Shown here piece by piece: positions 1 through 33,563 of a stretch of 33,563 bases of DNA. The notes beneath the pieces were generated by a model. It was not told the origin of the DNA. It worked only from the letters and a program-made list of their open reading frames with translations, and ran no database searches. Within the stretch, counting starts at the first letter, position 1, and each line of letters opens with the position of its first letter. The stretch is from a virus (taxonomy: Duplodnaviria; Heunggongvirae; Uroviricota; Caudoviricetes): the IMG/VR virus record IMGVR_UViG_2690316149_000019. One strand, written 5' to 3'. The position numbers and the translations under genes are program-made.

Positions 1-23
1 TAAACCCTGTTTTCCTTGCCATA

Positions 24-70
24 GACACCATCCCTGTCTTCCCCCACATGATGTGGGGGTTTTTTTTATC
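24..70. repeat. attL: attL core: 47-bp direct repeat shared with 32536-32582, overlapping a rho-independent terminator hairpin (cccccaca/tgtggggg plus T-tract)
   Basis: Seen in sequence: gacaccatccctgtcttcccccacatgatgtggggg(t)ttttttttatc occurs at both prophage ends with a single G/T difference at the stem/T-tract junction. Confidence 0.85.
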
Positions 71-152
71 AATTACTTACATGCAATCAAAAGTAAAAAC
101 AGGTACTTATCGAAAGCTGTAAGGGTTTGGAGCGGTTTCAAAATTTCTTGAG

Positions 153-171
153 TGTGGACACTATGTGGACA
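153..171. promoter_or_regulatory. Two direct TGTGGACA motifs 11 bp apart; candidate arm-type integrase binding sites
   Basis: tgtggacactatgtggaca lies between the attL core and the int stop codon; the same motif pair recurs next to attR at 32468-32486. Confidence 0.45.
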
Positions 172-186
172 CTCAGAGGGGGAAAT

Positions 187-1167
187 TTATAACGTCACTC
201 CGCCTTTTAGTGGATTCAGAGCGACGGCATTTTGCAGATAGTCAGGCGCAAGGTGCGCATAGGCCATCGTCTGCTGAATGCTCGCATGTCCCAGAATCTG
301 TTGCAGTGCGATTATATTGCCCCCATTCATCATGAAATGGCTTGCGAATGTATGCCGCAGGATGTGGGTTGCCTGATTGGGTGGTATATCAGGTTTCACT
401 CTGCGTAAAATCCCGCAAAATTTCTCATAATCAACTTTGAATAATTTGGCGCTGGCCTCCTCTTTAACTTTTTTCTCCAGTTCCTCAGAAATCGGCACGG
501 TTCGCTTTTTACCGTTTTTGGTTTTCAGGAAGGTAACCCTGCAATTTGTAATCTGTGCTGGTTTTAGCGTGGCAACTTCCGTCCATCTTCCTCCGGTGCT
601 CAGACATAAAAGCGCGACAAGTAAGTCATCACCAGCCAAAACATTTAACAGTTTTTCGATTTCTGCTTTTTCCAGGAACGTCATTTCAGGGTTGGCCTCC
701 GCCAGTGGCGGCAGTCCGTGAATTGGGTGTTGCCCGGAAAATTCATCCAATTGAATTAATTTTGTGAACATGCCGGATAATCGGTACATGTCACGGTTTA
801 TCGTTGCGGCACTGATACCATCACGTAGTCGCATGGAACGATAATCCATCAAAGCCCTTTTGCTCATCCTGCTCACTGGTATATCACCTATGCCGCTGAT
901 GGTTTTGAGTAGATGATTAAACTCTTTTGTTCCATGCTCGTGGTTTTGCCCGTGATATTTCCACCAGATGTCCAGCAACTCACTCAAAGTCCGGCGGTCT
1001 GCTCGCTGGCCTCCCCATTCTTTCTGACTGGCATTGGCGATTGTGTATCGCTCAAATGCTAGTGCTTCAGCTTTTCTTTCGAATTTCCTGCGGATGCGTT
1101 TTCCGTCGCGACCGCGAGGTCTAATGTCCACTTCATAGCGACCATCATCGAGCTTCTTAATTGCCAT
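187..1167 (-). CDS. int: Tyrosine-family site-specific integrase (P2 Int-like)
   Basis: The 336-aa ORF contains MAIKKLDDGRYEVDIRP (P2 Int-like N-terminus) and C-terminal catalytic motifs HTLRHTFAS and LGHASIQQTMAYAHL. Start set at the internal ATG (1167), which has a GGAGGG Shine-Dalgarno 9 nt upstream. Confidence 0.9.
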   Translation of the reverse strand: MAIKKLDDGRYEVDIRPRGRDGKRIRRKFERKAEALAFERYTIANASQKEWGGQRADRRTLSELLDIWWKYHGQNHEHGTKEFNHLLKTISGIGDIPVSRMSKRALMDYRSMRLRDGISAATINRDMYRLSGMFTKLIQLDEFSGQHPIHGLPPLAEANPEMTFLEKAEIEKLLNVLAGDDLLVALLCLSTGGRWTEVATLKPAQITNCRVTFLKTKNGKKRTVPISEELEKKVKEEASAKLFKVDYEKFCGILRRVKPDIPPNQATHILRHTFASHFMMNGGNIIALQQILGHASIQQTMAYAHLAPDYLQNAVALNPLKGGVTL

Positions 1168-1236
1168 AAGAAAGCCCTCCGGCGCTGTATTCACCATCTT
1201 GGTAGCAAATGGTGAAAATGTAATCTTTATATAGAG

Positions 1237-1530
1237 TTAGCCAATCCTTTTCGCGGAGTGGTTGGACTCTGTTGACTCTGGCCCAATGTGCGCGAGAGCC
1301 GGTGCGATTTGTCCTGCGTCCGGCGCGGTTTTATCTGTCATAAGCCATAGAGCATATTTTTGGAATGTGGGATGCATAGTGATTTTTAGCAAAGCTGTGC
1401 CACCGGGTTCAAAGTTTCCTCCTTCATATTTTTTAAGTGTGCTTAGCGGTAACTCTATGATTTCACAGAATTTTGATTGGCTTAGCCCTTCAGCCTCACG
1501 CAAGGCCTTAATCTTTTCGCTTAATTTCAT
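1237..1530 (-). CDS. C: Immunity repressor (P2 C-like, XRE-type helix-turn-helix)
   Basis: 97 aa, with an N-terminal HTH (LSQSKFCEIIELPLSTLKKYE) and the P2 C-like C-terminal motif GQIAPALAH. Sits divergent from cox next to int, as in P2. Confidence 0.8.
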   Translation of the reverse strand: MKLSEKIKALREAEGLSQSKFCEIIELPLSTLKKYEGGNFEPGGTALLKITMHPTFQKYALWLMTDKTAPDAGQIAPALAHIGPESTESNHSAKRIG

Positions 1531-1589
1531 TTGACATGGTGCCTATATAGGGACTAAATTCCCTCAAAACTGGAACCTATATAGGTTCC
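1531..1589 (+). promoter_or_regulatory. Early rightward promoter (Pe-like) with two CCTATATAGG operator repeats
   Basis: TTGACA at 1531-1536 and TAAATT at 1555-1560 with 18-bp spacing. CCTATATAGG occurs at 1542-1551 and again inside the perfect 18-bp palindrome ggaacctatataggttcc (1572-1589). Confidence 0.55.
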
Positions 1590-1651
1590 ATTGATTTGAG
1601 AATAAACCAGCATCTAAACGGTTTTGAGTGGTTTAGAAAGGGCTGGATCCT

Positions 1652-1939
1652 ATGAGGGTACCATATATGGACGCTGAAAATTATGTGATTCAGTATCCGC
1701 TTGATGCGGTTCATGTGGATAAATTTGCTGATTTATTAGGGAAGCCAAAGACAGCCGTCAGTGAAATGGTGAAGGCAAATAAATTACCAATTATTGAATT
1801 GCGTGATCCTTGCAAACCGAAGGCTCGTGCCGGTGAAAAATGGGTTTTCATTCCTGAGTTTAATCGCGCTGTACGTGAGGCGTTTTATAACCGACCGGTT
1901 GAACAGCGTGATGCATGGCTTTTGTGGATGGGGTTGTGA
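1652..1939 (+). CDS. cox: Cox-like excisionase / early transcriptional regulator
   Basis: 95-aa ORF, first gene of the rightward early operon and divergent from C, in the P2 cox position. Confidence 0.7.
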   Translation: MRVPYMDAENYVIQYPLDAVHVDKFADLLGKPKTAVSEMVKANKLPIIELRDPCKPKARAGEKWVFIPEFNRAVREAFYNRPVEQRDAWLLWMGL

Positions 1940-1941
1940 TT

Positions 1942-2112
1942 ATGAATGAGCCGCGTTGTATTGCTCAGTTATTGCGTAACGAAAGCCCCAGGGCGATTGA
2001 CTTCACCATCACCCACGGTAAGGGGCGTAAGGGAATCATTATCCGCACCAAAAAACAGAGTCCGTTAAAAAAGGCTCTGACCTTTCTGAAAAGCCGGAGG
2101 GTATGGAAATGA
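1942..2112 (+). CDS. Small hypothetical early protein
   Basis: 56-aa ORF from the ATG that overlaps the cox stop (TGATTATG) to the start of B; no recognisable motif. Confidence 0.35.
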   Translation: MNEPRCIAQLLRNESPRAIDFTITHGKGRKGIIIRTKKQSPLKKALTFLKSRRVWK

Positions 2113-2609
2113 CAGTGATGACGCTCAATCTCGTTGAAAAACAGCCAGCAGCTATGCGCCGGATAATTGGCAAGCATCTTGCCGTCCCTCGCTGGCAGGA
2201 TACATGTGATTATTATAATCAGATGATGGAGCGCGAACGGCTAACGGTTTGCTTTCATGCACAGTTAAAACAGCGTCACGCAACGATGCGTTTTGAAGAA
2301 ATGAACGACGTCGAACGTGAACGACTGGTTTGTGCAATTGATGAATTGCGTGGCGCATTCTCAAAACGCCGTCAGGTCGGCGCAAGTGAGTATGCATATA
2401 TTAGTTTTTTAACAGTCAGTCAGCGTCGTACTTTATTTATGCATGCGGGATTGACAGAAAAAGAATTCAATCAGCCGTACTGGCGAATTAATGAAGAATC
2501 ATGTTACTGGCGTGATGCTTTATTCCGTGCATTACGTGAATTATTCAGTCTGTTTGAGTATGCACCGACAATTCTGACGTCGGTAAAACCAGAGCAATAT
2601 CTGCATTAA
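2109..2609 (+). CDS. B: Replication protein B (helicase loader)
   Basis: Translation MTVMTLNLVEKQPAAMRRIIGKHLAVPRWQDTCDYYNQMMERERL matches my recollection of P2 gpB; 166 aa from ATG 2109. An alternative start at 2103 cannot be excluded. Confidence 0.85.
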   Translation: MTVMTLNLVEKQPAAMRRIIGKHLAVPRWQDTCDYYNQMMERERLTVCFHAQLKQRHATMRFEEMNDVERERLVCAIDELRGAFSKRRQVGASEYAYISFLTVSQRRTLFMHAGLTEKEFNQPYWRINEESCYWRDALFRALRELFSLFEYAPTILTSVKPEQYLH

Positions 2610-2672
2610 ATAATTAACCAGAGTTTTTAACGCACTTAATCGTGCGGGGCTTCTTTTTGCCTGGAGAAAGTC

Positions 2673-2897
2673 ATGCATACAGTTTCTGAAAATCAGTGCG
2701 GTAAATACGCATTACTGCTGCAACAGGCCAGAACCGAAGCACAGGCCGACGCTGCGACGCGCTTTTCTTCTCATCTTGACGCCATGATTCGCCACATCAC
2801 AAAGGCGGAGTTATCCCGCGTGGAGATAGTTGAGCTGCTCAGTCAGGAGTCGGAAAAATTTCACAATATCGGATTGTCTCGCGGGGAGGTGCTTTGA
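2673..2897 (+). CDS. Small early protein (P2 orf80 position)
   Basis: 74-aa ORF in the B-to-A operon; function unknown. Confidence 0.6.
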
Positions 2898-3199
2898 TGT
2901 CCTGTTCTCGTTCGGTTGTATTACTGAATAACGCCTTAAAAATCGCCGTTATGAAAAATGGTGATTTGTCTCTTATTCAACTTGGTATTGATAAAGAGAA
3001 GCGCGAAATAACTGAATCTGTTATCGCGATTTATCAGAGTGAATTAAACCTCCTGTCTGATGTGGTCAATTTACTTGTTAAACGCGCTGTATTCCACAAG
3101 CAAATTTCCTCAGTGGATGAACTGACAAAATTAACGACAGAACTCGCCAGTTATTGCGCTGATGAATTTAAGAAGCTGAACGACAAAAGGAGCTGGTAA
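2894..3199 (+). CDS. Small early protein (P2 orf81 position)
   Basis: 101-aa ORF whose start overlaps the upstream stop (ATGA), suggesting translational coupling. Confidence 0.6.
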
Positions 3200-3423
3200 T
3201 GCCGGACAACGTGGATTTTATTCAGGAACAACAGGCTGAATTACTGGAGCGCCAGATTAACGCGGCAAGGGTAAAACATTGCGGTGTTTCTGCGCTGGTT
3301 TGCGAAGAGTGTGACGCGCCAATACCTGCTGCCCGTCGTGCGGCTTATCCGTCAGCCACGCGTTGTGTTTCCTGTCAGTCAGTCTTTGAAGCAAAAAACA
3401 AACATTACCGGAGAACGGCATGA
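3199..3423 (+). CDS. TraR/DksA-family C4 zinc-finger protein (P2 orf82 position)
   Basis: 74 aa with a C-x2-C ... C-x2-C arrangement (CEECDAPIP...CVSCQ) typical of TraR/DksA-type zinc fingers. Confidence 0.65.
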   Translation: MPDNVDFIQEQQAELLERQINAARVKHCGVSALVCEECDAPIPAARRAAYPSATRCVSCQSVFEAKNKHYRRTA

Positions 3424-3695
3424 GTATTCGTATTGAAATTGGCGAACGTTATGTCGTTACCAGTGACAGCTTTCAGTTTATTCTCCACGAGAAAAAGAGA
3501 GCGGAAAGCGGTAAAAACGCCGGTCAGGAATGGCTGGCGGTGGTTGGTTATTACCCGAAATTAGGCCAGCTCGTTTCCGGCCTGATGCATCACGATATTC
3601 TGACCGGAAGCGCAAAATCTTTTGCTGATTTAAACGCGCAGGTTGAGCAACTCAGCAAGCGTTGTTCAGAGGCTTTTGGCTCATATGGCCGTTAA
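3420..3695 (+). CDS. Small early protein (P2 orf83 position)
   Basis: 91-aa ORF overlapping its neighbours by a few nucleotides. Confidence 0.6.
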   Translation: MSIRIEIGERYVVTSDSFQFILHEKKRAESGKNAGQEWLAVVGYYPKLGQLVSGLMHHDILTGSAKSFADLNAQVEQLSKRCSEAFGSYGR

Positions 3696-5970
3696 AGCCT
3701 CCGGGCGTTTTGTCCCTCCGTCAGCATTTACCGCAGGCACCGGTAAGGCGTTTACCGGTGCTTATGCATGGAACGCGCCACGCGAGGCTGTCGGGCGCGA
3801 AAGACCTCTTACACGTGACGAGATGCGTCAGGTGCAAGGTGTTTTATCCACGATTAACCGCCTGCCTTACTTTTTGCGCTCGCTGTTTACTTCACGCTAT
3901 GACTACATCCGGCGCAATAAAAGCCCGGTGCACGGGTTTTATTTCCTCACATCTACTTTTCAGCGTCGTTTATGGCCGCGCATTGAGCGTGTGAATCAGC
4001 GCCATGAAATGAACACCGACGCGTCGTTGCTGTTTCTGGCAGAGCGTGACCACTATGCGCGCCTGCCGGGAATGAATGACAAGGAGCTGAAAAAGTTTGC
4101 CGCCCGTATCTCATCGCAGCTTTTCATGATGTATGAGGAACTCTGCGATGCATGGGTTGATGCGCATGGTGAAAAAGAATCGCTGTTTACGGATGAGGCG
4201 CAGGCTCACCTGTATGGTCATGTTGCTGGCGCTGCACGTGCTTTCAATATTTCCCCGCTCTACTGGAAAAAATACCGTAAAGGACAGATGACCACGAGGC
4301 AGGCATATTCTGCCATTGCCCGCCTGTTTAACGATGAGTGGTGGACTCATCAGCTTAAAGGCCAGCGTATGCGCTGGCATGAGGCGTTACTGATAGCTGT
4401 CGGGGAGGTCAATAAAGACCGTTCTCCTTATGCCAGTAAACACGCCATTCGTGATGTGCGTGCGCGCCGCCAGGCAAATCTGGAATTTCTTAAATCGTGT
4501 GACCTTGAAAACAGGGAAACCGGCGAGCGCATCGACCTTATCAGTAAGGTGATGGGCAGTATTTCTAATCCTGAAATTCGCCGGATGGAGCTGATGAACA
4601 CCATTGCCGGTATTGAGCGTTACGCCGCCGCAGAGGGTGATGTGGGGATGTTTATCACGCTGACCGCGCCGTCAAAGTATCACCCGACACGTCAGGTCGG
4701 AAAAGGCGAAAGTAAAACCGTTCAGCTTAATCACGGCTGGAACGATGAGGCATTTAATCCAAAGGATGCGCAGCGTTATCTCTGCCGTATCTGGAGCCTG
4801 ATGCGCACGGCATTCAAGGATAATGATTTACAGGTCTACGGTTTGCGAGTCGTCGAGCCACACCACGACGGAACGCCGCACTGGCATATGATGCTTTTTT
4901 GTCATCCACGCCAGCGTAACCAGATTATCGAAATCATGCGTCGCTATGCGCTCAAAGAGGATGGCGACGAAAGAGGAGCCGCGCGAAACCGTTTTCAGGC
5001 AAAACACCTTAACCGGGGCGGTGCTGCGGGATATATCGCGAAATACATTTCAAAAAACATCGACGGCTATGCACTGGATGGTCAGCTCGATAACGACACC
5101 GGCAGGCCGCTGAAAGACACTGCAGCGGCTGTTACCGCATGGGCGTCAACGTGGCGCATCCCGCAATTTAAAACGGTTGGCCTGCCGACAATGGGGGCTT
5201 ACCGTGAACTACGCAAATTGCCTCGCGGCGTCAGCATTGCTGATGAGTTTGACGAGCGCGTCGAGGCTGCACGCGCCGCCGCAGACAGTGGTGATTTTGC
5301 GCTGTATATCAGCGCGCAGGGCGGGGCAAATGTCCCGCGCGATTGTCAGACTGTCAGGGTCGCCCGTAGTCTGTCGGATGACGTTAACGAGTACGAGGAA
5401 GAAGTCGAGAGAGTGGTCGGCATTTACGCGCCGCATCTCGGCGCGCGTCATATTCATATCACCAGAACGACGGACTGGCGCATTGTGCCGAAAGTTCCAG
5501 TCGTTGAGCCTTTGACTTTAAAAAGCGGCATCGCCGCGCCTCGGAGTCCTGTCAATAACTGTGGAAAGCTCACTGGTGGTGATACTTCGTTACCGGCTCC
5601 CACGCCTTCTGAGCACGCCGCAGCCGTGCTTAATCTGGTTGATGACGGTGTTATCGAATGGAATGACCCGGAGGTCGTGAGGGCGCTCAGGGGCGCATTA
5701 AAACACGGCCTGCGAACGCCAAACCGTCAGCAAAGAAACGGAAGCCCGTTAAAACCGCATGAAATTGCGCCATCGGCCAGACTGACCCGGTCGGAAAGAA
5801 TGCAAATTACCCGTATCCGCGTTGACCTTGCTCAGAACGGTATCAGGCCGCAGCGATGGGAGCTTGAGGCGCTGGCGCGTGGCGCGATCGTAAATTATGA
5901 CGGGAAAAAATTCACGTATCCGGTCGCTGATGAGTGGCCGGGATTCTCAACAGTAATGGAGTGGACATAA
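3685..5970 (+). CDS. A: Rolling-circle replication initiator endonuclease A (HUH superfamily)
   Basis: Contains the HUH metal-binding motif (EPHHDGTPHWHMMLF) and the catalytic tyrosine motif (YIAKYISKNIDGY). 761 aa from ATG 3685; the six-frame ORF start at 3643 is an upstream in-frame extension that overlaps the preceding gene. Confidence 0.93.
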   Translation: MAVKASGRFVPPSAFTAGTGKAFTGAYAWNAPREAVGRERPLTRDEMRQVQGVLSTINRLPYFLRSLFTSRYDYIRRNKSPVHGFYFLTSTFQRRLWPRIERVNQRHEMNTDASLLFLAERDHYARLPGMNDKELKKFAARISSQLFMMYEELCDAWVDAHGEKESLFTDEAQAHLYGHVAGAARAFNISPLYWKKYRKGQMTTRQAYSAIARLFNDEWWTHQLKGQRMRWHEALLIAVGEVNKDRSPYASKHAIRDVRARRQANLEFLKSCDLENRETGERIDLISKVMGSISNPEIRRMELMNTIAGIERYAAAEGDVGMFITLTAPSKYHPTRQVGKGESKTVQLNHGWNDEAFNPKDAQRYLCRIWSLMRTAFKDNDLQVYGLRVVEPHHDGTPHWHMMLFCHPRQRNQIIEIMRRYALKEDGDERGAARNRFQAKHLNRGGAAGYIAKYISKNIDGYALDGQLDNDTGRPLKDTAAAVTAWASTWRIPQFKTVGLPTMGAYRELRKLPRGVSIADEFDERVEAARAAADSGDFALYISAQGGANVPRDCQTVRVARSLSDDVNEYEEEVERVVGIYAPHLGARHIHITRTTDWRIVPKVPVVEPLTLKSGIAAPRSPVNNCGKLTGGDTSLPAPTPSEHAAAVLNLVDDGVIEWNDPEVVRALRGALKHGLRTPNRQQRNGSPLKPHEIAPSARLTRSERMQITRIRVDLAQNGIRPQRWELEALARGAIVNYDGKKFTYPVADEWPGFSTVMEWT

Positions 5971-6422
5971 TGGCAAAAATTCACGAGGTAAAGCTGCACG
6001 CAAAATATTTCGACCTTGTGCTGGAAGGAAAGAAACGCGCAGAGTTTCGGAAAAATGACCGTAATTATGAGCGCGGGGACACGTTGATTTTGCATGAATG
6101 GGTGCAGGGTGTGTATACGGGGCGAAAGGTTGAAGCCCGGATAACAGATGTTACTGACCTGTCAGACTGGCTGGAAGATTATGTCTTGCTAAGTATTGAG
6201 CTGCTTAATACAGGTGCATATGAGATTGTGAACTGGAAAGAACTTAGTGAGCGTGGTCTGGTATTCAGAATTAATCATGAAATTATGCATCAGCTCGGCC
6301 TTGCTGTTATGTATGAACCAGAGACGGGGATGTCTGGCGGGGCAATGGTTGCCACGGATGGAGCATGGAACTATTCAGATGAACAGATGGAGCGTGCACA
6401 GCAAAACGGGTGGCTTGGATAA
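5970..6422 (+). CDS. Accessory protein with N-terminal ASCH/DUF3850-like (PUA-fold) domain and unknown C-terminal half
   Basis: N-terminus MAKIHEVKLHAKYFDLVLEGKKRAEFRKNDRNYERGDTLILHEW resembles DUF3850/ASCH domains. Start overlaps the A stop (TAATG). Occupies the position where P2 carries orf91/tin/old. Confidence 0.6.
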   Translation: MAKIHEVKLHAKYFDLVLEGKKRAEFRKNDRNYERGDTLILHEWVQGVYTGRKVEARITDVTDLSDWLEDYVLLSIELLNTGAYEIVNWKELSERGLVFRINHEIMHQLGLAVMYEPETGMSGGAMVATDGAWNYSDEQMERAQQNGWLG

Positions 6423-6655
6423 TGCACAGAATGCCAGGCGAGATACCGCACCATAAAACTAAAAATATCAAGCTGATGGCTGTTGTTCACCGTCTACAGC
6501 AGATTATGGTCAACGAAAATCTGACGCCCGATGAGCTGGTCGGGTGTGCCGAAATAGTCCGGGATAATTACAGACGGTTTAACGATATCAGTAGACAGAA
6601 AAGTGAGACATTTCGGCCAGCTAACATGCCAAAACCACCACCACGCAGGCCGTAG
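6422..6655 (+). CDS. Small hypothetical protein
   Basis: 77-aa ORF, start overlapping the upstream stop (TAATG); proline- and basic-rich C-terminus, no recognisable domain. Could be spurious. Confidence 0.35.
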   Translation: MHRMPGEIPHHKTKNIKLMAVVHRLQQIMVNENLTPDELVGCAEIVRDNYRRFNDISRQKSETFRPANMPKPPPRRP

Positions 6656-6888
6656 AGAACCCCGCTATCCATGAAACTTGCTTTCAGGGAGGCGGGTTGA
6701 ATAAAAGTAGCTTTGCCGAAAAGTCTAACTATCTTGGTTTTTGCTGGTCCAAAGTTAATAAACAAACCTGCTTGTATGCAGCGGGTTTCCATATTGCCGT
6801 TTCGTATGCATGCCGCACCGTGCAAAGAGTATGAAAAATGTTATGGAAAAACGGGGATTAGTGTTATATTAATGGCTGAAAAGTGGTC

Positions 6889-6917
6889 TTGACACAGGTT
6901 GTTGTGTGTGGTAAGGC
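6889..6917 (+). promoter_or_regulatory. Candidate sigma70 promoter for the peptidase gene
   Basis: TTGACA at 6889-6894 followed 17 nt later by a weak -10 (TAAGGC); AGGAGG Shine-Dalgarno at 6944-6949 before ATG 6954. Confidence 0.3.
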
Positions 6918-6953
6918 TGTATCCCTTTGGCATTCAAAATGTAGGAGGCAACC

Positions 6954-7430
6954 ATGAGCATCGCAGCTAAAAATCTGCTTAATCGCTATTGGGATCGCCG
7001 ACTACCTGTCGATCCGTTTAAGCTCGCCGCAGCGTGGGGTGCAAGAGTGGAGCCGCTCAGGGAACCAGCGAATGGGTTAAGTGGTTCAGCCGTAATAGAA
7101 AATGGCATACCTTATATTTATTTTAACTCAAATGAACATTACAACCGCCAACGCTTTACTGTAGCGCATGAGCTCGGTCATCATGTTTTAGGGCATACTC
7201 AAGACGGAGAATATCATCGCGATATTGTAGGCAACTACTCAACTGGCATCCGTGATTATCGTGAAATAGAAGCTAACCAGTTTGCTGCAGAGCTATTGAT
7301 GCCGGAAGAGGCCATTCGTCAACTAGTGTCGCGTATAGGCGTTGATAGTACATTACGTTTGGCAAACATATTTAACGTTTCTGAGGCTGCTATGCACTGG
7401 CGTCTTAAAGCGTTGGGTATGGCTTACTAA
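6954..7430 (+). CDS. ImmA/IrrE-family (COG2856-like) zinc metallopeptidase
   Basis: HEXXH motif in FTVAHELGHHVLGH and a downstream glutamate-containing motif (EANQFAAELLMP). 158 aa with a strong AGGAGG ribosome-binding site. Confidence 0.75.
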   Translation: MSIAAKNLLNRYWDRRLPVDPFKLAAAWGARVEPLREPANGLSGSAVIENGIPYIYFNSNEHYNRQRFTVAHELGHHVLGHTQDGEYHRDIVGNYSTGIRDYREIEANQFAAELLMPEEAIRQLVSRIGVDSTLRLANIFNVSEAAMHWRLKALGMAY

Positions 7431-7460
7431 TACCCTCTTTAACTTTTTTCAAACCGGTTT

Positions 7461-7495
7461 AAAATCACCATTATTTTATTAATAATGGTGATTTT
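7461..7495. promoter_or_regulatory. Perfect 15-bp inverted repeat (aaaatcaccattatt / aataatggtgatttt, 5-nt loop) abutting the ATG of the membrane-protein gene
   Basis: Seen in sequence. Preceded by the 10-bp palindrome aaaccggttt (7451-7460) and followed by a T-run; the right arm contains the only Shine-Dalgarno-like element (GGTGA) for ATG 7498. Confidence 0.6.
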
Positions 7496-7497
7496 TT

Positions 7498-8118
7498 ATG
7501 GCAGATATCGACCTCTCTGGCCAATCTCCGGCTCAGTCTTCCCAGCCATCCAAAACTTCAACCTTTCCACATCCACCTAGCGATGCCGATCCAGATATTT
7601 TGTTACGTAGAGAAGTGCATGATGGCATGGAAAGGAGGGGAATGCGCTTAGTTTTGTCAGCCACCGTACTTTTTTTTGCCATAATGTTTTTATGGAAAGG
7701 TCTGTATTTCGCTCTCGAAGTCGGAAATGGTTTGCTTGCGGCTAAAAGTAGTATTGTTTCAGCGTTGGCACAAAATGATGAAAAGGTTGTTTGCGAACCT
7801 AAAACTAAATGTATTGAGCCTAAACAGCAGACAATGAAACCTACAGAAAAAACTCCCGGCATGTCAACAAAGGGTGATAGAGTAATGCCAAACTTATCTA
7901 CAGATTGGCTTTCTGCAAGTTCGCTAATTGCCATAGTCGCTTTCATCCTTGGTGTTGGCTTGACGTTAATCCTTACCCTACTTAAGTCCGCTTTTCATCA
8001 TCCGACTGATAAAAATCTCAATGAGCAAAAAACAACAGATGCGATTGAGTTGGCGACTCCCTTAAGTGAGTTAATCGCGGGTATTATTAATTATCTCAAG
8101 AGCAAATTTTCTAAATAA
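7498..8118 (+). CDS. Membrane protein of unknown function (two predicted transmembrane helices)
   Basis: 206 aa with hydrophobic stretches LVLSATVLFFAIMFLWKGLYFAL and LIAIVAFILGVGLTLILTLL and a Pro/Ser/Thr-rich N-terminus; lower GC than the phage core. Confidence 0.6.
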   Translation: MADIDLSGQSPAQSSQPSKTSTFPHPPSDADPDILLRREVHDGMERRGMRLVLSATVLFFAIMFLWKGLYFALEVGNGLLAAKSSIVSALAQNDEKVVCEPKTKCIEPKQQTMKPTEKTPGMSTKGDRVMPNLSTDWLSASSLIAIVAFILGVGLTLILTLLKSAFHHPTDKNLNEQKTTDAIELATPLSELIAGIINYLKSKFSK

Positions 8119-8327
8119 CGTCCTCTTGGTTATTTTTTAAATCAGCACCATTAGTGCCGGTTTTTTTATGCTGTTTTACTGTAATTTCCCTGTTTTTAAG
8201 CCGTGCATGCAGCAGGTGCATGGTTTTGCATGCGCAGGAAGTGTCCGTTCTGGCCGAGCACCGGCAGAACGGACGCGGATCCAGAACGGTCATGCAACTG
8301 CATTCAAACCACCCCATGAAGCGGGCG

Positions 8328-8346
8328 GGCGAGGCGGGGAAAGCAC
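8328..8346. other. cos: cos site (19-nt cohesive end sequence, P2-type)
   Basis: ggcgaggcggggaaagcac matches the P2 cohesive-end sequence as I recall it. It lies between the accessory locus and Q, where cos sits in P2, and a 10-bp stem-loop (8243-8274) is nearby. Confidence 0.7.
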
Positions 8347-8515
8347 TGCGCGCTGGCGGTGGTGCTGATTTTATTTTTTCAGCGTCTGAGCGCGTCGTGA
8401 TGGCGTTTAGATTGTGCGCCGGGGCGTTGGTGTGTCTGCGGGCTGTTTTGTGCGGTGGTGAGCGTGTGAGGGCGTGATGACGGGGGGTAAAAAAGCCGCC
8501 CGCAGGCGGCGATGT

Positions 8516-9550
8516 TCAGCCGTTGTCAGTGTCCAGTGAGTAGTTTTTAAAGCGGATGACCTCCTGACCGAGCCAGCCGTTTATCTCGCGGATCCTGTCC
8601 TGTAACGGGATAAGCTCATTGCGGACAAAGACCTTTGCCACTTTCTCAATATCACCCAGCGACCCGACGTTCTCCGGCTTGCCGCCCATCAACTGAAAGG
8701 GGATGCGGTGCGCGTCCAGCAGGTCAGCGGCGCTGGCTTTTTTGATATTAAAAAAATCGTCCTTCGTTGCCACTTCACTGAGCGGGATAATTTTAATGCC
8801 GTCGGCTTTCCCCTGCGGGGCATAGAGAAACAGATTTTTAAAGTTGTTGCGGCCTTTCGACTTGACCATGTTTTCGCGAAGCATTTCGATATCGTTGCGA
8901 TCCTGCACGGCATCGGTAACGTACATGATATATCCGGCATGAGCGCCGTTTTCGTAATACTTGCGGCGGAACAGCGTGGCCGACTCATTCAGCCAGGCAG
9001 AATTAAGGGCGCTGAGATATTCCGGCAGGCCGTACAGCTCCTGATTAATATCCGGCTCCAGCAGGTGAAACACGGAGCCGGGTGCGAAGGCTGTCGGCTC
9101 GTTGAAGGACGGCACCCACCAGTAAACATCCTCCTCCACACCTCGGCGGGTATATTTTGCCGGTGAGGTTTCCAGTCTGATGACCTTACCGGTGGTGCTG
9201 TAACGCTTTTCCAGAAACGCATTACCGAACACCAGAAAATCCAGCACAAAGCGGCTGAAATCCTGCTGGGAAAGCCACGGATGCGGGATAAATGTCGAGG
9301 CCAGAATATTACGTTTGACGTAAATCGGTGAGCTGTGATGCACGGCAGCACGCAGGCTTTTTGCCAGACCGGTAAAGCTGATCGGTGGCTCATACCATCT
9401 GCCGTTACTGATGCACTCGACGTAATCCAGAATGTCACGGCGGTCGAGTACCGGCACCGGCTCACCAAAGGTGAATGCTTCCATTTTCGGGGCGCTGGCG
9501 GTCATTGTTTTTGCCGCAGGTTGCGGTGTTTTCCCTTTTTTCTTGCTCAT
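8516..9550 (-). CDS. Q: Portal protein
   Basis: 344-aa ORF matching P2 gpQ in length and position; start overlaps the stop of P. Confidence 0.9.
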   Translation of the reverse strand: MSKKKGKTPQPAAKTMTASAPKMEAFTFGEPVPVLDRRDILDYVECISNGRWYEPPISFTGLAKSLRAAVHHSSPIYVKRNILASTFIPHPWLSQQDFSRFVLDFLVFGNAFLEKRYSTTGKVIRLETSPAKYTRRGVEEDVYWWVPSFNEPTAFAPGSVFHLLEPDINQELYGLPEYLSALNSAWLNESATLFRRKYYENGAHAGYIMYVTDAVQDRNDIEMLRENMVKSKGRNNFKNLFLYAPQGKADGIKIIPLSEVATKDDFFNIKKASAADLLDAHRIPFQLMGGKPENVGSLGDIEKVAKVFVRNELIPLQDRIREINGWLGQEVIRFKNYSLDTDNG

Positions 9551-11322
9551 CAGTAAAACTCCAGAATGGTGGATGTCAGCGGGGTGCTGATACCGGCGGT
9601 GAGTGGCTCATTTAACAGGGCGTGCATGGTCGCCCAGGCGAGGTCGGCGTGGCTGGCTTCCTCGCTGCGGCTGGCCTCATAGGTGGCGCTGCGTCCGCTG
9701 CTGGTCATGGTCTTGCGGATAGCCATAAACGAGCTGGTGATGTCGGTGGCGCTGACGTCATATTCCAGACAGCCACGGCGGATAACGTCTTTTGCCTTGA
9801 GCACCATTGCGGTTTTCATTTCCGGCGTGTAGCGGATGTCGCGCGCGGCGGGATAGAACGAGCGCACGAGCTGGAACACGCCGACACCGAGGCCGGTGGC
9901 ATCAATACCGATGTATTCAACGTTATATTTTTCGGTGAGTTTGCGGATGGATTCCGCCTGAGTGGCAAAGTCCATGCCTTTCCACTGGTGACGCTCAAGT
10001 ATTCTGAATTTGCCACCGGCCACCACCGGCGGTGCCAGCACCACGCATCCGGCGCTGTCGCCACGGTGTGACGGGTCGTAACCAATCCATACCGGGCGGG
10101 AGCCGAACGGATTGGCGGCAAACGGCGCATAGTCTTCCCATTCTTCCAGCGTGTCGACCATGCAGCGTTGCAGCTCCTCGAACGGGAACACCGACGCCTT
10201 GTCGTCAACAAATTCACACATGAACAGGTTTTTAAAATCGTCGGCGCTGTTTTCACGTTTGAGCTGCTCAATGTCGAACAGCGTGCAGCCACCTTTCAGG
10301 GCGTCCTCAATGGTGACAATCTGCCGCCACTGGCCGTCCGCACAGAGAAGCCCACCGGCAAGGGCGTTATGACTGACGTCGATTTCCACGCGTTCGGCGG
10401 CGCTGGCGCGTCCCCGGTTGAACAGTTCACCTGACCAGAACGGGTAGGCGTCGTGCGCCAGCGTGGACGGGGTGGAGAAATAGGTCGAACGCAGGTGACT
10501 CTGTGAGGCCATACCTGATGCCACCTTACGCAGTACCTGAAAATTCGGGATCCAGAAAATCTCGTCGACGTACAGGTCGCCGTTATGGCTCTGTGCGGTG
10601 TTGGAGTTGGTGCCGAGAAAAATTAGTTTTGCGCCGTTATTGCCCAGGACAATCGGGTCACCGGTCAGGTCAACGTCAACCAGACGGGCAAAGGCGATGA
10701 TGTATTCGCGGAACACATACGCCTGCGTTTTACTGGCCGACAGAAAAATCTGGTTATGGCCGGTTTTCAGGGCGCGCAGCAGCGCCTCGCGGGAAAAATA
10801 AAACGTTGCGCCAATCTGGCGGGATTTCAGTATATCGCGGATGCGGTGCTCAAGCCCGGCGCGATACCAGTGCAACTGATAGTCGAAAGACTGCTCAAAG
10901 AAAATCTGCTCCAGCTTTTCGATGGCTTCGTCACTGAAAAAATTCTTTTTCGGTTTGCGACGCCCGCCTTTGTTGCGGTTAGCGACGTTCGGATTAAGGT
11001 CTGCCTCGTTGCCGGTCTGACTGTAGCGGTTGACCCGCGCCAGTCGTTCAATCTGGCGTCCCAGCAGGTCAATTTCCTTGAAGTCACCGCCGGTTTTCTG
11101 CGGTTTGATGATGAGCTGGGTCAGCCGCGCTTCCAGGCTCATTTCGACACGGCTGATGGGGGCAACGCTGTCCCAGCCGTCGCGCTGTTTCCAGCTCTGC
11201 ACCGTCGGGCGTTTCATCTGCAACATGGCGGCAATCTGCGGCACGGAAAACCCCTGCCAGTACAGCAGCGCCGCCTGCCGACGCGGGTCGTGTAAAAGAG
11301 TGGTGTCTGTGGTGATGGTCAT
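9550..11322 (-). CDS. P: Terminase large subunit (ATPase)
   Basis: 590 aa from MTITTDTTLLHDPRRQAALLYWQGF, a P2 gpP-like N-terminus. The longer six-frame ORF (to 11352) is an upstream extension. Confidence 0.9.
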   Translation of the reverse strand: MTITTDTTLLHDPRRQAALLYWQGFSVPQIAAMLQMKRPTVQSWKQRDGWDSVAPISRVEMSLEARLTQLIIKPQKTGGDFKEIDLLGRQIERLARVNRYSQTGNEADLNPNVANRNKGGRRKPKKNFFSDEAIEKLEQIFFEQSFDYQLHWYRAGLEHRIRDILKSRQIGATFYFSREALLRALKTGHNQIFLSASKTQAYVFREYIIAFARLVDVDLTGDPIVLGNNGAKLIFLGTNSNTAQSHNGDLYVDEIFWIPNFQVLRKVASGMASQSHLRSTYFSTPSTLAHDAYPFWSGELFNRGRASAAERVEIDVSHNALAGGLLCADGQWRQIVTIEDALKGGCTLFDIEQLKRENSADDFKNLFMCEFVDDKASVFPFEELQRCMVDTLEEWEDYAPFAANPFGSRPVWIGYDPSHRGDSAGCVVLAPPVVAGGKFRILERHQWKGMDFATQAESIRKLTEKYNVEYIGIDATGLGVGVFQLVRSFYPAARDIRYTPEMKTAMVLKAKDVIRRGCLEYDVSATDITSSFMAIRKTMTSSGRSATYEASRSEEASHADLAWATMHALLNEPLTAGISTPLTSTILEFY

Positions 11323-11495
11323 GAATACCTCGCCGTGATGAATACACGGCAAGGCTACTGAGTCGCGCCCCGCGATTCGCTAAGGTGCTGTTGTGTCAGT
11401 GATAAGCCATCCGGGACTGATGGCGGAGGATGCGCATCGTCGGGAAACTGATGCCGACATGTGACTCCTCTAATCACTATTCAGGACTCCTGACA

Positions 11496-12350
11496 ATGGC
11501 AAAAAAAGTCTCAAAATTCTTTCGTATCGGCGTTGAGGGTGACACCTGTGACGGGCGTGTCATCAGTGCGCAGGATATTCAGGAAATGGCCGAAACCTTT
11601 GACCCGCGTGTCTACGGTTGCCGCATTAACCTGGAACATCTGCGCGGCATCCTGCCTGACGGTATTTTTAAACGTTATGGCGATGTGGTCGAACTGAAGG
11701 CCGAAAAGATTGATGACGATTCGGCGCTGAAAGGCAAATGGGCGCTGTTTGCGAAAATCACCCCGACCGATGACCTTATCGCGATGAACAAGGCCGCGCA
11801 GAAGGTCTACACCTCAATGGAAATTCAGCCGAACTTTGCCAACACCGGCAAATGTTATCTGGTGGGGCTGGCCGTCACCGATGACCCGGCAAGCCTCGGC
11901 ACGGAATACCTGGAATTCTGCCGCACGGCAAAACACAACCCTCTGAACCGCTTCAAATTAAGCCCTGAAAACCTGATTTCAGTGGCAACGCCCGTTGAGC
12001 TGGAATTTGAAGACCTGCCTGAAACCGTGTTCACCGCCCTGACCGAAAAGGTGAAATCCATTTTTGGCCGCAAACAGGCCAGCGATGACGCCCGTCTGAA
12101 TGATGTGCATGAAGCGGTGACCGCTGTTGCTGAACATGTGCAGGAAAAACTGAGCGCCACTGAGCAGCGCCTCGCTGAGATGGAAACCGCCTTTTCCGCA
12201 CTTAAGCAGGAGGTGACTGACAGGGCGGATGAAACCAGCCAGGCATTCACCCGCCTGAAAAACAGCCTCGACCACACCGAAAGTCTGACCCAGCAGCGCC
12301 GCAGCAAAGCCACCGGCGGTGGCGGTGACGCCCTGATGACGAACTGCTGA
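11496..12350 (+). CDS. O: Capsid scaffolding protein
   Basis: 284 aa from MAKKVSKFFRIGVEGDTCDGR, matching P2 gpO; divergent from P across a late-promoter region. Confidence 0.9.
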   Translation: MAKKVSKFFRIGVEGDTCDGRVISAQDIQEMAETFDPRVYGCRINLEHLRGILPDGIFKRYGDVVELKAEKIDDDSALKGKWALFAKITPTDDLIAMNKAAQKVYTSMEIQPNFANTGKCYLVGLAVTDDPASLGTEYLEFCRTAKHNPLNRFKLSPENLISVATPVELEFEDLPETVFTALTEKVKSIFGRKQASDDARLNDVHEAVTAVAEHVQEKLSATEQRLAEMETAFSALKQEVTDRADETSQAFTRLKNSLDHTESLTQQRRSKATGGGGDALMTNC

Positions 12351-12404
12351 CCGGCGTCAGTCCGGGAAAACCTTCACGATTAACTCTTAATTTCAGGAAA
12401 AACT

Positions 12405-13478
12405 ATGCGCCAGGAAACCCGCTTTAAATTTAATGCCTACCTGTCCCGTGTTGCCGAACTGAACGGCATCGACGCCGGTGATGTGTCGAAAAAATTCACC
12501 GTTGAACCGTCGGTCACCCAGACCCTGATGAACACCATGCAGGAGTCCTCTGACTTTCTGACCCGCATCAACATTGTGCCGGTCAGCGAAATGAAAGGGG
12601 AAAAAATTGGCATCGGTGTCACCGGCTCCATCGCCAGCACCACCGACACCGCCGGTGGCACCGAGCGTCAGCCGAAGGACTTCTCGAAGCTGGCGTCAAA
12701 CAAGTACGAATGCGACCAGATTAACTTCGATTTTTATATCCGCTACAAAACGCTGGACCTGTGGGCGCGTTATCAGGATTTCCAGCTCCGTGTCCGTAAC
12801 GCCATTATCAAACGCCAGTCCCTTGATTTCATCATGGCCGGTTTTAACGGCGTGAAGCGTGCCGAAACCTCTGACCGCAGCAGTAACCCGATGCTGCAGG
12901 ATGTGGCGGTCGGCTGGCTGCAGAAATACCGCAATGAAGCTCCGGCGCGCGTGATGAGCAAGGTCACTGACGAGGAAGGCCATACCACCTCTGAGGTTAT
13001 CCGCGTGGGTAAGGGCGGTGATTATGTCAGCCTTGATGCACTGGTGATGGATGCGACCAATAACCTGATTGAACCGTGGTATCAGGAAGACCCTGACCTT
13101 GTGGTGATTGTGGGGCGTCAGCTACTGGCGGACAAGTATTTCCCCATCGTCAACAGGGAGCAGGACAACAGCGAAATGCTGGCCGCTGACGTCATCATCA
13201 GCCAGAAACGCATCGGTAACCTGCCAGCGGTACGCGTCCCGTACTTCCCGGCGGATGCGATGCTCATCACGAAGCTGGAAAACCTGTCCATCTACTACAT
13301 GGATGACAGCCATCGCCGCGTGATTGAGGAAAACCCGAAACTCGACCGCGTGGAGAACTACGAGTCAATGAACATTGATTACGTGGTGGAAGACTACGCC
13401 GCCGGCTGTCTGGTGGAAAAAATTAAGGTCGGTGATTTCTCCACACCGGCTAAAGCGACCGCAGAGCCGGGAGCGTAA
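12405..13478 (+). CDS. N: Major capsid protein
   Basis: 357 aa, P2 gpN length and position. Confidence 0.9.
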   Translation: MRQETRFKFNAYLSRVAELNGIDAGDVSKKFTVEPSVTQTLMNTMQESSDFLTRINIVPVSEMKGEKIGIGVTGSIASTTDTAGGTERQPKDFSKLASNKYECDQINFDFYIRYKTLDLWARYQDFQLRVRNAIIKRQSLDFIMAGFNGVKRAETSDRSSNPMLQDVAVGWLQKYRNEAPARVMSKVTDEEGHTTSEVIRVGKGGDYVSLDALVMDATNNLIEPWYQEDPDLVVIVGRQLLADKYFPIVNREQDNSEMLAADVIISQKRIGNLPAVRVPYFPADAMLITKLENLSIYYMDDSHRRVIEENPKLDRVENYESMNIDYVVEDYAAGCLVEKIKVGDFSTPAKATAEPGA

Positions 13479-13481
13479 CCG

Positions 13482-14225
13482 ATGACGAGTCCCGCACAGC
13501 GCCACATGATGCGGGTCTCGGCAGCGATGACCGCGCAGCGGGACGCCGCCCCGCTGCGACATGCAACTGTCTATGAGCAGATGCTGGTTAAGCTGGCCGC
13601 AGACCAGCGCACACTGAAAGCGATTTATTCAAAAGAGCTGAAGGCCGCGAAAAAGCGCGAACTGCTGCCGTTCTGGTTGCCGTGGGTGAACGGTGTGCTG
13701 GAGCAGGGCAAAGGCGCACAGGATGACATTCTGATGACGGTCATGCTGTGGCGTCTGGATACCGGCGATATTGCCGGTGCGCTGGAGATTGCCCGTTATG
13801 CCCTGAAGTACGGTCTGACCATGCCGGGTAAACACCGCCGTACCCCGCCGTACATGTTCACCGAGGAAGTGGCTCTCGCGGCCATGCGCGCTCACGCTGC
13901 CGGTGAGTCTGTGGATCCCCGCCTGCTGACGGACACCCTTGAACTGACCGCCACGGCTGACATGCCTGATGAAGTGCGCGCAAAGCTGCACAAAATCACC
14001 GGTCTGTTTCTGCGTGACGCTGGTGATGCCGCAGGGGCGCTGGCACACCTGCAACGTGCGACACAGCTCGACTGTCAGGCAGGCGTCAAAAAAGAGATTG
14101 AACGACTGGAGCGGGAGCTGAAACCGAAGCCGGAGCCGCAGCCCAAAGCGGCCACCCGCGCCCCGCGTAAGACCCGGAGCGTGACACCGGCAAAACGTGG
14201 ACGCCCGAAAAAGAAAGCCAGTTAA
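13482..14225 (+). CDS. M: Terminase small (endonuclease) subunit
   Basis: 247 aa with a basic C-terminal tail, as in P2 gpM. Confidence 0.88.
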   Translation: MTSPAQRHMMRVSAAMTAQRDAAPLRHATVYEQMLVKLAADQRTLKAIYSKELKAAKKRELLPFWLPWVNGVLEQGKGAQDDILMTVMLWRLDTGDIAGALEIARYALKYGLTMPGKHRRTPPYMFTEEVALAAMRAHAAGESVDPRLLTDTLELTATADMPDEVRAKLHKITGLFLRDAGDAAGALAHLQRATQLDCQAGVKKEIERLERELKPKPEPQPKAATRAPRKTRSVTPAKRGRPKKKAS

Positions 14226-14324
14226 CAACCGAATGCGCCCCGCGCCAGGGCGGCACGCCGGTCAGTGAGGGTGAATCACCTGACACTGCACCGGCGTCCA
14301 CCGCCCGACTTTTCAGAGGTAGTC

Positions 14325-14834
14325 ATGATGACGCTGATTATTCCGCGAAAGGAGGCTCCCGTGTCCGGTGAGGGTACGGTGGTCATCCCGCAACCGGCAG
14401 GCGACGAGCCGGTGATTAAAAACACGTTCTTTTTTCCCGATATCGACCCGAAGCGCGTCCGGGAACGTATGCGCCTTGAGCAGACCGTCGCCCCCGCCCG
14501 TCTGCGTGAGGCCATCAAGTCAGGCATGGCTGAAACGAATGCGGAGCTGTACGAGTACCGCGAACAGAAAATTGCTGCCGGTTTTACGCGTCTGGCGGAC
14601 GTTCCGGCGGACGACATCGACGGTGAAAGCATCAAGGTTTTTTACTACGAGCGCGCCGTGTGCGCGATGGCGACCGCGTCGCTTTATGAGCGTTATCGCG
14701 GCGTGGATGCCAGTGCGAAAGGCGACAAGAAGGCTGACAGCATTGACAGCACCATTGATGAACTGTGGCGGGATATGCGCTGGGCGGTGGCGCGTATCCA
14801 GGACAAGCCGCGCTGCATCGTGAGTCAAATCTGA
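14325..14834 (+). CDS. L: Head completion / stabilisation protein
   Basis: 169 aa from MMTLIIPRKEAPVSGEG, matching P2 gpL. Confidence 0.88.
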   Translation: MMTLIIPRKEAPVSGEGTVVIPQPAGDEPVIKNTFFFPDIDPKRVRERMRLEQTVAPARLREAIKSGMAETNAELYEYREQKIAAGFTRLADVPADDIDGESIKVFYYERAVCAMATASLYERYRGVDASAKGDKKADSIDSTIDELWRDMRWAVARIQDKPRCIVSQI

Positions 14835-15037
14835 TGAAGACCTTTGCGCTACAGGGCGACACGCTCGACGCCATTTGTGTCCGGTATTACGGGCGCACTG
14901 AGGGCGTGGTTGAGACCGTGCTCGCCGCAAATCCGGGACTGGCTGAACTGGGTGCGGTGCTGCCACATGGCACCGCCGTCGAACTGCCCGACGTTCAGAC
15001 CGCGCCCGTGGCTGAAACTGTCAATCTGTGGGAGTAA
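14834..15037 (+). CDS. X: Tail protein X
   Basis: 67 aa from MKTFALQGDTLDAICVRYYG; start overlaps the L stop (TGATG). Confidence 0.85.
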   Translation: MKTFALQGDTLDAICVRYYGRTEGVVETVLAANPGLAELGAVLPHGTAVELPDVQTAPVAETVNLWE

Positions 15038-15040
15038 CGC

Positions 15041-15322
15041 ATGACAGCAGAAGAAAAAAGCGTCCTGTCGCTTTTCATGATTGGGGTGCTGATTGTTGTC
15101 GGCAAGGTGCTTGCCGGTGGTGAACCCATCACCCCGCGTCTGTTTATCGGGCGCATGTTGCTCGGCGGTTTTGTCTCGATGGTTGCCGGTGTTGTTCTGG
15201 TGCAGTTTCCTGACCTGTCACTGCCTGCGGTGTGCGGCATCGGCTCCATGCTGGGTATCGCCGGTTATCAGGTGATTGAGATTGCCATTCAGCGCCGCTT
15301 TAAGGGCAGGGGGAAACCGTAA
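15041..15322 (+). CDS. Y: Holin
   Basis: 93 aa, hydrophobic (VLSLFMIGVLIVVGKVLAGG...), first gene of the lysis cassette. Confidence 0.85.
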   Translation: MTAEEKSVLSLFMIGVLIVVGKVLAGGEPITPRLFIGRMLLGGFVSMVAGVVLVQFPDLSLPAVCGIGSMLGIAGYQVIEIAIQRRFKGRGKP

Positions 15323-15819
15323 TGCCGGTAATTAACACGCATCAGAATATCGCCGCCTTTCTCGACATGCTGGCCGTGTCCGAAGGGACGGCGAATCATC
15401 CGCTGACGAAAAACCGGGGCTATGACGTGATAGTCACCGGACTGGACGGGAAGCCGGAAATTTTCACCGACTACAGTGACCACCCGTTCGCGCATGGCCG
15501 ACCGGCGAAGGTGTTTAACCGTCGCGGTGAAAAATCCACGGCCTCCGGTCGCTATCAGCAGCTTTACCTGTTCTGGCCGCATTACCGCAAACAGCTTGCC
15601 CTGCCGGATTTCAGTCCGTTGTCACAGGACAGACTCGCCATTCAGTTGATCCGCGAACGCGGTGCGCTGGATGACATCCGGGCGGGACGTATTGAGCGCG
15701 CCATTTCACGCTGTCGCAATATCTGGGCGTCCCTGCCGGGAGCCGGTTACGGTCAGCGTGAGCATTCACTGGAAAAACTGGTCACCGTCTGGCGTACCGC
15801 TGGCGGCGTACCGGCTTAA
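15322..15819 (+). CDS. K: Endolysin (lysozyme)
   Basis: 165 aa, P2 gpK length and position immediately after the holin. Confidence 0.88.
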   Translation: MPVINTHQNIAAFLDMLAVSEGTANHPLTKNRGYDVIVTGLDGKPEIFTDYSDHPFAHGRPAKVFNRRGEKSTASGRYQQLYLFWPHYRKQLALPDFSPLSQDRLAIQLIRERGALDDIRAGRIERAISRCRNIWASLPGAGYGQREHSLEKLVTVWRTAGGVPA

Positions 15820-15833
15820 ACGGAGTAAACACC

Positions 15834-16259
15834 ATGAAGAAATTATCCCTTTCACTGATGCTGAATGTGTCGCTGGCGCTGATGCTGGCACTGTCCCTGA
15901 TTTACCCGCAGAGCGTGGCCGTCAGTTTTGTCGCTGCCTGGGCGATTCTGGCGACGGTTATCTGTGTGGTTTCCGGTGGTGTCGGGGTGTATGCCACTGA
16001 GTATGTGCTGGAACGCTACGGGCGGGAGCTGCCGCCGGAATCGCTGGCTGTGAAGATTGTCACGTCGCTGTTTTTGCAGCCGGTGACGTGGTGCAGACGG
16101 GCGGCGGCTCTGGTGGTGATGGTGGCGACATTTATCTCGCTGGTCGCCGCCGGGTGGATTTTTACTGCGCTGATTTATCTCGTGGCGTCGGTGTTCTTCC
16201 GGCTGATACGTACGGCCTGCCGTCAGCGTTTTGAGGGGCGGGAACCATGTCAAAGCTGA
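15834..16259 (+). CDS. lysA: Lysis timing membrane protein LysA
   Basis: 141 aa with multiple hydrophobic helices, in the P2 lysA position. Confidence 0.8.
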   Translation: MKKLSLSLMLNVSLALMLALSLIYPQSVAVSFVAAWAILATVICVVSGGVGVYATEYVLERYGRELPPESLAVKIVTSLFLQPVTWCRRAAALVVMVATFISLVAAGWIFTALIYLVASVFFRLIRTACRQRFEGREPCQS

Positions 16260-16672
16260 TGATTGTGCTGGTTGTGTTGTTATCACTGGCGGTGGCGGGG
16301 CTGTTTCTGGCGAAGCATGAAAACGCCAGCCTGCGCGCCTCGCTGGACAGGGCGAACAACGTCGCCAGCGGTCAGCAGACGACCATCACCATGCTGAAAA
16401 ATCAGCTTCATGTTGCGCTCACCAGGGCAGATAAAAACGAGCTGGCGCAGGTTGCACTGCGTCAGGAACTGGAGAACGCCGCGAAACGTGAAGCACAGCG
16501 CGAGAAAACCATCACGAGGTTACTTAATGAGAACGAAGATTTTCGCCGCTGGTACGGTGCTGACCTGCCTGATGCTGTGCGCCGGTTGCACCAGCGCCCC
16601 GCCTGCACCGACGCCAGTGATTGTCCACAACGCCTGCCCGAAAGTGAGCCTTTGCCCGATGCCGGGCAGTGA
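16247..16672 (+). CDS. lysB: Rz-like inner-membrane spanin LysB
   Basis: 141 aa with an N-terminal transmembrane helix and a coiled-coil-like remainder. Confidence 0.8.
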   Translation: MSKLMIVLVVLLSLAVAGLFLAKHENASLRASLDRANNVASGQQTTITMLKNQLHVALTRADKNELAQVALRQELENAAKREAQREKTITRLLNENEDFRRWYGADLPDAVRRLHQRPACTDASDCPQRLPESEPLPDAGQ

Positions 16673-16805
16673 CCCGGAGACGAACGGTGATTTAAGTGCC
16701 GATATCCGGCAGCTTGAGAACGCGCTGGCACGCTGTGCCAGCCAGGTAAAAATGATTAAACACTGTCAGGACGAAAACGATGCTCAAACCCGACAGCCTG
16801 CGTAG
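16527..16805 (+). CDS. lysC: Rz1-like outer-membrane lipoprotein spanin LysC, overlapping lysB out of frame
   Basis: MRTKIFAAGTVLTCLMLCAGC is a lipoprotein signal with a lipobox cysteine, followed by a proline-rich stretch; it is read in the +1 frame inside lysB. Confidence 0.65.
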   Translation: MRTKIFAAGTVLTCLMLCAGCTSAPPAPTPVIVHNACPKVSLCPMPGSDPETNGDLSADIRQLENALARCASQVKMIKHCQDENDAQTRQPA

Positions 16806-17247
16806 GGCGCTGACTGATGCCGTCACGGTGCTGAAAACTAACCCCGATATGCTGCAGATATTCGTGGATAACGGGAGTATTGCCTCCACGCTGGCGACGT
16901 CGCTGTCGTTCGAAAAGCGTTACACGCTCAATGTGATTGTGACCGACTTTACCGGTGATTTTGACCTGCTCATCGTGCCGGTGCTGGCGTGGCTGCGGGA
17001 AAATCAGCCCGACATCATGACCACCGACGAAGGCCAGAAAAAGGGCTTCACGTTTTATGCAGACATCAACAATGACAGCAGCTTTGATATCAGCATCAGC
17101 CTGATGCTGACCGAGCGCACGCTGGTCAGTGAGGTGGGCGGCGCACTGCATGTGAAGAATATCCCGGAACCTCCGCCGCCGGAGCCGGTCACCCGCCCGA
17201 TGGAGCTGTATATCAATGGCGAACTGGTGAGCAAGTGGGATGAATGA
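16780..17247 (+). CDS. R: Tail completion protein R
   Basis: 155 aa, P2 gpR length and position. Confidence 0.85.
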   Translation: MLKPDSLRRALTDAVTVLKTNPDMLQIFVDNGSIASTLATSLSFEKRYTLNVIVTDFTGDFDLLIVPVLAWLRENQPDIMTTDEGQKKGFTFYADINNDSSFDISISLMLTERTLVSEVGGALHVKNIPEPPPPEPVTRPMELYINGELVSKWDE

Positions 17248-17692
17248 GTTTAAGCGTTTTGAAGACCGGCTGACCGGACTGATTGAGTCGCTGTCACCGT
17301 CAGGGCGTCGGCGACTGAGTGCCGAACTGGCGAAACGTCTGCGGCAGAGTCAGCAGCGTCGGGTGATGGCGCAGAAAGCCCCGGACGGCACACCCTACGC
17401 GCCACGTCAGCAGCAGAGCGTCAGAAAAAAGACCGGTCGTGTTAAGCGAAAAATGTTTGCGAAACTTATCACCAGTCGTTTTTTGCATATCCGCGCCAGC
17501 CCGGAGCAGGCATCAATGGAATTTTACGGCGGGAAGTCGCCGAAAATCGCCAGTGTGCATCAGTTCGGTCTGTCGGAAGAAACCCGGAAAGACGGTAAGA
17601 AAATTGATTATCCGGCGCGTCCTCTGCTCGGCTTTACCGGTGAGGATGTGCAGATGATTGAGGAGATTATCCTGGCTCACCTTGAGCGTTAG
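17240..17692 (+). CDS. S: Tail completion protein S
   Basis: 150 aa, P2 gpS length and position. Confidence 0.85.
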   Translation: MNEFKRFEDRLTGLIESLSPSGRRRLSAELAKRLRQSQQRRVMAQKAPDGTPYAPRQQQSVRKKTGRVKRKMFAKLITSRFLHIRASPEQASMEFYGGKSPKIASVHQFGLSEETRKDGKKIDYPARPLLGFTGEDVQMIEEIILAHLER

Positions 17693-17722
17693 TTTTATCC
17701 AGGCAGAGGCTGATGCGCAATT

Positions 17723-17757
17723 AAACATTGAGCGGCCATGCTGGTCGCTCAATGTTT
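17723..17757. terminator. Bidirectional stem-loop between convergent S and the moron gene
   Basis: aaacattgagcg (loop gccatgctggt) cgctcaatgttt: a 12-bp perfect stem. Confidence 0.55.
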
Positions 17758-17763
17758 AGAGGT

Positions 17764-18549
17764 TTATGAGTGATTTTTATTTGATGCTTTGTATTCTAAA
17801 ACCTTCTTATTGGCGTAAAAGAATTTTGTATATGACAGGAATATAACCAGACCTGAAGTGAAATAGACGAGGGATAGTATTAATAATGCTTTTTTGTGAC
17901 TGTTATTATCTTTAATCTCCTGGCTTAACCATTCGGAGTCCTCCTCGTTTAGCTGTAAGAGCTTATTGCAGGCGATTTCAGGAAGTGTGTCTTTTATAAA
18001 TACGTTTTGCAGTCTCTTGCAATCGGCAAGGCTATAAGTTTTATTAAATTCAACTGCTTTATTTTTGAAGGATAAAAGAACTTTGTCACTATAAACATAG
18101 TACATCATATTTTTATATGGTATGCCTATGGCATCTCTTACTATAGCGGATTGTTTGTTGTGTATATAACATGCGAAGAGAATATAAATAATACTGGCCA
18201 GAATTACAATTATTGTTTTAATTATGTGTGGTGGTTTTGTTATGTCACCCCAGATGCGAGTAAGGAAAAAATACGATGTTTTTAGTTTTCCATCAATCAG
18301 TCCCTGCTGTATCATTCTCACATTTTCAATGCCTGATACATTGATTCCGTTAATTATTTTAAATAGTTGAATGTCGCGCCACTCGCGGTCAAGTCTTTTT
18401 AATTTTTTGTCTGAATATCCAAAATTGAAATAATGTGCAATAAGCCTCATAAGGTTACTTTTACCAAAGCTAAAAAATGCTAATACTGCAAAGCTACAAA
18501 GGAAAAAAACGATTAGCCCCCACACATTAGTCACATTATAGCTGACCAT
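17764..18549 (-). CDS. AT-rich moron: membrane protein of unknown function (P2 orf30 position)
   Basis: 261 aa with three hydrophobic helices (N-terminal, central, C-terminal), Lys/Asn/Ile/Tyr-rich. Much lower GC than the flanking tail genes and transcribed against the late operon. Confidence 0.7.
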   Translation of the reverse strand: MVSYNVTNVWGLIVFFLCSFAVLAFFSFGKSNLMRLIAHYFNFGYSDKKLKRLDREWRDIQLFKIINGINVSGIENVRMIQQGLIDGKLKTSYFFLTRIWGDITKPPHIIKTIIVILASIIYILFACYIHNKQSAIVRDAIGIPYKNMMYYVYSDKVLLSFKNKAVEFNKTYSLADCKRLQNVFIKDTLPEIACNKLLQLNEEDSEWLSQEIKDNNSHKKALLILSLVYFTSGLVIFLSYTKFFYANKKVLEYKASNKNHS

Positions 18550-18632
18550 TACGCTCTCCTTGAATGTTGTCTGGTAGTTCTACAAATGAATCCAGATAGC
18601 ATAACTTTTATATATTGTGCAATCTCACATGC

Positions 18633-19268
18633 ATGAACACTCTCGCAAATATTCAGGAACTCGCGCGCGCACTGCGCAACATGATTCGCACCGGCATTAT
18701 CGTCGAAACCGACCTTAACGCCGGTCGCTGCCGCGTGCAGACCGGCGGCATGTGCACCGACTGGCTTCAGTGGCTGACCCATCGTGCCGGGCGTTCGCGC
18801 ACATGGTGGGCACCTTCCGTGGGGGAACAGGTGCTGATTCTGGCCGTGGGCGGTGAACTCGACACGGCGTTCGTTCTGCCGGGGATTTATTCCGGCGATA
18901 ACCCTGCGCCGTCTGCGTCGGCTGATGCCCTGCATATCCGTTTCCCTGACGGGGCGGTGATTGAGTATGAACCCGAAACCAGTGCACTCACGGTAAGCGG
19001 AATTAAAACGGCCAGCGTGACGGCTTCTGATTCTGTTACTGCCACGGTACCGGTGGTCACGGTGAAAGCGTCAACCCGTGTCACCCTGGACACACCAGAA
19101 GTGGTCTGCACTAACAAACTGACTACCGGCACGCTGGAAGTGCAGAAGGGCGGGACGATGCGCGGCAACATTGAACACACCGGCGGTGAACTCTCATCAA
19201 ACGGTAAGGTACTGCATACCCATAAACACCCCGGCGACAGCGGCGGCACAACCGGGAGTCCTTTATGA
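18633..19268 (+). CDS. V: Baseplate spike protein
   Basis: 211 aa from MNTLANIQELARALRNMIRTG, matching P2 gpV. Confidence 0.88.
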   Translation: MNTLANIQELARALRNMIRTGIIVETDLNAGRCRVQTGGMCTDWLQWLTHRAGRSRTWWAPSVGEQVLILAVGGELDTAFVLPGIYSGDNPAPSASADALHIRFPDGAVIEYEPETSALTVSGIKTASVTASDSVTATVPVVTVKASTRVTLDTPEVVCTNKLTTGTLEVQKGGTMRGNIEHTGGELSSNGKVLHTHKHPGDSGGTTGSPL

Positions 19269-19612
19269 CAGCGCGTTATCTCGGAATGAATCGCAGTGAT
19301 GGCCTGACTGTCACTGACCTTGAGCATATCAGCCAGAGTATCGGCGATATCCTGCGCACACCGGTCGGCTCACGGGTGATGCGTCGTGATTACGGCTCGT
19401 TGCTGGCATCAATGATTGACCAGCCGCAGACCCCGGCGCTTGAGTTGCAGATTAAGGTCGCCTGTTACATGGCGGTGCTGAAATGGGAACCCCGCGTCAC
19501 CCTGTCATCCGTCACCACTGAGCGCAGTTTTGACGGGCGAATGACGGTCACGTTAACCGGCCAGCACAACGACACCGGCCAGCCACTTTCATTAACCATC
19601 CCTGTGAGTTGA
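19265..19612 (+). CDS. W: Baseplate wedge protein W
   Basis: 115 aa, P2 gpW length and position. Confidence 0.88.
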   Translation: MTARYLGMNRSDGLTVTDLEHISQSIGDILRTPVGSRVMRRDYGSLLASMIDQPQTPALELQIKVACYMAVLKWEPRVTLSSVTTERSFDGRMTVTLTGQHNDTGQPLSLTIPVS

Positions 19613-19616
19613 AACC

Positions 19617-20525
19617 ATGCCGATTATCGACCTGAACCAGCTACCCGCACCGGATGTGGTCGAGGAGCTGGACTTTGAAAGCATTCTCGCTGAACGCAAG
19701 GCGACACTGATTTCCCTTTACCCGGAAGATCAGCAGGAGGCGGTCGCCGGTACCCTGACACTGGAATCCGAGCCTCTCGTCAAACTGCTGGAGGAAAATG
19801 CTTATCGTGAGCTTATCTGGCGTCAGCGTGTGAATGAGGCCGCACGGGCGGTGATGCTGGCCTGTGCCGCCGGTAATGACCTTGATGTGATTGGTGCCAA
19901 TTACAACACCACGCGCCTGATTATCACTCCGGCAGATGATTCGACTATCCCGCCGACACCGGCAGTGATGGAATCTGACACCGATTATCGTCTGCGTATT
20001 CAGCAGGCGTTTGAGGGCTTAAGCGTCGCCGGGTCGGTGGGGGCCTATCAGTATCATGGTCGCAGTGCCGACGGGCGTGTCGCGGATATCTCTGTCACCA
20101 GTCCGTCTCCGGCCTGCGTCACCATCTCCGTACTGTCACGTGAAAATAACGGTGTCGCATCCGAAGACCTGCTGGCTGTGGTGCGTAACGCTCTTAATGG
20201 CGAGGACGTCAGGCCGGTGGCCGACCGCGTGACCGTGCAGTCTGCCGCCATCGTTGAATACCAGATAAACGCCACGCTTTACCTTTACCCTGGTCCCGAA
20301 AGCGAACCCATCCGCGCTGCCGCCGTGAAAAAACTGGAAGCGTACATCACGGCACAGCACCGGCTGGGGCGCGACATCCGTCTGTCTGCCATTTATGCCG
20401 CCTTGCATGTGGAAGGCGTGCAGCGTGTCGAACTGGCTGCACCACTGGCCGACATCGTGCTCAACAGTACGCAGGCGTCTTTCTGCACCGAATACCACGT
20501 CGTGACCGGAGGCTCGGATGAGTGA
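19617..20525 (+). CDS. J: Baseplate protein J
   Basis: 302 aa, P2 gpJ length and position. Confidence 0.88.
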   Translation: MPIIDLNQLPAPDVVEELDFESILAERKATLISLYPEDQQEAVAGTLTLESEPLVKLLEENAYRELIWRQRVNEAARAVMLACAAGNDLDVIGANYNTTRLIITPADDSTIPPTPAVMESDTDYRLRIQQAFEGLSVAGSVGAYQYHGRSADGRVADISVTSPSPACVTISVLSRENNGVASEDLLAVVRNALNGEDVRPVADRVTVQSAAIVEYQINATLYLYPGPESEPIRAAAVKKLEAYITAQHRLGRDIRLSAIYAALHVEGVQRVELAAPLADIVLNSTQASFCTEYHVVTGGSDE

Positions 20526-21048
20526 TTCGCGACTGCTGCCGACCGGCTCATCACCGCTTGAAGTTGCCGCCGCAAAAGCCTGTGCGGAAATTGAAAAAAC
20601 GCCGGTCAGTATTCGTGAGCTCTGGAACCCGGACACCTGTCCGGCAAATCTGCTGCCGTGGCTGGCGTGGGCGTTTTCGGTTGACAGGTGGGATGAAAAG
20701 TGGCCGGAAGCGACAAAACGCGCCGTTATTCGCGATGCCTATTTCATCCACTGTCATAAGGGCACGATAGGTGCAATCCGGCGTGTGGTGGAGCCGCTGG
20801 GCTATCTCATCAACGTGACGGAGTGGTGGGAAAACAGTGACCCGCCCGGCACCTTCCGGCTTGATATTGGTGTACTGGAAAGTGGCATCACAGAGGCAAT
20901 GTATCAGGAAATGGAACGGCTGATTGCTGATGCCAAACCTGCAAGCCGTCACCTTATTGGCCTGAACATTTCCCGGGACATTCCCGGCTACCTGTTCGCC
21001 GGTGGTGTGGCTTACGACGGCGATGTAATTACGGTTTACCCCGGATAA
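20518..21048 (+). CDS. I: Baseplate / tail fibre attachment protein I
   Basis: 176 aa, P2 gpI length and position. Confidence 0.85.
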   Translation: MSDSRLLPTGSSPLEVAAAKACAEIEKTPVSIRELWNPDTCPANLLPWLAWAFSVDRWDEKWPEATKRAVIRDAYFIHCHKGTIGAIRRVVEPLGYLINVTEWWENSDPPGTFRLDIGVLESGITEAMYQEMERLIADAKPASRHLIGLNISRDIPGYLFAGGVAYDGDVITVYPG

Positions 21049-21058
21049 GTGAGGAATA

Positions 21059-23308
21059 ATGAGCACAAAATTCAAAACCGTTATCACCACTGCTGGTGCA
21101 GCAAAGCTGGCAGCGGCAACCGCGCCGGGAGGGCGGAAGGTCAACATTACCACGATGGCCGTCGGGGATGGCGGTGGTAAATTGCCTGTCCCGGATGCCG
21201 GACAGACCGGGCTTATCCACGAAGTCTGGCGACATGCGCTGAACAAAATCAGCCAGGACAAACGAAACAGTAATTATATTATCGCAGAGCTGGTTATTCC
21301 GCCGGAGGTGGGCGGTTTCTGGATGCGTGAGCTTGGCCTGTACGATGATGCTGGAACGTTAATTGCCGTGGCGAACATGGCTGAAAGTTATAAGCCAGCT
21401 CTTGCCGAAGGCTCAGGGCGTTCGCAGACCTGCCGCATGGTCATCATCGTCAGCAGTGTGGCCTCAGTGGCGCTGACCATTGACACCACAACGGTGATGG
21501 CAACGCAGGATTACGTTGATGACAAAATTGCAGAACATGAACAGTCACGACGTCACCCGGACGCCTCGCTGACCGCCAAAGGTTTTACTCAGTTAAGCAG
21601 TGCGACCAACAGCACGTCTGAAACACTCGCCGCAACACCAAAAGCGGTAAAAGCAGCATATGACCTTGCTAACGGGAAATACACTGCACAGGACGCCACC
21701 ACAGCGCGAAAAGGCCTTGTCCAGCTCAGTAGTGCCACCAACAGCACGTCTGAAACGCTCGCCGCAACACCAAAAGCGGTAAAAGCAGCATATGACCTTG
21801 CTAACGGGAAATACACTGCACAGGACGCCACCACCGCGCGAAAAGGCCTTGTCCAGCTCAGTAGCGCCACCAACAGCGATTCTGAAACGCTTGCGGCAAC
21901 GCCAAAGGCGGTTAAGACAGCGTATGACCTTGCTAACGGGAAATACACTGCACAGGATGCCACCACAGCGCGAAAAGGTCTTGTCCAGCTCAGTAGCGCC
22001 ACCAACAGTGATTCTGAAACGCTGGCTGCAACACCAAAAGCGGTGAAGTCTGCCTATGACAATGCTGAAAAACGTCTTCAGAAAGATCAGAACGGTGCGG
22101 ATATTCCTGATAAAGGACGCTTCCTGAGTAACATTAATGTTTACAGCAAAGGTGAAGTGGATAAGAAAAAGGGAATGCGAAAGTATTCGTTTGCAGCCCC
22201 TGCAAATGTCGTTGCCGGGAAGTGGTATCCCGTTATCTTTCGCCGTGCTGCCAGCCTTTCAGGAGAAATGGCATCCCGCGTCGTTATTTCAACTGGTTGT
22301 TATAACGGCGATTATGTAATGAATAACTGCGAGTTTAATGGCATGGTTATGCCCGGAGGCTGGACCGATCGTGGTTCATATGCGGCAGGTTATTTCTGGA
22401 CGTATCAGACTAATGAGCGTTCAATCCATTCCATTGTTACAAGCCTGAAAGATGATGATGTATGTAGTGTTTTTTATGTTGAAGCCAGAGCTTTCCCTGT
22501 GCAAATTCTTGCAGAGGAAGGGCTAACGGTTATTGTTCCGACAGAGGATTATGTCGTCGGTCAAACGACATATAAGTGGGGGGCAACTAATCCCGCTACA
22601 GAAAGCACGAACGCACAGGCTATTCTGGATTTTAAAAATGGACGTGGTTATTACTGTTCACATCCATTTATTTCCAGCCTTTCAGGAAATGCTGCAACAG
22701 CAACGAAGTTAGCGAACGCAAGAAATATTAATGGTGTCAGATTTGATGGCTCTGCCGATATAAATATTAATACACTGGTATCCAGAAACCGTGTTAATGC
22801 ATTAGGTGGGAGCGTAAAGGGGACACCAGGTATTCAGATGTATGAGGCATACAACAATGGCTACCCAACAGCCTATGGTAATGTGCTTCATCTCACTGGC
22901 GTAACCGCAGTAGGAGAGGGTGAGTTACTTATTGGCTGGAGTGGAACCAGCGGTGCTCATGCTCCGGCATATATTCGTTCCCGACGAGATACCACAGATG
23001 CTAACTGGTCTGGATGGGCGCAACTATATACAACTGCTCATAAACCCTCAGCGGGAGATGTTGGTGCATACACCAAAACTGAGTCAGATTCACGTTATGT
23101 GAGAGACATGCGGCTGGGCGGTGCATCTACATATAAACCAGCAAATAATGGTACTACATGGACGCATCAGGCTCCGTCAGGTTGCGTATATACCGGCATT
23201 ATTGTTCAGGATACCGGCTCAAACTCTGCCGATAACATTGGTGGCGTATATTACAGACCGGTGCAGAAATACATTAACGGGACATGGTATAACGTGGCGC
23301 AGGTATAA
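21059..23308 (+). CDS. H: Tail fibre protein H with internal tandem repeats
   Basis: 749 aa with a conserved P2-like N-terminus (MSTKFKTVITTAGAAKLAAATAPGG), then four tandem 44-aa repeats, then a C-terminal domain of about 400 aa. Confidence 0.88.
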   Translation: MSTKFKTVITTAGAAKLAAATAPGGRKVNITTMAVGDGGGKLPVPDAGQTGLIHEVWRHALNKISQDKRNSNYIIAELVIPPEVGGFWMRELGLYDDAGTLIAVANMAESYKPALAEGSGRSQTCRMVIIVSSVASVALTIDTTTVMATQDYVDDKIAEHEQSRRHPDASLTAKGFTQLSSATNSTSETLAATPKAVKAAYDLANGKYTAQDATTARKGLVQLSSATNSTSETLAATPKAVKAAYDLANGKYTAQDATTARKGLVQLSSATNSDSETLAATPKAVKTAYDLANGKYTAQDATTARKGLVQLSSATNSDSETLAATPKAVKSAYDNAEKRLQKDQNGADIPDKGRFLSNINVYSKGEVDKKKGMRKYSFAAPANVVAGKWYPVIFRRAASLSGEMASRVVISTGCYNGDYVMNNCEFNGMVMPGGWTDRGSYAAGYFWTYQTNERSIHSIVTSLKDDDVCSVFYVEARAFPVQILAEEGLTVIVPTEDYVVGQTTYKWGATNPATESTNAQAILDFKNGRGYYCSHPFISSLSGNAATATKLANARNINGVRFDGSADININTLVSRNRVNALGGSVKGTPGIQMYEAYNNGYPTAYGNVLHLTGVTAVGEGELLIGWSGTSGAHAPAYIRSRRDTTDANWSGWAQLYTTAHKPSAGDVGAYTKTESDSRYVRDMRLGGASTYKPANNGTTWTHQAPSGCVYTGIIVQDTGSNSADNIGGVYYRPVQKYINGTWYNVAQV
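21578..22059 (+). repeat. Four tandem in-frame copies of a 132-bp unit inside H
   Basis: The marker accaacagc recurs at 21605, 21737, 21869 and 22001, an exact 132-bp period. Copies differ at a few synonymous and missense positions (NSTSE vs NSDSE). Confidence 0.9.
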
Positions 23309-23311
23309 TTT

Positions 23312-23839
23312 ATGCAGCATTTAAAAAATATTACGGCGGGTAATCCAAAAACGGTTGAACAATATCAATTGACAAAGGACTTTGATGTTGTCTGGTTTTT
23401 TTCAGAAGATGGTAAGAACTGGTACGAAGAACAAAAGTATTTTGCTGATGACACGATAAAAATAGCGTACGACAAAGATAATATCATCCACTATGTGGAA
23501 AAGGATGTGACAGCTATCAGACCGGATGGATTAAGTGTTGTTGAAGTGGCGGATATTACTGCTAACCGACGGGCGGACATTTCAGGGAACTGGATGTTTA
23601 AGGACGGCAAAGTGATTAAACGCATTTATACGGCAGAGGAATTACAGCAGCAGGCAGAAATTCGGAAAGCCAGACTTCTTGCAGATGCTGAATCCGTGAT
23701 TTTGCCGCTGGAGCGCGCGGTCAGACTGAACATGGCAACAGATGAGGAGCGTAGCCGACTGGAATCATGGGAACGCTACAGCGTTCTGATCAGTCGTGTG
23801 GATCCTGCAAATCCTGAATGGCCGGAAATGCCGCAATAA
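23312..23839 (+). CDS. G: Tail fibre assembly chaperone
   Basis: 175 aa immediately downstream of H. Confidence 0.85.
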
Positions 23840-24178
23840 GTTGTATGAACTCTTGTGTGAGCTTACATACCTATAGAACAGAGTAAAGCCTAATCTGACA
23901 GTCCGCTCTGTGCCAGGAGCGGACATAACGACACGTTAGTTAGAAATCTCAAGACCAATTAGGTTGGATACTTACATGTATACTATTGCCTAACGATACT
24001 ACCCTATCAACCTCATGGTTTATAGGCGGGGGTGAGAGCCAATCGAACGCTATCGTACGTTTTTATGCTGTCTACCCTAGACCCCAAGTAGACATGAATC
24101 TTACCTGATTTCCATACGAGGGCGACGTTGATCATCCAGCTTTAGTGCGAGCACTGAACTTAACATTTACCAGCAATA

Positions 24179-25225
24179 GTGATATTTTCTACAAAGAAAA
24201 ATATATGGAATAACGTCATCGCGGGTACAAAAATGACTATAAAAAAAACATATGTAACACCAACAGAAATAGTGAAATATTTTTATGACAAACCGGAAAA
24301 CGATAACGTAAAAGAGAGAAAAACAATTGAGAGCCTGACCCGTCTCAAACCTGAGTGGGAAAATACTCTCGATATGATGAAGTTAATACGCAATTGTGAA
24401 AAGCTAGCAACTGAAGGTATTTTAATGGAATTATCTTCAGGACATACTCTTTTGGACCGTTGCTATTTCGCACCGAATTTCAATGAATCAGATGCGAAAT
24501 ATGGAAAGTATGATTTTATAGCTGATGGATTTGAGTCAATCATAGACCGCCTTAGTCCTTCCGTTTTACCTGTTGTTGTTGAAAAAAGTGATGGTTCACA
24601 TGATCTTGGTACTAGTTTTATTGTTGGGAATAACCACACGATATTTACAGCCAGACATGTTATTGAAGACATGAAGAGTATCAGGATACTTAGAGCTGGT
24701 GGTGAGGCTTTACCAATACATAAAATCTTTGTATCTAACGATGAACGTATTGATATCGCTTTAGTTTTCACAACCATTCCGAATGAAGATAATATTCAAC
24801 CACTTAAGGTCTCAACCAAAGCCTCGGTACTGGATGAAATTTTATCAATAGGATTTCCACCCATTCCAGGATTTGATGCATTAAAGTTATATGACGTTTC
24901 GCATATAAATTCGTTTGTCCGACTGTCAAAGGGGCGAATTGTTGGTTCTGGTCACTCTTACTTAGATTCACAAGACTTTTTATTATTCAATGCTAGGGTT
25001 AAGGGGGGGAATAGCGGTGGCCCTATAATTAACAAATACGGCTTTGTTGTTGGTATGCTTGTACAAATACCAATATCATCTGAGGACAGTTCAAAGATTG
25101 ATAACCTTGGATATGGTATAGCTGTAACAGGAAAAAGCCTGCTGGATGCCATTACATTTACAGAAAATGGCCGCGAATTAACACTCACCGACCGAGGAAA
25201 TGGAGAATATTCAACTCTAGCATAA
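24179..25225 (+). CDS. AT-rich moron: trypsin-like (S1/chymotrypsin-fold) serine protease with an unknown N-terminal domain of about 140 aa
   Basis: Catalytic triad context in order: TARHVIED (His), ERIDIALVF (Asp), GGNSGGPII (GxSGG Ser). The annotated start is a GTG; an in-frame ATG at 24233 is an alternative. Occupies the P2 Z/fun position between G and FI. Confidence 0.75.
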   Translation: MIFSTKKNIWNNVIAGTKMTIKKTYVTPTEIVKYFYDKPENDNVKERKTIESLTRLKPEWENTLDMMKLIRNCEKLATEGILMELSSGHTLLDRCYFAPNFNESDAKYGKYDFIADGFESIIDRLSPSVLPVVVEKSDGSHDLGTSFIVGNNHTIFTARHVIEDMKSIRILRAGGEALPIHKIFVSNDERIDIALVFTTIPNEDNIQPLKVSTKASVLDEILSIGFPPIPGFDALKLYDVSHINSFVRLSKGRIVGSGHSYLDSQDFLLFNARVKGGNSGGPIINKYGFVVGMLVQIPISSEDSSKIDNLGYGIAVTGKSLLDAITFTENGRELTLTDRGNGEYSTLA

Positions 25226-25700
25226 ATGATATTATTAATTAAGTTGTACTAACTCAGTTTAAATGAATCAAGCATCCCCGTAACTTTGCCTGAAAAGGCT
25301 CATCGAGGGATGCACATTGTACGGATGTGTGAAAACTAAATCGGCTTTGTCACTTGGATTCGAGGGGAAAACTGAACTGAAAGCGATAAAAACGTCTAAA
25401 AAATCGTTTCGCAGACAGATGCACCCGATTCAAGCCATTTTGAGGAAGGCTTTCTGCCTTTTATATTTATATTAATCATAAGCTTATTCCATTGGTGTAC
25501 GATATCGTGCTTTGCCCCTCATCTCCCAGATAACTAATTAGCCTTAAAATTACTCATGTGTTTCTGCCGGTTAAAATTATATGGTTTTCATTTACAATAG
25601 TCTCAAGTCCGCTCTTCGCTCAAAGCAGACTGTCAGATTTGATAGCATTTGGGCTATGTAAATTGTCAGGCGGAAAATGAGTGAGTACAAATCAGGACAG

Positions 25701-25725
25701 GCGGGCGAATTGCCCGCATTTTCTT
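25701..25725 (+). terminator. Rho-independent terminator upstream of the FI late promoter
   Basis: gcgggcgaattgcccgc palindromic hairpin followed by a T-rich run (attttcttt). Confidence 0.55.
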
Positions 25726-25822
25726 TATCTGTTGTTTCATCCCCTGACCAGCCAGGTCAAATAGCGTCTCATGCTCTGCACAACAGAAAATAGTTGCACC
25801 CATTAACCACGGAGTTAAACGG

Positions 25823-27013
25823 ATGAGTGACTATCATCACGGTGTGCAGGTGCTGGAGATTAACGACGGCACCCGCGTCATTTCCACCGTATCCACGGCC
25901 ATTGTCGGCATGGTCTGCACGGCCAGCGATGCGGATGCGGAAACCTTCCCCCTCAATAAACCGGTGCTGATTACCAATGTGCAGAGCGCAATTGCAAAGG
26001 CCGGTAAAAAAGGCACGCTGGCGGCATCGTTGCAGGCCATCGCCGACCAGTCAAAACCGGTCACCGTTGTCGTGCGTGTGGAAGACGGCACCGGCGACGA
26101 CGAGGAAACGAAACTCGCGCAGACCGTTTCCAATATCATCGGCACCACTGACGAAAACGGTCAGTACACCGGACTGAAAGCCCTGCTGGCGGCGGAGTCG
26201 GTAACCGGTGTTAAACCGCGTATTCTTGGTGTGCCGGGGCTGGATACCAAAGAGGTGGCTGTTGCACTGGCATCAGTCTGTCAGAAGCTGCGCGCTTTCG
26301 GATATATCAGCGCATGGGGCTGTAAAACCATTTCCGAGGTGAAAGCCTACCGCCAGAATTTCAGCCAGCGTGAGCTGATGGTCATCTGGCCGGATTTCCT
26401 CGCATGGGATACGGTCACCAGTACCACCGCCACCGCGTATGCCACCGCCCGTGCGCTGGGTCTGCGTGCCAAAATCGACCAGGAGCAGGGCTGGCATAAA
26501 ACGCTGTCCAACGTCGGGGTAAACGGTGTTACCGGCATCAGCGCATCTGTATTCTGGGATTTGCAGGAGTCCGGCACCGATGCTGACCTGCTTAACGAGT
26601 CAGGCGTCACTACGCTGATTCGCCGCGACGGTTTCCGATTCTGGGGTAACCGTACCTGCTCTGATGACCCGCTGTTCCTCTTTGAAAACTACACCCGCAC
26701 CGCGCAGGTGCTGGCCGACACGATGGCTGAGGCGCACATGTGGGCGGTGGACAAGCCCATCACTGCAACGCTGATTCGCGACATTGTTGACGGCATCAAT
26801 GCCAAATTCCGTGAGCTGAAAACAAACGGCTATATCGTGGATGCGACCTGCTGGTTCAGCGAAGAATCCAACGATGCGGAAACCCTCAAGGCCGGAAAAC
26901 TGTATATCGACTACGACTATACACCGGTGCCTCCTCTTGAAAACCTGACCCTGCGCCAGCGTATTACCGATAAATACCTGGCAAATCTGGTCACCTCGGT
27001 TAACAGCAATTAA
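25823..27013 (+). CDS. FI: Tail sheath protein
   Basis: 396 aa, P2 gpFI length and position. Confidence 0.9.
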   Translation: MSDYHHGVQVLEINDGTRVISTVSTAIVGMVCTASDADAETFPLNKPVLITNVQSAIAKAGKKGTLAASLQAIADQSKPVTVVVRVEDGTGDDEETKLAQTVSNIIGTTDENGQYTGLKALLAAESVTGVKPRILGVPGLDTKEVAVALASVCQKLRAFGYISAWGCKTISEVKAYRQNFSQRELMVIWPDFLAWDTVTSTTATAYATARALGLRAKIDQEQGWHKTLSNVGVNGVTGISASVFWDLQESGTDADLLNESGVTTLIRRDGFRFWGNRTCSDDPLFLFENYTRTAQVLADTMAEAHMWAVDKPITATLIRDIVDGINAKFRELKTNGYIVDATCWFSEESNDAETLKAGKLYIDYDYTPVPPLENLTLRQRITDKYLANLVTSVNSN

Positions 27014-27025
27014 GGAGCCTGACCG

Positions 27026-27544
27026 ATGGCAATGCCGCGCAAACTCAAGTTAATGAACGTCTTTCTGAACGGCTACAGCTATCAGGGCGTCGCGAAGTCC
27101 GTCACGCTGCCAAAACTGACCCGTAAGCTCGAAAACTATCGCGGTGCGGGGATGAACGGCAGCGCACCGGTAGACCTCGGCCTTGATGACGATGCGCTGT
27201 CAATGGAGTGGTCGCTCGGTGGCTTCCCGGATTCGGTTATCTGGGAGCTTTACGCCGCAACCGGTGTGGATGCCGTACCGATTCGTTTTGCAGGCTCTTA
27301 CCAGCGCGACGATACCGGCGAAACGGTGGCCGTCGAGGTGGTCATGCGTGGCCGTCAGAAAGAAATCGATACCGGCGAGGGTAAACAAGGAGAAGACACC
27401 GAGTCGAAAATCTCCGTGGTCTGCACCTATTTCCGGTTGACGATGGACGGTAAGGAGCTGGTCGAAATCGACACCATCAACATGATTGAGAAGGTGAACG
27501 GCGTCGACCGGCTGGAGCAACACCGCCGCAATATCGGCCTGTGA
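27026..27544 (+). CDS. FII: Tail tube protein
   Basis: 172 aa, P2 gpFII length and position. Confidence 0.9.
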   Translation: MAMPRKLKLMNVFLNGYSYQGVAKSVTLPKLTRKLENYRGAGMNGSAPVDLGLDDDALSMEWSLGGFPDSVIWELYAATGVDAVPIRFAGSYQRDDTGETVAVEVVMRGRQKEIDTGEGKQGEDTESKISVVCTYFRLTMDGKELVEIDTINMIEKVNGVDRLEQHRRNIGL

Positions 27545-27600
27545 TTTTCATCCGGTCAGCCTGGCTGACCGGTTAACCCCGATTCAGAAGTGAGAAAACC

Positions 27601-27876
27601 ATGAACAAAGAAAACGTCATTACCCTGGATAATCCGGTCAAGCGTGGTGAACAGGTTATCGAACAGGTCACGCTGATGAAACCCAATGCCGGGACGCTGC
27701 GCGGTGTCAGTCTGGCTGCGGTCGCGAACTCTGAAGTCGATGCACTGATTAAGGTGCTGCCGCGCATGACGGCACCGATGCTGACCGAGCAGGAAGTCGC
27801 CGCGCTGGAACTGCCTGACCTTGTGGCGCTGGCCGGTAAGGTGGTCGGTTTTTTGTCGCCGAACTCGGTGCAGTGA
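27601..27876 (+). CDS. E: Tail assembly chaperone E
   Basis: 91 aa; contains the slippery heptamer T_TTT_TTG at 27849-27855 near its 3' end. Confidence 0.85.
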   Translation: MNKENVITLDNPVKRGEQVIEQVTLMKPNAGTLRGVSLAAVANSEVDALIKVLPRMTAPMLTEQEVAALELPDLVALAGKVVGFLSPNSVQ

Positions 27877-28028
27877 CGTTTCCGAAAAATCTCTCGGTCG
27901 ATGACCTGATGGCGGATGTGGCAGTGATATTTCACTGGCCGCCATCAGAACTGTATCCCATGAGCCTGACCGAACTCATCACATGGCGCGAAAAGGCGCT
28001 CCGGCGAAGCGGAAACACGAATGAGTAA
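27601..28028 (+). CDS. E': Tail assembly chaperone E+E', made by programmed -1 ribosomal frameshift at about 27855
   Basis: After the TTTTTTG slip the -1 frame is open for 58 codons (VAELGAVTFPKNLSVDDLMADVAVIFHWPPSELYPMSLTELITWREKALRRSGNTNE) and ends at TAA 28026-28028, overlapping the T start. Gives a 142-aa fusion, as in P2. Confidence 0.75.
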
Positions 28029-30468
28029 CAATGTAAAATTACAGGTATTGCTCAGGGCTGTTGACCAGGCATCCCGCCCGTTTAAATCCATCCGCACAGC
28101 GAGCAAGTCGCTGTCGGGGGATATCCGGGAAACACAAAAATCACTGCGCGAGCTGAACGGTCACGCATCCCGTATTGAGGGATTTCGCAAGACCAGTGCG
28201 CAGCTCGCCGTGACTGGTCATGCACTTGAAAAGGCACGGCAGGAAGCCGAAGCCCTTGCCACACAGTTTAAAAACACCGAACGTCCGACCCGTGCTCAGG
28301 CGAAAGTGCTGGAATCCGCAAAGCGTGCGGCGGAGGACTTACAGGCGAAATATAACCGCCTGACGGATTCCGTTAAACGCCAGCAGCGGGAACTGGCCGC
28401 TGTGGGAATTAATACCCGCAATCTTGCACATGATGAGCAGGGGCTGAAAAACCGTATCAGTGAAACCACCGCACAGCTTAACCGGCAGCGTGACGCGCTG
28501 GCGCGTGTCAGTGCACAACAGGCAAAACTTAACGCAGTCAAACAGCGTTATCAGGCAGGAAAAGAACTTGCCGGAAATATGGCCTCAGTGGGCGCTGCCG
28601 GTGTGGGGATTGCGGCGGCGGGAACGATGGCCGGAGTTAAGCTGCTGATGCCCGGTTATGAGTTTGCGCAGAAAAACTCAGAATTGCAGGCCGTGCTCGG
28701 TGTGGCAAAAGATTCCGCCGAAATGGCCGCGCTCCGCAAACAGGCGCGCCAGCTCGGCGACAATACCGCCGCCTCAGCGGATGATGCGGCCGGTGCGCAG
28801 ATTATCATTGCGAAAGCGGGTGGAGATGCTGCGGCTATTCAGGCGGCAACGCCGGTCACGCTGAATATGGCACTGGCGAATCAGCGGTCGATGGAAGAAA
28901 ACGCGCAACTGTTGCTGGGGACTAAGGCATCCTTTCAACTGTCAAATGATGATGTCAGCCATGTGGGCGACGTGTTGTCGGCAACGATGAATAAGTCGGC
29001 GGCTGATTTTCAGGGACTCAGTGATGCACTGACTTACCTCGGTCCGGTTGCGAGGACGGCAGGTGTAAGTCTTGAACAGGCAGCGGCCATGACAGGTGTG
29101 CTGCATGACAATAACATCAGGGGGTCAATGGCGGGTACGGGTGGCAGTGCCGTTGTCACCCGATTACAGGCACCGACTGGAAAAGCATGGGATGCACTCA
29201 AAGAGCTTGGCGTTAAAACCTCGGACAAAAAGGGAAATATGCGTCCGTTGTTCACCATTCTGAAAGAGATTCAGGCCAGCTTTGATAAACACAAGCTGGG
29301 AACGTCTCAGAAGGGGGAATACCTTAAAACCATTTTTGGTGAGGAAGCCCTGAAATCAGCGAACGTTTTACTGGCAGCGGCTGCAAGCGGAAAACTGGAT
29401 AAGCTGACCGCCACACTGAAAGCCTCAGACGGTAAAACGGAAGAGCTGGTTAAAATCATGCAGGACAACCTCGGCGGTGACTTTAAGGAGTTTCAGTCCG
29501 CTTATGAAGCGGTGGGGACTGACCTGTTTGACCAGCAGGAAGGCGCACTGCGTAAGCTCACGCAGACGGCCACAAAGTATGTGTTAAAACTCGACGGCTG
29601 GATACAGAAAAACAAATCACTGGCGTCAACCATTGGCCTAATTGCCGGTGGCGCGCTGGCGCTTACTGGCATCATCGGTGCCATTGGTCTTGTAGCCTGG
29701 CCGGTTATCACCGGCATCAATGCCATCATCGCGGCAGCAGGCGCAATGGGGGCAATCTTCACGACGGTTGGCAGTGCTGTTATGACCGCCATCGGGGCGA
29801 TTAGCTGGCCGGTTGTGGCCGTGGTGGCCGCCATTGTCGCCGGGGCGTTGCTTATCCGTAAATACTGGGAGCCTGTCAGCGCATTCTTTGGCGGTGTGAT
29901 GGAAGGGCTGAAAGCGGCATTTGCGCCGGTGGGGGAACTGTTCACGCCACTTAAGCCGGTGTTTGACTGGCTGGGCGAAAAGTTACAGGCCGCGTGGCAG
30001 TGGTTTAAAAACCTGATTGCCCCGGTCAAAGCCACCCAGGACACCCTGAACCGTTGCCGTGATACTGGCGTCATGTTCGGGCAGGCACTGGCTGACGCGC
30101 TGATGCTGCCGCTTAATGCGTTCAACAAACTGCGCAGCGGAATTGACTGGGTACTGGAAAAACTCGGTGTTATCAACAAAGAGTCAGACACACTTGACCA
30201 GACCGCCGCCAGAACTCAAGCCGCCACGTATGGCAGCGGTGGTTATATTCCGGCGACCAGCTCTTATGCAGGCTATCAGGCTTATCAGCCGGTTACGGCA
30301 CCGGCTGGCCGCTCTTATGTGGACCAGAGTAAAAACGAATATCACATCAGCCTGACGGGTGGTACTGCGCCGGGGACACAGCTTGACCGCCAGTTACAGG
30401 ATGCGCTCGAAAAATACGAGCGGGATAAACGTGCGCGCGCCCGTGCCAGCATGATGCATGACGGTTAA
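28021..30468 (+). CDS. T: Tail tape measure protein
   Basis: 815 aa with an alpha-helical N-terminal half and a Gly/Ala-rich hydrophobic segment; P2 gpT length and position. Confidence 0.9.
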   Translation: MSNNVKLQVLLRAVDQASRPFKSIRTASKSLSGDIRETQKSLRELNGHASRIEGFRKTSAQLAVTGHALEKARQEAEALATQFKNTERPTRAQAKVLESAKRAAEDLQAKYNRLTDSVKRQQRELAAVGINTRNLAHDEQGLKNRISETTAQLNRQRDALARVSAQQAKLNAVKQRYQAGKELAGNMASVGAAGVGIAAAGTMAGVKLLMPGYEFAQKNSELQAVLGVAKDSAEMAALRKQARQLGDNTAASADDAAGAQIIIAKAGGDAAAIQAATPVTLNMALANQRSMEENAQLLLGTKASFQLSNDDVSHVGDVLSATMNKSAADFQGLSDALTYLGPVARTAGVSLEQAAAMTGVLHDNNIRGSMAGTGGSAVVTRLQAPTGKAWDALKELGVKTSDKKGNMRPLFTILKEIQASFDKHKLGTSQKGEYLKTIFGEEALKSANVLLAAAASGKLDKLTATLKASDGKTEELVKIMQDNLGGDFKEFQSAYEAVGTDLFDQQEGALRKLTQTATKYVLKLDGWIQKNKSLASTIGLIAGGALALTGIIGAIGLVAWPVITGINAIIAAAGAMGAIFTTVGSAVMTAIGAISWPVVAVVAAIVAGALLIRKYWEPVSAFFGGVMEGLKAAFAPVGELFTPLKPVFDWLGEKLQAAWQWFKNLIAPVKATQDTLNRCRDTGVMFGQALADALMLPLNAFNKLRSGIDWVLEKLGVINKESDTLDQTAARTQAATYGSGGYIPATSSYAGYQAYQPVTAPAGRSYVDQSKNEYHISLTGGTAPGTQLDRQLQDALEKYERDKRARARASMMHDG

Positions 30469-30482
30469 GGAGGTGACGAAAA

Positions 30483-30962
30483 ATGATGCTCGCGTTAGGT
30501 ATGTTTGTTTTTATGCGCCAGACGCTGCCACACCAGACCATGCAGCGTGAATCAGATTATCGCTGGCCGTCAAATTCCCGTATCGGTAAACGGGATGCCT
30601 TTCAGTTTCTCGGTGTGGGTGAGGAAAACATCACACTTGCCGGCGTGCTTTATCCCGAACTGACCGGCGGGAAGCTGACGATGACCACGCTCAGGCTGAT
30701 GGCAGAGGAAGGCCGGGCGTGGCCGTTGCTGGATGGCACCGGCATGATTTACGGCATGTATGTCATCAGCAAGGTGAGTGAAACAGGGAGTATTTTCTTT
30801 GCAGATGGCACACCCCGAAAAATTGATTTTACGCTGTCGCTCACCCGCGTTGATGAATCACTGGCCGCGCTTTATGGCGATATCGGTAAACAGGCGGAAT
30901 CGCTCATCGGTAAGGCTGGCAGTATGGCGACTAAATTCACGGGTATGACGGGGGCGGGATAA
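30483..30962 (+). CDS. U: Tail protein U
   Basis: 159 aa, P2 gpU length and position. Confidence 0.85.
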   Translation: MMLALGMFVFMRQTLPHQTMQRESDYRWPSNSRIGKRDAFQFLGVGEENITLAGVLYPELTGGKLTMTTLRLMAEEGRAWPLLDGTGMIYGMYVISKVSETGSIFFADGTPRKIDFTLSLTRVDESLAALYGDIGKQAESLIGKAGSMATKFTGMTGAG

Positions 30963-32125
30963 TGCTGGATGCGCTGACATTTGATGCAGGCAGTACGCTG
31001 ACGCCGGATTACATGCTGATGCTCGACAGCAGGGATATTACCGGCAATATCAGCGACCGTCTGATGAGCATGACCCTGACGGATAACCGGGGCTTTGAGG
31101 CTGACCAGCTTGATATTGAACTGAACGATGCCGACGGGCAGGTCGGGCTGCCGGTTCGTGGCGCTGTCCTGACGGTGTATATCGGCTGGAAAGGTTTTGC
31201 CCTGGTATGCAAAGGGAAATTTACCGTTGATGAGGTTGAACACCGGGGCGCACCGGATGTGGTCACCATCCGCGCCCGGAGTGCAGATTTTCGCGGGACG
31301 CTCAATTCCCGCCGTGAAGGCTCCTGGCATGACACCACGCTCGGTGCGATTGTTGAGGCGATAGCCTCCCGTAACAGGCTGGAAGCCAGTGTCGTTCCAT
31401 CACTGGCCGGAATTAAAATCCCGCACATCGACCAGTCGCAGGAGTCTGATGCAAAATTCCTGACCCGCCTTGCTGAACGCAACGGCGGTGAGGTGTCGGT
31501 AAAAATGGGAAAACTGTTGTTTCTCAAAGCGGGGCAGGGGGTGACGGCCAGCGGTAAAAAAGTCCCGCAGGTCACCATAACCCGCAGCGACGGCGACCGC
31601 CATCATTTTGCGATTGCTGACCGTGGAGCCTATACCGGCGTAACGGCAAAGTGGTTACACACCAAAGACCCGAAGCCGCAAAAGCAGAAGGTAAAACTGA
31701 AACGCAAAAAGAAAGAGAAACACCTGCGCGCACTGGAGCACCCGAAAGCGAAACCAGTCACGCAGAAGAAAGCGCCAAAAGTACCGGAAGCGCGCGAAGG
31801 TGAATACATGGCCGGTGAGGCTGACAACGTTTTTGCACTGACCACGGTATATGCCACGAAAGCACAGGCCATGCGCGCCGCTCAGGCGAAGTGGGATAAA
31901 CTGCAACGGGGTGTGGCGGAGTTCTCCATCAGCCTGGCTACCGGTCGGGCAGATATTTACACGGAAACACCGGTTAAAGTGTCAGGCTTTAAGCGCGTCA
32001 TAGACGAGCAGGACTGGACAATCACTAAGGTGACACATTTTCTGAATAATAGCGGCTTCACGACGTCCTTAGAGCTTGAGGTCAGGCTTTCTGATGTGGA
32101 GTACGAAACCGAAGATGATGAGTGA
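30962..32125 (+). CDS. D: Tail protein D (late control D)
   Basis: 387 aa with an internal highly basic, lysine-rich segment; P2 gpD length and position. Confidence 0.88.
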   Translation: MLDALTFDAGSTLTPDYMLMLDSRDITGNISDRLMSMTLTDNRGFEADQLDIELNDADGQVGLPVRGAVLTVYIGWKGFALVCKGKFTVDEVEHRGAPDVVTIRARSADFRGTLNSRREGSWHDTTLGAIVEAIASRNRLEASVVPSLAGIKIPHIDQSQESDAKFLTRLAERNGGEVSVKMGKLLFLKAGQGVTASGKKVPQVTITRSDGDRHHFAIADRGAYTGVTAKWLHTKDPKPQKQKVKLKRKKKEKHLRALEHPKAKPVTQKKAPKVPEAREGEYMAGEADNVFALTTVYATKAQAMRAAQAKWDKLQRGVAEFSISLATGRADIYTETPVKVSGFKRVIDEQDWTITKVTHFLNNSGFTTSLELEVRLSDVEYETEDDE

Positions 32126-32206
32126 TGTTTTTATTTTATCTGTTTGTTTTATAAGGATAAATTAACTAAAATGGCACCATCAACAAAACCGGAAGAGGTG
32201 CTCGCG

Positions 32207-32425
32207 ATGTTTCATTGTCCTTTATGCCAGCATGCCGCACATGCGCGTACAAGCCGCTATATCACTGACACGACAAAAGAGCGTTATCACCAGTGTCAGA
32301 ACGTGAATTGCAGCGCCACGTTCATCACTTATGAGTCGGTACAGCGATACATCGTGAAGCCGGGAGAAGTCCACGCCGTAAGGCCGCACCCGTTACCATC
32401 AGGACAGCAAATTATGTGGATGTGA
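32207..32425 (+). CDS. ogr: Zinc-finger late gene activator Ogr
   Basis: 72 aa from MFHCPLCQHAAHARTSRYITDTTKERYHQCQNVNCSATF, with the four-cysteine zinc finger; GGAAGAGG ribosome-binding site upstream. The six-frame ORF start at 32144 is an upstream extension. Confidence 0.9.
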   Translation: MFHCPLCQHAAHARTSRYITDTTKERYHQCQNVNCSATFITYESVQRYIVKPGEVHAVRPHPLPSGQQIMWM

Positions 32426-32435
32426 TCACAAAAAT

Positions 32436-32460
32436 AGCCCCTCAGTTGAGGGGCTTATTT
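32436..32460 (+). terminator. Rho-independent terminator after ogr
   Basis: agcccctca (loop) tgaggggct followed by tattta. Confidence 0.6.
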
Positions 32461-32467
32461 ATGGTCG

Positions 32468-32486
32468 ATGTGGACGCTATGTGGAC
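32468..32486. promoter_or_regulatory. Two direct ATGTGGAC motifs 11 bp apart; candidate arm-type integrase binding sites on the right arm
   Basis: atgtggacgctatgtggac, the same motif and spacing as at 153-171. Confidence 0.45.
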
Positions 32487-32535
32487 AGTGCTTGATATAA
32501 ATCCATTTATATCATCAGGTTAGGTGCTTTTTTGT

Positions 32536-32582
32536 GACACCATCCCTGTCTTCCCCCACATGATGTGGGGTTTTTTTTTATC
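32536..32582. repeat. attR: attR core: 47-bp direct repeat of 24-70
   Basis: 46 of 47 positions identical to the attL copy; includes the same terminator-like hairpin and T-tract. Confidence 0.85.
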
Positions 32583-32660
32583 CTCAATTTGCCTGCTGCT
32601 TAATGCATTGCAGATGATTTGCTTCCGTTATACTAGCGTCAGTTGATAGCGGGAGTATTT

Positions 32661-33563
32661 ATGAATCAATCTTATGGACGGCTGGTCAGTCGGGCGGCGA
32701 TTGCTGCGACGGCGATGGCTTCGTTGCTATTGCTGATTAAAATTTTTGCATGGTGGTATACCGGGTCGGTGAGTATTCTCGCCGCGCTGGTGGATTCGCT
32801 GGTGGATATCGGCGCGTCGTTGACGAATTTATTGGTGGTGCGATATTCCCTGCAACCTGCCGACGATAATCACTCGTTTGGTCACGGTAAAGCTGAGTCC
32901 CTCGCGGCGCTGGCGCAAAGTATGTTTATCTCCGGTTCGGCACTATTCCTGTTTTTGACGGGTATTCAACATCTGATATCTCCAACACCGATGACAGATC
33001 CAGGCGTCGGGGTTATCGTGACAATTGTGGCGCTAATTTGTACGATTATCCTTGTCTCGTTTCAGCGTTGGGTGGTGCGGCGGACGCAAAGCCAGGCGGT
33101 GCGGGCTGATATGCTACATTACCAGTCTGATGTTATGATGAACGGCGCAATTCTGCTGGCGCTGGGGTTGTCCTGGTACGGCTGGCATCGCGCCGATGCT
33201 CTGTTTGCATTGGGAATCGGCATCTATATTTTATATAGCGCGTTACGCATGGGATATGAGGCGGTACAGTCATTACTGGATCGCGCATTGCCTGATGAGG
33301 AACGGCAAGAAATTATTGATATCGTGACTTCCTGGCCGGGTGTTAGCGGCGCTCACGATCTTCGCACGCGGCAGTCAGGGCCGACCCGCTTTATTCAGAT
33401 TCATTTGGAAATGGAAGACTCTCTGCCTTTGGTTCAGGCACATATGGTGGCGGATCAGGTAGAGCAGGCTATTTTACGGCGTTTTCCGGGATCGGATGTA
33501 ATTATCCATCAGGACCCCTGTTCCGTCGTACCCAGGGAGGGTAAACGGTCTATGCTTTCATAA
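32661..33563 (+). CDS. fieF: Cation diffusion facilitator FieF (ferrous-iron/zinc efflux), host gene
   Basis: 300 aa from [54 protein letters not shown], recognised as enterobacterial FieF/YiiP. The stop codon is the last triplet of the window. Confidence 0.9.

Follow-up and report, generated by a model that had tools for sequence, protein, structure and literature searches.

A mobile one-gene cassette at the Z/fun locus of a P2-like prophage encodes a predicted winged-helix S1 protease that may act in anti-phage defence

The stretch of DNA analysed here, in the following referred to as the window (33,563 nt; GC 51.7 %), is a complete P2-like prophage, and between its tail genes G (end 23839) and FI (start 25823) it carries an insert with one real gene inside. 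We show that this insert is a self-contained, horizontally mobile one-gene cassette, and that its protease gene is under purifying selection. The explanation we favour, at a probability of roughly 55 %, is that the cassette, residing in the Z/fun slot and expressed in the lysogen, lets a single protein protect against phages by abortive infection. The defence function, a sensing role for the winged-helix domain of the protein, its mode of activation and its substrate are what we infer from the evidence below; the coordinates of the features are collected in Table 1.

Table 1. Features of the insert and its borders, in window coordinates
Feature	Position	Strand	Basis or remark
Left inverted-repeat arm with 24-nt palindrome/hairpin 23901-23924 (GTCCGCTCTGTGCCAGGAGCGGAC)	23892..23924	.	
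Right inverted-repeat arm with palindrome 25607-25630	25607..25639	.	
Mobile cassette common to P2, thrW-island and lambdoid contexts (>99 % identity)	23901..25636	+	junction alignments
Candidate sigma-70 promoter: -35 TTAACA, 17-nt spacer, extended -10 TGaTATTTT	24160..24188	+	consensus scan
CDS, 330-aa winged-helix/S1 protease	24233..25225	+	stop TAA at 25223-25225
N-terminal winged-helix domain, aa 1-98	24233..24526	+	fold comparison
Trypsin_2 (S1, HtrA-like) protease domain, aa 126-275	24608..25057	+	Pfam, homolog alignment, fold search
Catalytic codons	His142 24656-24658; Asp174 24752-24754; Ser261 25013-25015	+	coordinates verified
3' hairpin, ~45 nt past the stop	25272..25313	+	folds at -20.5 kcal/mol
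Non-coding tail of the E. coli cassette	25314..25606	.	no Rfam match
Terminator-like hairpin and T-run in the P2 backbone, between cargo slot and FI region	25701..25717	+	scan

A mobile cassette in a variable slot of P2

The GC profile agrees with the low-GC insert that a sequence-only reading had placed between G and FI, with values of 0.35-0.40 over approximately 24050-25700 compared to 0.55-0.60 in FI and downstream; the module between the arms (23925-25606) has a GC content of 37.6 %, against 56.3 % for FI. The product of G is a Caudo_TAP protein (tail-fibre assembly) and FI encodes the tail sheath, and the slot between them is the documented Z/fun variable locus, of which the protease cassette has the characteristics of a hotspot cargo. 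Besides fun, three defence systems that have been validated are located at this P2 site (PMC9519451); non-defence genes, among them partition systems and cytolethal distending toxin, likewise occupy P2 cargo slots (PMC9122126). For the P4 hotspots, six of eight untested genes were found to be defensive once tested, and 15-32 % of the P2 genes without known function are predicted to be antiviral (10.64898/2026.02.27.708500). The cassette shares the slot and the inverted repeats with fun, the retron Ec67/AbiP2-type RTs and the three PD systems (Vassallo et al.), and resembles other Z/fun cargo in its lower GC and presence/absence polymorphism, while the gene content differs.

The two 33-nt arms bounding the cassette are 85 % complementary, and the hairpin formed by the left palindrome folds at -17.3 kcal/mol. 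The palindrome has the pattern GTCYGCTYT-N6-ARAGCRGAC. The left arm is kept in P2-like phages irrespective of cargo and is annotated as 'left inverted repeat' in the AJ5126xx records; the right arm is kept in P2-like phages with other cargo, where the matches begin at query position 1765-1768. Copies of the cassette in other contexts start at the left arm, and the matches in non-P2 genomes span query positions 62/66 to 1792/1797. By junction count, the E. coli copies are found in the P2 G-FI slot (13), in a thrW island (27) and in a lambdoid prophage (1), corresponding to 41 of 5,426 E. coli genomes, and an ortholog is present on Klebsiella IncF plasmids. Even among the approximately 1,319 E. 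coli genomes that have the P2 G-FI junction, only 13 carry the cassette there. The low GC, the patchy presence at the locus and the copies outside P2 bear out the earlier proposal that the insert is horizontally acquired cargo of the second P2 hotspot. The outcome that would have spoken against the sequence-only reading, a tail-associated or structural protease belonging to the P2 core, is ruled out by the rarity at the locus and by the occurrence outside phages. One and the same palindrome-bounded cassette, >99 % identical throughout, has moved between three settings (the tail-gene slot of P2, a tRNA island and a lambdoid prophage), and this concrete pair of sequences makes the old question of cargo exchange at P2 Z/fun approachable.

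Coding sequence, promoter and flanking DNA

The insert contains a single long ORF (24179-25225, + strand), which reads as 348 aa from a GTG codon. We place the start at ATG 24233, giving a protein of 330 aa, because residues 19-348 of the ORF align to positions 1-330 of the 330 positions of PHROG 18002 (function not known; E=4.3e-235), the RefSeq call for the protein is 330 aa, the ATG and the promoter directly upstream of it are kept in orthologs, and the GTG falls within the -10 box. The single gene proposed at the outset is thus retained, and its GTG start and length of 348 aa are dropped. We found neither a signal peptide nor a transmembrane segment in the product, the N-terminus of which is hydrophilic (maximum 19-residue Kyte-Doolittle mean 1.2), and the 330-aa product is predicted to be a soluble cytoplasmic protein.

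With dN/dS at 0.07-0.21 in both domains, the gene is no chance ORF. The same values bear on the idea of a passenger gene without function or in decay, to which the rarity of the cassette (fewer than one in a hundred of the E. coli genomes counted above) and the apparently junk non-coding DNA around the gene might lend some credit. The low dN/dS (0.10-0.15, over dS of up to ~1), the invariance of the catalytic triad in 39 homologs across phyla, the conservation of the promoter and a protein length that is held at 310-360 aa throughout the family effectively refute the passenger reading, to which we assign a negligible probability.

Both boxes of the putative promoter are invariant in orthologs of ~80 % identity, and the DNA just upstream of them diverges completely. 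Downstream of the gene, similarity to ortholog DNA stops at ~25262-25312; the hairpin past the stop codon probably constitutes the mRNA 3' end or a stability element, and its CATCCC...GGGATG stem is kept in the window and in L009 and largely gone in L008. The non-coding tail accompanies every one of the 41 E. coli copies and occurs nowhere else; the orthologs of 80-86 % identity lack it. The terminator-like hairpin of the P2 backbone (-13.7 kcal/mol) is also kept in P2-EC67, whose cargo differs. Altogether, the non-coding flanks measure 393 bp upstream of the ATG (339 bp to the GTG) and 597 bp downstream, in keeping with the 340 bp and 600 bp first described; the functional need for this long flanking DNA that the first description implied is unsupported, as only ~80-110 bp upstream and ~40-90 bp downstream are conserved in the 80-86 % orthologs.

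One could speculate that the protease belongs to an addiction or toxin module, stabilising its element or excluding competitors, and that it is restrained by the N-terminal domain or by a small RNA or peptide encoded in the flanks. The full flanks do travel with the E. coli cassette, our scan places promoter-like and terminator-like sites in the 3' flank, and toxin-antitoxin genes (GNAT/DUF1778, HipA, hokD) adjoin copies or homologs of the gene. IetS, which is subtilisin-like and needs an ATPase partner, offers a precedent for a protease of this kind, while the cassette protease has the S1 fold and lacks an ATPase partner. In the IetAS system, the serine protease toxin IetS requires the ATPase IetA, its antitoxin, and the protease has been linked to the stabilisation of plasmids as well as to defence against phages (PMC13069673). 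Against such a module stand the loss of flank conservation beyond ~100 bp in the 80-86 % orthologs, the absence of any match in an Rfam scan at E up to 1, and the absence of a conserved partner ORF in 14 contexts; the adjoining toxin-antitoxin genes vary from case to case, and are thus neighbours rather than partners. Candidate partners within the flanks were rejected on similar grounds: the small ORFs at 23986-24108, 24013-24135 (- strand), 25317-25475 and 25558-25680 sit in non-conserved DNA, and a structured RNA, retron-like ncRNA or RNA antitoxin has no Rfam match and would lie in flanks that are not conserved in orthologs. We therefore consider an addiction module quite improbable. No conserved partner gene, nor (by Rfam) partner RNA, was found beside the protease in the 14 contexts, which is in accordance with the single-gene unit originally suggested.

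The protease, its N-terminal domain and known relatives

The protease domain matches Pfam Trypsin_2 with E=1.8e-17 (64.8 bits, against a cut-off of 27.6) and has the double beta-barrel fold with His, Asp and Ser in the order expected of S1 peptidases. The complete chymotrypsin-fold triad noted from the sequence holds up in this match and across the family: His142, Asp174, Ser261 and the GGNSGGP motif are invariant in the 39 homologs, which range from 28 to 88 % identity and come from different phyla, supporting a protease that is catalytically intact as judged by its sequence. The chain extends ~55 aa past the Pfam domain as a short helix and a beta-hairpin. DegS, DegP, DegQ and MarP are the best matches in Foldseek and HMM searches, and a fold search of a viral structure library returned generic trypsin folds only.

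The likeness to the HtrA-type enzymes HtrA, DegS, DegP and MarP (MEROPS S1C-type) comprises the chymotrypsin fold, the His-Asp-Ser triad and a GNSGG-type motif, with a Foldseek E of ~1e-13 at ~20 % identity and an HMM E of ~1e-14. The differences are considerable: the HtrA family has one or two C-terminal PDZ domains, whereas the cassette protease has none according to Pfam and carries a winged helix at its N-terminus instead; HtrA enzymes are exported or membrane-anchored, whereas no signal peptide or transmembrane segment is predicted here; and they are core envelope-stress genes, whereas the cassette protease is mobile-element cargo. The NCBIfam models for HtrA score 20-45 bits, where the cut-offs are 250-800 (the best, TIGR02037, reaches 45 against 416). 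This comparison is relevant for the view that the gene is a lysogenic-conversion or fitness 'moron', encoding a protease with a regulatory or quality-control role in the cytoplasm, by which host physiology or virulence would be altered, for instance through degradation of a regulator. HtrA-type proteases are classic quality-control enzymes, several homologs lie in housekeeping neighbourhoods, the P2 cargo slots also hold non-defence genes (PMC9122126), and of the 13 P2-site copies listed, nine (those matching at 100 and 99.9 %) are from human isolates, strains ETEC-2265 and TW10722 among them. The missing PDZ domain and periplasmic targeting, together with scores far below the HtrA family cut-offs, speak against it, as does a patchy, cross-phylum and mobile distribution with defence genes adjoining in most contexts, which is typical of defence. 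On balance, we regard a moron function as unlikely.

The region preceding the protease consists of a winged helix of ~98 aa followed by a helical linker. It is uncharacterised, as had been stated, although not the single domain of ~140 aa that was then envisaged. Its sequence has no significant match in Pfam, PADLOC or a sequence-profile search of the PDB, and the assignment came solely from fold comparison. A Pfam CTD12 (ABC-3C) match was discarded: it scores 18.1 bits against a cut-off of 25, covers aa 5-46 of the GTG-extended ORF, a segment that is partly untranslated, and is missing when the true N-terminal domains of 27 members are scanned. The domain matches the winged-helix fold but lacks the basic recognition helix or wing that characterises DNA-binding proteins of the MarR/PadR kind, being acidic (median pI 5.2, net charge -3) with a median net charge of 0 for helix 3 and for the wing. 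An exhaustive profile search of 1.84 billion representatives found the domain nowhere outside this architecture, and by this measure it is private to the protease family, which comprises roughly 120 clusters. Modular defence sensors are often swapped among effectors, and we have counted the lack of such swapping of the winged-helix domain against a defence role.

The absence of a named defence system, part of the initial description, is borne out by PADLOC, in which the matches cover the protease domain only (RT-Protease_XI 7e-13, LmuA 5e-10, HamA 2e-7). Trypsin_2-type domains also occur in Hachiman, Lamassu, AVAST and DRT systems (protease + MBL pro-nuclease) and in retron type XI, and the role of trypsin-like domains as defence effectors, switched on when a trigger makes them oligomerise, is established (PMC12799240). 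In the former four systems the protease is fused to HamA, LmuA, Avs or an RT and adjoined by the MBL pro-nuclease; the cassette protease has no such moiety and no adjacent pro-nuclease, and its neighbours vary by context. In retron type XI, the RT lies N-terminal of the protease, where the cassette protease has no RVT domain and the 98-aa winged helix instead; the RT-Protease_XI match is limited to profile positions 340-486. The searched literature contained no mention of the protein's accessions or its PHROG. The protease is not among the cargos described or tested in PMC9519451, PMC9122126 or 10.64898/2026.02.27.708500, and the supplementary tables of the last contain no trypsin entry and no accession match.

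Homolog neighbourhoods and a possible role in the lysogen

Next to distant homologs of the protease we find matches to DRT2 (1e-143), DRT8 (5e-166), an LmuB-like ATPase (3e-29), PDC-S15 and PDC-S31. One homolog, on a primase-bearing element, has HEPN_AbiU2 and DUF4238 beside it; another, on a viral contig, adjoins HipA and an AAA_15/21 ATPase; HsdR and TPR-CHAT are likewise among the neighbours, and GAPS4 is encoded in the same P2-like prophage as one of the homologs. Because the distant homologs thus occupy defence-island neighbourhoods, the defence reading is strengthened. Four of the 14 contexts (Nitrospina, L007, L013 and L029) have no defence or mobile-element neighbour; in the first three the homologs lie among housekeeping or unannotated genes, and in L029 the homolog adjoins an epimerase and a PAPS reductase. 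We have counted these four contexts against a defence role, along with the non-defence cargo of P2 slots and the restriction of the PADLOC matches to the protease domain.

Variable phage loci are also places where anti-defence genes accumulate, and one could imagine that the protease is a counter-defence or inter-element weapon, destroying an immunity protein or repressor of the host or of a rival to the gain of the carrier element. The carriers are indeed prophages, a primase-bearing element and plasmids, and a protein-binding winged helix could target a specific rival protein. We nevertheless consider a weapon of this kind very unlikely, as a constitutive-type promoter of its own in an otherwise silent late operon fits expression in the lysogen rather than early in the lytic cycle, the protease is encoded by none of the 50,697 deposited phage genomes, and plain chromosomal sites carry homologs too.

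Under the defence reading that we prefer, the cassette's own sigma-70 promoter would drive its expression in the lysogen, and the protease would be held inactive in uninfected cells. Upon infection, the winged-helix domain may recognise a phage-derived cue, more likely a protein than DNA since the domain is acidic, and thereby activate the protease, probably by oligomerisation; cleavage of a broadly conserved host protein or of a phage protein would then cause the infection to fail. A functional model is provided by Lit of the e14 prophage, a single-gene cytoplasmic zinc metalloprotease that acts in abortive infection, although it is unrelated in both fold and sequence. Lit is thought to be latent until a phage product appears, upon which it cleaves the conserved host factor EF-Tu. 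The most specific version of the defence reading, a minimal, self-contained receptor-effector in which the 98-residue winged helix directly senses a phage protein and the oligomerised protease cleaves a universally conserved host factor or a phage protein and aborts the infection, is one that we put forward tentatively, and with more doubt than conviction.

Should the gene turn out not to be defensive, it would still encode a conserved, selected and mobile cytoplasmic S1 protease. What is currently understood of bacterial immunity by proteases comes from systems of several components, such as protease and pro-nuclease pairs, CHAT/Craspase, gasdermin-activating proteases and CalpL. If the receptor-effector version is true, a sensor and executor within 330 aa would constitute the simplest protease immune module known. 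It would be the first S1 protease to bring about abortive infection on its own, the serine-protease equivalent of Lit, conferring immunity without an ATPase, a nuclease partner or a second messenger. It would also be easily studied, since escaper phages could reveal the trigger and proteomics the substrate, and it would be a receptor-effector that travels among P2, lambdoid prophages, islands and plasmids within a cassette bounded by palindromes.

The G-FI insert and its protease gene

The window contains a complete P2-like prophage, which runs from integrase and replication gene A through portal, terminase, head, lysis and tail genes to D and ogr. The sequence-only reading had placed a low-GC insert between G and FI, and this is borne out by the identities of the flanking genes and by a GC of 0.35-0.40 between them versus 0.55-0.60 downstream (overall 37.6 % for the module, 56.3 % for FI and 51.7 % for the window). 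P2 is recognised to have a second defence hotspot at G-FI, where fun and three systems discovered by experiment reside (PMC9519451).

The same reading had assigned the insert a single ORF of 348 aa. It is indeed the only long ORF, and reaches this length from a GTG, but the length had to be corrected: the full 330-position profile of PHROG 18002 aligns to ORF residues 19-348 (E=4e-235), the RefSeq protein is 330 aa (WP_000152899.1), the ATG at 24233 is kept in orthologs, and the GTG sits within a conserved -10 box. We therefore dropped the GTG and take the ATG as the real start, so that the gene is flanked by 393 bp and 597 bp of non-coding DNA. Annotation of the protein is generic only ("S1 family peptidase" in RefSeq, unknown function in PHROG), and our literature search found no paper mentioning this family, which joins a winged helix (WH, aa 1-98) to an S1 protease.

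The protease domain matches Pfam Trypsin_2 (E=1.8e-17), and a database search returned 74 relatives, most of 310-360 aa, from Enterobacterales, Pseudomonas, Nitrospina, Bacteroidota and metagenomes. The complete His/Asp/Ser triad of the chymotrypsin fold, already noticed in the sequence, is invariant as His142, Asp174 and Ser261, together with the KGGNSGGP motif, across 39 aligned relatives of 28-88 % identity. A confident AlphaFold2 model built from this alignment (pLDDT 85.4, pTM 0.84) has a protease domain whose fold matches DegQ, DegP, DegS and MarP in Foldseek (E ~1e-13, ~20 % identity), and a profile-versus-PDB sequence search returns the same families. We nevertheless rejected membership of the HtrA family, since the protein, unlike HtrA-type proteases, has no PDZ domain by Pfam and no signal peptide, membrane anchor or other export signal, and NCBIfam models score it at roughly one tenth of their cut-offs. 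A single loop of the model (residues 212-226) has very low confidence (pLDDT <50); it follows a strongly conserved GYPPIPGFD motif and is a candidate regulatory, autoinhibitory or substrate-gating loop.

The WH domain is acidic throughout the family (median pI 5.2, net charge -3), with a neutral third helix and wing, and we therefore read it as more likely to bind protein, as the WHs of RPA32C, Stn1 and kleisins do, than DNA. An exhaustive HMM search of 1.84 billion cluster representatives with the N-domain profile retrieved only 123 proteins; the ten length outliers that we scanned were fragments or extended forms of WH + Trypsin_2, save one repeat-protein false positive. By this measure the domain is private to the family, with no shuffling among effectors. 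At dS of 0.5-1.6, dN/dS is 0.07-0.21 for the N-domain and 0.10-0.13 for the protease domain, which shows purifying selection on both; such selection, together with the conservation, contradicts the view of the gene as a functionless passenger, which we regard as very improbable.

Elsewhere in the prophage, low-GC cargo also fills the other P2 hotspot, which separates replication gene A from portal gene Q; this cargo may be a multi-gene system of uncharacterised type. A third cargo spot seems to occupy the P2 orf30 position, where a patch of 44 % GC separates baseplate gene V from the tail-completion genes: two overlapping ORFs (261 aa and 128 aa) lie there on the minus strand, against the direction of the late genes around them, and neither has a Pfam or PADLOC match. 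Tail-fibre gene H carries three or four tandem copies of a ~44-aa motif (…ARKGLVQLSSATNS.SETLAATPKAVK.AYDLANGKYTAQDATT…), and the reduced GC (0.42-0.48) of its C-terminal half and of G is consistent with a swapped receptor-binding module.

Coordinates of features in the window and, where a locus is named, in other genomic loci
Feature	Position	Remarks
DUF3850/ASCH + DUF7415 protein	5934-6422	A-Q hotspot (5934-8500)
ImmA/IrrE Peptidase_M78 protein	6954-7430	A-Q hotspot; CapP-like PADLOC match, 3.8e-31
Two ORFs without matches	7498-8118, 8154-8477	A-Q hotspot
261-aa and 128-aa ORFs	17764-18935(-)
Gene H, tail fibre	21059-23308
Gene G, Caudo_TAP tail-fibre assembly protein	23312-23839
33-nt inverted repeats	23892-23924, 25607-25639	85 % complementary; bracket the insert
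24-nt palindromes	23901-23924, 25607-25630
Protease ORF from GTG	24179-25225(+)	348 aa
Protease CDS from ATG	24233-25225(+)	330 aa
GYPPIPGFD motif and loop	~24851-24910	protein residues 207-226
3' hairpin	25272-25313	after the stop; -20.5 kcal/mol
Non-coding segment	25314-25606	~290 bp
Promoter-like sites	25440-25467, 25571-25598	in the non-coding segment
Terminator-like hairpin	25444-25462	in the non-coding segment
Backbone terminator-like hairpin	25701-25717	between right repeat and FI region
FI, tail sheath	25823-27013
24-nt palindromes, L002	2328-2351, 6001-6024, 7707-7730
24-nt palindromes, L010	6997-7020, 8703-8726	E. coli thrW island
24-nt palindrome, L016	9148-9171	Klebsiella IncF plasmid
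24-nt palindrome, L008	3764-3787	ortholog
DRT8 RT near protease homolog, L010	13453-15081	E. coli thrW island
DRT2 RT near protease homolog, L011	6900-8324

Extent of the unit and movement of the cassette

Comparison with three orthologs of ~80-86 % identity (L008, L009 and that of the Klebsiella plasmid) shows DNA similarity only from ~80-110 bp upstream of the ATG to ~40-90 bp past the stop. A -35 TTAACA, a 17-nt spacer, an extended -10 TGaTATTTT and the ATG are invariant, while the DNA immediately upstream is unrelated; the stem of the 3' hairpin is kept in the window and L009 and mostly lost in L008. Rfam has no match in 23300-26000, the small flank ORFs were rejected as members of the unit because they are located in non-conserved DNA, and no neighbouring gene is shared among the 14 contexts examined, in keeping with the single-gene insert proposed earlier. 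From these limits, the unit consists of a promoter, one gene and a 3' hairpin. The non-conserved flanks and the lack of any partner weaken an alternative reading, a toxin or addiction module held in check by a hidden antitoxin, which we consider quite unlikely. The other non-coding DNA (~225 bp upstream, ~290 bp downstream) is peculiar to the E. coli copies of the cassette; the downstream segment accompanies the protease in 41/41 E. coli copies, is absent from the 80-86 % orthologs, and could be a leftover of earlier recombination or a small transcript.

The repeats that bracket the insert are annotated as "left/right inverted repeat" in the P2 Z-region GenBank records AJ512676-AJ512685, and P2-like phages retain them regardless of cargo; the slot, the repeats and the idea of cargo exchange were already known. 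Each contains a 24-nt imperfect palindrome, GTCYGCTYT-N6-ARAGCRGAC. The cassette occurs in 41 of 5,426 complete E. coli genomes at >=98.6 % identity over the full 1,983-nt query, and junction-specific queries split these into 13 with the cassette at the P2 G-FI site (~1 % of the 1,319 genomes having this junction), 27 with it in a decayed island at tRNA-Thr (proA-thrW), beside DUF2971/PDC-S31, DUF4236 and DRT8, and one with it in a lambdoid prophage, flanked by a DUF2254 gene and hokD. In all contexts the shared sequence starts and ends within palindromes, and a third palindrome in the lambdoid prophage bounds a neighbouring cargo block (BCCT-transporter/DUF2254). The Klebsiella IncF plasmid ortholog, 84 % identical, adjoins an IS3 transposase and has a palindrome 173 bp after its stop. 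The palindrome marks cassette boundaries in all four settings, and some of its stem changes are compensatory; it has the look of a general site for cassette exchange.

The family is absent from all 50,697 deposited phage genomes; in IMG/VR it is represented by ten prophage fragments that are near-identical and by three relatives that are full-length but distant. Both this absence and the lysogen-type promoter weaken the idea of a counter-defence or inter-element weapon, to which we give little credence.

A candidate stand-alone defence gene

PADLOC models (RT-Protease_XI, LmuA, HamA, PDC-M35A) match the protease domain only, and the protein is therefore not a recognised defence system, as the sequence-only reading had it. 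Hachiman, Lamassu, AVAST and retron-XI have an effector domain of the same kind, but the WH-S1 protein lacks the RT of retron-XI, any HamA, LmuA or Avs moiety, and an MBL partner.

Genes of defence systems or mobile elements repeatedly adjoin distant homologs: HEPN_AbiU2 with a DUF4238 protein, on an element that also has a DUF927/Toprim primase (a DUF4238 single-protein system has been validated from P2; PMC9122126); DRT2 (1e-143) and an SNF2 helicase; an LmuB-like SMC ATPase and a TPR-CHAT protein; type I HsdR and a transposase; PDC-S15; DRT8 and PDC-S31; and HipA with an AAA_15/21 ATPase on a viral contig. A second P2-like prophage with a homolog carries GAPS4 in its other hotspot. Such neighbours are missing in four of the 14 contexts, of which three lie among housekeeping or unannotated genes and one (L029) beside an epimerase and a PAPS reductase; a non-defence moron or physiological protease is an alternative that we hold to be unlikely, if less so than the others. 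The neighbourhoods suggest defence through guilt by association, which is not proof. In two unrelated genomes, full-length RTs (DRT8, 5e-166, and DRT2) are found a few kb or less from protease homologs, probably through island co-residence rather than a functional link.

Taken together, we favour anti-phage defence at slightly better than even odds (about 0.55), and hold the details of mechanism less firmly. Since the gene has its own promoter within silent late tail operons, it is probably expressed in the lysogen, and a cytoplasmic protease whose triad reads as intact would have to be restrained. The proteases of known trypsin-type defence modules are inactive by themselves and need the trigger-driven oligomerisation that a fused sensor provides (PMC12799240); on this model, recognising the trigger and assembling the complex would fall to the private WH domain, whose acidity suggests a protein as the trigger. 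As there is no dedicated substrate gene and the family spans several phyla, the substrate should be either a phage protein or a host protein that is widely conserved. All of these steps are inferred, save that the protease is cytoplasmic and intact, carries a private WH domain and is expressed autonomously. Lit of prophage e14 sets the classical precedent: this metalloprotease cleaves EF-Tu once a T4 capsid peptide is present, and the WH-S1 protein would come closest in logic to such a single-protein Abi protease.

P2 hotspots are already known to hold many untested candidates, and the WH-S1 protease gene adds one more, a plausible and easily testable stand-alone defence gene. Its architecture is minimal, private and undescribed, and the recent movement of its cassette among three unrelated contexts is unusually clear.

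Follow-up and report, generated by a model that had tools for sequence, protein, structure and literature searches.

Boundary units at the ends of exchangeable cargo cassettes in the G-FI slot of P2-like prophages

Introduction

How defence and accessory genes are swapped so rapidly at hotspots of phages and genomic islands, above all between elements without shared flanking homology, is an acknowledged unknown, and a 2026 study in NAR that covered thousands of P2 and P4 elements concluded of the recombination processes that they "still need to be elucidated". The Z/fun locus of P2 is known to harbour anti-phage and other accessory genes; published work delimits this hotspot by its flanking core genes, calls the swapping mechanism unknown and gives no boundary motif (PMC9122126; 10.1101/2024.10.15.618418; PMC13586616). 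The window analysed here, the whole stretch of 33,563 nt, is a P2-like prophage that carries an S1 peptidase cassette at this same locus, its G-FI (Z/fun) hotspot. A preliminary description of the window had noted short repeated and inverted motifs at both ends of the insert and proposed that recombination at a conserved junction sequence had served to exchange the cargo.

An inverted repeat encloses the cassette

The features of the slot and its surroundings, with positions in the window, are as follows.

23312..23839, + strand: gene G, coding for the tail fibre assembly protein and forming the left backbone side of the slot (Pfam Caudo_TAP, E = 1.8e-33; the annotation of an identical RefSeq record agrees)
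23840..23891, + strand: left spacer, 52 nt, conserved in all occupied P2 slots and missing at empty G-FI sites
23892..23900, + strand: outer extension of the left arm, AATCTGACA, part of the inverted repeat and mirroring TGTCAGATT on the right
23901..23924, - strand: A-type boundary unit, GTCCGCTCC-TGGCAC-AGAGCGGAC on the minus strand
23925..25606, + strand: cargo cassette, 1,682 nt, 35-40% GC, which moves as one block
24160..24188, + strand: promoter-like site TTAACA-17-TATTTT, with TG (consensus scan only, putative function)
24233..25225, + strand: gene for an S1/trypsin-like serine peptidase of 330 aa (Pfam Trypsin_2, 1.7e-17; RefSeq "S1 family peptidase")
25444..25472, + strand: hairpin and T-run resembling a terminator, past the end of the peptidase gene and inside the cassette (consensus scan, putative function)
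25607..25630, + strand: B-type boundary unit, GTCCGCTCT-TCGCTC-AAAGCAGAC
25631..25639, + strand: outer extension of the right arm, TGTCAGATT, part of the inverted repeat and conserved in P2 slots
25640..25700, + strand: right spacer, conserved in occupied P2 slots and missing at empty sites
25701..25727, + strand: Rho-independent terminator, GCGGGCGAATTGCCCGC plus T-run (terminator scan)
25823..27013, + strand: gene FI, tail sheath, the right backbone gene of the slot (Pfam Phage_sheath_1, 9.8e-34)

The slot corresponds to the G-FI/Z-fun hotspot of P2-like phages (Peduovirus), which is defined by a variable, non-essential insert between G and FI, and its cargo combines a low GC content (35-40% in the enclosed DNA vs 50-60% in the flanking phage genes in a GC profile) with its own expression signals, the latter being consensus matches only. 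The spacers were judged by aligning 12 slots against two empty sites, L014 and L015, in which the terminator of 25701..25727 stands directly after the stop codon of G. Full-length copies of the cassette (query positions 1-1682), at 99.6% identity or more, were present in 41 genomes of E. coli and occupied no fewer than three different contexts. Its 330-aa peptidase matches phrog_18002 ("unknown function") over the full length, and its PADLOC matches were restricted to the protease domain of other systems.

All of the motifs reported for the two junctions were recovered: AATCTGACAGTCCGCTC at 23892-23908 on the left, with hairpin arms GTCCGCTC at 23901-23908 and GAGCGGAC at 23917-23924, and on the right the direct copy AGTCCGCTC at 25606-25614 and the inverted copy GACTGTCAGATT at 25628-25639. 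They are better described as a single 33-nt imperfect inverted repeat around the low-GC cassette, formed by 23892-23924 and 25607-25639, in which 28 of 33 positions are complementary (85%); a repeat search found it to be the longest inverted repeat of the region, with its arms 1,682 nt apart. The preliminary description had allowed that such motifs might recur by chance, and on this point the exact 12-mer held up, occurring in the 33.5-kb window at the two junctions only, whereas the 9-mer alone was not significant (6 matches with at most 1 mismatch vs 5.7 expected). A weight matrix made from independent copies found elsewhere gave scores of 35.4 for the left unit and 32.1 for the right unit, compared with at most 13.8 for the best match in 20 shuffled windows, and the scan with this matrix found no further units in the window beyond the two junction sites. 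Folding predicted a stable hairpin for the left unit (-9.2 kcal/mol, z = -3.4) and no fold for the right unit (z about 0).

Two unit subtypes with a fixed geometry

Each arm of the repeat contains a 24-nt unit, GTCCGCTYY-(6 nt)-AAAGCRGAC, laid out as inverted heptamers GTCCGCT and AGCRGAC with a centre of 6-7 nt between them. The units fall into two subtypes, type A with the centre TGGCAC and type B with the centre TCGCTC. Both units of the window, A as well as B, have their 5' (GTCCGCT) end toward the cargo, and the same orientation prevails among distant unit pairs, whose 5' ends face inward in 10 of 12 cases (p = 4e-5); all 10 inward-facing pairs are composed of one A and one B unit (p = 1e-3). 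Adjacent cassettes are joined through a B-18 nt-A composite, which is present in L016, L084, L090 and L332, that is, in unrelated genera and contexts.

The proposal that exchange had left duplicated and rearranged copies of a junction sequence is not supported. The motifs instead represent two distinct conserved subtypes that occur in many backbones in a fixed inward, heterotypic geometry, and they are not the debris of one event. The hairpin described at the left junction is predicted for the A unit, but it is not the conserved feature: at free stem positions pairing is retained in 21-64% of unit copies, and the B unit of the window does not fold. Conservation of sequence rather than of base pairing suggests that the units may be recognised by a protein that reads the duplex.

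Cargo boundaries coincide with the units across P2-like phages

When related prophages with different cargo were compared, as had been proposed, the cargo boundaries matched the motifs in 11 named P2-like phages and in 72 viral contigs, with 39 cargo types. In a profile of the 39 non-redundant cargo types from the 72 P2-like contigs, consensus frequency was 70-90% across the backbone, outer arm and centre and fell to 30-40% where each 24-nt core meets the cargo. When different cargo types were aligned with one another, the internal end points of the alignments, which are not mutually independent, lay within 12 nt of a unit in 462 of 614 cases, compared with 4.2% of positions so placed. In 51 of the 72 contigs the B unit preceded the start codon of FI by a constant 215-217 nt, and in P2 itself fun(Z) is bracketed by an A unit at 15335-15358 and a B unit at 17432-17455. 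Many units are decayed and yet still lie at cargo boundaries, and the outer arm of the P2 B unit is degenerate. An empty slot that retained its units was found in 1 of 1,005 genomes, a number that is uninformative on the origin of the slot.

The core of the earlier proposal, exchange of cargo by recombination at a conserved junction sequence, was thus borne out, since cargo boundaries coincide with the motifs and identical cassettes in unrelated elements stop inside them (see below); the interpretation as a whole is partly supported. In bioinformatic work the units could also serve to delimit cargo cassettes and to find new defence genes.

Units and cassettes are shared with other mobile elements

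The units are also found at the ends of cargo slots in lambdoid prophages and in islands of the CP4-type and tRNA-linked kinds. The A unit of the window together with its flanks (37 nt) is 100% identical to copies in CP4-type islands, in which an identical A arm of 35-37 nt marks the boundary between conserved and variable DNA beside six different cargos and a B unit stands at the far end. Likewise, the left outer extension AATCTGACA is found at the CP4-island slots L001, L002 and L016-L019, while the right outer extension is TGTCAGATT in P2 slots and NTTCAGCTC in other backbones. The slot of L016 is an array in the order A, cassette, B-18 nt-A, cassette, B, and in a lambdoid slot whose flanks are identical the cargo measures 1,442 nt in one version and 2,465 nt in the other, the cargo-side arm differing with the cargo.

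Three cassettes were 98.8-99.4% identical between P2 and other elements, and in all three the similarity stops inside the units. The S1 peptidase cassette of P2 matched those of L021 and L023 at 99.2-99.4% identity; the two-gene cassette X was shared between the P2 contig L170 and L021 at 98.8%, from B unit to B unit; and a NUDIX+HAD cassette was shared between P2-like P24C9 and the lambdoid L323 at 99.3%, exactly from unit to unit, with unrelated flanks. As read from these alignments, the cargo-side arm evidently goes with the cassette and the outer arm remains with the backbone. At six B joints, three cargo-side arms are found in combination with three outer arms, and in every one the switch falls within TCGCTCA; on the A side, the S1 peptidase cassette has two different joints inside P2 (window vs L022). 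Because the parental switch falls inside the units, the exchange points lie in the units themselves and not just nearby. Cassettes occur only in slots already bearing units, L021 corresponds to L023 with one module inserted at the B unit, and no direct duplication was found outside the arms at the window junctions or in the slot alignment. The units thus tie exchange to a defined sequence of 24 nt at the exact points where it occurs and obey a rule of geometry, and three moved cassettes connect P2-like phages, lambdoid phages and islands, all of which makes the question open to experiment.

Distribution of the units

Related units are widespread in Proteobacteria, including Alpha- and Betaproteobacteria, and those of other Proteobacteria adjoin ordinary genes, typically about 55 nt past the stop codon; the 5' side of the unit was toward the 3' end of the gene in 43 of 66 cases (median 55 nt). 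In E. coli the units are concentrated in mobile-element cargo slots, with a median of 1 place and a maximum of 7 per genome. Several units per contig were seen in Alphaproteobacteria, in which the copy number appears higher than in E. coli, as an impression rather than a count. That all copies outside P2 represent P2 or CP4 contexts was rejected for the copies in other Enterobacterales. The neighbours of the units that recurred across 80 genomic and 109 viral loci were ordinary metabolic or phage backbone genes, and no recombinase, HUH or RAYT gene was among them. K-12 contains decayed unit remnants only. The P4 reference genome lacks a unit, which suggests an explanation for the reported lack of exchange between P2 and P4.

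A search of the window and 10 loci gave no Rfam family at the units with either gathering or E-value thresholds, and no annotation names the unit in K-12 CP4-57 or in the curated P2 record. Full-text literature searches with unit sequence strings returned nothing relevant; Nilsson et al. 2004 and Odegrip et al. 2006 may treat the Z/fun borders. Neither Rfam nor curated annotation nor the searchable literature thus contains a description of the units, although the older Z/fun work may limit their novelty. A suspicion that Rac trkG is the 484-aa cargo carried by L274, a lambdoid contig, and that units flank trkG in K-12, was not borne out.

Possible mechanisms of exchange

We propose that the A and B units are portable boundary repeats and that cassettes are replaced or inserted by recombination within them, most likely by a homology-type mechanism, a proposal to which we give an even chance. 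The A and B copies mark off a slot between G and FI of P2-like phages into which cargo can be plugged, and self-contained cassettes (promoter, gene or genes, and terminator) would be swapped or added through recombination inside the units, which would serve as portable short homologies comparable to dispersed palindromes of the REP/BIME type. As to enzymology, we infer that host RecA or phage single-strand-annealing recombinases act on the units of co-resident mobile elements, replacing cassettes by a double crossover or inserting them by an unequal one, and that repeated conversion keeps the units alike. Consistent with this mechanism, no recombinase or other gene is a recurrent companion of the units, the same S1 cassette has two different A-side joints in P2, and the units elsewhere in Proteobacteria adjoin ordinary genes, as in REP-like dispersal. 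Less easily reconciled with homology is the short identity between partners, 24-37 nt with mismatches and often 7 identical bases at the crossover, given that RecA-type recombination normally requires longer identity. Nor would homology alone lead one to expect that six B joints all fall in one 7-nt centre, that sequence and not pairing is conserved, or that the copy number in E. coli is so low, unlike that of classical REPs; and the arm-centre-arm anatomy, with two centre types in heterotypic pairs, has the look of a conservative site-specific system with heterospecific sites.

Such a dedicated system would use A and B as heterospecific core sites, on which a trans-acting recombinase encoded at an unlinked place, probably a tyrosine recombinase, would act; we regard this possibility as doubtful. 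Its sites would have inverted arms of about 9-12 bp and a crossover region of 6-7 bp, and cassettes would either be exchanged through two reciprocal crossovers, one between A sites and one between B sites, or enter as circles carrying a B-18 nt-A junction. The arm-centre-arm units with centres TGGCAC/TCGCTC, the A+B composition of all ten inward-facing distant pairs, the conservation of sequence rather than pairing and the location of all six B joints inside TCGCTCA, despite differing arms on both sides, agree with it, and the relationship of L021 to L023 and contig L170 resemble single-crossover insertion of a circular module. Moreover, the alternation of cassette and 18-nt linker parallels that of C and D dif modules (PMC13141974), and the commonest A centre, GTGCCAA, is the crossover core of the Rci sfx sites (PMC4176322). 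On the other hand, none of the 80 genomic and 109 viral loci has a unit-linked recombinase gene, the arms are unlike dif/XerCD arms and the sfx right arm, and the centre is the longest identical stretch, so that homology-driven events would map there too. The two A-side joints of the S1 cassette in P2, the degenerate outer arm of the P2 B unit and the many decayed units that still mark boundaries also speak against it. Tentatively, and at a similarly low probability, A and B could be the heterospecific core sites of an unrecognised trans-acting system, equivalent in nature to recombinase-mediated cassette exchange, that moves defence and accessory cassettes among P2-like phages, lambdoid phages and islands of Enterobacteria and has relatives across Proteobacteria; if a dedicated enzyme exists, it would offer a new natural cassette-exchange tool. 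Mobility through single strands or hairpins, by HUH/RAYT-type enzymes on REPIN-like doublets or by replication template switching at palindromes, with B-18 nt-A as the reactive entity, could account for the recurrence of this composite in unrelated genera and contexts (L084, L090, L016 and L332), which is REP-doublet-like, for the position of units just past genes and for the hairpin of the A unit. We consider it very unlikely given the poor retention of stem pairing, the unfolded B unit of the window, neighbours without an HUH or RAYT gene, the absence of target-site duplications and outer arms that co-vary with the backbone and not the cassette. Slightly less probable still is a function in expression, as terminators, insulators, mRNA 3' stabilisers or operator sites, in which case the units would simply go along with self-contained accessory genes and have no role in recombination. 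Accessory genes of this sort are classically bounded by promoters and terminators, and both the facing of gene 3' ends by the 5' side of units and the stable A hairpin would suit such elements, but neither unit is followed by a T-run, real terminators are elsewhere (25444 and 25701), the B unit is unfolded, and the parental switch falls inside the units with re-assortment of the arms. Identity of the units with Rho-independent terminators was rejected on the same lack of a T-run and of a fold in the B unit, neither unit being detected in the terminator scan, and terminal inverted repeats of a transposon or MITE were rejected because the outer arms and extensions follow the backbone and direct duplications are absent outside the arms.

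Comparison with known systems

Integron cassettes resemble those described here in forming arrays of promoter-independent or self-contained cassettes with imperfectly palindromic sites (attC) 3' of genes, and the insertion of a single module is consistent with a circular intermediate. In contrast, the identical record has no intI in its gene map of the window, no integrase family is recurrent near the units, the unit consensus lacks the GTTRRRY/RYYYAAC core boxes of attC, and the cassettes lie between inverted, not direct, sites with genes in either orientation. REP, BIME and REPIN sequences are likewise short intergenic imperfect palindromes 3' of genes in many Proteobacteria, and here, too, subtypes are paired in alternating orientation over a fixed linker. 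REPs are, moreover, documented join-points of recombination. The units differ from them in being low-copy in E. coli, in lacking the GTAG tetranucleotide and a RAYT link, and in the weak conservation of pairing.

The dif (pdif) modules of Acinetobacter plasmids, on whose XerC arm, 6-bp spacer and XerD arm XerC/XerD act, are similar in that gene modules lie between inversely oriented arm-spacer-arm sites (PMC13141974). Common to both are alternating module types, represented here by cassettes alternating with the 18-nt linker or backbone, as well as half-sites that re-assort at the spacer and identical modules in different backbones. The arms found here, GTCCGCTYY/AAAGCRGAC, by inspection bear no resemblance to XerC/XerD arms. 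The E. coli dif site is GGTGCGCATAA-TGTATA-TTATGTTAAAT. The hosts also differ, being phages and islands of Enterobacteria, each cassette has two centre types, and a homology mechanism is at least as likely for the units.

PeSL cassettes of T4-type phages, in which stem-loop repeats flank non-essential genes in hyperplastic regions and recombination between PeSLs leads to gene insertion, deletion or replacement, possibly with release of mini-circles (PMC2839356), share with the units the arrangement of short conserved stem-loop-bearing repeats around replaceable non-essential genes. However, PeSLs are promoter-plus-terminator units of one phage lineage that undergo homologous recombination across longer repeats, whereas the units described here are 24 nt long, without promoter or T-run, and occur as two subtypes with fixed geometry in unrelated element families. 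Finally, the sfx sites of the Rci shufflon consist of a 7-bp core, GTGCCAA, and a conserved right arm, TCCGGTACGTGG, with rci adjacent (PMC4176322); the window has no rci-like gene and the right arm is unmatched, while the core equals the commonest A centre.

A 33-nt inverted repeat encloses the insert between G and FI

The junction strings of the preliminary description were all present in the window where it had placed them, and its observation of motifs at both insert boundaries was confirmed by a repeat search that recovered both motifs as parts of a 33-nt inverted repeat, the longest of the region, with 1,682 nt between its arms. The enclosed DNA has a GC content of 35-40%, compared with 50-60% in the flanking genes, and the window overall is a P2-like prophage running from gene A through ogr.

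Features of the G-to-FI region of the window
23312-23839: P2 gene G, tail fiber assembly, left flank
23892-23924 versus 25607-25639: inverted repeat, 33 nt, 85% complementary
24160-24188: promoter-like site within the insert
24233-25225: sole gene of the insert, S1/trypsin-like peptidase, 330 aa (Pfam Trypsin_2)
25444-25462: terminator-like hairpin within the insert
25701-25717: terminator closing the G operon
25823-27013: gene FI, tail sheath, right flank

The S1 peptidase showed a full-length match to a PHROG family of unknown function, and its matches in PADLOC were confined to the protease domains of other systems. Across the 33.5-kb window the exact 12-mer occurs at both junctions only; the 9-mer by itself has no significance, judging from its counts in the window. 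A weight matrix built from independent copies outside the window scored the two junction sites at 35.4 and 32.1, compared with at most 13.8 for the best of 20 shuffled windows, and its scan of the window revealed no further unit besides these two sites.

Two conserved types of boundary unit

We call the 24-nt core of each arm a unit, of type A (center TGGCAC) or type B (center TCGCTC), read from the cargo outward, and its GTCCGCT end the 5′ end.

Unit cores
Type A, left core, minus strand: GTCCGCTCC-TGGCAC-AGAGCGGAC
Type B, right core: GTCCGCTCT-TCGCTC-AAAGCAGAC
Phage P2, 15335-15358: A unit, on one side of fun(Z)
Phage P2, 17432-17455: B unit, on the other side of fun(Z)

In P2, TGTCAGATT lies on the outer side of both cores, and the curated P2 record carries no annotation of either unit around fun(Z). 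Comparison of 186 distinct copies from genomes and viral contigs (106 A and 66 B among them) revealed that the heptamers GTCCGCT and AGCRGAC and the centers are nearly invariant. Because the other stem positions are able to pair in just 21-64% of copies, and because in the window only the A unit forms a stable fold, the conserved feature of the units is their sequence and not a hairpin. The cargo-side flank (T)TAGCAAT is common to both types across all 186 copies, and a semi-conserved RTTGCTAACATCA directly adjoins the A unit at the start of many unrelated cargos (e.g. loci L003-L013, L016 and L019, and viral contigs), suggesting that the functional site may extend ~8-13 nt beyond the core on the cargo side.

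The units also showed a fixed arrangement. Among 12 pairs more than 100 nt apart on one locus, ten had their 5′ ends toward the enclosed segment and none faced outward (p = 4e-5), and all ten inward-facing pairs consisted of one A and one B unit (p = 1e-3). The sole close outward-facing pair was a B-18 nt-A composite, which is also found in Phytobacter and Klebsiella chromosomes.

Units coincide with cargo boundaries in P2-like phages

Across P2-like phages with different cargo, cargo boundaries coincided with the junction motifs (11 named phages; 72 contigs with 39 cargo types). The left arm lies ~52 nt past the G stop codon in all 11 named phages, which carry unrelated cargo, and the inverted right arm is found in most of them. 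At the empty sites of two prophages, the G stop codon is followed directly by the terminator, without either arm or either conserved spacer. When the left arm was used to scan viral contigs, 94 matched, and 72 of these span G to FI with 39 distinct cargo types. The search pattern placed no constraint on the right junction, so that this part of the test is unbiased, and in 51 of the 72 a B unit precedes the FI start codon by 215-217 nt. Among the 39 non-redundant cargo types, consensus frequency was 70-90% through backbone, outer arm and center and then, precisely where each core meets the cargo, dropped to a background of 30-40%; cargo-side arms vary between cargos. Internal alignment end points between different cargo types fell within 12 nt of a unit in 462 of 614 cases, compared with 4.2% of positions, the end points being non-independent in that the same boundary was often counted repeatedly.

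Among 1,005 E. coli genomes, the closest case to an empty slot keeping its units is a single genome (NZ_AP022549.1, 1664943-1665558) that, alone among them, has the halves of the P2 slot within ~600 nt of each other (~440 nt of cargo). Two extra 1.2-1.3 kb segments (1296-2596 and 4638-5791) distinguish locus L174 from L193, their P2 hotspot arrays being otherwise identical. The ends of these segments do not coincide with units, indicating that some hotspot changes take other routes, possibly including IS insertions.

Cassettes change backbone within the units

The window's 1,682-nt cassette (the S1 cassette) was found end to end in 41 E. coli genomes with at least 99.6% identity, only 13 of which also have the window's G and FI flanks. 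It is also present in L021, a degraded element, in a row with other cassettes, and in L023, a prophage remnant, beside a tRNA 3′ end and an integrase fragment. Apart from a single additional module, X, inserted at the B unit, L021 equals L023, and X follows a different cassette in the P2-like contig L170 (98.8% identity, B unit to B unit). Alignment of six B units from these loci revealed the cargo-side arms GTCCGCTCT, GTCCGTTCC and GTCCGCAGA in combination with three outer arms, AAGCAGAC of P2, TAACAGAC/G of the tRNA-side backbone and TAGCTGAC of the left end of X, with all switches inside the 7-nt center TCGCTCA. Similarly, a NUDIX+HAD cassette is 99.3% identical over 1,491 nt between the P2-like phage P24C9 and the lambdoid contig L323, the aligned stretch beginning precisely where the A core begins and ending precisely where the B core ends, with unrelated flanks and backbone-specific outer arms. 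The second cassette of L204 is the single cassette of L150 and starts at an internal A unit. The A side is less tidy, the S1 cassette occurring in two P2 prophages with two different unit variants.

A-side variants of the S1 cassette
Window: GTCCGCTCC-TGGCACA-GAGCGGAC
L022: GTCCGCTTT-TGGCACA-TAGCGGAC

In sum, the units delimit cargo cassettes in several unrelated backbones. Where a cassette has passed from one backbone to another, the point of exchange falls within the unit, its cargo-side arm moving with the cassette and its outer arm remaining with the backbone. The proposal that cargo was exchanged by recombination at a conserved junction thus stands in substance; what had been taken for duplicated and rearranged copies are instead two conserved subtypes in a fixed geometry.

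A further palindromic repeat, unrelated to the units (arms ~CCGCAGACACGT ... ACGTGTTGCGG), appears repeatedly between cassettes of the L021 (2343-2378, 4808-4913) and L023 (1116-1154, 2139-2242, ~4805-4910) arrays. It separates the G remnant from DUF2971, and DUF4236 from the S1 peptidase cassette, and may be another class of cassette boundary element.

Units outside P2 prophages

Within E. coli, the left arm was found at 4,382 places in 2,613 of 5,426 genomes (median one per genome). Chromosomal sites beyond P2 prophages (H76-H80) carry a 35-37-nt left arm with 100% identity in CP4-type integrative islands, ~150 nt upstream of a GTPase-Ag43 (or dynamin) module. There the arm sits exactly at the change from conserved sequence to variable cargo, six loci having six different cargos, and the far end of the cargo has a B unit followed by island-specific sequence. 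With the weight matrix, the L016 island was resolved into an array of A, DUF2971, B, 18 nt, A, GNAT plus two genes, and B. In the K-12 island CP4-57, a decayed A-like unit, TTCGCCCTTTTGGCATGA, stands directly after rnlB and before the GTPase gene yfjP, and GCACTATG is repeated in tandem ~six times (~11400-11450) in the cargo region between abpA and yfjM.

A generic pattern scan of viral contigs identified 109 further loci, 86 of which lacked G/FI context. The outer-side neighbors of these included the lambdoid replication and early genes O, P, DUF977, DUF968, YdaT and HTH regulators, and some units adjoin other tail fiber modules. One lambdoid slot with identical flanks holds a cargo of either 1,442 nt or 2,465 nt, and the cargo-side arm changes along with the cargo.

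When one genome per species was scanned with a degenerate pattern, at least 80 loci were listed, from many Enterobacterales as well as Alpha-, Beta- and other Gammaproteobacteria. The pattern's free positions were strongly non-random, giving the consensus GTCCGCTT(T/C)TGGC(A/C)CA(A/T)AGC(G/A)GAC flanked by AAT and AT; the units therefore form a real family rather than chance matches. Their neighbors are ordinary genes, and no enterobacterial locus among the matches listed belongs to a P2 or CP4 setting. In 43 of 66 cases, the gene next to the unit's 5′ side has its 3′ end toward the unit (median distance 55 nt; p = 0.009). Contigs of Pseudolabrys and other Alphaproteobacteria (L030, L035, L040, L050, L052, L076, L083 and others) each hold several copies of the unit. 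A conserved ...CTAGTGCACCG comes after the unit, and TGCGGTGCA sometimes stands before it, which produces a larger nested palindrome. The element resembles an intergenic repeat of high copy number and often lies next to ABC_sub_bind (PF04392) genes.

Possible mechanisms of exchange

How the DNA is cut and joined is a matter of inference, and two readings fit the data. In one, for which we judge the case evenly balanced, the units would be portable short homologies resembling dispersed REP-type palindromes, cassettes would be replaced or inserted through host or phage general recombination, and the likeness among units would be kept by repeated conversion. No recombinase recurred among the neighbors of units at genomic and viral loci, and this lack of a linked enzyme favors exchange by homology, as do the variable A-side joints, the REP-like siting of units among other Proteobacteria and the finding that decayed units continue to mark cargo boundaries. 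Identity at the joint is very short, often 7 nt, which disfavors it. Alternatively, the arm-center-arm layout, the strict inward geometry of A and B, the six B joints within one 7-nt center and the insertion of module X, which resembles that of a circle, point to a dedicated system of conservative site-specific recombination that would use two heterospecific sites and closely parallel dif modules. With no candidate enzyme, and with a center that is also the longest identical stretch, we regard such a system as possible but rather doubtful. Single-strand or hairpin-dependent processes, or a purely expression-related role, are improbable even when taken jointly.

Several known elements were ruled out: terminators (no T-run accompanies the units, and the B unit shows no fold), transposon ends (the outer arms go with the backbone, and target duplications are lacking), integrons (no intI, no attC core boxes), Xer sites (by arm sequence) and sfx sites (by the arm, although their Rci crossover core GTGCCAA equals the commonest A center; PMC4176322). 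No Rfam family matched the units.

Relation to earlier work

The G-FI (Z/fun) hotspot and its defense cargo are already known (PMC9122126; 10.1101/2024.10.15.618418; PMC13586616), and these studies mention no boundary repeats, hairpins or motifs. A 2026 NAR study of P2/P4 elements stated that flanking homology is lacking when swapping involves unrelated elements, concluded that the recombination processes remain to be elucidated, and found defenses almost never exchanged between P2 and P4. The one P4 genome scanned (NC_001609) contains no A or B unit scoring 12 or more with the weight matrix, which, for this single genome, fits the near-absence of P2-P4 exchange and could help explain it. The nearest precedents in principle are dif modules (PMC13141974) and the PeSL cassettes of T4-type phages (PMC2839356). 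A full-text literature search with the unit sequence returned nothing relevant. No prior description of the units was found in the searchable literature, the scope of which does not include Nilsson et al. 2004, whose title ties site-specific recombination to P2 variable loci. Within that literature, a boundary-unit system that joins the P2 hotspot with lambdoid phages and islands seems not to have been described, and the units make an open question on hotspot swapping testable.

Other features of the prophage

The tin/old hotspot of the window, from replication gene A to the portal gene (~5970-8480), contains DUF3850, an ImmA/IrrE metallopeptidase and several hypothetical genes. The search for A and B units gave none in this region, and this hotspot must therefore have other boundaries. 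A 785-nt gene on the minus strand (17764-18549), between virion morphogenesis gene S and baseplate gene V, where P2 has orf30, is another accessory insert of the prophage and has no flanking A or B unit. Directly after ogr lies an IS66-family element (~32690-33563; tnpA, tnpB, ISEc22 transposase) where P2 has attP and int, so that the prophage end appears interrupted. Finally, tail fiber gene H (21059-23308) is an intact 749-aa ORF in the window; the identical RefSeq record annotates it as two partial fragments of a pseudogene (record 17375-18343 and 19154-19366), a difference that probably reflects a mosaic C-terminal part.
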